63,010 bases of DNA from Candidatus Ratteibacteria bacterium (GTDB taxonomy: Bacteria; CAIJMQ01): NCBI GenBank assembly GCA_028715665.1, contig JAQURI010000001.1, positions 1 to 63,010 on the forward strand, in the 5' to 3' direction. Position 1 is the stretch's first letter. Every line of letters starts with the position of its first letter. The notes below the pieces were generated by a model, which saw only the letters and a program-made list of their open reading frames with translations, made no database searches and was not told where the DNA came from. Both the position numbers and the translations under genes were made by a program. Shown here in pieces: positions 1 to 63,010 of this stretch.

Positions 1-1
1 A

Positions 2-127
2 AACGGTATTACATTATTACAATCAGCAAATACATTATTAATAGATGTGGTTGGGCGGGGTACGCTCCTTCCCGTACTGAAGTACAGGGTATCCGCTACC
101 CCTGCACCCCACGGAGGAACACAATGA
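2..127 (+). CDS. 3' end of an upstream gene (partial, hypothetical)
   Basis: The frame is open from the window edge to TGA at 125-127, which overlaps the next ATG (ATGA). The C-terminus reads ...PAPHGGTQ. Confidence 0.3.
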   Translation, partial: NGITLLQSANTLLIDVVGRGTLLPVLKYRVSATPAPHGGTQ

Positions 128-1509
128 GTTATATAACAGATAAGTTAAAAACTAAAATCCTTGACCGAACAGCAGTAATTACTGTTATCGGTCTTGGATA
201 TGTCGGTCTGCCGACCGCAGTACAGTTTGCAGAAAAAGGGTTCACTGTTTACGGAGCAGATAAAAACAAAAAAATAGTGGATTTACTCAATAAAGGCGGA
301 TGTCATCTCAACGACCTGAACATTGGGCAAAGGGTAAAAGATTTGGTATTAACCGGAAAAATTATCCCCGTAACCGAAACGTCCCGTGCAGTTAATAAAA
401 GTGATATTATCCTGATTATTGTTCCAACCCCGGTATATGCAGATAAAACCCCGGATTTGCGCCCGGTTATTTCAGCAGGAGAAGATGTTGCGGAAACACT
501 TTCGCAGGGTAAACTGGTCGTACTTGAATCAACAGTATATCCCGGACTGACAGAGGAAATACTCATTCCAATACTGGAAAAAAGTGTCTGGAGACTGAGA
601 CTGGAAGCCGGGGCGGATTTCGGGGTCGCTCATGTACCCGAACGATACAATCCGGGAGATAGCAAACATTCAATTACTGATGTCGTTCGTGTAGTAGGAG
701 CAATTGACCCGGACTGGCTTGAAGTCACAAGCCTGCTTTACAGGCAGATTCTCAAGGATGTATGTGAAGTAAAGAACATCAAGACCGCAGAAGCATCAAA
801 GGTTATTGAAAACATCCAGAGAGACCTGAATATTGCTCTGATGAATGAACTCGCCCTGATATTCGAACGAATGGGAATTGATGTAGTGGATGTCATCAAG
901 GCAGCATCGACAAAATGGAACTTCGCTACTTATTATCCCGGTGCGGGCGTCGGAGGCCATTGTCTCACCACTGACCCCTACTACCTGACACATAAAGCCG
1001 AAGAGCTTGGTTTTCACGCTAAAGTTATCCTCGCAGGCCGGGCGGTAAATGACAGTATGCCGTATCACGTACTTGACCTGCTCATCGATGCCCTGAACGA
1101 GCACAAACTGTCAGTGAACGGCTCAAAGATAGTAATTCTGGGCATGGCATATAAAGAGAACATAGGCGATATCAGGGAAGCACCGGCAACACCCCTGATG
1201 AGGGAACTAAGATTACGTGGTGCAGAAATCGTTGTAATTGACCCGTATCTGGATGAACTGACCAGAGAAATGAATCCTACATGGTGTTTTAACCGGTCAA
1301 CAATGTACAGTGCAATGGTTGCCGCCGATGCTATAGTTCTCATGACTGCACATACAGAGTTCTACGGTCTTGACTTGGGTAGAATGGCCAGTCAGGTCAG
1401 GACACCGATTTTAATAGACGGCAGGCGGATATTCGACCCGGAAGAAGCGAAAAAGCACGGGTTCACATACAGAGGGGTTGGTGCACAAAACGGGGGGGGG
1501 GAAAAATGA
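124..1509 (+). CDS. UDP-glucose/GDP-mannose dehydrogenase family protein (UDP-N-acetyl-amino-sugar 6-dehydrogenase-like)
   Basis: N-terminal Rossmann motif VIGLGYVGLPTA and catalytic-Cys motif GGHCLTTDPYY. Length is 461 aa, with a strong SD (GGAGGA) upstream. Confidence 0.9.
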   Translation: MSYITDKLKTKILDRTAVITVIGLGYVGLPTAVQFAEKGFTVYGADKNKKIVDLLNKGGCHLNDLNIGQRVKDLVLTGKIIPVTETSRAVNKSDIILIIVPTPVYADKTPDLRPVISAGEDVAETLSQGKLVVLESTVYPGLTEEILIPILEKSVWRLRLEAGADFGVAHVPERYNPGDSKHSITDVVRVVGAIDPDWLEVTSLLYRQILKDVCEVKNIKTAEASKVIENIQRDLNIALMNELALIFERMGIDVVDVIKAASTKWNFATYYPGAGVGGHCLTTDPYYLTHKAEELGFHAKVILAGRAVNDSMPYHVLDLLIDALNEHKLSVNGSKIVILGMAYKENIGDIREAPATPLMRELRLRGAEIVVIDPYLDELTREMNPTWCFNRSTMYSAMVAADAIVLMTAHTEFYGLDLGRMASQVRTPILIDGRRIFDPEEAKKHGFTYRGVGAQNGGGEK

Positions 1510-2012
1510 TATTAAATAAAAACCAAATCGCAAAAAGAATACTCAACGACCCGCCGATGGTTGATAATATTATAGACTTAAACGTACAGTTACAGCCGAC
1601 AGGACTGGATTTAACGGTAAAAAAAATATATAAATGGGCTTCAGCAGGAGAGCTTGATTTCGATAATTCAAGAAGGATATTATCTGAAAAAGTCGAAATT
1701 GAGTTAGATAAGAACGGATGGTATCAATTGGCTCCCGGAAGTTACCAAATTGAAGTAAATGAATTGTTCAACATGCCTCTTGATGTGGCGGGAGAAACAA
1801 TATTCTGGAGTTCATTACAGAGATGCGGAGCAGCAATTGAAACCGGATTCTTTGACCCCGGATACATAGGAAAAGGTGTATGTTTGTTAATAGTTTCTAA
1901 TAAATACGGATTATACCTTTCTGAAAACGCACGAGTATGCCAGATTATTTTCCATGAAACGGAAAAAACAGAAGGCTATAACGGAGTTTATCACAAGAAC
2001 GGAGGAACATAA
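1506..2012 (+). CDS. dCTP deaminase/dUTPase superfamily protein (archaeal Dut/Dcd-like)
   Basis: Carries LQPTGLDLTV and SSLQRCG...GFFDPGYIG motifs typical of the trimeric dCTP deaminase/dUTPase fold. ATGA overlap with the upstream gene. Confidence 0.7.
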   Translation: MILNKNQIAKRILNDPPMVDNIIDLNVQLQPTGLDLTVKKIYKWASAGELDFDNSRRILSEKVEIELDKNGWYQLAPGSYQIEVNELFNMPLDVAGETIFWSSLQRCGAAIETGFFDPGYIGKGVCLLIVSNKYGLYLSENARVCQIIFHETEKTEGYNGVYHKNGGT

Positions 2013-2962
2013 TGAACATTTTATTAACCGGATGTGCAGGCTTTATTGGAAGCAGAACAACACACCTCTTGCTTGAGCGGGGGGATAACGTAGTTGGAAT
2101 AGATAATCTCAGCGATAAAGGGTATAGTGGAGAGGTAAAACAAAAAAGATTAAAAGGTCTGATTGGAAAAACCGGATTCCGTTTCAAACATGTTGATATA
2201 ACATCCAAACAGGGAATACTCGACCTGTTTGCTCTGAACAAGTTCGATGCAGTAATAAACCTCGCAGCCTTGGCGGGAGTTAGAGCCAGTCTTGAGAATC
2301 CACAGGAATTTCTTGACGTCAACATAGGCGGGACATTAAACCTGCTTGAAGCCTGTGTAAAGAAGAACGGGGTAAATAAGTTCGTTGTAGCGTCATCGTC
2401 AAGTGTATATGGAGATGGACAGCACGAAGCAGCAAGTGAAACAATGGTGACTGATTATCCACTTACCCAGTACGGAGCAACAAAGAAAGCCGTGGAAGTG
2501 ATGTGTTATGCTTATCATCATATTTACGGGTTGGATGTCAGTGCCCTCAGGTTTTTTACAACATATGGGTGCTCAGGAAGACCAGATATGAGTATTTACA
2601 GATTTATAGAAGGGATAAAGAACGGTCGGGAAATTGAAGTCTTCGGAGATGGCTTCCAAAAACGGGATTTCACATACGTTGACGATATCGCAGCAGGAAC
2701 TATCGCCGCTCTACAAGGAGTTGGATTTGAAGCAATTAATCTGGGGAACAGCAATCCAGTAACGTTGAATTACGTTATCCAGTTAATAGAAAACGAACTC
2801 GGAAAAGAAGCAAAAATCAAGTATTCTCCCCGGAACAAAGCCGATGTGCTAATTAATTACGCAGATATCAGAAAAGCGAAACGACTTCTTGACTGGGAAC
2901 CGAAAGTAAGGATAGATGAAGGAATTAAAAGAACAGTAGCATGGCATCTTGCCCAGAAATAG
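2012..2962 (+). CDS. NAD-dependent sugar-nucleotide epimerase (UDP-glucuronate 4-epimerase-like SDR)
   Basis: N-terminal GCAGFIGS glycine motif, catalytic YGATK (YxxxK), 316 aa. TAATG overlap with the upstream gene. Confidence 0.85.
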   Translation: MNILLTGCAGFIGSRTTHLLLERGDNVVGIDNLSDKGYSGEVKQKRLKGLIGKTGFRFKHVDITSKQGILDLFALNKFDAVINLAALAGVRASLENPQEFLDVNIGGTLNLLEACVKKNGVNKFVVASSSSVYGDGQHEAASETMVTDYPLTQYGATKKAVEVMCYAYHHIYGLDVSALRFFTTYGCSGRPDMSIYRFIEGIKNGREIEVFGDGFQKRDFTYVDDIAAGTIAALQGVGFEAINLGNSNPVTLNYVIQLIENELGKEAKIKYSPRNKADVLINYADIRKAKRLLDWEPKVRIDEGIKRTVAWHLAQK

Positions 2963-2968
2963 GAAAAA

Positions 2969-4216
2969 ATGAAAACAAACGGCAAAAACATCTATTTCAG
3001 GCGGCTCGGTCTTGTAGGAGCATCAGGCATAGTTTTGATGGTCAGTGGAATAATCCTGATGCCAATAATGACAAAAACATTGCCGGTAGAAGATTATGGC
3101 CGATGGGTTCAACTACTCACAGTATTACGTATCGGGTTTATTCTATCAGAGATGGGAATTTCAATAGCTATGTTGAGGTTCTTGCCATCAGAAACGGATA
3201 AAACGAAAATCAGTGACCAATTTCATACAACACTGGCAACAATCCTGACGTTGAATCTGTTAGCATCTGCCGTTCTATTAATATCCCCGCAGACAGTAGC
3301 AAATTATCTGTTTGGTGGAAAAACAGAACTTGTGTACTGCATACAGATAATTCTTCCGATAGTGGGAATAAACACAGTATGCCTGTATTATTTCAGAGCA
3401 AAAAACCAGATTAAGAAATATACATTATTCACAAATCTTCAAGCCTATCTCATTGTAGCGATAGTCGGAGCATTAGTAATAACGTATAAAAATATTATGT
3501 TTGCTGTTGCGGGATATACTCTTGCACAGTTGGTAATATTCTGGATAATGTTTGTCATTATCGTAAAAGAAATTGGAATTAATGCACCAAACACGGCATA
3601 TTTAAAATCTTATTTCAAGTTCGGATTACCGATTCTATCATCAAACATAACTGACATAATTCTCGGAAACAGTGACAGGGTACTAATAGGCATATTTCTG
3701 AGCATGGCGTCAATTGGATATTACAATGCAGCTTATACCATTGGGTTTGCTTTAATGTTTCTGGCGACCCCATTCACGACAGTATTACCACAAACACTCA
3801 TAAATTTATACGACCACGGAAAAATAATTGAAACAAAAGAAGAGACTGCAAAAGCAATAAAATACTTTTTATATCTTGCAATCCCGGCAGGAATAATAGT
3901 ATCGCTTTTTGGAGAAACGATACTTAAAATCATAACAACTAAGGAAATCGCACAAGAATCATCGTATCTTATCCCGTTTTTCGTGATAAGTGCCATTATA
4001 TCTGGAAGTCAGGGAATACTATCGAACTATTTATTAGTTATCAAAGAAACACAGCTACTCTTATTGATAAAAATCATAGCCGCAATTACAGCACTGGCTC
4101 TAAGTCTCATATTAATCCCAAAAATAGGATTAATCGGTGCGATGGTTTCAATGATTGTAGCGAACACCATACAATTTTCGATAACAGCACATAGGATATG
4201 GAGAGAAAAAACGTGA
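2969..4216 (+). CDS. Polysaccharide/oligosaccharide flippase (MOP superfamily, Wzx-like)
   Basis: 415 aa and highly hydrophobic, with about 12 predicted TM segments. Sits within a glycan gene cluster. Confidence 0.7.
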   Translation: MKTNGKNIYFRRLGLVGASGIVLMVSGIILMPIMTKTLPVEDYGRWVQLLTVLRIGFILSEMGISIAMLRFLPSETDKTKISDQFHTTLATILTLNLLASAVLLISPQTVANYLFGGKTELVYCIQIILPIVGINTVCLYYFRAKNQIKKYTLFTNLQAYLIVAIVGALVITYKNIMFAVAGYTLAQLVIFWIMFVIIVKEIGINAPNTAYLKSYFKFGLPILSSNITDIILGNSDRVLIGIFLSMASIGYYNAAYTIGFALMFLATPFTTVLPQTLINLYDHGKIIETKEETAKAIKYFLYLAIPAGIIVSLFGETILKIITTKEIAQESSYLIPFFVISAIISGSQGILSNYLLVIKETQLLLLIKIIAAITALALSLILIPKIGLIGAMVSMIVANTIQFSITAHRIWREKT

Positions 4217-5412
4217 GAGTCAAATTAACAGAAGCAGGAGAAAAAGCAGTAGCGCAAATGGAAATCCCGGAAGCAGTAAAAGAACAATGGGAATCAATAT
4301 GGCACGAAGGAAATCTTGTCCTGTTCATGACTTACGGGATGTCACTCAGGAAATGGGATGAAGCCGGAACACTGGAACGGGAACTTAAATTGTACAGGGA
4401 ACTGAAGAACAATTTAAAATCAATATCAATTGTAACATACGGAAATGCTTCAGAGCCGTACATAGAAGGGATTAACGTCCTTTACAATAATACATGGATG
4501 CCGGACTGGTTATACTCTATATTCGCTCCATGGATACACAGGCACATTCTCAGGGAAGCAGATTATTTCAAAACCAATCAGATTCCGGGTAGCTGGTGTG
4601 CCGTAATTGCTAAGATATTATTCAAAAAACGCCTGATAATCCGGCAGGGCTACCCATGGCTTCAGACCCTGAAAGAACATAAAGCCCCAATCTGGAAACG
4701 AATACTTGCAGAGATAACAGAAACAATTGCATACAGTGCAGCAGATAGCATTATCGTAACCACAGAAAGGGATAAAAAAACAATCATCGAAAAAAGCGCA
4801 GATATATACCGGAAAACCCATGTCATCTCAAATTATATTGATACAGACTTGTTCAAACCAGACCCGGAAAAGAGAGTTCCAAATAGGATTCTCTATGTAG
4901 GAAGGATAGCGTACGAAAAGAATTTAAAGTCTTTAATTTTAGCGGTAAAATCGCTGGATATTGAATTGATTATGATAGGTGACGGCGAAATAAAACAGCA
5001 AATACTGACTTTGGCAAGCAGGATAGGAGTTATAGATATCAAGTTCCTAGGAATTATGAAGAACGAAGACCTTGTTCAAGAATACCAGAAAGCAGACCAG
5101 TTTATACTTCCATCGATATATGAAGGAAATCCCAAAGCCCTCATGGAAGCCATGGCGTGTGGGTGTATGGTCATAGGAACGAATGTCCGGGGAATAAAGG
5201 AATTAATTGACGACGGAAAAACCGGATTCTTATGTGAAATAACACCGACATCAATAAATGCTGCATTATGTCGGGCGCACTTTACATCAACAAATCATCC
5301 AAAAGAAGCGGACGAGATTCGAAACAGAGCAAGGGATATGATAGTGAATAATCACTCGTTACGTTTAGCAGTTAAAAAAGAACTAAAAATTCTAAGAGGA
5401 GTACAAGAATGA
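4198..5412 (+). CDS. Glycosyltransferase, GT4 family (GT-B fold)
   Basis: C-terminal EGNPKALMEAMACGCMVIGTNVRGIKELIDDGKTGFL (E-x7-E type GT1/GT4 signature). Confidence 0.85.
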   Translation: MERKNVRVKLTEAGEKAVAQMEIPEAVKEQWESIWHEGNLVLFMTYGMSLRKWDEAGTLERELKLYRELKNNLKSISIVTYGNASEPYIEGINVLYNNTWMPDWLYSIFAPWIHRHILREADYFKTNQIPGSWCAVIAKILFKKRLIIRQGYPWLQTLKEHKAPIWKRILAEITETIAYSAADSIIVTTERDKKTIIEKSADIYRKTHVISNYIDTDLFKPDPEKRVPNRILYVGRIAYEKNLKSLILAVKSLDIELIMIGDGEIKQQILTLASRIGVIDIKFLGIMKNEDLVQEYQKADQFILPSIYEGNPKALMEAMACGCMVIGTNVRGIKELIDDGKTGFLCEITPTSINAALCRAHFTSTNHPKEADEIRNRARDMIVNNHSLRLAVKKELKILRGVQE

Positions 5413-6260
5413 GCACAAAAATATACAATGGATATTATATCGACCAGCGTGACCTGTTAGCCCTGAACAAGTTCAGCATGAAACTTAGAAAGGCGATACG
5501 GGAAAAACAGAAGGAACTATACGCAAGAAAACTGGTAGACCTCGCAACAGAGACCTATGATACCAGAACACTCATAAAAGCGGGATACTATAAGCCAGAA
5601 GAAGAAGATGAAAAGACCAGAGCCAATATAGCATGGTACGTAGCTTACTCGACGATAGAAGAGCGATATCAAAAAACACAGGGAACACTAACAAGAGACG
5701 TGGATTATGACCTGACATGCGATGTCACGGTAATCCCGACAAAAACTAAAATCTTGGCAATGGTACATGCAGAACAGCCGGAATTTCATAAAGTATTTGA
5801 AAATTTAAAAGGTGTTCATAAATATGCATACTGGGACGGGGATTCGGATATTCCAGATGGGTTAACTGAAAAAGAATTCAGTGACCGTGGAAAAGAATGG
5901 GATAAGGCAATGCCATCAGGTATCCCGTCAATGTATGGATTCAATATAGCGTGCACACAACAATTCCTGCCATGGATAGAACGGGATGTATTTTTTATGA
6001 TTGCTCCGATAGCACCACTGGAAGAGAGGGTGAAAGAGCACGCAAAAGAAATAGTATCAAGGCGATTCTTTAAACACACGATACAAGGGGACACAGCACC
6101 ATTAAACGAGATTGTTCCAAGGGTATCGGAATGGATAGATTATATGGAATCAGACGATGGCAAAAAGGAGATAGAGACCATAAAAGAAGAACTCAGAGCG
6201 TATTTAAAAAATCCACTGACACCAGAAGACCTTTTTGCAGAGCCGGAGGAAATAAAATGA
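5409..6260 (+). CDS. Hypothetical protein
   Basis: 283-aa ORF with an ATGA overlap to the upstream gene. No recognisable motif. Confidence 0.55.
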   Translation: MSTKIYNGYYIDQRDLLALNKFSMKLRKAIREKQKELYARKLVDLATETYDTRTLIKAGYYKPEEEDEKTRANIAWYVAYSTIEERYQKTQGTLTRDVDYDLTCDVTVIPTKTKILAMVHAEQPEFHKVFENLKGVHKYAYWDGDSDIPDGLTEKEFSDRGKEWDKAMPSGIPSMYGFNIACTQQFLPWIERDVFFMIAPIAPLEERVKEHAKEIVSRRFFKHTIQGDTAPLNEIVPRVSEWIDYMESDDGKKEIETIKEELRAYLKNPLTPEDLFAEPEEIK

Positions 6261-6715
6261 AATCAATAGGAGCAATACAAATAATAAAAAAAGAAGCAAG
6301 AGAAGGGAACGCGAGAGTATCGATAGAACTGGGAACGTTGTATATTCCTTTACAACAGAAAGACGCAGATTCAATAGAGCTAATCGAAGAGGTTCTTCAT
6401 GACCCTGAACTGGAATCAATGACGAATGGAGAACTAGTAGAACTACTCCAAGAAGCAATATTTCAACTTCAAATCGAACTGCGGTTAAATAAACGCATAA
6501 AACCACATGACGGAATCTATTTCAGCGACCTTATTAAAAGAAAAGCATATCAACACATCGAACGCTTAAGAAAAGGGCGAACAGATTCAGAAATAATTGA
6601 AATTTTTCAGGATGCAATGGTCTGGTTTAATATTATAGCCATTTTAAAATATACTGACGAGGTACAAATAAAAAAGAAGGCAGAGGAGAAAGATGACAAA
6701 ACAATGCCTAATTAA
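6257..6715 (+). CDS. Hypothetical protein
   Basis: The in-frame ATG at 6257 overlaps the upstream stop (ATGA). The longer track ORF from 6131 would overlap the upstream gene by 130 nt. Confidence 0.45.
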   Translation: MKSIGAIQIIKKEAREGNARVSIELGTLYIPLQQKDADSIELIEEVLHDPELESMTNGELVELLQEAIFQLQIELRLNKRIKPHDGIYFSDLIKRKAYQHIERLRKGRTDSEIIEIFQDAMVWFNIIAILKYTDEVQIKKKAEEKDDKTMPN

Positions 6716-7463
6716 CGATTGCAAGCGCGATTATTATAAACACGGTTTCTGTAAAAAGCATCATCCTTCTACCTGTGCAATAGACCTCTCATTGAGGTTT
6801 ACACTTTACGTACATATGCTATCCTATCGTATGGCAGGCGTTCTAGCTTCCATGAAAGAGGGTGGCATCCATCCAAAACACCGCATCCAGAACCATCATA
6901 AATTTTTCCTTGATAATATCGAGCCGGCAGACAGGGTGCTGGACGTAGGCTGTGGAGATGGTGTCCTGACCGCAGACATGGCGTCTAAGGCGTCTTTTGT
7001 CATAGGGATAGATATCAATGCCTCCCGTATAGAAACAGCAAAGGAACGTAATATGCGTGACAATACGAGATATTTCAGTGGGGATGCAACATCAATTAAA
7101 ATGATGGCTCTGGCATATTCACAGAAATATGAAGTAATAACAATGAGCAATGTGCTTGAACACATCGATAAAAGAATAGACTTCTTATCCTTCTGGGGAA
7201 AAAGGGCAAAGAAGTTACTGATACGAGTTCCAGCACTTGACAGGGGCTGGCTCCCGGTTTACATGAAGGAACTGGGAATGGATTACCGACTTGATAAAAC
7301 GCACCGGACTGAATATACAGTTGAAACTTTGAACAAAGAACTCAACGCAGCCGGGTTAACTCTAATCTCACACACGACAAATTTCGGAGAAATTCTTGCA
7401 GTGGTAAAAGAAGAAGAAAAAAAGGTAGAAAATGAAAACGATAATTATTTCAGACCTTCATAA
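6693..7463 (+). CDS. Class I SAM-dependent methyltransferase with N-terminal Cys-rich segment
   Basis: SAM-binding motif I VLDVGCGDGVLT. The N-terminus reads CLINDCKRDYYKHGFCKKHH. Confidence 0.8.
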   Translation: MTKQCLINDCKRDYYKHGFCKKHHPSTCAIDLSLRFTLYVHMLSYRMAGVLASMKEGGIHPKHRIQNHHKFFLDNIEPADRVLDVGCGDGVLTADMASKASFVIGIDINASRIETAKERNMRDNTRYFSGDATSIKMMALAYSQKYEVITMSNVLEHIDKRIDFLSFWGKRAKKLLIRVPALDRGWLPVYMKELGMDYRLDKTHRTEYTVETLNKELNAAGLTLISHTTNFGEILAVVKEEEKKVENENDNYFRPS

Positions 7464-8175
7464 TCGAGTTGATTGGGTAGAGCCTGCCCTTTCATCACTG
7501 CAATACGACAAAGTTATCTTTCTTGGAGATTATTTTGATGATTTTTACGATAATCTTGATGACATAAAGAAGGTTGCAAAATGGCTCAAACAATCTCTGC
7601 CAAAGCCAGACAGAATTCATCTGTGTGGAACGCATGACATGTGGTATAGGTTTCCTAATAATCCATACCTCCAAGCAAGTGGCAATACAATGCAAAAATT
7701 GAATGTAATAAACCAGATTCTTACGGATGATGATTGGAATTTATTGAGATTATACTATTATGAACAGGGTTTCCTGTTAACACATGCGGGAGTGCATTCA
7801 TTCCTTTTCGGAAATAATAATTTGAGTATACAAGAAATGCTTAATCTGATAAAATCTGAAACCGAGAAAGCATTGCAAGATGTCAAGAATGGTAAAATAA
7901 ATCCGTGTCTGGACGCTGGATTTGCCAGAAGAGGCGGGCAGGTAGTTGGAGGCATAACGTGGTTGGATTGGCATGATGAATTTGAACCAGTGCCTCATTT
8001 AAATCAGATAGTTGGACACACAGAGTTAAAGAAACCGGAAAAGAAAATCACAGAGAATAGCGAGAATTATTGCCTAGATACAAAAAATAAGCATATAGGA
8101 ATACTTAAGAATGGGATATTTACATTCGTGGGGTCAAGGGGTAAAAATCGCCCCGTGCCTTCAAGCTGGGGCTGA
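7432..8175 (+). CDS. Metallophosphoesterase (calcineurin-like); last ~15 codons lie in an IS left-end relic
   Basis: Motifs ISDLHNR, GDYFDD, GTHD, THAG and VGHTE. The 3' end (8130-8175) is encoded by the IS200/IS605 LE-like repeat. Confidence 0.8.
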   Translation: MKTIIISDLHNRVDWVEPALSSLQYDKVIFLGDYFDDFYDNLDDIKKVAKWLKQSLPKPDRIHLCGTHDMWYRFPNNPYLQASGNTMQKLNVINQILTDDDWNLLRLYYYEQGFLLTHAGVHSFLFGNNNLSIQEMLNLIKSETEKALQDVKNGKINPCLDAGFARRGGQVVGGITWLDWHDEFEPVPHLNQIVGHTELKKPEKKITENSENYCLDTKNKHIGILKNGIFTFVGSRGKNRPVPSSWG

Positions 8176-8198
8176 ATCATATCCCTTGGAATAGTAAC
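8130..8198 (+). repeat. IS200/IS605 left-end (LE) relic, copy A
   Basis: GGGGTCAAGGGGTAAAAATCGCCCCGTGCCTTCAAGCTGGGGCTGAATCATATCCCTTGGAATAG aligns nearly base for base with 14392-14462. It also aligns with the reverse complement of 20630-20697, the LE of the complete IS. The GC hairpin is retained. Confidence 0.7.
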
Positions 8199-8300
8199 GA
8201 TAGGGTTATTCTTCTTGGCTCAGAATCCTGCTTGCAACTGCCAGCAGCCCTAAAATCGGATACAGCGCATCGTATAGTTCTACCATAACTCAAATAGACA
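8199..8300 (-). pseudogene. Possible decayed 3' fragment of an IS200-type tnpA
   Basis: The minus-strand translation ..SYGRTIRCAVSDFRAAGSCKQ.. loosely parallels the TnpA C-terminus SYYVGTAGTVSAETIKMYIQNQ. It lies where tnpA sits relative to LE in the intact IS. The similarity is weak. Confidence 0.25.
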
Positions 8301-8346
8301 CTCAGTTTGGGCATATATCCTTTTCCGGTATGTACGTACAGAAGGC

Positions 8347-8379
8347 TAACCGATAGCTTTATCGTAATTATGTCACAAA
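8347..8379 (+). promoter_or_regulatory. Conserved promoter-like cassette, copy 1
   Basis: Sequence TAACCGATAGCTTTATCGTAATTATGTCACAAA. The palindrome TGTACGTACA (8331-8340) lies 6 nt upstream. Confidence 0.6.
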
Positions 8380-8390
8380 AGCATCTGATA

Positions 8391-8531
8391 ATGAAAAGCA
8401 AAGGTAGAAAAGATATAAAAAGAAAGCTAAACTTATTTCAAAAAGAAGCGTTAATTGCTATTGAAAACGCACGAGCCATTGTTACAATCCGGAAGAAAAA
8501 AGCAAGAAACGGCCACGAGGCAATAAAATGA
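8391..8531 (+). CDS. Small basic hypothetical protein
   Basis: First ATG downstream of cassette copy 1, with ATGA overlap to the following GT4 gene. An alternative start is the ATG inside the cassette (8370). Confidence 0.35.
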   Translation: MKSKGRKDIKRKLNLFQKEALIAIENARAIVTIRKKKARNGHEAIK

Positions 8532-9610
8532 TTCGCACCGGATTAAATTATCTTGTAGATTATACAGGAAACATGACCACAGACGCAAAACTCAACTATG
8601 TCGTCGAGTCCAGAGACTGGTCAATAAAAGAGGACGGAAAGGAAATTACAAGCCGGATGAATCGTGCAAAGAGCCGGTTCGATTTAAATCCGATTATGAA
8701 AAGCCGAATAACAACAACAGCAAAAGGCTTACGAAACAAAATCATTCATTTCGGCTCAGTGAACACATATTCAATTCCTCACGAATCGAATCGATGTGCA
8801 ATGTCATGGTTCCATATCACTCAGAACGACGAGAACCTGAAAAACATCAAGGAAATAGGAAAACATATCGAGATAATTCATACTACAAACCAGATAACCA
8901 GAAACATTTTCATCGGTATGGGTGCAGACGAAAGCAAAATAGTAACCATCCCCCTCGGCATAGACCTCACCCAGTTCAAACCTATATCCGAAGTAGATGG
9001 ATACTGGGAACTCAGGAACAAGCTAGGGATTCCGGCAGATGTGAAGGTAATAGGTAGCTTTCAAAAGGACTCAAATGGCTGGGATGAAAAAAAAGACAGC
9101 AGCCCAAAGTGGGTTAAGAATCCGGAGGCATTTATTCAAGTCGTAAAAAGGATACACAGGCAATATGATGGAAAAATATATGTGCTTCTTCTGGGGGCGA
9201 ACAGAAGCTATGTAAAAAATCAATTACAAACGCATGGGATACCATTCAAACATATTTATCTAAAAAATCACAAGGACGTAGCTATATACTATAAAGCAAT
9301 AGATATATATTTGGTAACATCTCGTTCTGAAGGTATGCCGAAAGCCATTTTAGAGAGCATGGCATCAGGGATTCCGATTATCAGTACCCCTGTTGGGATA
9401 GCAAAGGAAATAATAGAAGACGGTGAAAATGGTTTCCTCGTAGACATTGATGACACTACAGGAATGACAAATTACGCACTTGATATTTTGAACAGTGATT
9501 CGCTTGCACGCAGATTAAGGGTTGGGGGCATAGAAACAGCTAAAAAATATTCATGGAATATTATAGCGAAAAGATTTTATCATGAAATCTACAAGCAATT
9601 AGAGGAATAG
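8528..9610 (+). CDS. Glycosyltransferase, GT4 family
   Basis: Signature SRSEGMPKAILESMASGIPIISTPVGIAKEIIEDGENGFLV. Confidence 0.85.
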   Translation: MIRTGLNYLVDYTGNMTTDAKLNYVVESRDWSIKEDGKEITSRMNRAKSRFDLNPIMKSRITTTAKGLRNKIIHFGSVNTYSIPHESNRCAMSWFHITQNDENLKNIKEIGKHIEIIHTTNQITRNIFIGMGADESKIVTIPLGIDLTQFKPISEVDGYWELRNKLGIPADVKVIGSFQKDSNGWDEKKDSSPKWVKNPEAFIQVVKRIHRQYDGKIYVLLLGANRSYVKNQLQTHGIPFKHIYLKNHKDVAIYYKAIDIYLVTSRSEGMPKAILESMASGIPIISTPVGIAKEIIEDGENGFLVDIDDTTGMTNYALDILNSDSLARRLRVGGIETAKKYSWNIIAKRFYHEIYKQLEE

Positions 9611-9710
9611 CAAAATCCCGTCTTGTTTGCCTTCAGGACGTTTCGTTGTTCAAGTTACAGTTAGATTTATAATGCTTCATCTTCATGTGTGTTTATAAAG
9701 AGGAATATTG

Positions 9711-10262
9711 ATGAAAATTAAACCGGTATTGTATGTGATTGTGTTGATTGCAGCGATTGGGTTGAGCGGATGTGTTCAGAATCCGAAAATAGAACAAACA
9801 GTCCAAATCCCAGAATTAAAACAGGCAAGTGCTTCCATTAAAATAACTGAGATTACGGACATGTTGTTATCTTACGACCAGAGATATGTATCTTCATCGG
9901 ACGGACGGTTTAAAATGCTAAAATCTGTTGGGTGGTTTGACCCGAATTCAAACTATCAACAGGTAACAGTATATCACGACATCACATCAGCAGGTTTATC
10001 TAATCAGTTACATCTGTATTTATCAGCATTAGACAGTCCAACAGTCTTATCATTAAGCGGGAATGGGCTTCCTGCAAATTATGGTTATATGTCCACCACG
10101 TTCAACAACCAGAAAGGCTCAAATCAGATAAGAGTTTATGAAGTGTATATTGACTACAAAGTACCCGAAACTCAACCAGTCCCAACAGGGGAATTATATA
10201 TTAACGCGGGCGAAAACCGTTTAACTATTAACTTCGGGGCACCAACATCCGGTTTTATTTAG
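9711..10262 (+). CDS. Secreted lipoprotein-like hypothetical protein
   Basis: Signal peptide with lipobox-like LSGC. TTTATAAA lies about 30 nt upstream. The ATG at 9711 is preferred over the TTG at 9708. Confidence 0.55.
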   Translation: MKIKPVLYVIVLIAAIGLSGCVQNPKIEQTVQIPELKQASASIKITEITDMLLSYDQRYVSSSDGRFKMLKSVGWFDPNSNYQQVTVYHDITSAGLSNQLHLYLSALDSPTVLSLSGNGLPANYGYMSTTFNNQKGSNQIRVYEVYIDYKVPETQPVPTGELYINAGENRLTINFGAPTSGFI

Positions 10263-10269
10263 TTAATTT

Positions 10270-10300
10270 GGGGTCAAATGGTAGAGAACCATCAGCCCCC
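10270..10300 (+). repeat. Truncated IS200/IS605 LE relic, copy C
   Basis: GGGGTCAAATGGTAGAGAACCATCAGCCCCC shares GGGGT...GGTAGAGAA with the LE of the complete IS. It starts 8 nt after the stop of the upstream gene. Confidence 0.45.
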
Positions 10301-10361
10301 ACACGTTCAATTGACCTACACATTCAGGACTAACCAGAACTCTTTTGTACGTACAGCCGCC

Positions 10362-10394
10362 TGACCGATACCTTTATCGTAATTATGTTATCTC
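10362..10394 (+). promoter_or_regulatory. Conserved promoter-like cassette, copy 2
   Basis: Sequence TGACCGATACCTTTATCGTAATTATGTTATCTC. TGTACGTACA (10346-10355) lies 6 nt upstream, and the start codon at 10404 follows. Confidence 0.6.
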
Positions 10395-10403
10395 GTAAGT
10401 AAT

Positions 10404-11051
10404 ATGCATGATGCAATTATCATCGAAGTATCAGGGAAAAAGGTAGAAGTAGACCGGAAAATAGCACCTTTAGTACAGGAACTTAACCGGATTGGTCTTG
10501 AAACGACTCATTCATGTCAGGGCGGGAACAGGAAGTTTGATAAAGGCCGTGCTTACGTATCTATACAATTAGGAACAGACAGTGAATTTCATTATCATAT
10601 AGAAGAGAAAGTTCTTACAATCAGATGGAATTTACCGGAAAACAAGGGAAAATTCATGCCAGAAGAACCGATAGATGTATCATATATCGATACTGACTTC
10701 GGGAATTGGAAACTTGCAGAGGTCTTACCAATACTGGAACGGGAACAAAAAGCCCGGTTCGGGAACCTGTCTTATAAATACAAAATCAGACAGGCAGAAA
10801 TTATTCTGGCGTATGAAGACGCATATTCAAAGAGGTCTAGTGCCGGATATGTATCATTAGACGAACTGTACCTGAGATTAAGGTATAAATATAGGCTATC
10901 AATTGATGACTTCAGGGCGGCAATGATTGATTTTTATGACCGCAATCGGTTTAGTTTTTCATTCGCCCCCGGTTCGTGTAGCAGAACAGAAGTAAAGAAG
11001 TACGGATTTCCAGCAGGTGGAAAATGGATATATTACATTCAAAAAACATGA
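10404..11051 (+). CDS. Hypothetical protein
   Basis: 215-aa ORF immediately downstream of cassette copy 2. Confidence 0.55.
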   Translation: MHDAIIIEVSGKKVEVDRKIAPLVQELNRIGLETTHSCQGGNRKFDKGRAYVSIQLGTDSEFHYHIEEKVLTIRWNLPENKGKFMPEEPIDVSYIDTDFGNWKLAEVLPILEREQKARFGNLSYKYKIRQAEIILAYEDAYSKRSSAGYVSLDELYLRLRYKYRLSIDDFRAAMIDFYDRNRFSFSFAPGSCSRTEVKKYGFPAGGKWIYYIQKT

Positions 11052-11575
11052 CCGGAGAAATAAAAATAGCCGAACTCGATAGGGCTACAATATATCACAG
11101 ATGGCTTGAATTCTCATTAAATCTTGCAGACATTATGAACATAACTCCGGGAAGAAAAGCAAAGCTACAAGATGAAATTCAGAGGTTCATACAACAATAT
11201 AACTGCCCAAAAGATTTCGACGGTAGTGGAGAACGGCTATTTCCATATGCGGCAAGACCAATTCTTGGATGGGATTTTGGAGGGAATTCGACAGATACAG
11301 ACCATATTATCTGCGACCATGCAAACGAATACGTTGAGGAGTATGTCGTATATGACAAGAAGACGGGAGAGTTCAGGGGAAAATTTGCCGAACAAATATT
11401 AACATGCATCAGAGCCGGACTTGATGTAGCAAATCCAGAAATGCGAAGTGCCGGAGTCATAGGTTTCACTGTCGAAGATATCCGTAAAGCTTATAAAAGC
11501 CAGATTCCACAATGGCTAAATGAAGTTCTAGGGTTAAAAGGCGATGAGCCGGGAGATGACCCGGTATGGTTATGA
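11048..11575 (+). CDS. Hypothetical protein
   Basis: The ATG at 11048 overlaps the upstream stop (ATGA). 175 aa. Confidence 0.5.
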   Translation: MTGEIKIAELDRATIYHRWLEFSLNLADIMNITPGRKAKLQDEIQRFIQQYNCPKDFDGSGERLFPYAARPILGWDFGGNSTDTDHIICDHANEYVEEYVVYDKKTGEFRGKFAEQILTCIRAGLDVANPEMRSAGVIGFTVEDIRKAYKSQIPQWLNEVLGLKGDEPGDDPVWL

Positions 11576-12615
11576 AAAAAGTTCACATACTCTACGATAT
11601 GAAAGACACTCCATGGGGCGGAGGCAACCAGTTTTTCAAAGAATTGCGTCACGAATTACAAATGAACGAAAGGTACGCCGAAAAGATATCGGACGCAGAC
11701 GTAATTATATTTAGCAGCCATCATCAGATGGACAAGGTTATTCAGGCCAAAATAGATTATCCGGACAAACATTTTGTTCATCGTATGGGGTCAGTATTCA
11801 CATATGCCAGAGGTGATAAATATCTCGACCAGCTTGTTATCGAGATGAACCAAAACATAGCTGATGGAACGATATTTCAATCCAGATGGCAGGAAGAAAA
11901 ATTCCATGAAATCGGGCTGCCTATTGGTATAGAAACAATTATTCACAATGCACCGAATGAATATCTATTCAATTCAAAATCAAAAATCAAAGAACAGATA
12001 CATGGGCTGGAAGAGCACGAATTGATACAGGAAGGATTACAAAAAGAAAAAATACGGTTAATAACAACAGGCTGGTCAACCGGGGATATAAAAGGGTTTG
12101 ATATTTACAAATATCTGGATGAACATCTCGATTTCGATAAATATTCGTTTATCTTCCTCGGCAATTCAAAGGTAAAATTCAAAAACATCACGTCATTCCC
12201 GCCACAAATAAGCATGGTGGTGGCATCAATATTACAGGGCAGTGACATCTTCATTACTGCAACCCAAAACGACGCCTGTTCTAACTCGCTTGTGGAAGCA
12301 CTTCATTGTGGTCTCCCGGTCGTAGCAAGGAACAGCGGAGGACATCCGGAACTGGTCGGGAAAGCCGGGGTACTATTCGATGGGAAAGAAGATGTACTGG
12401 ACGCAATAGAGATGGTAAGCTCAAATTTAGAAATGTTCCGGGAACGGATACAAGTAGAGAGCATAAGTAAAATCGCTCAAAAGTATTATTCTTTCTGTAT
12501 GTACATCTTAGAAAACACTGTACCGAAACATTATGACAAATCAAGAATAACGAACATGAAAATAATGCAGGGAAAACAGAAAGCTGCGGAATTATTTAGG
12601 CGGGTAATATCATGA
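11566..12615 (+). CDS. Glycosyltransferase, GT4-like (GT-B C-terminal domain)
   Basis: Signature NSLVEALHCGLPVVARNSGGHPELVGKAGVLF. Confidence 0.7.
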   Translation: MVMKKVHILYDMKDTPWGGGNQFFKELRHELQMNERYAEKISDADVIIFSSHHQMDKVIQAKIDYPDKHFVHRMGSVFTYARGDKYLDQLVIEMNQNIADGTIFQSRWQEEKFHEIGLPIGIETIIHNAPNEYLFNSKSKIKEQIHGLEEHELIQEGLQKEKIRLITTGWSTGDIKGFDIYKYLDEHLDFDKYSFIFLGNSKVKFKNITSFPPQISMVVASILQGSDIFITATQNDACSNSLVEALHCGLPVVARNSGGHPELVGKAGVLFDGKEDVLDAIEMVSSNLEMFRERIQVESISKIAQKYYSFCMYILENTVPKHYDKSRITNMKIMQGKQKAAELFRRVIS

Positions 12616-13103
12616 AACCGGATAGAAGTTTAATAGGGAACGAATTTATTAAAGAGTGGATAAACAACAGCAAAACATACAGGAAGATACTGGAACACAG
12701 GAAGACATGCAAAAAACAACGCCGGGGCAAGTTTTGTATAGAGTGCACGGGTGGAGATTTAGAAGATGTTGTAATGGATTTTGAACACGAAATACTGAAC
12801 GAGATGAATTTTGAATGGGACTGTACACAAAGAACTGACAGATTCATGAGTTATATGCGTTTACGTGTAACTACAGTTATGCCGAAGAGCTTGCAGGACA
12901 CAGTATATAAAGAAATTATGGATTATATAAAAGACCTTAAAGGGAACAATGCACTAAGAACTGACATATTCATGATGTGTATGCGTTTACGGGCAACTTT
13001 AGCCGTGCCAAAGAGCTTGAAGGACGCAGCGGACAAGGAAATTATAGATTATATCACAGACTTAACCCATAAAGGCCAGAGCGAAGAAATTGAGGTATCA
13101 TAA
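12612..13103 (+). CDS. Hypothetical protein with internal 42-aa tandem duplication
   Basis: ATGA overlap upstream. Contains CKKQRRGKFCIEC and the repeat units FMSYMRLRVTTVMPKSLQD..EIMDYIKDL / FMMCMRLRATLAVPKSLKD..EIIDYITDL. Confidence 0.5.
   Translation: MKPDRSLIGNEFIKEWINNSKTYRKILEHRKTCKKQRRGKFCIECTGGDLEDVVMDFEHEILNEMNFEWDCTQRTDRFMSYMRLRVTTVMPKSLQDTVYKEIMDYIKDLKGNNALRTDIFMMCMRLRATLAVPKSLKDAADKEIIDYITDLTHKGQSEEIEVS
12831..13082 (+). repeat. Two diverged in-frame 126-nt tandem units
   Basis: AGAACTGACA recurs at 12831 and 12957 (period 126 nt). Roughly 70 percent identity by eye over about 105 nt. Confidence 0.7.
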
Positions 13104-14392
13104 TGGGAATAAGAAAGGAAGCACTAAAAACAATCGATAGGATAATAAGTTCAAAAGAATTCACGAGCACACTCGCCCCGGTTCTGCAATATTTACCAAT
13201 CGGGCAAATTAAAAAGAATATCATCAAGAACAAAATAGAATCGATTCAGGGATGCCGGATTGTCTCCTCATCACCGTACAGGGCAATAATCAATACCTCA
13301 AATACCTGTAATTACAGGTGCAAGATATGTGAAATTCATTTCTTGCACAAAAAATATCCGGTACACTATCCAAACGCCATAGACCTTATGGCGTTTAAAA
13401 ACATGAACCAGATTTTAGAGAATTTATATTTACTGGAGTTTTTCGGAAATGTGGGGGAGCCACTAACGAACCCGGATTTTGTGAATATTGTTAGATACAT
13501 CAAGCAAAGGTTTGGAACACGGTTGTTCCTGAACACGAACGGTTCCTTATTGAATTCATCAATGGCAAGTTCATTGATTACGGAAAAATTCGATGAAATA
13601 TTAATATCGTTACATGCAGCATCAGAAGAGACATACTCAAAGTTGATTGGAGGAGATTTTAAACGAGTAGTTGATAATATTGCAACCATATCAGCAATCA
13701 AGAAACAATACCGAGAAAAAAAACCGGAAATCGGGATTGCTTTTGCATTAAATCAAATCAATGAACGGGAAGTCGAAGATATTGTATGTCTGGCATACAA
13801 ACTAAAAGCAAATTATCTTCAAGTTTCTCATTATTATCATGGATTAAACGGAATGGAAAAAGATATATCTTTTATGAATATGAGTCCGTGTGGGAACTAC
13901 AAAGTCAATGCCATATATGATTTTGCCAAGTTCATAGGGCACTTAAAAAGAAAAGAACTAACGGTACTTCCAAAAAAGAGACCGTATTTGGATGAAGAAG
14001 AACCTGAGACCCCAAACTGCTATGCTCCATGGAATACGATAAAGATGGATGGGTGTATAGAATACCAGAACAGCCACTATATTTCCGTTTGTAACAGGAT
14101 AACTTTGTTCAGGTTAGATTATACAGAATTCGACTTCAATGGATTCCACGAGACTCTATGGAATCATCCATATCTCCAGTACATGAGAGCAACGGTAAAT
14201 TCAAAAGAACAGAATCCAATATGCCGGCTCTGCAAGAATCCAGAGAATCATAAATTAAGGAATACAGATAACGTAGAATATAGAAGACGCAGGGATGAAG
14301 CAATGCAGCAATTCTGGGAATTGGCTGAGAGTTACTTGAAAGCCCCGGAAATAAAAGGAATACACATCATTAAACAGAACCCATACACGTAG
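13103..14392 (+). CDS. Radical SAM protein with Cys-rich (SPASM-like) C-terminal region
   Basis: CNYRCKIC (CX3CX2C) near residue 70. The C-terminal part carries extra cysteines: CYAPW..DGC..CNR..CRLC. Confidence 0.85.
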   Translation: MGIRKEALKTIDRIISSKEFTSTLAPVLQYLPIGQIKKNIIKNKIESIQGCRIVSSSPYRAIINTSNTCNYRCKICEIHFLHKKYPVHYPNAIDLMAFKNMNQILENLYLLEFFGNVGEPLTNPDFVNIVRYIKQRFGTRLFLNTNGSLLNSSMASSLITEKFDEILISLHAASEETYSKLIGGDFKRVVDNIATISAIKKQYREKKPEIGIAFALNQINEREVEDIVCLAYKLKANYLQVSHYYHGLNGMEKDISFMNMSPCGNYKVNAIYDFAKFIGHLKRKELTVLPKKRPYLDEEEPETPNCYAPWNTIKMDGCIEYQNSHYISVCNRITLFRLDYTEFDFNGFHETLWNHPYLQYMRATVNSKEQNPICRLCKNPENHKLRNTDNVEYRRRRDEAMQQFWELAESYLKAPEIKGIHIIKQNPYT

Positions 14393-15701
14393 GGGTCAAG
14401 GGGTAGAAATCGCCCCGTGCCTTGAGGCCGGGGCTGAATCGTACCCCTTGGAATAGCAACACCATTGACCGATACCTTTATCGCAATTATGTTTCAAAGG
14501 ACTACAAAGAATGAAAAAAACATACCAGTTCAGGCTATACCCGACGAAAACCCAAGAAGTAACACTGACTAGGACTCTTAGTACGTGCAGGCACCTGTAC
14601 AATAATGCTCTTTCCGAGCGAAGGAAGCAGGCAACTTCAAACACAGTATTGAGACTGCTTCAGGTCTTCCCATGGGGAAAACCGGACTGGGTAACTAAGA
14701 ACGACCAGATGTTAAGCTTGACTGAAACAAAGACCGAGCATCAGTCCGAGGTTTACACACAGGTCTTACAGGATGTAATCAAACGTGTAGACAGGAGTTT
14801 CAAGAATTTCTTTAATGGCTTCGGCTATCCTCGTTTTCATGGCAGGAACCGGTACAACAGTTTCACGTATCCCCAACTGGGCTTCTCACTCAACTCCGGG
14901 AAATTAACCCTTTCAAAAATCGGCGGTATCAAGTTAATGCAGCACCGGAAAATAGAAGGAACAATCAAAACATGCACAATTAAAAAAGACATCGACCGAT
15001 GGTATGTTACTTTTTCCTGTGAAATAGAATCTCCCGTACCGGTTGAAATCAAAACCAGAACCGGGATAGATGTAGGCTTGATAGATTTAATCACATTAAG
15101 CAACGGTGAACAGGTAAAACCCCCGAAATTTCTGCGAGCATCAGAAAGCAAACTGATACAGGAACAGAGACGATTAAACCGTAAAAAGAAGGGTTCAGGA
15201 AAGAGGAACCGGCAAAAGATAATAGTAGCCAAGGTACACAGGAAAATCAGGAACCAGCGAAAAGACTTTGCTCATAAGCTATCGAGACAACTGGTCGATA
15301 GCTATGACCTGATAAAATTCGAAGATTTGCAAATAACGAATATGGTTCAGAACCATCATGTTGCAAAAAGCATAAGTGATGCTGGCTGGTATCAGTTGAT
15401 GAATTTTACGGACTACAAAGCAGGATACGCTGGTAAGTTCGTAGAATTCGTAAATCCATCCGGAACAAGTCAGACCTGTACCTGTGGTTTCGGTGTAGCA
15501 AAAGACCTGTCAGTAAGGATACACCGTTGTCCTTCCTGCGGTCTTGTAATGGGACGAGACCAAGTATCAGCGATATTGATAGAAAACAGGAATTCAGTAT
15601 ATACCGTAGGAACTACGGAAATCAAAGCCCGTCGAGGACTCTCACGAACAAGAGAGCCGATGCAGCGGGACGCCCAAGCCATTCAGGGTCGGGCAGTTCA
15701 C
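14392..15701 (+). mobile_element. tnpA-less IS200/IS605-family unit (LE + internal promoter cassette + tnpB + RE)
   Basis: The LE at 14392-14462 is homologous to the LE of the complete IS, with hairpin GCCCCGTGCC-TTGA-GGCCGGGGC at 14412-14434. An imperfect RE hairpin lies at 15672-15694, and the terminus AGTTCAC (15695-15701) is identical to the RE terminus of the complete IS. Joining the flanks gives a tidy stop-SD-start junction. Confidence 0.75.
14466..14498 (+). promoter_or_regulatory. Conserved promoter-like cassette, copy 3 (inside the tnpB unit)
   Basis: Sequence TGACCGATACCTTTATCGCAATTATGTTTCAAA. The tnpB ATG at 14511 lies 22 nt after the cassette's internal ATG. Confidence 0.6.
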
Positions 15702-15716
15702 GGAGGAGGAACATAA
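14511..15716 (+). CDS. tnpB: TnpB (IS200/IS605 OrfB, RNA-guided RuvC nuclease)
   Basis: KTYQFRLYPT N-terminus; RuvC residues in GIDVGLIDL, KFEDLQI and GRDQVSA; zinc finger CTCG...CPSCG. About 60 percent identical by eye to the second copy. Confidence 0.9.
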   Translation: MKKTYQFRLYPTKTQEVTLTRTLSTCRHLYNNALSERRKQATSNTVLRLLQVFPWGKPDWVTKNDQMLSLTETKTEHQSEVYTQVLQDVIKRVDRSFKNFFNGFGYPRFHGRNRYNSFTYPQLGFSLNSGKLTLSKIGGIKLMQHRKIEGTIKTCTIKKDIDRWYVTFSCEIESPVPVEIKTRTGIDVGLIDLITLSNGEQVKPPKFLRASESKLIQEQRRLNRKKKGSGKRNRQKIIVAKVHRKIRNQRKDFAHKLSRQLVDSYDLIKFEDLQITNMVQNHHVAKSISDAGWYQLMNFTDYKAGYAGKFVEFVNPSGTSQTCTCGFGVAKDLSVRIHRCPSCGLVMGRDQVSAILIENRNSVYTVGTTEIKARRGLSRTREPMQRDAQAIQGRAVHGGGT

Positions 15717-16153
15717 TGATACTCTTAGGAGTAAGAATTATAAAAACGGCTGCTGAGGTGTTTATGCACCGGGACGACATGAAGAAATACAGGCAACTAA
15801 ATATCAGCTATGAATTTTCTATGGATGAATTAGCGATAGATAGGCTGAAATTAAACGGGGCGGATAAAGTGGTAGGAATTCCATACAGTTTCTCAATAAT
15901 ATACACTAACCCTTCAATGGGGCGTTTAAATTATCAAGGAGAAGTTGACTGCCAAAACAATAACCAAACCGATGAGAGAACTGAAGAAGATTTACGGAAT
16001 GAAATAGCTTATAATATAACACTCAATATTTTACCGGTGGCGTTAATTGCGAGTACGTCTCTGGGTCTTCCACCCCCATTCCCTCTCCCAGCCCCACCAA
16101 GAAGAGAAACAACGAAAAAAGACGACTATGAAGAAATCAGGGGATACGGATGA
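15716..16153 (+). CDS. Hypothetical protein (Pro-rich C-terminus)
   Basis: The ATG at 15716 overlaps the tnpB stop (TAATG), preceded by GGAGGAGGA. 145 aa. Confidence 0.5.
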   Translation: MILLGVRIIKTAAEVFMHRDDMKKYRQLNISYEFSMDELAIDRLKLNGADKVVGIPYSFSIIYTNPSMGRLNYQGEVDCQNNNQTDERTEEDLRNEIAYNITLNILPVALIASTSLGLPPPFPLPAPPRRETTKKDDYEEIRGYG

Positions 16154-16821
16154 ATATACAATTCAGTTTTGATGATAATCACGTATTGAATATGAGAGTA
16201 GCTGACCTGTTGGAACAATATGGGTTCAGAGCGACTTTTTTCATTAATATAGTGCCGCTAACAACCCATTCAGGTATGACAACAAAACAGATTAAACTCT
16301 TATGTTTGCGAGGGCATGAAATAGGTGCACATACAGTTAACCATGTGCAACTTCCACTGCATCAGAGAGGCCGCAGGCACCATGAGCTTAGACGTGGAAA
16401 AAGCAGACTGGAAAAAATAATCGGGTCAGAAGTAACCGGTTTCAGTTATCCGAAAGGCCAATACACTGACGAAATTAAAATCGAAACGGAGGCGGCAGGA
16501 TACAAGTATGCCCGCGCAACTGGAGAAGGGAACATTAACCCGGCTGTAGATGTATTCGCAGTAATACCGACAGTCCAGATTTATAACAGCCCACTGAGAA
16601 GATATCTACGGATAAAAAGAAATCTTCTGGAAGGAACTAAATTCTCATTGACGGGAGACTGGAAAAAATCATGCATGAAATACATTGGAAAAAATGAAGG
16701 CATCGTTCACATATGGGGTCATTCATGGGAAATAGAAAAACAAGGATTGTGGACTGAATTCGAAGACTTGCTGAAGTGGATTCGCAATTTCAACATCGAA
16801 AAAATCGAATCGGAGGATTAA
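16150..16821 (+). CDS. Polysaccharide deacetylase (NodB homology domain)
   Basis: SFDDNH...ATFFIN and HEIGAHTVNH metal-binding motifs. Confidence 0.85.
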   Translation: MNIQFSFDDNHVLNMRVADLLEQYGFRATFFINIVPLTTHSGMTTKQIKLLCLRGHEIGAHTVNHVQLPLHQRGRRHHELRRGKSRLEKIIGSEVTGFSYPKGQYTDEIKIETEAAGYKYARATGEGNINPAVDVFAVIPTVQIYNSPLRRYLRIKRNLLEGTKFSLTGDWKKSCMKYIGKNEGIVHIWGHSWEIEKQGLWTEFEDLLKWIRNFNIEKIESED

Positions 16822-16822
16822 A

Positions 16823-17470
16823 TTGATAAATTCATATCGCCGGGATATGCTGGATAAAGAAATAAATATGCATCAAGCAAACCTATTCGGAATAATGCTC
16901 GATATCGGAGGAGGAACCAAGCGTGGAAACAGTAAGGATTTCATTCACGTCACAGACCACATTATACTGGACAAATCCAAGCGGACAAGACCGACTGTAA
17001 TAGGAGATGCGGAACATCTTCCGTTTAAAGACGGAGCTTTTCATTCAATAAAATGTACGGAACTGCTTGAATATTTAAACATCCCGGAGCAAGCGGTTTC
17101 CGAAATGCGACGAGTTCTTAAGGACTGCGGTGAGGCGATGGTCTCAACACCATTCAATCTCGGAATACATTATGATGAAGATTTAGTACGATTTACTAAA
17201 TATAAGCTGGTAGAGATGTTTAAAGATGCTGGTTTTAGAATAGTCTATTTATCTGAGCAGGGCAGATACTTTACGGTTTTAGGGTACATGCTCAAGCAGG
17301 CAATCCTGAACACCAACTCAAAAGCACGCTGGTTACTGTTCTGGACGTTTCCAATGCTGGATTTAATGACCGGACTCGATAACTGGTCTTTTGTTAAAAA
17401 CTCACAATTTCTAAGCTCATTTACAACAGGATATTTCATTTCAGCAATAATCAAACAGGAGAAACAATGA
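16823..17470 (+). CDS. Class I SAM-dependent methyltransferase
   Basis: Motif LDIGGGTKRG plus acidic-loop motifs. The start codon is uncertain (TTG at 16823). Confidence 0.7.
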   Translation: MINSYRRDMLDKEINMHQANLFGIMLDIGGGTKRGNSKDFIHVTDHIILDKSKRTRPTVIGDAEHLPFKDGAFHSIKCTELLEYLNIPEQAVSEMRRVLKDCGEAMVSTPFNLGIHYDEDLVRFTKYKLVEMFKDAGFRIVYLSEQGRYFTVLGYMLKQAILNTNSKARWLLFWTFPMLDLMTGLDNWSFVKNSQFLSSFTTGYFISAIIKQEKQ

Positions 17471-18960
17471 AAAGCAAAATCGTTATGATATACCCGCCGA
17501 CAGGCAATATCGTAGACTATAACACCCCAACAGGAACTCTTTATGTGGCAACTTATTTACAGGAAAAGGGCTATGATGTGAGATTCATAGACTGTTCCGT
17601 TGAGGAAAACTGGCACGAAAGAGTATTGGAGGAAGTAAAAGATGCCCTATGTTTTGGCTCTTACTGCATGTCAATTCACATAAAGCATTTAATTCCGTTA
17701 CTAAAAGACGTAAAAAGAATCAATCCAGCGATAAAGACTGTATTGGGGGGAGCACATCCAACCCTGTTCCCGGAGCAGACGGCAGCAGACCCGCTAGTAG
17801 ACTTTGCTGTAATAGGGGAAGGAGAAGAGACAATGCTGGAACTGGTACAAATGATAGAAGCGGGAAAGACTGATTTCTCCGAGGTAAAAGGGATTTCATA
17901 TAAACACAAAGGGAAAGCCCTAACAACCCCTGCCCGTGAATTCATAGACATGGACACATTACCATTCGTGGACTGGAGTTTAATGAGCCAGAAAGCACTC
18001 GACAGCATGAAAACAAAAATAGCAAGAATACAAACAAGCAGAGGCTGTCCTTTTCATTGTAGTTTCTGCATCAACGTCGTCTCAAAAAACGGTAAGATGA
18101 GATACAGGTCTCCGCAGAAAGTCGTTGACGAAATAGAACATATGATAAAGACCTATGGAGTAAAGAGGTTTGGGATAAGAGATGAAGTTTTCCTGTTGAA
18201 CCGCCAGAAAGCAAAAGAAATAGCTCAGGGCATAATTGACAGAGGACTCGAAATAACATGGCTCGCTAATCCGCACGTTAAATTCCTGCGGGAAAGCTGG
18301 ATTGATGATGAATATCTTGATTTACTCAAACGGTCAGGATGCACAAAACTCCAATGTGGAGGAGAATCGGGAAACCAGAGGATATTGGACATGCTTCACA
18401 AGACAGTTACACCAGAAGACACCCTGAATTTTGTGAAACGAACAAAAAAGCACGGAATAATTTCACTCGTAGCATTCATGACAGGACTCCCGACAGAGAC
18501 CAGAGCAGAACAATTGCAAACATTAAAGCTGATATGGGGAATAATGGAGATAGCTCCGGAAACGTTCATTAACGGGGCAGCAATGTTCAGACCATACCCC
18601 GGAGGCGAATTATACGAACAGTGCGTGCGGGATTATAATTTAAAAATGCCAATAACATTCCGGGGCTGGATGGACGTAGAAACAATCGGGGGAACAAAAC
18701 CACCATGGATAAAAGACCTGTATTTCAGTCAGAACCTGTGGATGCATACTACGTTTGCCAGATACGAAAATCTTGGCCAGTTAACAGGTATCTGCAAGAA
18801 AATATATAAAAAATACGGGTTACTTCCAGCAATCGGTGCATATTTATGGGGAAAAGTCTCACATTATCGATTGAAGCATAACTATTATGGATTTCTGATA
18901 GACTTTTGGCTGCTTCAAGCATACTGGCATCAGCGCGGAGAAATTCCGGAATTAAGTTGA
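17467..18960 (+). CDS. B12-binding-domain radical SAM enzyme
   Basis: N-terminal cobalamin-binding-like domain (IVMIYPP...DVRFIDC) followed by SRGCPFHCSFC (CX3CX2C). Confidence 0.88.
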   Translation: MKSKIVMIYPPTGNIVDYNTPTGTLYVATYLQEKGYDVRFIDCSVEENWHERVLEEVKDALCFGSYCMSIHIKHLIPLLKDVKRINPAIKTVLGGAHPTLFPEQTAADPLVDFAVIGEGEETMLELVQMIEAGKTDFSEVKGISYKHKGKALTTPAREFIDMDTLPFVDWSLMSQKALDSMKTKIARIQTSRGCPFHCSFCINVVSKNGKMRYRSPQKVVDEIEHMIKTYGVKRFGIRDEVFLLNRQKAKEIAQGIIDRGLEITWLANPHVKFLRESWIDDEYLDLLKRSGCTKLQCGGESGNQRILDMLHKTVTPEDTLNFVKRTKKHGIISLVAFMTGLPTETRAEQLQTLKLIWGIMEIAPETFINGAAMFRPYPGGELYEQCVRDYNLKMPITFRGWMDVETIGGTKPPWIKDLYFSQNLWMHTTFARYENLGQLTGICKKIYKKYGLLPAIGAYLWGKVSHYRLKHNYYGFLIDFWLLQAYWHQRGEIPELS

Positions 18961-18988
18961 CCGATATATTTATAGTAATTATGTTTCA
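18958..18988 (+). promoter_or_regulatory. Conserved promoter-like cassette, copy 4, cut off by IS insertion
   Basis: TGACCGATATATTTATAGTAATTATGTTTCA is followed directly by the IS right end (GTGAACT on the + strand). Its TGA is the stop codon of the upstream gene. Confidence 0.55.
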
Positions 18989-18993
18989 GTGAA

Positions 18994-20172
18994 CTACCAC
19001 CCTACAAGTAGGGTGGCTTCCTGCTTCATCATGTCTATGCTTAGACCACTCTTGCAGGCTTCAATTCCCGCAGTTCCTGCGGTACATCTATCCAGAACTA
19101 CATTAGCTGCATTGGTATCTCTGTTCTCAACATTCCCACACTGGTTGCATCGAAATACTCTATCCCTCAATGTCATTTTCTGTTTGTTCCCACACACATG
19201 ACAGGTCTGTGATGTTCCCGCAGCTATACAGAGCTTAACCTGCTTCCCAGCTTCTTCCGCTTTGGATGCTGTTAAGGTCTGTAGTTGATACCATCCTGCG
19301 TCCATGATGGATTTCGCAAGATGATGATTCTGAACCATGTTTTTGATTTGTAAGTTCTCGAATGCGATTAAATCGAATCTGGTAACGAGTGTACGTGCAG
19401 TCTTATGAGCGAAATCCTTTCTCTGGTTTCGGATTTTCTGATGTATTTTTGCTACTGTGAGTTTCTGTTTCTTCCTGTTATTCGACCTGAGTTTCTTCTT
19501 TGCCAATCGTCTCTGTTCCTTTGCAAGTTTGTTTTCTGATTGTCTCAGGAACTTCGGGGGCTTGACCATTTCCCCGGTATTTAATGTAAGAAGGTCGGTT
19601 AATCCGACATCTATTCCGACCATTGTAACCACAGGTACTTTCTCAACTGCCTTATTCATCTCAACCGTGAATATCGCATACCATCGGTCAACGTCTCTCT
19701 TGATAGTACATGTTTTGATATTCCCCTTAATGTTCCGATGAAGGATTATCCGTATTGTTCCTATCTTTGAGAGATTGAGTTTTCCAGATTCAATTGTTGC
19801 TCCGCTCTGGGGATACGTGAATGAATCATACCTGTTCATTCCCTTGAATCGGGGAAAACCTGAACCACGAAAGAAGTTATCAATGCTCTTATTGACTCTC
19901 TTTAACACGTTCTGGAGAATCTGTGAATGTACTTCTTTCTGGAAGGAGTCTTTGCACGCTGCAAGCGTATTAGCTTGGTCTTCGTAATATATCCATTCTG
20001 GTTTGCCCCACGGGAATACCTGAAGAGTTTGTCTCAGTCTATTAAGCTCTATGCGTCGTTTCCGTTCTGCAAGAGCGTCGTTATAGAGATGCCTGCACGT
20101 GTTCAGAGTCTTGACCATAGTTACTTCTTGGTTCTTGGTTGGATATATACTGAACACGTAGGCTTTTTTCAT
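18994..20172 (-). CDS. tnpB: TnpB (IS200/IS605 OrfB, RNA-guided RuvC nuclease)
   Basis: RuvC residues in GIDVGLTDL, AFENLQI and NRDTNAANV; zinc finger CHVCG...CNQCG. Confidence 0.9.
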   Translation of the reverse strand: MKKAYVFSIYPTKNQEVTMVKTLNTCRHLYNDALAERKRRIELNRLRQTLQVFPWGKPEWIYYEDQANTLAACKDSFQKEVHSQILQNVLKRVNKSIDNFFRGSGFPRFKGMNRYDSFTYPQSGATIESGKLNLSKIGTIRIILHRNIKGNIKTCTIKRDVDRWYAIFTVEMNKAVEKVPVVTMVGIDVGLTDLLTLNTGEMVKPPKFLRQSENKLAKEQRRLAKKKLRSNNRKKQKLTVAKIHQKIRNQRKDFAHKTARTLVTRFDLIAFENLQIKNMVQNHHLAKSIMDAGWYQLQTLTASKAEEAGKQVKLCIAAGTSQTCHVCGNKQKMTLRDRVFRCNQCGNVENRDTNAANVVLDRCTAGTAGIEACKSGLSIDMMKQEATLLVGW

Positions 20173-20226
20173 TGGGTATTGTATATACCTATAGGTTTAT
20201 ATGTTTTGTGGTATATATAGAGCGAT

Positions 20227-20619
20227 ATGGGAAAAACAAGCTCATGCATCTACAACATCAATTATCACCTTATCTGGTGCCCAAAATATAGAAAACCAAT
20301 ACTTGAAGAACCGAAAGTCAAAACGTTTCTTGAAGACCAGTTACAGACAATAGCTGATGCGAAAGAATATGAAATTCTCGAACTTCAAGTCATGCCAGAC
20401 CATATTCACTTATTCATTTCTGCTAAACCGTTTGAAGCTCCAACTGATATTGTTAAGGTCTTTAAAGGGGTAACAGCATTACGGTTGTTCAAGAAGTTCC
20501 CTGAATTGAAAGAACAATATTGGAGAGGGAAACTATGGTCTCCAAGCTATTATGTCGGAACTGCCGGAACAGTATCAGCGGAAACTATTAAGATGTATAT
20601 TCAAAATCAGAAAGGATGA
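20227..20619 (+). CDS. tnpA: TnpA (IS200-type Y1/HUH transposase)
   Basis: HUH motif in PDHIHLFISAKP and catalytic-Tyr region SPSYYVGTAG. 130 aa. Confidence 0.9.
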   Translation: MGKTSSCIYNINYHLIWCPKYRKPILEEPKVKTFLEDQLQTIADAKEYEILELQVMPDHIHLFISAKPFEAPTDIVKVFKGVTALRLFKKFPELKEQYWRGKLWSPSYYVGTAGTVSAETIKMYIQNQKG

Positions 20620-20713
20620 GGGGCAGTATGTCGCTATGCAGGGGGGTACGATTCATCCACCGGACGAGTCCGGTGGTATTCTCTACCCCTCTACCCCACA
20701 TTATAAATACAAC

Positions 20714-20899
20714 ATGGACGAAGAAATCACAGTAAAAATAGACAAGATTCATAGTCAATCACCCCGTAATAGAAAGTCAAGAGCATGTCTCTTGAAGGAT
20801 ATGGGCAACCAGTTGACAAGGAGACTTAGGAACAAACTATGCAGAAGAATAACACCGGTCGAAAAAACATCGCGGGAAGAACCTACAAGTATAAACTAA
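20714..20899 (+). CDS. Small basic hypothetical protein (candidate first gene of the IS-interrupted operon)
   Basis: This is the first ATG after the IS left end. Removing the IS would place it 24 nt after the internal ATG of cassette copy 4, within the 19-29 nt range of the other copies. Confidence 0.3.
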   Translation: MDEEITVKIDKIHSQSPRNRKSRACLLKDMGNQLTRRLRNKLCRRITPVEKTSREEPTSIN

Positions 20900-21741
20900 C
20901 ACTGCAAAAAGAATCAACCGACACGGAGACAGTTAATATCGTCATGCCAGTAAGGAACTCAATTGGCATAACGGACGTAGCCATTCAATGCATAAAGAAA
21001 TACACAAAGGAGCCTTACGTTCTCTGGATAGTCGATAATGACTCGAATCAGGATATGCTGGAGTATTTATCGAACCTGAGAGATGTAAATATAATTTATA
21101 ATCAATCCGGGATAGGAACGTGGTATTATCCACACTGGTTAATAAAACACGAAGGAAGTTTTGCAAATGCAATAGCTCTTGAACTGGCAGCGCAAATCGT
21201 CAAAGGAAAATACATGTTCGTAATGCATAACGACGCATTGCCAGTATCAGCAGACTGGCTAACGCACCTAAAATCAAAGCTCGATAATAATACGAAAATT
21301 GCCGGGGTAAGTCAGGACAAGACAAGAGTTAAAGCCGTCCATACTTCCGGATTTTTATTTGACTTTGAACTTTACGAAAAATTAGATTTATCATTCATGC
21401 ACAATTTACCCGCATACGATGTAGGAGACTACATTACAACAGGGCTACTGGGAGAAGGATATAAAAAGTATGTTTGCATGAACACATTCAATAATCCGGC
21501 AACGATTAACCTGATAACTTACGGTTCATACCCGGATTTCATTAAAAACTATTCATTCGACCGTAGCTTCAACGACGACGGAGAACTGATATTCATGCAT
21601 CTTGGGCGCGGCACGACCCGGACAAAGGACGAGCATCCAAAAGAAGGGTATATGAAAAGAAGTGAATGGGTCAATGGAATAAAGAAACATTTTTTGCGAG
21701 GGCAATATGCCAAAAGTCAGTGTGGTAATGTCACTCTATAA
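20839..21741 (+). CDS. Glycosyltransferase, GT2-like
   Basis: VNIVMPVRNS...LWIVDNDSN (beta1/DxD-like) at the N-terminus. The start is uncertain (alternative ATG at 20944). Confidence 0.6.
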   Translation: MQKNNTGRKNIAGRTYKYKLTLQKESTDTETVNIVMPVRNSIGITDVAIQCIKKYTKEPYVLWIVDNDSNQDMLEYLSNLRDVNIIYNQSGIGTWYYPHWLIKHEGSFANAIALELAAQIVKGKYMFVMHNDALPVSADWLTHLKSKLDNNTKIAGVSQDKTRVKAVHTSGFLFDFELYEKLDLSFMHNLPAYDVGDYITTGLLGEGYKKYVCMNTFNNPATINLITYGSYPDFIKNYSFDRSFNDDGELIFMHLGRGTTRTKDEHPKEGYMKRSEWVNGIKKHFLRGQYAKSQCGNVTL

Positions 21742-22630
21742 CGGTAAAAAATATCTAATGGAAGCCATCAATAGCATCCTGAATCAAACATTCAGGGATT
21801 TTGAATTTATTATCATTGACGACGGCTCGGATGAATCCGTACATAACATGCTTTCAACTTTAGCCGACGAACGCATTAAACTTATTACAAACGAAAAAAA
21901 CATTGGACTTACTGCAAGCCTCAACAAGGGCTTATTCAAAGCTTCAGGCGAGTTTATAGCCCGTCAGGATGCAGACGATATGTCAGAACCGTCAAGGTTC
22001 TATGAACAGGTATCTTATCTCGACAAGCACCCGGAAATAGGGGTTGTAGGGACGAGCACGACTATAATCAACGAGAACGGGGAGAAGGTAGATTACTGGG
22101 ACGCAGTTCAAAATCCAATGGGATTACTAAAGACCGGCAATAGATTAACCCACGGGTCGGTAATGCTAAGACGAACTGTAATGGACGATATCGGAAAATA
22201 CGATTATCATTTTAAATATGCCCAAGACTATGAATATTGGTTACGGGTATCGAAAAAACATCAAATTCGAAACATACCAGTACGGTTATACCAATCACGA
22301 TTTCATAATAGAATGTTAAGCACAACAAAGATAAAAGAGCAGGCACAATATGTTATTTGTGCACAAAGGATGCATAAAACCGGAGAAGAATTCTCATATG
22401 AACTGGATATGACAAAGCCTGAAAAAATCAGATATCATACTATGCTTGCATATAGCTATATCCAAGCAGATAAAATGAGTGAAGCCGTACAAGAATTTAA
22501 AGAAATATTTAAATTAAACCCATTCAATTCAATGAACTTAATACGGATAATATCATATCTTTTTAGAGGACGTGATGGAATAATAAAAATTCAAAATAAT
22601 TATAGAAAATTACGATGCGCTTTCTATTGA
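21707..22630 (+). CDS. Glycosyltransferase, GT2 family
   Basis: VSVVMSLYNGKKYLMEAINSILNQTFRDFEFIIIDDGSDE and RQDADD motifs. Confidence 0.85.
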   Translation: MPKVSVVMSLYNGKKYLMEAINSILNQTFRDFEFIIIDDGSDESVHNMLSTLADERIKLITNEKNIGLTASLNKGLFKASGEFIARQDADDMSEPSRFYEQVSYLDKHPEIGVVGTSTTIINENGEKVDYWDAVQNPMGLLKTGNRLTHGSVMLRRTVMDDIGKYDYHFKYAQDYEYWLRVSKKHQIRNIPVRLYQSRFHNRMLSTTKIKEQAQYVICAQRMHKTGEEFSYELDMTKPEKIRYHTMLAYSYIQADKMSEAVQEFKEIFKLNPFNSMNLIRIISYLFRGRDGIIKIQNNYRKLRCAFY

Positions 22631-22661
22631 ATTAGAGCATGGGGCAGGGGGTAATTGACAA

Positions 22662-22748
22662 CGCCATGGGTGAGATTCGAACTCACGTAAGCCTTTCGAC
22701 CGTAATGGGGTAGCAACCCATCGCAATAAACCGCTATGCGACCACGGC
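22662..22748 (-). tRNA. tRNA-Ser (anticodon GCU)
   Basis: The reverse complement folds as a cloverleaf: acceptor GCCGTGG/CCATGGC, anticodon stem ATGGG/CCCAT with loop TTGCTAC, a long variable arm, and T-arm GTGAG-TTCGAAT-CTCAC. No CCA is encoded. Confidence 0.8.
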
Positions 22749-22751
22749 AAA

Positions 22752-22838
22752 CGCCAACGACAGGATTCGAACCTGTGATGCCCTTACGAACACAGCGGTT
22801 TTCAAGACCGCCGCCATACCAGACTTGACGACGTTGGC
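22752..22838 (-). tRNA. tRNA-Ser (anticodon UGA)
   Basis: Acceptor GCCAACG/CGTTGGC, anticodon stem GCGGT/ACCGC with loop CTTGAAA, a long variable arm, and T-arm ACAGG-TTCGAAT-CCTGT. Confidence 0.8.
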
Positions 22839-22848
22839 AATTTTGAAA

Positions 22849-22932
22849 TGGGTATAGACGGATTCGAACCGTCGGTAGGACTAACCAACTGGTTCCTAAG
22901 ACCAGTGCCTTTGACCGCTTGGCTATATACCC
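22849..22932 (-). tRNA. tRNA-Leu (anticodon UAG)
   Basis: Acceptor GGGTATA/TATACCC, anticodon stem CTGGT/ACCAG with loop CTTAGGA, a long variable arm, and T-arm GACGG-TTCGAAT-CCGTC. Confidence 0.8.
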
Positions 22933-22934
22933 AA

Positions 22935-23017
22935 TGCGTATATTCGGATTCGAACCGAAGATTGTCCTACGACCCAGAGCTTAAATCCGGTGCTTTTGAC
23001 CTCTCAGCCATATACGC
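22935..23017 (-). tRNA. tRNA-Leu (anticodon UAA)
   Basis: Acceptor GCGTATA/TATACGC, anticodon stem CCGGA/TCTGG (one G-U pair) with loop TTTAAGC, a long variable arm, and T-arm TTCGG-TTCGAAT-CCGAA. Confidence 0.78.
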
Positions 23018-23019
23018 TA

Positions 23020-23102
23020 TGCGAGTAATGTGATTTGAACACATGATTCCACTAAGGAACAGATTTTGAATCTGTTGTATTTGACCGCTCTACCATACTC
23101 GC
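23020..23102 (-). tRNA. tRNA-Leu (anticodon CAA)
   Basis: Acceptor GCGAGTA/TACTCGC, anticodon stem ACAGA/TCTGT with loop TTCAAAA, a long variable arm, and T-arm ATGTG-TTCAAAT-CACAT. Confidence 0.75.
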
Positions 23103-23386
23103 TTTATTATATTTGTTTTGATTAATGGTTAACTTATTTATTGAAACTATCAAATAAAATTATTTAAAGGCCAGTATAAATATTAAAAAAACAACGGTGA
23201 AATTTTAACAAAAACACTGACCTGAAATTATAGTGATAAACTCAGAGTGAGTGAACTCGATGATGACAAACTAAGACTGGATATAGAAATAGGCATGACG
23301 ATAATTATTTTGGTCATACGCTGAATTTGATTCATCCATTTCAAGATGAAAGATATGGTATATAATACTATGTACGATGGGTTCTG

Positions 23387-23647
23387 TCAGGTCTTCGGGG
23401 GATAGAAAGCCCGTGATAAAATCTTATTACGTTCTTTATAATTTCTTAACCATTCATCATCCACATCATCTAATTTCAATGGGACAGGATTTGAAGCCAG
23501 CATAAAAGCTTTATCATCGTTTGGATTATGTGTTTCTATCCTCCAATCTATTGTATCGTGCGGCTGCCGGCAACATTTTTTGTGACTTCTGGTATGATGT
23601 TTATTTTTTAATTTATTTACCAACTTTTTAGCTGAATCAGGTTTCAT
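23387..23647 (-). CDS. Hypothetical basic protein
   Basis: 86-aa ORF with ATGA-type overlap to the upstream (- strand) gene. Confidence 0.45.
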   Translation of the reverse strand: MKPDSAKKLVNKLKNKHHTRSHKKCCRQPHDTIDWRIETHNPNDDKAFMLASNPVPLKLDDVDDEWLRNYKERNKILSRAFYPPKT

Positions 23648-23931
23648 TTTCTACCTTTTTTTCTTAAATCTGTACACAACTGGCATAATTGAACGTGTTC
23701 TCGTTTACACCCCTTAATTACAGTAAATCCTTTTTTACATTGCCTGCAAGTTCTATGAATTTTCCAACCCCGTCGACCTCTCCAATCTACATAATCAGGG
23801 TTCATTAAAAGTTCTTCGGGCAAAAGAACTCGCTGACCCTCCATTCTACAAACTTTCAAAGCATCTTTTAAACCAATCTTTTTAACGATTTTACCAGGAG
23901 GAATCGGCTCATTGTTAATTCGCATTTCCAT
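23644..23931 (-). CDS. Hypothetical Cys-rich (zinc-ribbon-like) protein
   Basis: Contains CRQCKKGF...GCKREHVQLCQLC. 95 aa. Confidence 0.45.
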   Translation of the reverse strand: MEMRINNEPIPPGKIVKKIGLKDALKVCRMEGQRVLLPEELLMNPDYVDWRGRRGWKIHRTCRQCKKGFTVIKGCKREHVQLCQLCTDLRKKGRK

Positions 23932-23936
23932 AAGGT

Positions 23937-25295
23937 CTATCTATCCTTCATTAAATCATAAAAATCAATGTCGCCATAGATTTTTTTCCCATCATTCATC
24001 CAGCAAATGAGCCCTTTGAGCAACAGCCCATTATATTTCGGAGAAACACGGTTTTCGTAAGTTCCATCTTTATAAATCGAAGTAACATATCCATCTTCAG
24101 TTCGATGATTTACAAGAGCAGAAGCGAACAACTCCTTTCCAGCATTTAAATACAACTGGTTCCCGGTAAGTTCAGCCAATCGTCGCAATGAAATTGAAAA
24201 ATCAGTCTGGTTATCAAGATGGTTCTTTATATTATCCGGTGTAGCAGGTATAAGGCCATTATCCCATTTCAAGTTAAGCCACCTATCGGCGATTTCAGAA
24301 GCAATCTTGAGATACAAAGGATTGGAATCCACAAAAAAATAAGTATCACAGAGAATATCAATCATGACAAAACTTTCTGTCAGGGCAGGATTCTTTATAT
24401 TGCCGTCTGGATACCACAACCCATAAACAAGACCGTCCCGGTACAATTTCTTCAATACCGAATCAATCCAGCGGATTATAGCTCCTTTATATTTTTCATC
24501 TTTTGTAATCCGATAGGCAGTAATAAGTGCAAAAATAAAATTACTATTTGCCTTCATGAATTGAAACATTGCCCCGGTCGGTAATTGAAAAAGTGTATAA
24601 GCCAGAGATTCCAGTAATTTGTTTTTCAATCCTTTTTTATTCAAATAGTAAAATTGTGCATTAGCAATCTGGTTTATAGAATCAGGGAGTATATTGATAT
24701 TACAATTCAGATAATTAAAAAGTTCACTACTGATATGGGATTTAAAATTAAATAACCCATATTTCTTAAAACAGTAATCATCTAAGAATGCATCCAAGGC
24801 TCTCACTCCCCATCCTTTCCAGTCTGGGAACAGGTCGGAGTTTTCAAGAAATACTTCAATCAATCCTCCAGACCATGCCGACTGCAAATCAGGAGCACCA
24901 TTCCTTGAAAGGTCATAACACATACGGATATGTCCGTTCTTAATAAGATAAACCACAATCCCCGAAAAGCCTTCAATAATCATATTTTCAATAAGCTCAT
25001 CACGGGATTGTCTATAAAAACAGCACACGGCTCCAAGATACTCGTCGTTTCTCCATGAAATTATTTTATCATTATAGGTCGTCATTCCATTGTACGTGAT
25101 TTGGCGTGACAACTCTATCTGGTTACGAGTAAAATCATTTTCACCAAAATAAAGCAGGAAGGGCAGGATATCATCGAAATCAGCATAAATAGTTTCAGTT
25201 CCGACCGGGTAAGTCTTAGAAACCATACCATTAGAATCAAGATACTTTGTCTTGATGTTTTGGATTATCTCCTTAGCAGCACGATTTAGTTCCAT
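23937..25295 (-). CDS. Hypothetical protein, 452 aa
   Basis: Long ORF in the - strand sugar-modification operon. No motif recognised by eye. Confidence 0.6.
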   Translation of the reverse strand: MELNRAAKEIIQNIKTKYLDSNGMVSKTYPVGTETIYADFDDILPFLLYFGENDFTRNQIELSRQITYNGMTTYNDKIISWRNDEYLGAVCCFYRQSRDELIENMIIEGFSGIVVYLIKNGHIRMCYDLSRNGAPDLQSAWSGGLIEVFLENSDLFPDWKGWGVRALDAFLDDYCFKKYGLFNFKSHISSELFNYLNCNINILPDSINQIANAQFYYLNKKGLKNKLLESLAYTLFQLPTGAMFQFMKANSNFIFALITAYRITKDEKYKGAIIRWIDSVLKKLYRDGLVYGLWYPDGNIKNPALTESFVMIDILCDTYFFVDSNPLYLKIASEIADRWLNLKWDNGLIPATPDNIKNHLDNQTDFSISLRRLAELTGNQLYLNAGKELFASALVNHRTEDGYVTSIYKDGTYENRVSPKYNGLLLKGLICWMNDGKKIYGDIDFYDLMKDR

Positions 25296-25298
25296 ATT

Positions 25299-26213
25299 CT
25301 AATAGGACTCCGGGAATGAATTGTGAAAACAGTCTGACTTCCCACGTGTAACCACACATACAGACTGTGAAGGATATCCAATTGCTATGGCTCCACAGAT
25401 AAGCAAATAATCAGGGATTTTTAATAGTTTCCTGATATCGGATTCTTTTAACACGCTGCTGTATGAGGTGTACGTACACCAACAAGCCCCAAGACCAAGA
25501 TATTCAGCCGTTAATAAGATATTTTGAATTGCAGCCGCAGAATCCTGATACGGTGTAAATCTTTCTTCGGTGAGCCTATACCCACGCTTATCAGCTAATA
25601 CTATAAGGATAACAGGTGCTGTATGAGCAAATAGTTTACCGCCGGGTATTGATTCGGAAACCAGTTTCTTTTTGGTCGGGTCATTTATGATAAGATATTT
25701 AAGACCCTGCTGGTTGCAGGCAGTAGGTGCCCATTCAGCCGAAGAGATTAATTGCTCTATTATATCAGGCTCAAGTTTTTTATCGATAAACTTACGAACG
25801 CTCCGTCTCTGTTTTATAATTTCTAAAAGCTCCCGATTTTCTGGTTTTTGATGAAATTTACCAGTCATCGGGCAATTTTTTACATCATGATAATAATTTA
25901 TAAATTCCCATCGTATATTCTGTGCCCATTTTAATTGAGGCAGTGATTCATAACCTCGTAGATATAACTCCTCAAGACACCGGGATAGTTCATTATAGAC
26001 CTGTTTTTGTTCCAGAACATTCTTTGGTTTCAACATAATATATTTCTCGACGAGATGTGCTAATTTAGTCGTTCTCATTATTAGGAACTCATCGTCATTC
26101 TGTTCTGAAACCTTGAATCGAAGTGCTGAAATAGTTTCTTTCGTAAAATCAACATAGGTAACGCTTGCAAGTTTAAGTAACTGCATTATCCGATAGACTG
26201 TTTTAATGTTCAT
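25299..26213 (-). CDS. Nitroreductase-family flavoprotein with N-terminal extension
   Basis: RRSVRKFIDKKLEPDIIEQLISSAEWAPTACNQQ is the typical nitroreductase N-terminal signature. It starts about 135 aa into the ORF. Confidence 0.7.
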   Translation of the reverse strand: MNIKTVYRIMQLLKLASVTYVDFTKETISALRFKVSEQNDDEFLIMRTTKLAHLVEKYIMLKPKNVLEQKQVYNELSRCLEELYLRGYESLPQLKWAQNIRWEFINYYHDVKNCPMTGKFHQKPENRELLEIIKQRRSVRKFIDKKLEPDIIEQLISSAEWAPTACNQQGLKYLIINDPTKKKLVSESIPGGKLFAHTAPVILIVLADKRGYRLTEERFTPYQDSAAAIQNILLTAEYLGLGACWCTYTSYSSVLKESDIRKLLKIPDYLLICGAIAIGYPSQSVCVVTRGKSDCFHNSFPESY

Positions 26214-26674
26214 CCCTGTTTTAGCTCCCAGTTGTATGGAATTTTAGAAGTAAACGGGTCATTACGAAATATTTCATTCGGGTCATGAGGAATCGTAGCG
26301 CAATTGGCGACAATAGCCGTCTCAGTTCCAATCCCTTTAAATCCATTCCATACTTCAGGAGGAACTGTCACAAGAGCATAATTTTCATCTCCTATAAACA
26401 GTTCCATGATATTTCCACGTGTAGAAGACCCTTCTCTATTATCATAAAGAACAAGTTTTATTTTGCCATGAATACAGGCATAGTTCAATTTCATACTTTT
26501 ATGATAATGCCACGCCTTAATTACACCGGGATGGATAAGTGAAAAATAAATCTCGCCAAATTTCTCAAACACCGGGCTATCATTTCTTAACATATGAAAG
26601 ATACAACCTCTTTCATCAGGGATTTTACGTAATGGAGTTACAACAACCCCTTCAATTTGTGCCATATTTTTCAA
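26210..26674 (-). CDS. RmlC-like cupin (NDP-sugar epimerase/isomerase-like)
   Basis: IPDERGCIFHM...AWHYHKSM...GKIKLVLYDNREGSSTRG resembles dTDP-4-dehydrorhamnose 3,5-epimerase-type cupins. Confidence 0.65.
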   Translation of the reverse strand: MKNMAQIEGVVVTPLRKIPDERGCIFHMLRNDSPVFEKFGEIYFSLIHPGVIKAWHYHKSMKLNYACIHGKIKLVLYDNREGSSTRGNIMELFIGDENYALVTVPPEVWNGFKGIGTETAIVANCATIPHDPNEIFRNDPFTSKIPYNWELKQG

Positions 26675-27600
26675 TCTCTCCTATTATGTTCTTTATACCA
26701 ATCAATTGTTTTTTTCATTCCATCATATAATGTAGTTTTAGCTTTCCAGTGAAGTAGTTTCCTAGCATTATATGTATCAGCACAGGCATAACACATTTCA
26801 TTATTACGATATGGTACCGCACCCCAGACAGGATTGATTTTACTATTAAGTAGATTCAAAATGAGATTGATAGTAGTCCGAAGGGTCGGTGCATGTCCAG
26901 TTCCAATATCAAATATTTCATGTGCTTTCGTATAAGGGGGACTTGAAATCAACGACATATAAGCATCCACTATATCATCAACATAAATATAGTCCCATTT
27001 TTGATATCCCGGCGACGTTTTCAGTTCAGTCGTCTCACCTTTAAGAGCGGACTGGATTATAAATGGAATAAATTTACGTGCATTATCAAATTCTCCGTAA
27101 GCAGGAAATTGGCGAAACGTCACACACTGCATTCCCCGTTCGCCATAATAATCACAAAGAAGTTCGCCCTGTAATTTAGTAGCAGCATACAAGCTAATCG
27201 GATTAATTTTATGTACCTTGGATTTTCCATCATATACGAATGCAGTGCTTGCATTCACAAACAGTTTGATATCATTTTTAAGTGATTCATCAAGAAGAAG
27301 GGTTAAACCACGAACATTCGTATCATAGAGAGGCATTATATCAGAAAAGCAATGCTCAACAACATAATACGCAGCAAGATGGTAAACAATCTCCGGCTTA
27401 AATTTTCGGACGGCATCAGCAACTTTTACATTATCAGCTAAATCAGCAATAAAAACATTAAGCCGGCCATAAATATCTTCAATTCGTTCAATATTAGACC
27501 CAGCACGCTGAATAATCCCAACATCATGGTCATCAGAGACAAGTCTTCGGGTTAAATGAGACCCGATAAACCCCGTCGCTCCGGTAACAAGTATTCTCGT
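26671..27600 (-). CDS. NAD-dependent epimerase/dehydratase (SDR) lacking a canonical start codon
   Basis: The Rossmann motif (T)RILVTGATGFIGSHL is encoded in frame upstream of the first ATG (27336), and YAATK is the catalytic motif. The frame opens right after an in-frame TAG (27604-27606). ACG at 27598-27600 sits 7 nt after GGAGGA, where ATG is expected. Confidence 0.65.
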   Translation of the reverse strand, partial: TRILVTGATGFIGSHLTRRLVSDDHDVGIIQRAGSNIERIEDIYGRLNVFIADLADNVKVADAVRKFKPEIVYHLAAYYVVEHCFSDIMPLYDTNVRGLTLLLDESLKNDIKLFVNASTAFVYDGKSKVHKINPISLYAATKLQGELLCDYYGERGMQCVTFRQFPAYGEFDNARKFIPFIIQSALKGETTELKTSPGYQKWDYIYVDDIVDAYMSLISSPPYTKAHEIFDIGTGHAPTLRTTINLILNLLNSKINPVWGAVPYRNNEMCYACADTYNARKLLHWKAKTTLYDGMKKTIDWYKEHNRRD

Positions 27601-27603
27601 AAA

Positions 27604-28008
27604 CTACTCCTCCTGAAGGGTTGGAGCATCCGATTTCATAGCTTCAACTTCTGCAAGAAAATCCATTTGAATATCATAAATACCATCACTATGAGCCGAT
27701 ATATCTCTAACTGAATCAAGTCCAAGTTTTTTATGATTGTTTAAAAAAGACCACGTAACCATTTCATTCTTTCTGGATATTACTACTGCTTTTCTAATAT
27801 TTCCTTTAACTGCGAAAGTTCTTCCTCGAACTAAAGCATCATAATAACATTCTTTGCATACAGGCATACCAGCCCATACACCAGTTTTTGTGATGTCAAC
27901 TTTTTTACCTTTATACATTGGAATTGACCATTTCAATGGGGTACATTCGTTGCATATTGCACAGTTGGTGTATGCTTCGGTCAAATCGATGACAATCTCT
28001 TCATTCAT
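27604..28008 (-). CDS. Hypothetical zinc-ribbon protein
   Basis: The MNEEIV start overlaps the upstream GT2 stop by 8 nt. Contains CAICNEC...CKECYY. Confidence 0.45.
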   Translation of the reverse strand: MNEEIVIDLTEAYTNCAICNECTPLKWSIPMYKGKKVDITKTGVWAGMPVCKECYYDALVRGRTFAVKGNIRKAVVISRKNEMVTWSFLNNHKKLGLDSVRDISAHSDGIYDIQMDFLAEVEAMKSDAPTLQEE

Positions 28009-28903
28009 TTTCAATCCTCCAATCAATAATTCGATATATATATCCCAGCCCAACAGTGGCCGTAAAAGCAACAAGGAAAAATAACTGTATTATACGCTCA
28101 GGGATGCCGGTAAATAGAACATATTTAAGGAACCCCGATTCCTGACTTAATTTATCGGAAGATTTTTCCCCCATCACATGTTTTGAATACCCCTGCCAGA
28201 ACGCACGACGAAACAATGCTTTTAATGCAACCCGCGACTTGAACACTTTATGATGAACAATGGCATCAGGATTATACCAGACACCTGCCCCGGTAAGTTC
28301 TTGAATTCTGTTACAGATATCAGCTTCTTCCCCCTGCAAAACAGTATTTTTTCCAGCATTGAATCCGAATCCAGTATCGAACCCACCGACCCGAAGAAAA
28401 ACATCACGAGCAAAACTTATATTAGACCCATAAGTATTCCTGACAATTTTAATATGTTCAGGGCTGCCTTTGGGATTGGCACCGATGAGCCACCAGAACT
28501 CTTCCGGAATAAAAGCCGACACACCATCTATCCATAAGGGAACAAGTCTTCCTCCGGCGGCGACGGCATCATTTTGACGGTACAAAATAGCCAAATGCGA
28601 TATCCAGTATGGGTCAGCTACAGCATCATCATCAAGAAATGCGACTACATCCCCGGTAGCAATTTCAGCCCCAACATTCCGGCTCTTTGAAAGACCAAGA
28701 TTGATGTCATTGAGATGCATTTTTACGCCAATATCTTGACTTAAAATAGTATCATATAATTCCTTATTCCCATCAACAACGACAATTATTTCAATAAACG
28801 GATATGTTTGATTTTTAACACTATCGATTGCCTCAATTAAATCTGAATATCTTTGTACACTGTACGTACATATGATAACTGAGAACATTAACGAATCGCT
28901 CAT
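28001..28903 (-). CDS. Glycosyltransferase, GT2 family
   Basis: FSVIICTYSVQRYSDLIEAIDSVKNQTYPFIEIIVVVDGN and FLDDDAV motifs. Confidence 0.85.
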   Translation of the reverse strand: MSDSLMFSVIICTYSVQRYSDLIEAIDSVKNQTYPFIEIIVVVDGNKELYDTILSQDIGVKMHLNDINLGLSKSRNVGAEIATGDVVAFLDDDAVADPYWISHLAILYRQNDAVAAGGRLVPLWIDGVSAFIPEEFWWLIGANPKGSPEHIKIVRNTYGSNISFARDVFLRVGGFDTGFGFNAGKNTVLQGEEADICNRIQELTGAGVWYNPDAIVHHKVFKSRVALKALFRRAFWQGYSKHVMGEKSSDKLSQESGFLKYVLFTGIPERIIQLFFLVAFTATVGLGYIYRIIDWRIENE

Positions 28904-28953
28904 GAATCAAAGAAATAAAACATAAAGTAGATAAAGATATCGGGAAACTCCAA

Positions 28954-28986
28954 CGACCGATACCTTTATCGTAATTATGTTTCAAA
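28954..28986 (+). promoter_or_regulatory. Conserved promoter-like cassette, copy 5
   Basis: Sequence CGACCGATACCTTTATCGTAATTATGTTTCAAA. The start codon at 28999 lies 22 nt after the internal ATG. The cassette sits in a divergent intergenic region. Confidence 0.6.
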
Positions 28987-28998
28987 AGGCCAACAAAC

Positions 28999-29823
28999 AT
29001 GAAAACTATAGGTATAATTGGAACCGGCATTATGGGAACCCAACTTACGTGCTTCTTCCTTAGCAGGGGATTCAAAGTCATTGTGAAAACCCACACAGAG
29101 AATAATACTGAGGAACAAATTAAAAAAATAGGAGCGAGAATAAACAAATATTATCCAGGTGGTATTCCGTTAAATAATATTGTTATAACATCAGATTTCA
29201 AAAAATTAAGAGATGTAGACCTTGTAATCGATTGCATAATCGAGAATTTGACCGCAAAACAGGAACTATTCCAAATACTCGAAAAAACATGTTCAAGAAA
29301 AACGATTTTTGCATCGAATACATCCTCAATATCAATAAACAAGATAGCATTACCAACAGACAGGTTAAAACAGACAGTGGTAATCCATTTCTTCAATCCG
29401 GTCGAAAAAATGCATCTGGTAGAAATAAATGCCGGGGCAATAACAACAGTCGAAACTATCGACAAAGCAGTGGAATTAGTAAAATCGCTCGGTAAAACCC
29501 CGATAGTAATGAGGAATATACCGGGTGGAATCGTTAATCGGTTATTGTTTGCATCAATAAACGAAGCTGGTTACATGCTCGAAGAGACAGGATTAACAAT
29601 AAAGAACATTGACGCAGCAATGAAGCTGGGATTAAATCATCCGATGGGTCTGCTGGAATTAGCAGACTTTATTGGATTGGATACTGTTTATAACATATTA
29701 ACAACGTTCAATTCAACAATCGCAGGGTTCAAACCTCCCGCACGAATATTCGAACAAATGATAGAACAGGGAAAATTAGGAAGGAAAACAGGAAGTGGAT
29801 TTTATGAATATAAAAAAGAATAA
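28999..29823 (+). CDS. 3-hydroxyacyl-CoA dehydrogenase (NAD-binding, HBD-like)
   Basis: IGIIGTGIMGTQ Rossmann motif, plus the conserved HFFNPV and NRLL regions of 3-hydroxybutyryl-CoA dehydrogenases. Confidence 0.85.
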   Translation: MKTIGIIGTGIMGTQLTCFFLSRGFKVIVKTHTENNTEEQIKKIGARINKYYPGGIPLNNIVITSDFKKLRDVDLVIDCIIENLTAKQELFQILEKTCSRKTIFASNTSSISINKIALPTDRLKQTVVIHFFNPVEKMHLVEINAGAITTVETIDKAVELVKSLGKTPIVMRNIPGGIVNRLLFASINEAGYMLEETGLTIKNIDAAMKLGLNHPMGLLELADFIGLDTVYNILTTFNSTIAGFKPPARIFEQMIEQGKLGRKTGSGFYEYKKE

Positions 29824-30481
29824 AGTGTATATTCTTGGCGCAGGTGGATTTGCACGAGAAGTTCTGAACATATTTACAGACCTCGGAGCGGAAAGCTCTG
29901 TACGGGGATTTATTGAAGAAAGCATTTCCCGTGTTGGAAAACGATTGAATGGAAAAGATATTCATAGCTCCATAATTCTTAACCCCTCAACCGGACTCGA
30001 CCCAAAGGAAACCAATTTAATTTGTGCAATTGGAACCCCATTACGAAAACGGTGGATTGAGGAAACAAAAGCACAAGGATATGATTACATCGCAGTAGTT
30101 CATCCAAGCACAATAAACTCAAGATGGATAACTCTGGGAGAAGGTGTAATCATCTGCGCCGGGAACATCCTGACAAGCCAGATATCAATTGGAAATCACT
30201 CCATAATAAATCTCGGTTGCACAATAGGGCATGATGTATCAATAGGAAAGTATACAACAGTCTCTCCCGGAGTGCACATATCAGGAAAAGTAACAATAGG
30301 AGATGAATGCTTCATTGGCACCGGGTCTGTAATTGTCGAAAAAGTATCAATTGGAAACAGGTCATTCATAGGCGCAGGAGCCGTGGTAACGAAAGACATC
30401 CCAGAAGACACGCTGGCAATGGGTGTCCCGGCAAAGTTGATACGAACATTAACGGAAGAGGAATGGAGGAGATTAATCTAA
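29804..30481 (+). CDS. Sugar N-acyltransferase, NeuD/PglD family (left-handed beta-helix)
   Basis: VYILGAGGFAREV N-terminal domain followed by hexapeptide repeats (IGNHSIINLGCTIGHDVSIGKYTTV...). Confidence 0.85.
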   Translation: MNIKKNKVYILGAGGFAREVLNIFTDLGAESSVRGFIEESISRVGKRLNGKDIHSSIILNPSTGLDPKETNLICAIGTPLRKRWIEETKAQGYDYIAVVHPSTINSRWITLGEGVIICAGNILTSQISIGNHSIINLGCTIGHDVSIGKYTTVSPGVHISGKVTIGDECFIGTGSVIVEKVSIGNRSFIGAGAVVTKDIPEDTLAMGVPAKLIRTLTEEEWRRLI

Positions 30482-31131
30482 TGCAAGTAATAGAATTGAT
30501 GAAAAGGCAAATTCAACGAACAAGATGCCGGATTTTATCAAAAAACCGAATTAATAAAATTATAACTGATATGGGGGGCTACCCAATAAAATTACATTTG
30601 GGCTGTGGTGGTCATGTTAGAGCCGGCTGGGTCAATTGCGACCTGAATCCAAAAGACAAAATCGTTTTACCTGTGGATTTACTTAATGCATTTCCCTTTC
30701 CTGAAGAGAGTGTTAGATTATGCTATGCAGAGCACGTACTCGAACATTTTTCCATAGAAGAATTACGACTCGTATTAAAAAACATATTCAAAGTAATGCA
30801 GGCAGGCGGGACGTTCCGGATAGCACAACCTGATTTACAGGCAATGATAAAAGATAGCCTGTACTCATACGGTTGGAAGATTGAGAAGATGAAATATTCC
30901 AAAACAAAGGATAAAAACATCTACACTGGCACACATTATTTGAATTTCATTTGGAATGAATGGGGGCATAAATTCAATCATTCCTACGATTCTTTGAAAT
31001 ACGAACTGAATCTTGCCGGTTTCAGAGAAGTAACACCGTGCACATATCATAAATCAGGGACGCCAGCACTGTGTTTCTTGGAAAAACACACTCCTTCCGA
31101 AGACGCCCTTATTTGTGAGGCGATAAAGTGA
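30481..31131 (+). CDS. SAM-dependent methyltransferase
   Basis: The ATG at 30481 overlaps the upstream stop. LHLGCGGHVRAGWVNCD motif I. Confidence 0.7.
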   Translation: MQVIELMKRQIQRTRCRILSKNRINKIITDMGGYPIKLHLGCGGHVRAGWVNCDLNPKDKIVLPVDLLNAFPFPEESVRLCYAEHVLEHFSIEELRLVLKNIFKVMQAGGTFRIAQPDLQAMIKDSLYSYGWKIEKMKYSKTKDKNIYTGTHYLNFIWNEWGHKFNHSYDSLKYELNLAGFREVTPCTYHKSGTPALCFLEKHTPSEDALICEAIK

Positions 31132-32288
31132 ACAAGCTGGCATTCACCAACCCGATATACGTTACCCGTCCATTATTACCAGACCTAAAAGACCTGATGG
31201 CCAGACTACAGGAAGTATGGGATTCTCAATGGTTAACGAATTTCGGAGCACAGCACAAGCTCTTAGAACAGAGATTAACAAAGCTTTTGAAAGTACAGAA
31301 CGTTTCACTATTCAATAACGGGACGATAGCACTCATCACAGCCTGCCAGAGTCTGAGATTATCGGGCGAAGTAATAACGACCCCCTTCACATTCGCAGCC
31401 ACCCCACATGTTTTAACGTGGAACGGCATCAAACCCATTTTCTGTGATATCAATCCAGAGACGATGAACATAGACGAAACAAAGATTGAATCCATGATTA
31501 CCCCTGAGACCACAGGTATCCTTGGAGTTCATGTATTCGGCGTTCCATGCAACGTTAAGGTGATTCAGGACATTGCAGACAGGTACGGCCTTAAAGTCAT
31601 ATACGATGCTGCACATGCATTCCAGTGTGAAATAAACGATATCGGAATTGGAAATTTCGGGGACATTACGATGTTCAGTTTCCATGCAACCAAATTATTT
31701 CATACAGGGGAAGGTGGAGCACTTACATTCAAAGACCACAATCTAAAACAGAGACTTGATTTACTCAAGAATTTCGGGATAAAGAATGAAGAAGAAGTTG
31801 TCATGCCGGGCATAAACGGAAAGATGAATGAAATTCAGGCTGCACTGGGTCTAGCGGTCTTGGACATCCTGAATGAGGAACATATTAAAAGAGAGCGACT
31901 GCTTGAAGTGTACCGTGAACAACTCAGCGATGTGGATGGAATCACATTTCAGAAGGAGTTAAAATCAGTAACGCAGTCTAGTAATCAGTATTTCGTTATA
32001 AGAATCAATGAAAACCGCTTCGGAACATCAAGAAATACAGTCCATGACCGGCTAAAAAAGTATAATGTAATTGCCCGGAAATATTTTTATCCACTATGTA
32101 GCGATTATACCTGTTATCGTCATTTACCATCATCGAAAAAAGAGAATTTACCGGTTGCCAATATGGTAGTAAATGAAACACTGGCACTTCCATTATACGG
32201 AAGATTGACTGAAGATGACGTGATAAAGATTTGTGACATCATAAAACAGGAGTCGCCGTCAATCCCTGCACCCCACGGAGGACTATAA
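31128..32288 (+). CDS. DegT/DnrJ/EryC1-family PLP-dependent sugar aminotransferase
   Basis: YDAAHAF and SFHATKLFHTGEGGAL (PLP-lysine) motifs. 386 aa. Confidence 0.9.
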   Translation: MNKLAFTNPIYVTRPLLPDLKDLMARLQEVWDSQWLTNFGAQHKLLEQRLTKLLKVQNVSLFNNGTIALITACQSLRLSGEVITTPFTFAATPHVLTWNGIKPIFCDINPETMNIDETKIESMITPETTGILGVHVFGVPCNVKVIQDIADRYGLKVIYDAAHAFQCEINDIGIGNFGDITMFSFHATKLFHTGEGGALTFKDHNLKQRLDLLKNFGIKNEEEVVMPGINGKMNEIQAALGLAVLDILNEEHIKRERLLEVYREQLSDVDGITFQKELKSVTQSSNQYFVIRINENRFGTSRNTVHDRLKKYNVIARKYFYPLCSDYTCYRHLPSSKKENLPVANMVVNETLALPLYGRLTEDDVIKICDIIKQESPSIPAPHGGL

Positions 32289-33133
32289 TGAAACTGGGAA
32301 TCGTTTGCCCAATCGGAAATCTCAAAGAGCATGGTTATCATCATATCAGCGATACGGTACTTCAATCATTCTGTGATTTTGCAGATAAAGTATTATTGAT
32401 TTCAACAACGGAAACCCCCGGAACAATAAACAATAAAAATCCAAAAATACAATTAATATCCACGAATGAGACATGGTTTAAAGATAATCGATATTCCATG
32501 GAGGGGCTGGTAAATAATTGCAATATTGGAATGAAAATACTGATTGATGACGGGTTCGATGTTGTAATGTTCTTATCGATTAATCAGTATATACCGAGTA
32601 CGAATTTCGAGAATATCAAGAATTATATTCAAGACTTTTTAGAGCAAGACAAGCCCCATACATATCTTTATAAAATGTATCAGTATATTTCGGATTTATA
32701 TGATGCTGATACTAGATTACCATGGATTTTGAATTTACATCATAATACATCTGTATTTGCTGCGGATTCATTAATAATATCAAAAAAACTGTGGTTCCTA
32801 ACATACAAAAGAACAGAAAAAATCAGGAACGCGGATTATAAAAAATATAATAATATTGCGATTGTAGATGTGGTTGGAGAACTCACAAAAGAAGAAGCTG
32901 CGAGATTATGGACGTTCGTAGGCGACGGACAGGGTTATTATCATAAAAAGTTATACGCTGATAACAATGGGAATTACGAACATTCTCAAATGTTAAAGCA
33001 ATTCAAAACCAAACTCCAGCGCAGGAACATAAGTTCAAAACCGCTTGATATTTATGGGAAGATTATCAGTGACGGTAGCAGTTTAAACTATATCAGTCAC
33101 GAACTTTTTACCGGAACGAGGATAAAACCATGA
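32288..33133 (+). CDS. Hypothetical protein
   Basis: 281-aa ORF, translationally coupled between the aminotransferase and aglB. Confidence 0.55.
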   Translation: MKLGIVCPIGNLKEHGYHHISDTVLQSFCDFADKVLLISTTETPGTINNKNPKIQLISTNETWFKDNRYSMEGLVNNCNIGMKILIDDGFDVVMFLSINQYIPSTNFENIKNYIQDFLEQDKPHTYLYKMYQYISDLYDADTRLPWILNLHHNTSVFAADSLIISKKLWFLTYKRTEKIRNADYKKYNNIAIVDVVGELTKEEAARLWTFVGDGQGYYHKKLYADNNGNYEHSQMLKQFKTKLQRRNISSKPLDIYGKIISDGSSLNYISHELFTGTRIKP

Positions 33134-35724
33134 AAAAAATAAAAAATAATAAGAAACAGGAACCGCTGACGAAGATATCTGAAACGGACAGTGGAGCACG
33201 CAGGGCAAACATAATCACGGGACTGATAGTAGCGTTTTTTGTAGGGGTCTCATTTTATGTTAGGGCAATAATCCCATATGAACGCATGTCACAAGTAATG
33301 GCAGAAGGACTTACTTTTGCAATGGACGATGCAGTATTTCATATGCGTCTTGTGGAAAACACAATTGCTAATTTTCCAAACAGGATTTTCTATGATGCGT
33401 TCACTCAATTTCCATATGGGAACAGGCTGCACTGGGGAGCATTATTTGACCAGACAATAGCAGCAATATCAATCATAGCAGGACGGATATTTGATGGCGG
33501 GGCACCATCCCAGTTAACAATTAATACTGTCGGTTCCTTTTATCCGGCTGTACTAGGTGCTTTATGCGTAATACCAGCATTCTACATCGCAAAAGAACTG
33601 GCCGGAAGAAAAGCCGGTATAATTGCAGCGGCTCTTACCGCACTTCTGCCGGGTCAGTTCCTGTCGAGGTCTGTACTGGGATTCACAGACAATCACATTG
33701 CAGAAGTTCTATTCCTTACAATAGCAGTAATGTATTTTGTAATGGCTCTCAAGAAATCAGAATCATTGACGTTCGATAACTTCCGGGAAAGCAAAGTTCA
33801 TTTAGTGATACCGGGATTCATAAATGCAATAATGGCTGGTTTTTTCCTCGGTATTTATCTCCTGAACTGGACTGCGGGAGTGTTTTTCATTGTAGTGTTT
33901 GGAATTTTTATAGGACTTCAGTTCGTAATAGATAACCTCAAATCCAAACCAACGGATTATCTGATAATAATCAGCATTCCACTATTCATAATCCCGGCAT
34001 TACTGGTTTCTCCTTATGTGGAAATCGGAAATGGATTCGATTCAGCATATTATTCACTTCTTCATATCGTTGTACCTTTAATCGGGTTAGCGATGACCGC
34101 ACTTCTCTATACTATCTTAAAAAAGATGAAACCAAGCCCCATTGCGTTTATAATAATTCTGGCTGTTATTATGGGTGTTGGAGGGCTAGTTATAAAACTC
34201 ATATTACCAGACCTGTTCGCAACAACACTGGGTAATATGGCGATTATGTTTTCTGCACGTACAGGCGGGCAAGCGACGGTAGCTGAAGCCCAAACAATGA
34301 ATACAGCAACAGCGGTCGGATATTTCGGGATAAATTATTATTTGTCATTCATCGGTCTGGCAATAATTGGATATATAAGCATAAGACGGCAGAAACCAGA
34401 ATACACACTGGTAGCAGTATGGAGCATCTTCATTTTACTGATATCGCTGGCAGAACTCAGATTCAGTTATTACTATGCCATTAACGTAGCTGTTATGACA
34501 TCAGTATGGGCAGCATTTATACTGGACTGGGTTGGATGGAAAGAATTCAATTTAAATTCAATAAAAAATACAATCTCAAGTCTGAAAGCATATCCGATAA
34601 TTATTCTATTAATTCTTATAGTTGGAATGATATTTTATCCGCAGGACTCATCAATATTCAAAATATCAACCACAGCGACAAAAAGCGGTGCCCTAACCGC
34701 AGGGTACTTTGAATGGTATGATGCTATGAAATGGATGAGGAACAATACCCCGGACACGGGCGTAGACTATTACGGAACATATACACGTCCGGCACAGGGC
34801 GAAAAATACCCATATCCATCCACAGCATATGGTGTAATGTCATGGTGGGATTATGGTCATGATATAACGTATTGGGGTCACAGGATACCTAATGCAAACC
34901 CATTTCAGGCAGGAATTGGCGGTGGAGACACACACAGCCCCGGAGCATCGACGTTCCTGACGGCACAGACAGAACAAGAAGCAAATAAAATTCTGGATGA
35001 ATTAGGAACACGATATATAGTAACAGATGGGTTCATGGCATATGGTATTCAGAATATAATCGCAACATGGAATAAACAGACTGATATCATGGACGCGGGA
35101 TTTAGCGGAACTACCGAGTTTCAGCCAAACAAGTTCTATATAACTGGAATACGAACAAACAATGGATACCAGCAGGCTCCCGGCCTGAAATCTTTTACCA
35201 GCATGACCGGAAAACTACATATTCTCGATACAGACGGATTGCAAAGATATCGATTGGTTCATGAAACATTCCCAAGTCCGGCAACACTAAACGCTAAAGT
35301 TGGAGGAGGAAACCCTCAGCTTGAGGAACAATCAAAAGCATTATACAATTTGATGTTCGGTCATAACACAGCTTCACAGGCCATAGCTCCACAGGCGACC
35401 GGATACGTCAAAATATTTGAATACGTAAAAGGCGGGAACATATTCGGGACGGCTCCAGCGAATACCACCGTATCTATATCCCTGCCGATAAAAACCAACC
35501 AAGGCCGTGAATTTAAATATACTCAAACAACTATGAGCGACAGGCATGGCCTGTTCTCATTAGTTGTCCCGTATTCAACGACTGGCTGGGAAACAAGAAC
35601 TACAAATTTCGATACAAAACCGACAGGAAAATATGTAATTTCAGTTAATGGCAAGTCAAAGGAATTCGATATGACGGAATCCCAAATAGTATTGGGAAGG
35701 TCAATTTCAATTGGCATGACATAA
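33130..35724 (+). CDS. aglB: Archaeal oligosaccharyltransferase AglB (STT3 family)
   Basis: Multi-TM N-terminal half and the catalytic WWDYGH motif (MSWWDYGHDITYWG). 864 aa. Confidence 0.92.
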   Translation: MKKIKNNKKQEPLTKISETDSGARRANIITGLIVAFFVGVSFYVRAIIPYERMSQVMAEGLTFAMDDAVFHMRLVENTIANFPNRIFYDAFTQFPYGNRLHWGALFDQTIAAISIIAGRIFDGGAPSQLTINTVGSFYPAVLGALCVIPAFYIAKELAGRKAGIIAAALTALLPGQFLSRSVLGFTDNHIAEVLFLTIAVMYFVMALKKSESLTFDNFRESKVHLVIPGFINAIMAGFFLGIYLLNWTAGVFFIVVFGIFIGLQFVIDNLKSKPTDYLIIISIPLFIIPALLVSPYVEIGNGFDSAYYSLLHIVVPLIGLAMTALLYTILKKMKPSPIAFIIILAVIMGVGGLVIKLILPDLFATTLGNMAIMFSARTGGQATVAEAQTMNTATAVGYFGINYYLSFIGLAIIGYISIRRQKPEYTLVAVWSIFILLISLAELRFSYYYAINVAVMTSVWAAFILDWVGWKEFNLNSIKNTISSLKAYPIIILLILIVGMIFYPQDSSIFKISTTATKSGALTAGYFEWYDAMKWMRNNTPDTGVDYYGTYTRPAQGEKYPYPSTAYGVMSWWDYGHDITYWGHRIPNANPFQAGIGGGDTHSPGASTFLTAQTEQEANKILDELGTRYIVTDGFMAYGIQNIIATWNKQTDIMDAGFSGTTEFQPNKFYITGIRTNNGYQQAPGLKSFTSMTGKLHILDTDGLQRYRLVHETFPSPATLNAKVGGGNPQLEEQSKALYNLMFGHNTASQAIAPQATGYVKIFEYVKGGNIFGTAPANTTVSISLPIKTNQGREFKYTQTTMSDRHGLFSLVVPYSTTGWETRTTNFDTKPTGKYVISVNGKSKEFDMTESQIVLGRSISIGMT

Positions 35725-35732
35725 TTTTTTTT
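35725..35732 (+). terminator. Oligo-T tract (archaeal-type terminator)
   Basis: T8 immediately after the aglB stop codon, followed by two TTTATAAA-like TATA boxes. Confidence 0.5.
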
Positions 35733-35851
35733 GTTGGTTGCCGGGGAACCAAGCCATGGAAACCTTTATAAACGAAATGTTATATACCATCATATAATAG
35801 TTTATAAAAGGAGGATTCCCTACGAGAACAACTAACCTGTTAAAACTACTC

Positions 35852-36736
35852 ATGTTGGTAGTTATAGTATCGATAATGAACATAGGAATGGTAACAGCAA
35901 GCACAGAACACTGCAATGCTGGAGCCAACCAGACAAACATCTCCGGTAATGTACTGTCCTTCAACGGCACGGCAATTGCAGGCGCAACTGTATTTAACGT
36001 ATCGAACAGTTCAGTTACAACCACAACCGATGCAAACGGATTATTTAACCTGACCTGTGTCGGGGAAAGTATGGCGGGAGATAATGGCGGAAATGGTATA
36101 ACTTATGGAACAATGAAAGTAAAAGCCGCAGGATATACTGAAGTATCAGTGTTATTTGCACTATATCCGGGCAACCTGTCGGGAAAATATTTTTATAACG
36201 ACAGTTTCCTGACAGCAAACGGGCACAACATCTCCATGGATGCAATTGACCCATCATTGTCCGGGGCGGCGGCCAGCAGCATAACCAGAACTACGGCAAC
36301 ATTCGGATGGACAGTAGCGACATCAACAGATAATCTGACAAACGCATATGTCGGGAACAGAATCATCTGGTATTCAGGCGGTATTGTTAACCAGACAAGT
36401 TCATGGACGAACAGCACCCTGACACCATCGGTATCCCTGTCAAGCCTGCATGATGGTCAATTATATTCTGTAATCTACGAGACCTACAACAGGGCGGATT
36501 CCGCAGGGCACAGAACAATATCGTCAACCACATTTACGACAAAGAAATCCCAAATGGGCGCAATCCTTGCTTCTGAGGAAAGGAGCACGGTTAAGCCAAC
36601 AACAACAGCCCCATCCGGGGCACTCGCAATCCTGACCTCGCCGAATAAGACCCCGCAACAGCGCAACATAATTGTAGTTGGGATTGTAGCAATACTTGGT
36701 ATAATAGTCTACTTCGGCTATTACGCTAAGAAGTAA
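35852..36736 (+). CDS. Secreted, sequon-rich glycoprotein with C-terminal TM anchor
   Basis: Signal peptide, many N-x-S/T sites, and C-terminal IVVGIVAILGIIVYFGYYAKK. Confidence 0.6.
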   Translation: MLVVIVSIMNIGMVTASTEHCNAGANQTNISGNVLSFNGTAIAGATVFNVSNSSVTTTTDANGLFNLTCVGESMAGDNGGNGITYGTMKVKAAGYTEVSVLFALYPGNLSGKYFYNDSFLTANGHNISMDAIDPSLSGAAASSITRTTATFGWTVATSTDNLTNAYVGNRIIWYSGGIVNQTSSWTNSTLTPSVSLSSLHDGQLYSVIYETYNRADSAGHRTISSTTFTTKKSQMGAILASEERSTVKPTTTAPSGALAILTSPNKTPQQRNIIVVGIVAILGIIVYFGYYAKK

Positions 36737-36778
36737 GGGTTAAGGAGGACGAGGGGGATTTTCACCCCCTCATAAACT

Positions 36779-37573
36779 ATGGTTTCTCGTCAGGAGTCAG
36801 ATAGCGGCAGTGCGACCACCGGTTACTTAATACTGAGTGGTCTATCTGTTATTATATTAGCATTATTTTATAAAGACCCTTTATATTTAGTTTTTGCAAT
36901 TCCGTTAGTTTTAGTATTCACACTTGCGGCATCAGCAGACAAGACTGGAAGAGGGTCAGTAGACGAAGACCTTGAAGCTGTTGGTTGGTCAGACAAAGGG
37001 ATGGAAATTGCGGTACCGCTTGGCATCATTGGAGGAATGGCTGCTTTGTTCATAGGAAGTATTATCACCAAATACACAGCGGACACCGCAAGTATATTAG
37101 TTCCGGATTTCACGGGGGCGTCATCATTATCTACAGCATCAGTAATTCCACCATATTTAAGTTTATCAGTAAATATATTAAGCCAGTGGTTAGTAGTCAG
37201 CAGTTCAGAGGAATCAATGGCGAGGGTCTTGGCTCCATTTGCGTTTTTGAAGATATTCAAAAATATATTCATTGCGTATATACTTGCATCTGCTTTTTGG
37301 ATTCTAATGCACATACCAACATATTTGGCGCAGGGCGCAAACCAAGGGATGTATTTGGTGTTATTGCTTCTTGCATTCGTGACAACATTACTTTATATTT
37401 TTACGAAAAATCTTATGTCATCTATTATCGCTCACAGTACATTCAATACAGGGGTTCTGCTATCATCAAATAATTTCGATGCCGGAACGATGTATGTGGT
37501 TACACTTATCATTGCAATACTGCTTTATGCATGGATATCAGGGGCATTAAAAAGCGGGCAGGTGAAAATATGA
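36779..37573 (+). CDS. CPBP-family intramembrane glutamic protease (CAAX protease-like)
   Basis: EESMAR (EExxxR), ILMH (FxxxH-like) and AHSTFN (HxxxN) motifs within a polytopic membrane protein. Confidence 0.72.
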   Translation: MVSRQESDSGSATTGYLILSGLSVIILALFYKDPLYLVFAIPLVLVFTLAASADKTGRGSVDEDLEAVGWSDKGMEIAVPLGIIGGMAALFIGSIITKYTADTASILVPDFTGASSLSTASVIPPYLSLSVNILSQWLVVSSSEESMARVLAPFAFLKIFKNIFIAYILASAFWILMHIPTYLAQGANQGMYLVLLLLAFVTTLLYIFTKNLMSSIIAHSTFNTGVLLSSNNFDAGTMYVVTLIIAILLYAWISGALKSGQVKI

Positions 37574-38193
37574 GGAGAAGTAGGAAATTCGAAGACGAAT
37601 CCACAACGGCAAAATCGCTTATTATATTCGGATTAATTTTTATCTTATTTTTTGCGACATCGATAGCCCTTACATCGTATCCACAGCATCTTGCAATTAA
37701 TGAAAAAACCGTAATACAGACGATAAAATTTATCGGCAACAACACAGCTATTATAAGGGGAAATCAGGTGCAGTATGGGACTGGAGATGTTATTTCAATT
37801 CAGGGAAGAGATTATATTCGTATTACAGGGAATCAGGTACAAATAGGAAAATCAAATTATCCAGAAGCCGTTAGGACGATAGTATCTGAGTGGTATCAGA
37901 ATATTCTATTTACTCAAAAGGTGGGCAGTTTCAAATCAAACCAAACAGCACAGATAATAATTGATAGCACATCTTTTGTCTTGACACCGTTATCACAAGA
38001 TACGATTAGTGTCACAGCGACAAATATATTAAACACAAAAAATCAAAACCACTATAATATTGTCTTTAAAGCCGGAACAGTTTATATTAATGAGAACGGT
38101 ATTATGTTAAAATTTACAAAAACAGAAGATGTTGTTATAGTCAATACGGTTGGATTTGATAGACATAATAAGATAGCTATACGGGCGATATAA
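37570..38193 (+). CDS. Membrane-anchored hypothetical protein
   Basis: The ATG at 37570 overlaps the upstream stop. Single N-terminal TM segment. Confidence 0.5.
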   Translation: MRRSRKFEDESTTAKSLIIFGLIFILFFATSIALTSYPQHLAINEKTVIQTIKFIGNNTAIIRGNQVQYGTGDVISIQGRDYIRITGNQVQIGKSNYPEAVRTIVSEWYQNILFTQKVGSFKSNQTAQIIIDSTSFVLTPLSQDTISVTATNILNTKNQNHYNIVFKAGTVYINENGIMLKFTKTEDVVIVNTVGFDRHNKIAIRAI

Positions 38194-39756
38194 ATGGCAA
38201 AGAAACCACCAAACAGGGGAGGGTGGTTCGAATGCCCTGATGAATCTGGTAAAGCACCAGAGCACAAAGCAGCAGCAAATAAAAATAATATGATGGGAAT
38301 ACTAAGGGTACCTATGAAAAGGTTAAAACCCGAAGGATATAAGGCACACAAAATAATTATAAACGAACTGCAAGAAGTGACGATTCAGATAGGCCATTTC
38401 CCCACCTCACAAGAACTCAGGCGTATAAATAAAGAAGGTCTTATTGCCAGAATATTTAGGCACGGTGGAATTAACCATTTCAGAACCGAATTGGGTCAGA
38501 AACTCATCAAGAAATCAAAAGACTATTGGTCAGACGAAATAATCGTTTCTGAATTAAAACCAATAATTATTAAAATCGCACATTTTCCCACAAGGGATGA
38601 GTTAATAAACCTAAACAGGGGTGATTTAGCTGGGGCAATAGCCACTAAAGGCGGATACAATAAATTCCAGAATTTATTGGGGTATGAAGCACAACGCAAA
38701 CCAAAGGACTACTGGGCAGATGAAACAGTAATAGCTGAATTAGAACCAATAATAGAACTTTTCGGATATTTTCCAACAATGGAAGAACTTAGAGCGAAGG
38801 AAAGGAGAGATTTAGCTTCTCAAATAGCTATACATGGTGGTGTTAATAAATTCAAAAAATTAATGGGATACCATATAACGAAAAAAGATAATGGTAGTTG
38901 GACTGACGAAATAATAGTTTATGAATTAGAACAAATAACAAAAACGCTGGGACATTTTCCAACAAGGAAAGAATTAATTAGTATAGGGAGGATAGATTTA
39001 ACTGGCGCAATAACACGACACGGCGGAGCAAACAAATTTAGAGGATTATGTGAGAAACCAATTATCCAAAGGACTAAGGGGTATTGGACGGATGCCACGA
39101 TAATTTCAGGAATAAGACTGATTGCAATGAAACTAAATCATTTTCCAATGGTTGCTGAATTGAAAAACGAGGGGAGGGGTGACCTGCAAGCGCAGATAAC
39201 AAATCATGGAGGTGCAAATAAATTTAGAATGTTAATGGGATATCCAATATCCCAATACGATGAATATATATCTGAATTAATGACTTATGTTGGAAGGAGA
39301 GGTAAAAGGTCGGAAGGCATCATCAAACAGATATTAACCGGTTGGGCGCATCTACATAACCTTCCAGACCCAACATACAACAATAGGCTGGCACAAGGAA
39401 ATGTTATCGAATTTATATGTAATGTTGGGAGAAATATAGGAATAGACGTTACAAACACAGAAAGCAAAAAGGCAGTATCTGATAAATGGAGAAAAAAAAA
39501 GTATTACAAATATTTGGATGAACTCTGGATAGTTGTATTCAGTGACTCTTTTTCAGATACAGATTATGACCGATGGAACAAAGAAAGTCCAGAAAACGTT
39601 AAGGTCATGACTATACAAGATTTTTTAGAAGAATTAGATTATCCAATAGACGAAGCAACAAAATGTAAGATAGATAGATATTGCAAATGCACATTCCGCA
39701 CCAAGGACGAATTCATAAAACGACATTTAAATAGGAGTATAGATGATTATGTATAG
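38194..39756 (+). CDS. Protein with five homing-endonuclease-associated (HNH_repeat-like) repeats and a C-terminal PD-(D/E)xK-like nuclease domain
   Basis: Five ~60-aa repeats of the form YW(S/T)DE.I..EL..I...(G/A)HFPT..EL.....DL...I...GG.NKF..L.GY. The C-terminus has IEF...IGIDVTNTESKK (D...ExK). Confidence 0.7.
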   Translation: MAKKPPNRGGWFECPDESGKAPEHKAAANKNNMMGILRVPMKRLKPEGYKAHKIIINELQEVTIQIGHFPTSQELRRINKEGLIARIFRHGGINHFRTELGQKLIKKSKDYWSDEIIVSELKPIIIKIAHFPTRDELINLNRGDLAGAIATKGGYNKFQNLLGYEAQRKPKDYWADETVIAELEPIIELFGYFPTMEELRAKERRDLASQIAIHGGVNKFKKLMGYHITKKDNGSWTDEIIVYELEQITKTLGHFPTRKELISIGRIDLTGAITRHGGANKFRGLCEKPIIQRTKGYWTDATIISGIRLIAMKLNHFPMVAELKNEGRGDLQAQITNHGGANKFRMLMGYPISQYDEYISELMTYVGRRGKRSEGIIKQILTGWAHLHNLPDPTYNNRLAQGNVIEFICNVGRNIGIDVTNTESKKAVSDKWRKKKYYKYLDELWIVVFSDSFSDTDYDRWNKESPENVKVMTIQDFLEELDYPIDEATKCKIDRYCKCTFRTKDEFIKRHLNRSIDDYV

Positions 39757-39774
39757 GCAGAACCAGAGGATAAA

Positions 39775-40329
39775 ATGAATCGCAAATCGAATGGTAAAAT
39801 GGAATCCAACGACCCCATATACTGGTCAATAGTTATTGTCATGTTCGGGCTTTCCCTATCAACGTTCCTTCATGACCCGATTCTGCATGGGATTGCAGCA
39901 AAGATAAACGGTTGGTCAATCGACAGCTATGATATGGGAGGTATATTTGGCATGACCGGTTCAACCTCAGTGATTGCACCAGTATCAGCAAGCTGGCCGT
40001 CACTATGGTTCTACTTCATGTTCCCATCACTGGCAATATTCATCCTCACAGTAATTATTACATTTCTTAAACCTGAAAAGTCGATAATGGTTGGTGGGAC
40101 AATCCTTATGTCCCTTAATTTACCATCTTTGCACCCAACAATAACCGGTTCAGACGCATATAATGCGGTGAACATGCTTTTAAAACACGGATTCTCAGAA
40201 TGGCTTGTGTATGTAGCGCATTTTTTACTATTCATTTTGGTTTTAATTTTATGGGCTTTGTATCTTTACGTCATAATAGAGAACAACCAGAACGATGCGA
40301 AAAAACGTGTAGAGAACATTTATCACTAA
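39775..40329 (+). CDS. Polytopic membrane protein, hypothetical
   Basis: 184 aa with about 5 hydrophobic segments. Confidence 0.55.
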   Translation: MNRKSNGKMESNDPIYWSIVIVMFGLSLSTFLHDPILHGIAAKINGWSIDSYDMGGIFGMTGSTSVIAPVSASWPSLWFYFMFPSLAIFILTVIITFLKPEKSIMVGGTILMSLNLPSLHPTITGSDAYNAVNMLLKHGFSEWLVYVAHFLLFILVLILWALYLYVIIENNQNDAKKRVENIYH

Positions 40330-40359
40330 GGAACACAATCCATATTTATAGAGGCTAAT

Positions 40360-43300
40360 ATGGCACGTGCACATTCATTACAAATATGCGTAGGATTAAT
40401 TTTACTTGCAATATTAATCGGATATTCGGATATAGTGGCTTCAGTTGAACCCCCGGTAATAACATATTCTTTTGATGATGTTACAAAGACTGCCCATATC
40501 AAAGAAGACTTGGTAGAGGCAGTAACCGTGGAGCAAATATCAACATCTCAAGACCTTGTTACGATGGAAGAAGTATTCAAAATCACATCCCATAAAAATA
40601 ATCTGAAAACAAGTGATTTAGGTATAACAACCCACCACAACAAGGTAAAAGGTAAAAAAGAAATTGACCAGACAAAGACAGAATGGTTCATCCAGACTAC
40701 AGTACCATATGGTGTCACAAACAACATTTATGGAACCGTTGAGAACAGCACGTTAATTAACAATATAGTAGCAGCAGACAACATAACAACCACATGGAAT
40801 ATAAACCGCACTCCAGTTCAGTATGGCTCAAACAATGGATTATACAAATGGAATTTCTCAAACGGGATAACCAATTTCACGCCGGACTGGTCGGTTATAG
40901 GATTTGACAGGCATCAAAACCTGACAGGGGACACACTCCCGGTAAATACGATATTTTATTACAACGAGGCAGCAATTGTCGGAACGAATACAACAACAGA
41001 ATACCGGACTGAATGGCAACCACTGGGCAAGAACGATATAAAAATAGATGATGGACAATCGGTTATTCTTAAAGTGATATACCACAAAGAAGCCGAAGCC
41101 GGAATAGTCAGTATCCAAACCATCCCGTCTTTTTATAATACCCCAATACCTGAACTGACGTGGTGGAACAACTCGTGGCAATATGTAGTGAACAACGCAA
41201 TGGTTAACGGTATACGGCCATATCAGATTCCTTTAAATATTACAAATGGTACTGGAACTAATAACGCCACAGATGTTTTCATATCCTGCAAAGCAGTAAA
41301 CTGTTCTGACCTTCGGTTTACATTGGAAAACACAACGGAATTACCATACTGGTTCGAACAGAATACCTCAGATAGTGCAACAACACTGGGCAAAGTATGG
41401 GTAAACGTAACCGGAAACGGTACCGTAAATATGTATTACGGTAATGGAGCAGCAACGTGGGCAAGCAACGGAACAAAAACATTTCCATTTTTTGAAGATT
41501 TCGAAAGTTACGCTGTCGGCTCATCAATAAACAACCAAAACGGCTGGACTGTTACGAGTCAGTATGGAGGAACATTCAGCGGAACGATTGTAAATACAAC
41601 AAGTGTTCCTCCGGGAACAAAATCATTACAAGCATATTCATCTGGTGGCGGGGATGGTGCAGTCAATGTAGCAAAAACATATTCGGCCATATCGGGAGAC
41701 CAGAGATTCGAGGGAAATTTCAGAACAGATAAACCCCAAAGCGGCGGAACATGCACATATTCTTTAGGTGCCTTCGGGGTAGTGATAGCAGTTCCCGGAG
41801 TGACAAATATGTATATGAGTCTAGGAAGATGTATAGATAATACCGGAAATCTGTTCAGTTTTATTGGTTCTACTAATCACACACCATATATATTAAATAC
41901 TTGGTATAATACAAGTGGGATACTAAACTATACTATAGGCAAAGCCACAACTTCTGTAAACGGTACACAATATGCAAATGTTACTCTAAATGGAACCAAC
42001 ACGACTCAAGTTAGCATATCCACATATACCGCTAACGGCGCATGGAGTGAGTGGGCTGACAATCTTCGTATAAGAAGTTATGCATCTCCGGAGCTAACAT
42101 GGTCAACGTGGGGTACGCAGATACAATCCGACTTTAATCCCCCAACATTAACATCATCATCCTTCAACCCGACATCGGGCACCGGTGGAGTATTAACGAC
42201 ACTGACCGCAAATTTTTCTGATAACACCGCTGTTAGTTCAGCTATAGTTTCAATCCAGACCCCGAACCAAACTGCAAGTAATTACACGATGTCCTGTACT
42301 CCATCAGGCACTAATGCTACATGTACCTTGGATTATACGGATACAGATGCAGCAGGGACTTATACCGTATTAAAATTCTATCCAAAGGATAATGCAGGCA
42401 ATGAAGGGTCAATTACACCATCCTTAACTTATCTGGTACTGGCAGTAGTGCAGCCAGTCGATGTCGTAAATGGAGTAACAGCTATCCTGAACACATCAAC
42501 GCCATCGAATGCAACAATGGACGAATTTAAATCAAACGGGATAACCACATCGGTCATAACTCTGGATTGGGATAATATTTCGGCATCAACGTGGAATAAC
42601 ATGCTTCCAGCGATTAATTATTCGTACAATATAGGTATGAGAATAGCCCTGAGATTAAATGTCGGGGGAGACTATAATAATACACCGAACGTAAACAGGG
42701 CAAACATAAATATCACAGCACACTTCCCGGATTTAAAGGTAGACCCGTATGAATCCGATATCCAGTGGATAGAGTTCAATTTCACGAACAGTTCCGCCAC
42801 AGCAGCACAAAGGGGTAATTTCTCAAATAAAATATCCCAGAACATAACTGAACAGACGAATAATAAATTCCCGGTATACACCGTCCAGACGGCTAGTGGT
42901 CTTGACTCGGTGTACGTAAAGAGTAATCCGTTAATTTACTTGAACATCGTAAACGATTCGGATTTTATTTCTCAGGAATCAATCACGACAAGGGGAAACA
43001 CTACAAGGAGCAGGGTATATTCAGGAGCAACAAATTTCACATTAATATCTCTATATAAGACAAATATAATTAACCGGTTAAGGGGTACAATAGCAGGGAC
43101 TCAGCCGGCAGAGACGTATGCCACGAATGTTAATAACGGCAGTGGTGGTTACGATATTATCCTGTATAATAACCAATCCTCGACCCAGAACAGGTCGATA
43201 TCAGGTTTAACCGGAACATACTTAGATACGACAGGAGACGTTCTGAAACAACTTCCAACATCTGGCACACTGTACTTCAATGTATCGGCAAATAGTTTCA

Positions 43301-46300
43301 GCTACATCACAAAAGAAGCAATAGACCGGGTTGTATTGGGAACGACAAGTCATATAGCTTACAGTGTTCCGGAAACGACTAACAAAACCTTCGTCTACGG
43401 GACAAACCAGTATGATAATACAGGCTTGTTAACTGCAAACTTGGATATTAAGACAGAATTATTCGACCCGTCATTCATAAAAACCCCGTTAAGTATCGTA
43501 AATTATGCATGGCTGAATTCATCTCTAATTACAAACTACACGGATTATAAATATGTGATTATCGCAGATAAAAACGCGGCAAGCATCAACGCAACTATAA
43601 ACCAATCAGCAGCAAACACTTACATTTATATTTCAGTCGCTGACTATGCAAATACCGACGCATGGGTAGCTGGAAAGAAAACAGAAGCGGATTGGGCAAT
43701 TGCCCGTGGCTACAACACATTCGTAGATGGTATGGATTCAGGAGTAGGCGGAACGAATTTCAGTGCGCGAATAAAAGAGCTTGTCCAGTACATCAGGGTA
43801 ACAAATAATAAAAAAGTAATCCTGAACACATACACCGCATTTCAAGATTTCGCCACTTTCGGTGATGTAATAATGAAAGAATCGGCGTTCTCAAGATGGG
43901 ACGGAACAGTGAATGCACCGGTATATTCATGGGAAGATATGGACTTAGAAAAACAGAGAGCCAGTTATTTCAATTCACATAATATTCCGGTCGTCTTGAT
44001 GTCATTCGGTGCTGTGGACGATTATGATAAGTTCTACTTCGACTATATGGCAGGTGCTGTACTATACGGGTATAACGGCAACAACACGTTCAGGTATGGC
44101 CAACCCAATTTCCAGAACCAGACGGAAATACGAGTTCCAAACATCGGCACGATGCTTGAATCGGGATTTACTGTCACTTCAACAGCAGACTGGAACAGGT
44201 TATATGCAAAGGGCAGGGTTCATATCGACCCGGTAAATCACACAGCATCAATAGATAATAATAAAACAGTAAACAATATTTCGGTTGACCTATATTTATA
44301 TTCGAACTCCGCTGGTTCAGGGGATAGAAATTTAACCTTAACAGTGAACGAACCGAACGGTACATTCCACAATTTAACATATGGTGCAGAAACAACAGGA
44401 GTCTGGTCTTGGAAGAATATTCCATTATCAGTCAGTGATTATAAGGAACATGGTCACTACAGGATTTATTTCGCTACTAGAGCCGGGGGAGCAGGCGGGT
44501 GGAGTAACTTGGGTAAAGATAATACATCAAAGACAGGCACACATAGCTGGTATGACACAACAGCAGTAAATCTCAATGCCTCAAACGATTCGAATTATAC
44601 ATGGAGTTCACTTGGCAATGATATCCAGTTCATGGCAAGATTGAATGTAAACTACACTACCGCGACTCAGATTGATTCTCTGGCCGTTTCAAGAATCATC
44701 CAGACGACAACAAAATCGGGCGCGAATTACACAATTAACGTAACAGGAACTGCCGAGGTTAATGCCTCCATATATGCGATTACCCAGACACTCCTAACAT
44801 CAAGCATTACAAATATCTGGTTCAAGGCAATAAACGGGTCGTGGATATCAGCCTCATTGCCAGCAGGAAACACTTCGGACATCAATGCAACGAAGATAAC
44901 AAGTTGGACATATACAGTGATAGATGGATACTTGTATGGCGTTGTAACGAGCGTAATTGATTCAGCCCATACTCTGGTACGATTCCTGTTCCCCCATTTA
45001 TCATCTCAGGAAGCGATTGTAGGAATAAGCACACCAATAATAAATAGCTGGAGCAATAACGCAACGAATAATGACTCTCTGGCACCGAGAATAAACCTCT
45101 CAACAGCGATATACTTCTTTGTTACGTCAGACCAGACCATAACGACATGGGAATGGTTCAGGGATGGCGTGAATCAAAACAATAACCAGAGCGATTTCAC
45201 AACTTCATGGAATACCTTGGGTATAAAAACAATAAACATGACAGCAACGAACGACAACGGAACATCCCCGACAAAAACATGGACAGTAACGGTCAGCGAC
45301 ATTACAGACCCGTGGCTGACAAATGAAACTGTACGTGCAACCGCTATAGCTGTGAATGAAAGCAACAACATTTCAGCGAATTTCACAGATGATACTAACA
45401 TTAGCAGTGCAATAATTCGTCTTCAGACCCCAGACCTGACATATTCAGACTATGCAATGACATGCGGAGCGACAGGGAATACATCAAACTGTTATTATGT
45501 AACAACAAACACTTCGGCTTTTGGGACATATAATGTACTTTACTATTCTGTAGTTGATGGTTCTGCGCATAGAAAGAACATAACGACTTCAAATTCATTT
45601 TTGGTTTCAGATAAACCCCATATCATAGATTGGAGCAATACAATAACTTCGAACAACAGTTTATCCGGAATCAGGTTGAACATTTCAACCCCAATATCAT
45701 TCAGTATTACTACCGACGCTATAATCCAGTATTATACATGGAGCATAGACGGGGTTCCACAGGCCGGGGAGAACGCCCGGACATTTTCTACTTCATGGGA
45801 TACTCTGGGTGCAAAGAATGTAAGTGTAACAGCAACCAACCAGTTCGGCACCTCTCTGGCGACAATCTGGAATCTGACTGTCAGTGATATAACAGCCCCA
45901 TGGCTGACGTCAAGCAGCACAGATTCAACAAATAGTTACGTTCAGGGATATGCAGTAACAGTATATGCTAATTTAATGGATGATACCAATATCACTTCAG
46001 TAAAAGCACGAATCGTCAATCCGGACGCATCAGAAGCGAACTGGACAATGGCCTGCGGGATAAGCGGAACAACGGCAAATTGTAATCTTGCATATGCGAC
46101 TACAATGATTTTAGGGAACTATCACATAACATCATTCTATACAGTGGATGGGACAGGGAACCAGAGAAACATTTCATCAAGTTTATCGTTTACAATCCAG
46201 CCCCCACTGGCTGGAGGCAGCACAGGAAGCAGCGGAGACACAATACCAATCAGCGGTGGTGGCGGAGGCGGCGGTGGTGGCAGAGCGGGCGGAACACCAA

Positions 46301-46809
46301 CGCCAGTACCAACACCAGCACCAGCAACCTCGTCAACCACAAACAAAATAAATTTCACGGATATAAGGGAAGGCGCAACAGAACCGACGGCAATAGACGT
46401 TGCAAAATGCCTGACAGATTCTCTCACAATGAATAACCAGTGTTCCTCATTAAACTATGGTGTAGTCGTAGAACCGTTTAACTGGTGGGTCGCAGTTGGA
46501 GCCTATCTGTTCTCACTGGTAGTGATTTTTATCCAAACGATTCGAAGCGATAAAAAACGGGAATGGTTAAAAGAAACATTATTATATGGAACGTTAACTG
46601 TAATCCTATCGGCGATTCTGGTATCGGTAGGATTTAATGTCTATATAATTAACTATCTAATAGATTCCCCGAAATATTTTTATACCTTTTTAAATTTCGG
46701 GGCGTTCGGCACATTTGTTGCTCTAATCGGAGATAGTTATTTTTATAGGAATGATACAAAGCATTATACGTTAAAAAAGAAAATATCTATATTGGAAGAC
46801 TTAAAATGA
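40360..46809 (+). CDS. Giant (2149 aa) sequon-rich cell-surface protein (DUF2341/LamG-like N-terminal region, PKD-like repeats, Gly/Pro-Thr linker, C-terminal TM segments)
   Basis: Signal peptide, then LRFT..ELPYWFE...VWVNV...NMYYGNG (DUF2341-like). Two repeated modules contain W.W..DG....F.TSW.TLG.K...VTATN..GTS (PKD-like). GGGGGGGGRAGGTPTPVPTPAP linker at about 46255-46330, followed by three hydrophobic helices. Confidence 0.85.
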   Translation: MARAHSLQICVGLILLAILIGYSDIVASVEPPVITYSFDDVTKTAHIKEDLVEAVTVEQISTSQDLVTMEEVFKITSHKNNLKTSDLGITTHHNKVKGKKEIDQTKTEWFIQTTVPYGVTNNIYGTVENSTLINNIVAADNITTTWNINRTPVQYGSNNGLYKWNFSNGITNFTPDWSVIGFDRHQNLTGDTLPVNTIFYYNEAAIVGTNTTTEYRTEWQPLGKNDIKIDDGQSVILKVIYHKEAEAGIVSIQTIPSFYNTPIPELTWWNNSWQYVVNNAMVNGIRPYQIPLNITNGTGTNNATDVFISCKAVNCSDLRFTLENTTELPYWFEQNTSDSATTLGKVWVNVTGNGTVNMYYGNGAATWASNGTKTFPFFEDFESYAVGSSINNQNGWTVTSQYGGTFSGTIVNTTSVPPGTKSLQAYSSGGGDGAVNVAKTYSAISGDQRFEGNFRTDKPQSGGTCTYSLGAFGVVIAVPGVTNMYMSLGRCIDNTGNLFSFIGSTNHTPYILNTWYNTSGILNYTIGKATTSVNGTQYANVTLNGTNTTQVSISTYTANGAWSEWADNLRIRSYASPELTWSTWGTQIQSDFNPPTLTSSSFNPTSGTGGVLTTLTANFSDNTAVSSAIVSIQTPNQTASNYTMSCTPSGTNATCTLDYTDTDAAGTYTVLKFYPKDNAGNEGSITPSLTYLVLAVVQPVDVVNGVTAILNTSTPSNATMDEFKSNGITTSVITLDWDNISASTWNNMLPAINYSYNIGMRIALRLNVGGDYNNTPNVNRANINITAHFPDLKVDPYESDIQWIEFNFTNSSATAAQRGNFSNKISQNITEQTNNKFPVYTVQTASGLDSVYVKSNPLIYLNIVNDSDFISQESITTRGNTTRSRVYSGATNFTLISLYKTNIINRLRGTIAGTQPAETYATNVNNGSGGYDIILYNNQSSTQNRSISGLTGTYLDTTGDVLKQLPTSGTLYFNVSANSFSYITKEAIDRVVLGTTSHIAYSVPETTNKTFVYGTNQYDNTGLLTANLDIKTELFDPSFIKTPLSIVNYAWLNSSLITNYTDYKYVIIADKNAASINATINQSAANTYIYISVADYANTDAWVAGKKTEADWAIARGYNTFVDGMDSGVGGTNFSARIKELVQYIRVTNNKKVILNTYTAFQDFATFGDVIMKESAFSRWDGTVNAPVYSWEDMDLEKQRASYFNSHNIPVVLMSFGAVDDYDKFYFDYMAGAVLYGYNGNNTFRYGQPNFQNQTEIRVPNIGTMLESGFTVTSTADWNRLYAKGRVHIDPVNHTASIDNNKTVNNISVDLYLYSNSAGSGDRNLTLTVNEPNGTFHNLTYGAETTGVWSWKNIPLSVSDYKEHGHYRIYFATRAGGAGGWSNLGKDNTSKTGTHSWYDTTAVNLNASNDSNYTWSSLGNDIQFMARLNVNYTTATQIDSLAVSRIIQTTTKSGANYTINVTGTAEVNASIYAITQTLLTSSITNIWFKAINGSWISASLPAGNTSDINATKITSWTYTVIDGYLYGVVTSVIDSAHTLVRFLFPHLSSQEAIVGISTPIINSWSNNATNNDSLAPRINLSTAIYFFVTSDQTITTWEWFRDGVNQNNNQSDFTTSWNTLGIKTINMTATNDNGTSPTKTWTVTVSDITDPWLTNETVRATAIAVNESNNISANFTDDTNISSAIIRLQTPDLTYSDYAMTCGATGNTSNCYYVTTNTSAFGTYNVLYYSVVDGSAHRKNITTSNSFLVSDKPHIIDWSNTITSNNSLSGIRLNISTPISFSITTDAIIQYYTWSIDGVPQAGENARTFSTSWDTLGAKNVSVTATNQFGTSLATIWNLTVSDITAPWLTSSSTDSTNSYVQGYAVTVYANLMDDTNITSVKARIVNPDASEANWTMACGISGTTANCNLAYATTMILGNYHITSFYTVDGTGNQRNISSSLSFTIQPPLAGGSTGSSGDTIPISGGGGGGGGGRAGGTPTPVPTPAPATSSTTNKINFTDIREGATEPTAIDVAKCLTDSLTMNNQCSSLNYGVVVEPFNWWVAVGAYLFSLVVIFIQTIRSDKKREWLKETLLYGTLTVILSAILVSVGFNVYIINYLIDSPKYFYTFLNFGAFGTFVALIGDSYFYRNDTKHYTLKKKISILEDLK

Positions 46810-47474
46810 CAGGCTATAGGAGAACATTAAAAACAATATTTTTTGTGACAATAGCCTTAACGCTCATAATCGCCACAGTATCAGCATCAACAGATATCGA
46901 ATATAAAAAAGGGACTCATATTAAACAGAAATTGGAACTATCAGCGGTAAAAGAAGTCCAGTTTATCGCTGAATGCAATGGTATACTGACAATATCAAAT
47001 TCAGAGAACCGGGTAGACGTACTTTCATCCTGCAAGCCAAGGAATCTGTATATACAGTTTATGGTCTCGAACGATAAAGCAGTATATCAAACCAAGGAAG
47101 TGAACGGAAAAAAAACCGCTATAAGAATATTACAGAAACGAATAGCAGTATCTGAAGATGGAAGGTACAATATACTTTTAACAAAACCAGAATCAACAGG
47201 AAGATTTGAATTCTTGGGTGATTCTATCAATAAGGACGATAATTTTATTGTTGAAGATGCAGCCGACCAAACCATAAAAGCGAACATGCAAACAATAGAT
47301 ATAGAAACAATAATGCAAAAAGATACGGAATTATATAACTCTTTACGGGCAAATAATCTATCTTCAACGGACAAGATGTTCTACAATCATATTAAAAACG
47401 CCATAAAGTCATTTGGATTAGATACTGTATTCAGAAATATAACCACTGCATTAAAACACATCGTTGGAGGATAA
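46806..47474 (+). CDS. Secreted/anchored hypothetical protein
   Basis: ATGA overlap with the giant gene. N-terminal signal anchor. Confidence 0.55.
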   Translation: MTGYRRTLKTIFFVTIALTLIIATVSASTDIEYKKGTHIKQKLELSAVKEVQFIAECNGILTISNSENRVDVLSSCKPRNLYIQFMVSNDKAVYQTKEVNGKKTAIRILQKRIAVSEDGRYNILLTKPESTGRFEFLGDSINKDDNFIVEDAADQTIKANMQTIDIETIMQKDTELYNSLRANNLSSTDKMFYNHIKNAIKSFGLDTVFRNITTALKHIVGG

Positions 47475-47479
47475 AAAAA

Positions 47480-47734
47480 GTGATACTGATTGACCTGATT
47501 ATTGGAACTATACTCATAATCATAATAACGTTAATTCTATGTGAAATATTCGGTGCCTCATATATAGAAGCGTCTCTAATCGGGTTAGTTTTTCTAATCA
47601 TTGCAGTATCGAAACTCGATACAATCAGGCTGGTTAACACATCACCGATATTATCAATAGCTATATCAGCATTTGTGATATCAGTTATATCGATTTGTGC
47701 ATCAATATTTTTGCACAATTTAATATATCGTTAA
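47480..47734 (+). CDS. Small membrane protein
   Basis: 84 aa, three hydrophobic segments, GTG start. Confidence 0.45.
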   Translation: MILIDLIIGTILIIIITLILCEIFGASYIEASLIGLVFLIIAVSKLDTIRLVNTSPILSIAISAFVISVISICASIFLHNLIYR

Positions 47735-47954
47735 TTTTCTGCACATACAGTTAACTAGCGATAAAAGCGCAAGTTATATATTCTTTATGTTTTAATTCAA
47801 TCTCTTAATCTTAATCCATTAAAAAACAATGGAAAAAAAAACAGGATACGGATGTGGTATTACCATGGGAAAAACAGGAACAGATACAACAGGACTATCG
47901 GACTCGGATTTTTTAGGAGAACACTGTCAAGCATTAGAAAAACGGGTGGTATAA

Positions 47955-48866
47955 ATGCCCGGTCAATGTGCAAAACTGGAAATGTGGACGCAGGATGGGC
48001 AAATTATCCTAAAAACAGCAGAATCTGAAAAACCAGTGACACCAAAAACATTATTATTCGAAATCCAAAAAAACTTTTTTATTGATTTCGGGCTTCACCA
48101 GTTCAAACAAATACGGAGCCGGGAAGTTAAAGGTGATATTTGTCCGTATTGCGGTTCAAAAGAAACAATCGGTCACGGCAGCAGAACAACCCAGACCGAA
48201 CTTCAAATAAGAAGATGGTGCAATAACTGTAATCGTACATTCATCGCGGGTCACGAACCGGTAAAAGACCATAGTGGTAATAAGAACAAAGAATCCAAAA
48301 CACCAATAATAAAATTCCTGCACCTTCTGGGGTTCAATAGAACTGAAATTTCATCCAGACTTGATATTACGTGGGGGGCGGCAAATGCAGTAGTCAAGAA
48401 ACTTGAGACTGAACAGGAACTTGAATTCCTTGAGGGCTATTATCTAAAACACGAAACAAACGAGAAGGAAATTATTAACCGGCTGGATATTAAGACCGCA
48501 GAAAAATTTCCAATAATTGAAGAACGAAAAGAAATGCTGGGGCAGACCAGCGTCTGGGATTATGACGGAAGACTGGCATTAAAGAACAAAAAAATAAGTT
48601 CTAAGATAGTGTTCGTGTCAAAAGAAGACATCAACTTACTGTTAAGTCTGACTAAAACAAAAAATATCGAATGCATGAAAAATCTCACACCTAAAGACAG
48701 GGACGTAATTCTAAATTATATCGAAGACCGAAAAGACGACAGGTTGGGAATTTTACCTAAGACTCACATATTCACAAGGGTTTTAGAAGATTCGGGCGAA
48801 ATAAACGCCGAATTAATCGAATCATCAGAACAAAGAGACGACGAACAGTCAAACAACGAGGATTAA
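47955..48866 (+). CDS. Zinc-ribbon plus HTH-like DNA-binding protein (IS1/IS1595 InsA-like N-terminal finger)
   Basis: CPYCGS...(21 aa)...CNNCNRTF followed by KFLHLLGFNRTEISSRLDITWGAANAVVKKL (HTH-like). Acidic tail. Confidence 0.5.
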   Translation: MPGQCAKLEMWTQDGQIILKTAESEKPVTPKTLLFEIQKNFFIDFGLHQFKQIRSREVKGDICPYCGSKETIGHGSRTTQTELQIRRWCNNCNRTFIAGHEPVKDHSGNKNKESKTPIIKFLHLLGFNRTEISSRLDITWGAANAVVKKLETEQELEFLEGYYLKHETNEKEIINRLDIKTAEKFPIIEERKEMLGQTSVWDYDGRLALKNKKISSKIVFVSKEDINLLLSLTKTKNIECMKNLTPKDRDVILNYIEDRKDDRLGILPKTHIFTRVLEDSGEINAELIESSEQRDDEQSNNED

Positions 48867-48883
48867 ACAGAAGGAGATGCCTT

Positions 48884-50314
48884 TTGGAACGAAAGGTACA
48901 GAAAAAAACAGCTTTAGTCCTCTGTGGTTCCTGTAAAAATCCGGGGCAGCAAGGATGTACAAAAAAGGAAATAGAGTTATCAAAAGAAGGAAAAATAACT
49001 CTTCCGACATGCATGACCAACAGGATTACGGAAATCCATATAGGTCAAAAGAATATTCTTGAATATTGTCAGATACCTGAGAAAGCATCTCTGATACCAG
49101 AACCAATACAAGAACAAAAATGGAAAGGATTTTTTGAAATTGTTACGAAAGAACCCCGGAATAAAAATCAAGAGAAACCAATTCAGCCCGGTGTTCAGAC
49201 AGCGGAATATATTGACGTTCCATTCAAGAATTGGGATGAAACCTATACAAAAATTCTCTATTGCATCAAAGACCATCATACAATCGGGTCGATGGCAAAA
49301 GTATTGCAACTTCCAAGAAGCACCATCAGGGACAGACTAACAAAACTGGAAAAAAAAGAAATTATCACTAAATCCGAAACAACCCTTCTTGGAAACCGGT
49401 GCGCGAATTTTATTATCACGAGTGGATGGGCATTAAAGCTCGTAAATCAAAATGAGCAACAGGCAATAATAACTAAACCGGGTCGATTAAAACCTGAACC
49501 AGTAAAGTTTACACGTCATTGTGTATCATTGCAGGCGGAAATAATCCGTGGAACAATACCAAAAGGAGATAGAAGTTACTCCCCGAATGGCTGGACGGGT
49601 GAAATTTTCGAGGGGAATGGAACTTATAAAATTCGTGTTATTCCAAATAGGAACGGAAAGAGTCGTGCGGTTATAGACATTAATATCTGTCTCGGTGCAT
49701 CGTCTTCAGCAGACCTGACAATGAAATATCATACTTTTGCAGAACGGTATCTTGGTGCGTGGGCAGAAAAACATTCCCTGAAACTCGGCCAGATAACGGA
49801 ATACAGGACTCCACATACATCAATTGAAGGCAGTAGCGGGTTAGCGCAGACGATTCTTAATACAGTCGGAGGCGAAACGAAAATCACAAATCTCGGTGTT
49901 CAGGTTGACAGGAGCGATAAAGAAGAACATAAAGGAGAAGTAGAGTTCGTTGGAAAAAAAGGAGAAGAAACACTCAGGAACTTTGAATTCGCCCTGAACC
50001 AATCCCCGGAAAAAATGGAGGAGTTAGTCTCGAAATTCGAGGTATTACGAGAATCCCTTCAAGTAGAATCGACAAAAATCGGCGGTGGAATTTCAGAAAT
50101 ACAAAGCTGGCTGATTCTTCAACGGGAAAACGATTTATTACGCGAACAAATTCAATTATTCCGGGAGCAAATGCGAGAACAAACCAGGGTTTATAAGGAG
50201 CAGATGGCAGAACTTACAAAACAAGTCGATGAGATGAAATCAATGCTGGGTCTGACTCCAAAATCCCCGGAATCAAAGAAGAGCAAATATGACGATATTG
50301 GTATCTATGGATAA
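48884..50314 (+). CDS. Winged-helix DNA-binding protein with C-terminal coiled coil
   Basis: IGSMAKVLQLPRSTIRDRLTKLEKKEIITK (wHTH-like). C-terminal heptad-rich region LLREQIQLFREQMREQTRVYKEQMAELTKQVDEM. TTG start 8 nt after AAGGAG. Confidence 0.5.
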   Translation: MERKVQKKTALVLCGSCKNPGQQGCTKKEIELSKEGKITLPTCMTNRITEIHIGQKNILEYCQIPEKASLIPEPIQEQKWKGFFEIVTKEPRNKNQEKPIQPGVQTAEYIDVPFKNWDETYTKILYCIKDHHTIGSMAKVLQLPRSTIRDRLTKLEKKEIITKSETTLLGNRCANFIITSGWALKLVNQNEQQAIITKPGRLKPEPVKFTRHCVSLQAEIIRGTIPKGDRSYSPNGWTGEIFEGNGTYKIRVIPNRNGKSRAVIDINICLGASSSADLTMKYHTFAERYLGAWAEKHSLKLGQITEYRTPHTSIEGSSGLAQTILNTVGGETKITNLGVQVDRSDKEEHKGEVEFVGKKGEETLRNFEFALNQSPEKMEELVSKFEVLRESLQVESTKIGGGISEIQSWLILQRENDLLREQIQLFREQMREQTRVYKEQMAELTKQVDEMKSMLGLTPKSPESKKSKYDDIGIYG

Positions 50315-50483
50315 CAACCTCGAAGCCTATAACGAAAAAAAGCATGCTAACGGTGATGGAGAGCGAAAGATAACATCGGCTGTATGGAGGCAGTAGCCGA
50401 TAGCGTTACAGCTCATAACACGTAAGCTCGATACAGCAACGGTAAACACATTATCTTAATAAAATATTAAATGAGGTAAATTA

Positions 50484-50633
50484 ATGGCTAACAAAAAAGG
50501 TATATGGAAACTTCATGTAAGTAACTCAGAGGATAACGATGAGATAGAACTTACAAAAGATGACATAAAAAGTGTCATTTACGAATTGCAGAATGGCAAC
50601 ATGGAAGGGAAAATAGAAAAAGACGAGGAATAA
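50484..50633 (+). CDS. Small acidic hypothetical protein (49 aa, not in ORF track)
   Basis: GAGGT lies 6 nt upstream of the ATG. The stop overlaps the next start (TAATG). Confidence 0.4.
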   Translation: MANKKGIWKLHVSNSEDNDEIELTKDDIKSVIYELQNGNMEGKIEKDEE

Positions 50634-50773
50634 TGGCAGAAATTAAACTAAAGGTGGATGGATACAGATGCGAACGCTGTAACCATGAATGGATAGCAAG
50701 GGGCGAAGGCAAACCCACTGTGTGCCCGAAATGCAAAAGTCCTTACTGGAATGTTCCTAAGAAGGTGAAATAA
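50633..50773 (+). CDS. Zinc-ribbon protein (46 aa, not in ORF track)
   Basis: CERCNHEW...(13 aa)...CPKCKSPYW. TAATG overlaps on both sides. Confidence 0.5.
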   Translation: MAEIKLKVDGYRCERCNHEWIARGEGKPTVCPKCKSPYWNVPKKVK

Positions 50774-50958
50774 TGAAGGGTTGGTACAGGATAACCGCAT
50801 ATGCTCAGTGTACTCAATGTGATTGGGATTTTGCCGACAAATTTGGAGATAATCACACCCACAACATGGGAAAAATGGCGCAAGCACATGCGGATAAAAC
50901 AGGGCATACGGTAAATTGTGAAATAGGATTTACAACCACAAAAACAAAAAGGAACTGA
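50773..50958 (+). CDS. Small Cys/His-rich hypothetical protein
   Basis: 61 aa containing CTQCDW...H.H...H...H. Confidence 0.45.
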   Translation: MKGWYRITAYAQCTQCDWDFADKFGDNHTHNMGKMAQAHADKTGHTVNCEIGFTTTKTKRN

Positions 50959-50961
50959 GTT

Positions 50962-51192
50962 ATGCGAGTGCGTAAGAAAACCGTATTAGAACAGGAACTT
51001 ACAACTGAGCAAGTAAACTGGTTGAAAGCACATCCCGACCACGACAGAACAAAAAGTTTAGTGGTAGAGGCAAGAGTTGCGGATTGGGACGGTATTAAAG
51101 AAAAACGTATTCGGCTATTCAAAGTTGCGTGTTCGGCTTTTCGTAAGTGGTGGGAAAGTGAAATGAATGTGCCGAAAAGCCCCGAAGGTTAA
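50962..51192 (+). CDS. Hypothetical protein
   Basis: 76-aa ORF. Confidence 0.45.
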   Translation: MRVRKKTVLEQELTTEQVNWLKAHPDHDRTKSLVVEARVADWDGIKEKRIRLFKVACSAFRKWWESEMNVPKSPEG

Positions 51193-51230
51193 CAGCTTAT
51201 GACAAGACCCGCAGACTTAACAGAACCTAA

Positions 51231-51263
51231 CAACCAATACCTTTATCGTAATTATGTTTCAAA
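51231..51263 (+). promoter_or_regulatory. Conserved promoter-like cassette, copy 6
   Basis: Sequence CAACCAATACCTTTATCGTAATTATGTTTCAAA. Start codon at 51283. Confidence 0.55.
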
Positions 51264-51282
51264 CACCAAAGATAGAGAATAA

Positions 51283-51618
51283 ATGTTCAATCCACTAAAA
51301 AAACTACAAGAACAATTCGAAAAAAGCACATCGATTAGTCTTCCCAAAGGGTCATGTCGAAACTGTAATAGACCTATATTCAATATAGACACAAGATTCG
51401 GAAAATTGGGACTGTGTGTGAATTGCTACGAGGCATACAAAGAAGGCATAGACTCGGTAAAGGATAAATTTCCCAAACAAATAATTATAGTATGTGAAAC
51501 CTGTGGAACTGTAATGGCCTGCCGGAATAGTCCTTTAAAAGTATGGGAAACAAACAAGATTGCTCTTTGTTGCAACAAACCAAATTATACATATTATTTT
51601 CATAGGGCAGGGAGATGA
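51283..51618 (+). CDS. Double zinc-ribbon protein
   Basis: CRNCNRP...CVNCY and CETCG...CCNKP. Confidence 0.55.
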   Translation: MFNPLKKLQEQFEKSTSISLPKGSCRNCNRPIFNIDTRFGKLGLCVNCYEAYKEGIDSVKDKFPKQIIIVCETCGTVMACRNSPLKVWETNKIALCCNKPNYTYYFHRAGR

Positions 51619-51627
51619 ACTAACTTA

Positions 51628-52059
51628 ATGGCTCGCGAACCAAATTGGTATAGAATGGGATTCGAAACCGCAGGAGGAAACAGGAAGAGTTTAATGAATT
51701 TACCCGGTGAATTCTTCTTATACCAATCGGAAAAAATATTCAAAGACGATTTCAACGTCGTAAAATATGCATATGATTATGCAAAACAATGGCTTGAGAC
51801 CGAGCAATGGAAACAGGAAGTTGGTCAAAAGATTATGGTGTACATAAAGAAATATCAGGGCGATAATAAGAAGGTAGATGAATTCATGCAGCGAGCATGT
51901 CTATGGTCAGATGGATATGCCGAGTTAATAATCCAGCAATTCAGAGACCTGTACACAAGCCCGGTATCACCGGAAACGGCAGAGAAGCTAGTAAATCAGG
52001 CATTACAAACAACAGGAGACTGGAAGTATGTCACAGGAAAAAGCTCAAAAGATAAGTAA
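51628..52059 (+). CDS. Hypothetical protein
   Basis: 143-aa ORF. Confidence 0.55.
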   Translation: MAREPNWYRMGFETAGGNRKSLMNLPGEFFLYQSEKIFKDDFNVVKYAYDYAKQWLETEQWKQEVGQKIMVYIKKYQGDNKKVDEFMQRACLWSDGYAELIIQQFRDLYTSPVSPETAEKLVNQALQTTGDWKYVTGKSSKDK

Positions 52060-52267
52060 GGACGTCGTAGAAGACAAATTCATTCAGGGAACGGTTGCTG
52101 CTCTGGATGTAGTAGCTCTATACGACCAGCCGGTAATATTTAAGGAAATAGTAGAATCGGCAGGAATAAAAAAAGTATTAGCTGAAATCAAGAAAAACGG
52201 TTCGGAACGGTCAAAGAAAATAGCGAAACAAGAGTTCAGGGAGAAGCAGAGGTATATTTGTCTCTGA
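52028..52267 (+). CDS. Hypothetical protein
   Basis: 79-aa ORF overlapping the upstream gene by 32 nt. Confidence 0.4.
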   Translation: MSQEKAQKISKDVVEDKFIQGTVAALDVVALYDQPVIFKEIVESAGIKKVLAEIKKNGSERSKKIAKQEFREKQRYICL

Positions 52268-52350
52268 AAAAAAGAACGGTATTGGAAAGAAAAGGAACGG
52301 AAAAAATATGTTAGGAAAATTGTTAATGCAGATAAGGGAGGAACTAAAGT

Positions 52351-52617
52351 TTGAGAACAGTAAAACACTCTAAATGCCAGTTTCCGGATTGCCAGTCTGA
52401 AATTCGTACCGGTGGAACAATGTGTACGAAACACTGGAGACTATATTATGCCGTTAAAGCATTAAAACGAAATAAAGGTAAAACACACACAGACCTTATA
52501 AAAATAGCCATTGAACGAGGAAAGGAACACGAGATACAGAACATTCTACTAAAACAAGAACGGCTCATAAAGAATGCTGCGTTGGAGAGGGGGTCTTTGT
52601 ATGTATTTTCCGGGTAG
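52351..52617 (+). CDS. Cys-rich (C-x4-C-x10-C-x2-H) small DNA-binding-like protein
   Basis: TTG start 8 nt after GGGAGGA. Contains CQFPDCQSEIRTGGTMCTKHW. Confidence 0.45.
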   Translation: MRTVKHSKCQFPDCQSEIRTGGTMCTKHWRLYYAVKALKRNKGKTHTDLIKIAIERGKEHEIQNILLKQERLIKNAALERGSLYVFSG

Positions 52618-52696
52618 AATGAGAACGCTTGAAACTAAAAAACTCAATAAATCATCAGAAATACCACCAGAACCACAAAAAAATGAAGGACAAAAT

Positions 52697-52915
52697 ATGA
52701 AAAAAAAACAAATATACGACCCACAAAAAAAAGTGGATGAATGGAATAATAAACATCCAGTAGGCACAAAAGTAATTGTGACCAAAGATGATGGTAAGAA
52801 AATTCACACAACCACGACGGCACCATGTTCGGTAATGTGCGGAACGATTGTAATTTGGCTGAAAGATATATCGGGTTGCTATGAATTAGAGCGGGTAGTC
52901 CCGGATGTTCAATAG
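52697..52915 (+). CDS. Small hypothetical protein
   Basis: The MKKKQIYDPQKK start is preferred over the longer overlapping ORF from 52574. Confidence 0.45.
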   Translation: MKKKQIYDPQKKVDEWNNKHPVGTKVIVTKDDGKKIHTTTTAPCSVMCGTIVIWLKDISGCYELERVVPDVQ

Positions 52916-52918
52916 GCT

Positions 52919-53575
52919 ATGAACAGCCAAGCACTCCACCCGGAACATTGTTCACACGGAGCATTATTACAGCGTGGCTGGACTGAAGCCGGGATAAAAC
53001 GATTCTTAAAAGCCCCGGACAAGACAGCTCCAAACCCTCATTACAGGCGGGGTGCGGATATGAAACTATATTTACTTACACGGGTAGAATCAATGGAAAA
53101 AAGTGAAGAATACCTGATTTTCTGTAAAAAAAATAAGACACGAAAGCAAGGGGCAATAAGTGCGGTCAGGACAAAGAAAGAAAAGCTTCTCAGGGATGTA
53201 GCAGGATGGGAGATTCACATTACCCGCCAGAACCTCACAGATGTCCTACAGGACGCAATCTCCTCATATAACGAGCGAAGGGCTGACCGGAGCGAAGATG
53301 GGTTCATATACGAACCTGCATCGTTAAATTCAGATAAAGAGTTCCTTTACAGGATAACGGTCAACTTCTTACGTCATCGATGCAGCCCGTATGAACGAAA
53401 GCTCACTGAAACGGCAGGTAAAGTAGGAACAAAAGAAGCATATATCCTGCTGAACCAGAACATATTCAAGAGGATATCCCATATCTTTCCTGAGCTTCAG
53501 GCAGAATGCGATAGGCAGTTAGAAGAAAAAATAAGACAATATCTCGAAGAATCCAACAATCTGCACGTACATTAG
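52919..53575 (+). CDS. Hypothetical protein
   Basis: 218-aa ORF. The segment ITVNFLRHRCSPYERKL faintly recalls DUF2293-type proteins (weak). Confidence 0.55.
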   Translation: MNSQALHPEHCSHGALLQRGWTEAGIKRFLKAPDKTAPNPHYRRGADMKLYLLTRVESMEKSEEYLIFCKKNKTRKQGAISAVRTKKEKLLRDVAGWEIHITRQNLTDVLQDAISSYNERRADRSEDGFIYEPASLNSDKEFLYRITVNFLRHRCSPYERKLTETAGKVGTKEAYILLNQNIFKRISHIFPELQAECDRQLEEKIRQYLEESNNLHVH

Positions 53576-53577
53576 AT

Positions 53578-53610
53578 TGACCGATATCTTTATCGTATTT
53601 ATGTTTTAAC
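53578..53610 (+). promoter_or_regulatory. Conserved promoter-like cassette, copy 7
   Basis: Sequence TGACCGATATCTTTATCGTATTTATGTTTTAAC. TGCACGTACA (53562-53571) lies 6 nt upstream. Start codon at 53621. Confidence 0.55.
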
Positions 53611-53620
53611 TTATGTGTAA

Positions 53621-54529
53621 ATGGATTCGCCAATAAACAAAGATAAAATGTTAAATGAGATGATAGAATCGCTCTTCGGCGGATATTTAACCGGGGATAC
53701 TTCAAAAGGTTTTGGAGTAAAAGTAGATATCCGGCTGAAACCATACGATTATTTTAGGAATTATGTAAAACAAATCTATGATAAGGGCTTATTGAGTAAA
53801 GGGCAGGTCTCAGAAGGGTTCGTAAATGTATTGACCCGTGCTCTGGATAATAGTGAAGTAATCGAAGTGGATAAACGGTTAGTTCCAATGATAGAGCAAA
53901 CGGAAAATGAATTATTCTACCGTCCACTATTCTTTGAAACGATTTTCGTGAATGCAGAATTCCACGTTGGCGATTATTTCATTAAAGGTATTATCCTGCT
54001 TGACGGGATGGAATATGCTGCACATATAGAAGACTGGTTCATAATAACCTGTGCCGTCCATAAAGACGGGCAGGGAATATTCCTGTTTACACAATTACTC
54101 AAAGAACCATTAGCAGAAGAAGATTTCAAGAACGACATAATTGCAAAACAGGCCATGGAAATCCATACGCAACTCAGGCACATGGCATGTACTTTCGTAG
54201 ATTTAGTCATGATGAACGATGAAGACCTTGATATCATTACCATAAAACCCACAAAGAAACAGCAGGAAAAACGTGAACGGTACAAGAGGCCGAGGATTCC
54301 AACACGGGTATACATAAGACCGAAAACCCACTTCATCAAATACATCGAAGAATACCTTACAGAAGAAGCAAAACCGTTCTCACACAGGTTCAGGGTACGC
54401 GGATATATCAGGCACTACAGGAATGACAGGTACACAGAAAAAAGGAAGAGCAAACCCCAATTCATAAAACCATTCTATAAAGGACAGGGAATTTTAATAC
54501 AGAAAAAAAGATATAAGGTGATGCAGTAA
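53621..54529 (+). CDS. Hypothetical protein with basic C-terminal region
   Basis: 302-aa ORF. The C-terminus is rich in K/R (RFRVRGYIRHYRNDRY...). Confidence 0.6.
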   Translation: MDSPINKDKMLNEMIESLFGGYLTGDTSKGFGVKVDIRLKPYDYFRNYVKQIYDKGLLSKGQVSEGFVNVLTRALDNSEVIEVDKRLVPMIEQTENELFYRPLFFETIFVNAEFHVGDYFIKGIILLDGMEYAAHIEDWFIITCAVHKDGQGIFLFTQLLKEPLAEEDFKNDIIAKQAMEIHTQLRHMACTFVDLVMMNDEDLDIITIKPTKKQQEKRERYKRPRIPTRVYIRPKTHFIKYIEEYLTEEAKPFSHRFRVRGYIRHYRNDRYTEKRKSKPQFIKPFYKGQGILIQKKRYKVMQ

Positions 54530-54747
54530 TGGAAGAAAAAGAAAGCATGATAATTATATTGCTAGTTGTAGCATTATTATTAATATCACTAGACGCACCG
54601 GTTGAACCAAAAAACATCAACGAAACACATCCGGCATCACAAACAAGACCGCCCGTCGAATATTTTAACTCAAGGCTTATCGTCAACAACACATCATTGG
54701 AATATAATGGAACCGCATTAGAAACTCCGGAGATGCAAAGACCATGA
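54529..54747 (+). CDS. Small membrane-anchored protein
   Basis: N-terminal TM segment (MIIILLVVALLLISL). TAATG overlap. Confidence 0.45.
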   Translation: MEEKESMIIILLVVALLLISLDAPVEPKNINETHPASQTRPPVEYFNSRLIVNNTSLEYNGTALETPEMQRP

Positions 54748-55070
54748 CATGCCCCGGCTGCAAAGAAGAATTCGACGATTTTAACCACAGAATGCGATAT
54801 AATAAAGCATTAGATATAGCTGTATGTGAAAAATGTGATGAAAAGATAGATAATCATCATCTGGTTGACGGCAAATATATAATTCATAAATGCAAATGCT
54901 GTGGAAACATTGACAAACTGGAATGGGTGTCGTACAAGAAAAGAGGTCATCCAGTCGGCGTGAAGAATAAAAAAACATTAGAGAAGATTGATAAAGAAAG
55001 AGAAGCTCAGAAACGATTAACAAAATGGACGGAAGAACCAAAAACACTGGAGGAATTCGCGATATGGTAA
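54744..55070 (+). CDS. Zinc-ribbon protein
   Basis: CPGCKEEF...CEKC...CKCCGN. Confidence 0.5.
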   Translation: MTCPGCKEEFDDFNHRMRYNKALDIAVCEKCDEKIDNHHLVDGKYIIHKCKCCGNIDKLEWVSYKKRGHPVGVKNKKTLEKIDKEREAQKRLTKWTEEPKTLEEFAIW

Positions 55071-55810
55071 AAAAAGGAAAACGAATGTACAGCGACCGGC
55101 GTGAAAATAACGGTATCACTGAGGGATGTAACTTCAAATGTAAATACTGTGCCTTTGAAGCTTTACAGAAGCGATTCGGCGTAACTGAAGAGGATAGAGC
55201 CTATACTCCTCATACTCACATAGAACGGGTTAATAAGAAGCCCAAATTTACGTCAGGAGACCAGTTCATTACCATAGGGCTTAATGGTGACATCAGTTTT
55301 GCATCGGATGAAGTGATTAGACTCATAATTGGTTATTGTGTTCAATGGAGCGACAGGACATTCTTACTCCAGAGCAAGAACCCGGCACGATTCATAGAAA
55401 CAGATGAGATAGGAACACCGAAGTTCTATTTTCCAAGCAACGTGATACTTGCTTGTACCCTCGAAACGAATTATTCTCTCATCCCATCGGCTTCTGTCAA
55501 GGGCGAATACATTCCGTATAACACGATATCTAAAGCCCCAGACCCGGCATTACGAGCAGAAGCAATGGTCAAGATACGGGATAACAGGAAAATAGTAACG
55601 ATAGAACCAATACTTTTATTTAATTTAGATGTAATGCTTAGATGGATAAAAGAAATAAGTCCGGAGTTTATTTATATTGGTTACAATTCCAATATTAAAT
55701 TGAAGTTACCAGAACCCTCCTTATCGGAAACCACTGAGTTAATTAAGAGCTTAAAAGGCAACGGATTTGAAGTCAGAGAGAAATTGATAAGAAAGGCATT
55801 CTATGAATAA
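55064..55810 (+). CDS. Radical SAM protein (small, unassigned subfamily)
   Basis: GCNFKCKYC (CX3CX2C) near the N-terminus. The ATG at 55064 overlaps the upstream stop. Confidence 0.65.
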   Translation: MVKKGKRMYSDRRENNGITEGCNFKCKYCAFEALQKRFGVTEEDRAYTPHTHIERVNKKPKFTSGDQFITIGLNGDISFASDEVIRLIIGYCVQWSDRTFLLQSKNPARFIETDEIGTPKFYFPSNVILACTLETNYSLIPSASVKGEYIPYNTISKAPDPALRAEAMVKIRDNRKIVTIEPILLFNLDVMLRWIKEISPEFIYIGYNSNIKLKLPEPSLSETTELIKSLKGNGFEVREKLIRKAFYE

Positions 55811-55934
55811 TTTGGCAACTGGGCAAAACGTCATCATAAGTGGCAAGGTATTCCGAAATATATAAAAGGACATTATAGACGAAGAAAAAAAGACAGCGCC
55901 AGCACAGTCCGAGGAAACTGTATGTACAGTAACC

Positions 55935-55967
55935 TGACCGATACCTTTATCGTAATTATGTTTGAAA
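55935..55967 (+). promoter_or_regulatory. Conserved promoter-like cassette, copy 8
   Basis: Sequence TGACCGATACCTTTATCGTAATTATGTTTGAAA. TGTACA (55923-55928) lies 6 nt upstream. Start codon at 55977. Confidence 0.6.
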
Positions 55968-55976
55968 GGTAGAGTT

Positions 55977-63010: not shown

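What the first reader, a model, noticed from the sequence alone, without database searches (positions are those of the whole stretch)
22662..23102. Tandem array of five class II (long variable arm) tRNAs only: Ser-GCU, Ser-UGA, Leu-UAG, Leu-UAA, Leu-CAA
Five tRNA genes are packed with 2-10 nt spacers on the - strand, and all are Leu or Ser isoacceptors. The three Leu tRNAs have AT-rich acceptor stems (GCGUAUA, GGGUAUA, GCGAGUA), and one has the unusual T-loop TTCAAAT. None encodes CCA.

The decoded codons (UUA, UUG, CUA, UCA, AGY) are mostly A/U-rich. This fits a mobile element or virus supplementing the host tRNA pool for its own lower-GC codon usage. A cluster restricted to class II tRNAs is unusual.
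Basis: partly seen in the sequence, partly recalled or inferred. Interest (0 to 1): 0.65.

Follow-up and report, generated by a model that had tools for sequence, protein, structure and literature searches.

The report
Inserted Leu/Ser tRNA operon, uncultured archaeon
Five intact leucine and serine tRNA genes sit head-to-tail in an uncultured archaeon's sugar-coat gene cluster as a 1.3-kb block that related genomes lack, so they look like an acquired extra tRNA set, a known kind of feature with an unusual Leu/Ser-only make-up.

Summary
Two methods find five full-length tRNA genes on the minus strand (22662-23102): Leu-CAA, Leu-UAA, Leu-UAG, Ser-UGA and Ser-GCU. Spacers are 2, 2, 10 and 3 nt, and none encodes CCA. 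They are the only tRNAs on what appears to be a whole 63-kb contig.

All five carry the expected identity elements: A73 for Leu; G73, G30-C40 and G1-C72 for Ser. Their stems are GC-poor.

The contig is archaeal, with an archaeosortase-A-type AglB and an archaeal pilin. No viral hallmark gene or Borg-like repeats were found.

A related locus, collinear at 70-77% DNA identity, joins the two flanking genes directly. So the tRNAs, an AT-rich spacer and two small ORFs form a ~1.3-kb lineage-specific block. The only homologue of one ORF lies in a virus-like contig.

Codon usage matches that of relatives lacking the array, so the low-GC codon-compensation idea is not supported.

Best reading: an acquired accessory tRNA operon processed by host enzymes. 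Its benefit, and whether these are the only gene copies, remain untested. A counter-defence role against a class II-specific tRNA nuclease is possible but has no direct evidence.

The parts
23020..23102 (-). tRNA-Leu(CAA), 83 nt, first gene of the array; acceptor GCGAGUA, A73, T-loop UUCAAAU, 40% GC
   Evidence: (59.5 bits)
22935..23017 (-). tRNA-Leu(UAA), 83 nt; acceptor GCGUAUA, A73, G37
   Evidence: (55.4 bits)
22849..22932 (-). tRNA-Leu(UAG), 84 nt; acceptor GGGUAUA, A73, G37
   Evidence: (64.2 bits)
22752..22838 (-). tRNA-Ser(UGA), 87 nt; G1-C72, G73, G30-C40, 18-nt variable region
   Evidence: (54.5 bits)
22662..22748 (-). tRNA-Ser(GCU), 87 nt, last gene of the array; G1-C72, G73, G30-C40; one non-canonical 13:22 pair
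   Evidence: (52.5 bits)
23103..23386 (-). AT-rich (27.5% GC) spacer upstream of the array. It holds a perfect TTTAAATA box at 23168-23161, centred 62.5 nt before the first tRNA. This is a candidate promoter only; it is inferred, and TATA-like matches are not significantly enriched (5 found vs 2.2 expected).
22585..22661 (-). 3' tail after the last tRNA with T-runs at 22609, 22596 and 22589, which are candidate oligo-T termination signals (inferred). Homology with the relative L007 resumes at ~22615.
23644..23931 (-). ORF95, a small CxxC...CxxC zinc-ribbon protein that is part of the inserted block. It starts 5 nt after the stop codon of the 452-aa gene. Its only detectable homologue, P0031, lies in a virus-like contig.
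23387..23647 (-). ORF86, a small basic ORF overlapping the end of ORF95. It is part of the inserted block and has no homologue.
22616..23936 (.). The whole lineage-specific block (~1.32 kb), absent between the orthologous convergent genes in L007/L008/L009. No flanking direct or inverted repeats were found.

Best explanation
This is an accessory operon of five canonical, archaeal-type class II elongator tRNAs (three Leu, two Ser). It was most likely acquired horizontally, together with two small ORFs, as a ~1.3-kb insertion between two convergent glycan-biosynthesis genes. The host replicon belongs to an uncultured euryarchaeon with an archaeosortase-A-type AglB, possibly Methanosarcinales-like. 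The proposed mechanism is inferred, not shown. The minus strand is transcribed either from a TATA-like box in the AT-rich spacer or by read-through from the upstream operon, giving one polycistronic precursor. RNase P and RNase Z cut at the 2-10-nt U-rich spacers. The host CCA-adding enzyme adds the 3' end, because no gene encodes CCA. Host LeuRS and SerRS then charge the tRNAs through A73 (Leu) or G73, G30-C40 and G1-C72 (Ser) plus the long variable arm. The net effect is extra decoding capacity for UUA, UUG, CUA/CUG, UCA/UCG and AGY. UUA and UCA are the most-used Leu and Ser codons on the contig. Whether the benefit is tRNA supply or robustness against tRNA loss is not resolved.
For: Shown: five full-length tRNAs with all universal and identity positions intact. 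Archaeal context. The block is absent from all seven fetched loci carrying the same glycan cassette. A collinear relative at 70-77% nucleotide identity joins the flanking genes directly. The same array is present, 100% identical, in an independent run from the same study. The stems are GC-poor, with 8-12 of 17 pairs G-C. The tested 22-26-mers from Leu-UAG, Leu-UAA and Ser-GCU had no true tRNA match: one pattern in 185,579 species genomes, two in IMG/VR and one in JGI metagenomes. BLAST of the whole array against phages and plasmids gave nothing better than E = 0.01. ORF95's only homologue sits among family-B polymerase, YopX, methylase, ligase and integrase genes. TTA is 30% of Leu codons and TCA 36% of Ser codons. 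Precedents exist for MGE-linked archaeal tRNA clusters and plasmid-borne tRNAs (PMC6333295; bioRxiv 10.1101/2022.02.01.478723).
Against: No integrase, terminal repeats or target duplication mark the block, so a deletion in the relatives cannot be excluded. The contig itself looks like ordinary chromosomal glycan-island DNA, and its GC and codon usage equal those of relatives. The host's other tRNAs are unknown, so 'accessory' is not demonstrated. Expression, processing and charging are all inferred. The TATA-like match is not statistically distinctive in this AT-rich spacer.
Confidence: 0.5

Rival explanations
1. These are ordinary housekeeping genes: the organism's normal chromosomal Leu/Ser tRNAs, which happen to be clustered, with no link to any mobile element.
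For: The contig carries a single-copy-type AglB and a conserved glycan/surface island that is collinear with relatives on both sides. No viral or plasmid hallmark genes were found. The tRNAs are structurally flawless. A shared promoter-like motif ties the whole contig together.
Against: The block is missing at the orthologous junction in a relative at 70-77% nucleotide identity and in all other cassette-bearing loci. The Leu acceptor stems have only 3-4 G-C pairs. From general knowledge, cellular archaeal tRNAs are GC-rich even in low-GC genomes. The neighbouring ORF95 has its only relative in a virus-like contig. Only five of the nine expected Leu/Ser anticodons are present.
Confidence: 0.25
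2. This is the first reader's model: the whole contig is a virus or large extrachromosomal element with lower GC than its host, and the tRNAs compensate for its A/U-rich codons.
For: Nearly all genes are on one strand, with many ORFans, internal paralogue families and an eight-fold repeated 25-33-nt promoter-like motif. The collinear relative L019 adds a DNA methylase and a NADAR gene. TTA and TCA are the preferred Leu and Ser codons.
Against: No capsid, terminase, replication or partition gene, no terminal repeats, no Borg-type tandem repeats and no IMG/VR or phage-database relatives were found. Relatives without the array have the same codon usage. The NNA bias is general, yet no Ile, Lys, Glu, Thr or Arg tRNAs are carried. 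CTA is rare at 9%. The host composition is unknown.
Confidence: 0.15
3. This is a counter-defence set: the array supplies replacement or resistant class II tRNAs when a nuclease that recognises the long variable arm, or Leu/Ser anticodon loops, depletes the cell's own copies.
For: The array is restricted to the only two class II families in archaea (chance about 1e-4 to 5e-3). The sequences are diverged and GC-poor. Human SLFN11 and SLFN14 selectively cleave type II tRNAs (PMC11615386, PMC13245857). Schlafen-domain nucleases occur in 4 archaeal phyla (PMC12330615). Phage tRNAs are proposed to evade anticodon nucleases (PMC10264068).
Against: No nuclease or defence gene was found on the contig. 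The one characterised prokaryotic Schlafen cuts tRNA-Lys, Ala and Met, not class II tRNAs (PMC12330615). Host tRNAs are unavailable for comparison. The array has no demonstrated viral carrier.
Confidence: 0.08
4. This is an inactive remnant: a decaying fragment of a larger viral or MGE tRNA cluster that is no longer expressed.
For: The surrounding cassette is eroded: an epimerase is truncated and ~3 kb is deleted relative to L007. IS200/IS605 copies lie nearby. The variable-arm stems of the Ser tRNAs are weak and one has a U13:U22 mismatch. Archaeal tRNA clusters often contain pseudogenes (PMC6333295).
Against: All five keep every universal position, the identity elements and full-length covariance scores of 52-64 bits. 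Decay would not be expected to spare all five.
Confidence: 0.07

Closest known systems
Archaeal tRNA gene clusters associated with mobile elements (Morgado & Vicente 2019, PMC6333295)
   Same: Densely packed archaeal tRNA genes in euryarchaeal genomes, often redundant with the core set and near transposases. Leu and Ser are the most represented isotypes there.
   Different: Those clusters hold 10-29 tRNAs of many isotypes. This one has five, only Leu and Ser, at 11 tRNAs per kb, and is not in Halobacteria or Methanobrevibacter.
tRNAs on the Methanoperedens plasmid HMp_v5 (bioRxiv 10.1101/2022.02.01.478723)
   Same: A small number of archaeal-type tRNAs carried on non-core DNA of a methane-cycling archaeon. 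This raises the question of whether they are the host's only copies.
   Different: HMp_v5 carries Asp, Arg and Val (class I tRNAs) on a demonstrated plasmid. Here the carrier replicon is undefined and the set is class II only.
tRNA arrays of tailed viruses (haloarchaeal HGTV-1 with 36 tRNAs, PMC8651126; mycobacteriophage C1, PMC10264068)
   Same: Tandem, CCA-less, compositionally deviant tRNAs thought to boost translation or evade tRNA-targeting defence.
   Different: No viral genes are present here, the set is much smaller, and it has no known relatives in the phage or IMG/VR collections.
Schlafen-type class II tRNA cleavage (SLFN11/SLFN14; PMC11615386, PMC13245857) and prokaryotic Schlafens (PMC12330615)
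   Same: This is the only known biology that singles out exactly the Leu/Ser long-arm tRNAs.
   Different: It is a eukaryotic system. The characterised prokaryotic enzyme has other targets, and no such gene is linked to this locus. The link is a lead from analogy, not a tested relationship.

Membership tests
tRNA (Rfam RF00005), canonical elongator | Covariance-model score above the gathering threshold over the full model | tested here: met
   52.5-64.2 bits vs 29, model positions 1-71 of 71 for all five
tRNA (Rfam RF00005), canonical elongator | Universal positions U8, A14, G18G19, U33, G53-C61 and the UUC of the T-loop | tested here: met
   Present in all five. All five also have G15 and C48.
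Class II (long variable arm) tRNA | Variable region longer than 10 nt forming a stem-loop | tested here: met
   14, 14, 15, 18 and 18 nt. Stems drawn by ARAGORN are weak in the two Ser tRNAs.
tRNA-Leu identity | Discriminator A73 (PMC9976931) | tested here: met
   A73 in all three Leu tRNAs
tRNA-Leu identity | Archaea-specific sequence determinants in the variable arm (Haloferax volcanii; PMC9976931) | not tested
   The determinants are defined for one haloarchaeon, and the host LeuRS is unknown.
tRNA-Ser identity (bacterial-type and methanogen-type SerRS) | G73, G30-C40 and G1-C72 (PMC9976931) | tested here: met
   All three elements are present in both Ser tRNAs.
Archaeal tRNA gene cluster sensu Morgado & Vicente | At least 10 tRNA genes at a density of at least 2 per kb | tested here: not met
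   Only five genes. The density criterion alone is met, with 5 genes in 441 bp (PMC6333295).
Virus- or MGE-borne tRNA array | Carrier DNA with hallmark genes (capsid, terminase, replication, integrase, conjugation) | tested here: not met
   None found by Pfam, PHROGs, NCBIfam or PADLOC. No IMG/VR or phage-database relatives.
Virus- or MGE-borne tRNA array | Variable presence relative to otherwise collinear relatives | tested here: met
   The block is absent in L007-L014 and the junction is mapped.
Virus- or MGE-borne tRNA array | Redundant with, and sequence-divergent from, the host's own tRNAs | not testable with these tools
   No host genome or bin is available.
Borg extrachromosomal elements | Pervasive perfect tandem direct repeats, ~33% GC, long terminal inverted repeats | tested here: not met
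   Only four weak tandem-repeat rows, GC 39.7%, no terminal repeats.
Counter-defence tRNA | A cognate tRNA-cleaving nuclease in the host, and resistance-conferring differences from host tRNAs | not testable with these tools
   No nuclease on the contig, and the host tRNAs are unknown.

The most novel reading that the evidence does not exclude
The array is a dedicated replacement set for the two class II tRNA families. It would be maintained because the host lineage or its competitors deploy a nuclease that recognises the long variable arm, Schlafen-like or otherwise. That would make this an archaeal counterpart of tRNA-based immune evasion, aimed at a whole structural class of tRNA rather than a single anticodon.
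Probability: 0.08. Interest if true: 0.8.

Novelty: new member of a known kind. Interest (0 to 1): 0.35.

Why it matters
Accessory tRNA genes on variable DNA are well known in phages but sparsely documented in archaea outside haloarchaeal viruses and a few plasmids. A compact, intact array restricted to Leu and Ser is an unusual composition. It gives a concrete test case for a long-running question: do extra tRNAs serve codon supply, or do they protect against tRNA-targeting nucleases? If a class II-directed tRNase exists in these archaea, this locus would be the first sign of its counter-measure. If not, it is one more example of small-scale tRNA gene mobility within an archaeal surface-glycan island.

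Tried and rejected
1. DNA similarity of the locus to 50,697 phage records found nothing. The array alone against phages and plasmids gave only weak partial tRNA matches with E of 0.01 or worse, too weak and database-biased to assign a domain type.
2. Exact-pattern scans for tRNA segments gave no hit in species-representative genomes or IMG/VR. The two JGI metagenome hits were chance matches inside bacterial ORFs with no tRNA.
The cluster-member look-up gave no accessions or names.
4. Literature searches for the run, assembly and sample identifiers gave nothing usable.
5. Attempts to extend the contig through exact-protein look-ups returned only shorter Logan contigs.
6. The Borg hypothesis was rejected: no tandem repeats, wrong GC and no terminal repeats.
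7. A recent tandem-duplication origin was rejected. Leu-Leu identity is 63-69% and Ser-Ser 64%, against 53-62% across isotypes.
8. IMG/VR scans with three ORFan proteins and with the promoter-like motif found nothing.
9. I tried to fetch a haloarchaeal virus rich in tRNAs as an archaeal reference, but the accession I recalled was HCTV-1, which has one tRNA-Gln. I abandoned this line.
10. The AlphaFold model of ORF95 was too poor to use (mean pLDDT 46.6), so no fold search was run.
11. No flanking repeats or target-site duplication were found around the insert.
12. The GC-rich element at window 54-127 does not fold better than shuffled sequences (z = -1.18).

Full report
**Observation.** ARAGORN finds exactly five tRNA genes in the 63,010-base window, all on the minus strand between 22661 and 23102. 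Rfam's tRNA model finds the same five at 52.5-64.2 bits against a gathering score of 29, each covering the full model. In transcription order they are Leu-CAA (23102-23020), Leu-UAA (23017-22935), Leu-UAG (22932-22849), Ser-UGA (22838-22752) and Ser-GCU (22748-22662). ARAGORN over-extended three acceptor stems by one pair. None of the genes is followed by CCA. A permissive Rfam scan of the surrounding 1.6 kb found no further tRNA or other credible RNA.

**Are they functional-looking tRNAs?** All five have U8, A14, G15, G18G19, U33, C48, G53-C61 and a canonical T-loop. Only one non-canonical pair is flagged, position 13:22 in Ser-GCU. The identity elements listed in the tRNA identity review (PMC9976931) are all present. 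The three Leu tRNAs have A73. Both Ser tRNAs have G73, G30-C40 and G1-C72, which covers both bacterial-type and methanogen-type SerRS. The Leu D-arms (for example GCC-AAGCGGTCAAA-GGC, with G15-C48) resemble the archaeal/eukaryal pattern rather than the bacterial one. That judgement rests on my knowledge of consensus sequences, not on a domain-specific model. The stems are GC-poor: 8-10 of 17 acceptor, anticodon and T-stem pairs are G-C in the Leu tRNAs and 11-12 of 17 in the Ser tRNAs, and overall GC is 40-56%. Pairwise identities are 63-69% for Leu-Leu, 64% for Ser-Ser and 53-62% across isotypes, so these are diverged isoacceptors and not recent duplicates.

**Context.** The window appears to be a whole contig, because its own proteins are listed with a longest contig of exactly 63,010 bases. 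It is archaeal. AglB matches the archaeal AglB domains and passes the curated cutoff of TIGR04154, the archaeosortase-A-associated subfamily, at 684 bits against 450. An archaeal type IV pilin is also present. Most of the left 47 kb encodes sugar-nucleotide and glycosyltransferase functions, radical SAM enzymes and a 2,149-residue surface protein. The right 15 kb is a one-strand run of ORFans. Pfam, PHROGs, NCBIfam and PADLOC found no capsid, terminase, replication, partition, integrase or defence nuclease gene. There are no Borg-like tandem repeats and no terminal repeats. An IS200/IS605 element (TnpA plus TnpB) and a solo TnpB are present. Their best plasmid matches, at 60% and 45% identity, are to one IS of Methanomethylovorans hollandica, a weak hint of Methanosarcinales affinity.

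**The key comparative result.** The 452-residue protein just upstream of the array on the same strand has only 29 homologues. I fetched the contigs carrying seven of them. All show the same glycan cassette and none has a tRNA. An independent run of the same study carries the identical array (L001). L007 is collinear with the window at 70-77% nucleotide identity over about 13 kb and has similar GC, 0.379 against 0.397. In L007 the stop codon of the 454-residue gene and the end of the convergent GT2 gene overlap. In the window they are 1.3 kb apart. Alignment places the boundaries at ~23937 and ~22615. The lineage-specific block holds ORF95, ORF86, a 284-bp spacer at 27.5% GC, the five tRNAs and a 46-nt tail. 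The same comparison shows that the IS200/IS605 element is a separate insertion, and that the window has lost about 3 kb of the cassette. No repeats flank the block, so the insertion mechanism is unknown and a deletion in the relatives cannot be formally excluded. Four different downstream arrangements among the relatives all lack the block, which favours insertion.

**Link to mobile DNA.** ORF95 is a real gene. Its single detectable homologue (39% identity, E = 4e-14) shares a conserved N-terminus and a CxxC...CxxC zinc ribbon. That homologue lies in a 140-kb NCBI contig at 33.5% GC, among a family-B DNA polymerase, YopX, a DNA methylase, an AAA protein, a DNA ligase and a phage-type integrase, nearly all on one strand. 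The stretch examined has no tRNAs. This is the only direct tie between the block and a virus-like element. The tested tRNA segments (from Leu-UAG, Leu-UAA and Ser-GCU) have no match in the representative genomes, IMG/VR or the JGI metagenomes scanned, and the whole array has no significant match in the phage or plasmid collections.

**Testing codon compensation.** On the contig, TTA is 30% of Leu codons and TCA 36% of Ser codons, so two of the five tRNAs match the preferred codons. CTA, however, is the rarest Leu codon at 9%. The preference for A-ending codons is also general (ATA 46%, AAA 74%, GAA 78%, ACA 46%), yet no tRNAs for those families are carried. Orthologous genes in relatives without the array use Leu and Ser codons in the same way: TTA 28-36% against 29-33%, and TCA 31-34% against 29%. 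So nothing measurable here supports a low-GC element compensating against a higher-GC host, although the genome-wide host usage is unknown. Under normal archaeal wobble rules the set does not read CUY or UCY, so it is not self-sufficient. That last point rests on general knowledge.

**Is the contig itself a mobile element?** This is unresolved. Several features are virus- or ECE-like: the one-strand gene layout, the many ORFans, internal paralogue families, and a 25-33-nt promoter-like motif (ACCGATACCTTTATCGTAATTATGT) present eight times on the plus strand against 0.00 expected. On the other hand, the motif and the gene order are conserved in relatives on both sides (L007/L008 and L019). One ORFan family also occurs in a clearly chromosomal archaeal neighbourhood (L017). 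No relative exists in IMG/VR. The motif does not precede the tRNA array.

**Mechanism.** A perfect TTTAAATA box lies 62.5 nt upstream of the first tRNA, which would give a leader of about 35 nt. TATA-like matches are not significantly enriched in this AT-rich spacer, with 5 found against 2.2 expected. T-runs follow 52-72 nt after the last tRNA. I infer a polycistronic precursor cut by RNase P and RNase Z, CCA addition by the host enzyme, and charging by host LeuRS and SerRS. None of this is shown.

**Comparison with known systems.** Archaeal tRNA clusters of 10 or more genes, often MGE-linked and rich in Leu and Ser, are described in Halobacteria, Methanobrevibacter and Methanosarcina (PMC6333295). 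This array fails their size criterion. A Methanoperedens plasmid carries three class I tRNAs that fill gaps in the host set (bioRxiv 10.1101/2022.02.01.478723), so "only copy" is a live alternative here. Phage tRNAs have been proposed to evade anticodon nucleases (PMC10264068). The only known biology that singles out class II tRNAs is cleavage by human SLFN11 and SLFN14 (PMC11615386, PMC13245857). Schlafen nucleases exist in four archaeal phyla, but the characterised bacterial enzyme cuts tRNA-Lys, Ala and Met (PMC12330615). A class II-directed counter-defence role therefore remains a speculative, low-probability reading.

**Verdict.** The feature is real and accurately described. It is best read as a small, acquired, accessory class II tRNA operon in an archaeal glycan island: a new member of a known kind with an unusual composition. 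Whether the carrier is viral or an ECE, and whether these are the only gene copies, both remain open.

Noticed in passing
window 8349-8373, 10364-10388, 14468-14492, 18960-18984, 28956-28980, 51233-51257, 53580-53604, 55937-55961 (all + strand); also L007 2755-2776, L008 2730-2751, L019 ~9962 and ~12236: A 25-33-nt motif (TGACCGATACCTTTATCGTAATTATGTTTCAAA) occurs eight times against 0.00 expected. It usually ends 10-25 nt before a start codon and contains a TATA-like box and a CGATA/TATCG palindrome. It is probably a shared promoter/operator for leaderless or short-leader mRNAs. It spans both the glycan and ORFan parts of the contig, is conserved in relatives, and is absent from IMG/VR.
   Followed up: partly
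window 18989-20873 (TnpB 18994-20172 on -, TnpA 20227-20619 on +) and solo TnpB 14511-15716 (+): The IS200/IS605 element is an insertion relative to L007. Both TnpB genes lie immediately next to a copy of the promoter-like motif, which suggests either motif-targeted insertion or promoter capture. The best plasmid match for both TnpA and TnpB is one IS of Methanomethylovorans hollandica.
   Followed up: partly
window 26156-28029 versus L007 3749-9099: The glycan cassette is eroded in the window. The epimerase at 26671-27336 lacks its N-terminal NAD-binding part, and about 3 kb present in L007 (second epimerase, DegT aminotransferase, a 187-aa ORF) is missing.
   Followed up: partly
window 57321-57983 vs 58452-58958; 38194-39756 vs 62250-62972: There are internal paralogue families among the ORFans. 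Two proteins both end in ...ER[LM]KQVQL. Two others share an N-terminal SGKAPEHxxAANKN motif, one of them with five homing-endonuclease-associated repeats.
   Followed up: no
window 54-127; L007 14940-15013: A GC-rich ~75-nt element just upstream of the first gene is 80% identical to sequence upstream of a different operon (radical SAM) in L007. Its predicted fold is not better than shuffled sequences (z = -1.18).
   Followed up: partly
L015 (NCBI GCA_041643315.1, JBGGGV010000006.1, positions 30730-51098): A virus-like or giant-MGE-like one-strand block at 33.5% GC carries a family-B DNA polymerase, YopX, an N6/N4 methylase, a clamp-loader-like AAA protein, a DNA ligase, radical SAM and a tyrosine integrase. 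It holds the only homologue of ORF95.
   Followed up: partly
L017 (ENA ERZ27279977 k141_4031761): An archaeal chromosomal neighbourhood (Rpb4, L21e, Pus10, Mre11/Rad50/NurA/HerA) also encodes RuvA-, RuvB- and RuvC-like proteins, which are normally bacterial.
   Followed up: no
window 40360-46809, repeats at 46253-46323: A 2,149-residue predicted surface protein has a Gly-rich and Pro/Thr-rich linker near a C-terminal membrane anchor. Its 3' end and the following genes are collinear with L019.
   Followed up: no
L019 6357-8458 versus window ~52084-52350: The relative L019 carries a NADAR-domain gene and a DNA methylase at a position where the window has only ~270 bp. This is another indel hotspot in the ORFan block.
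   Followed up: no
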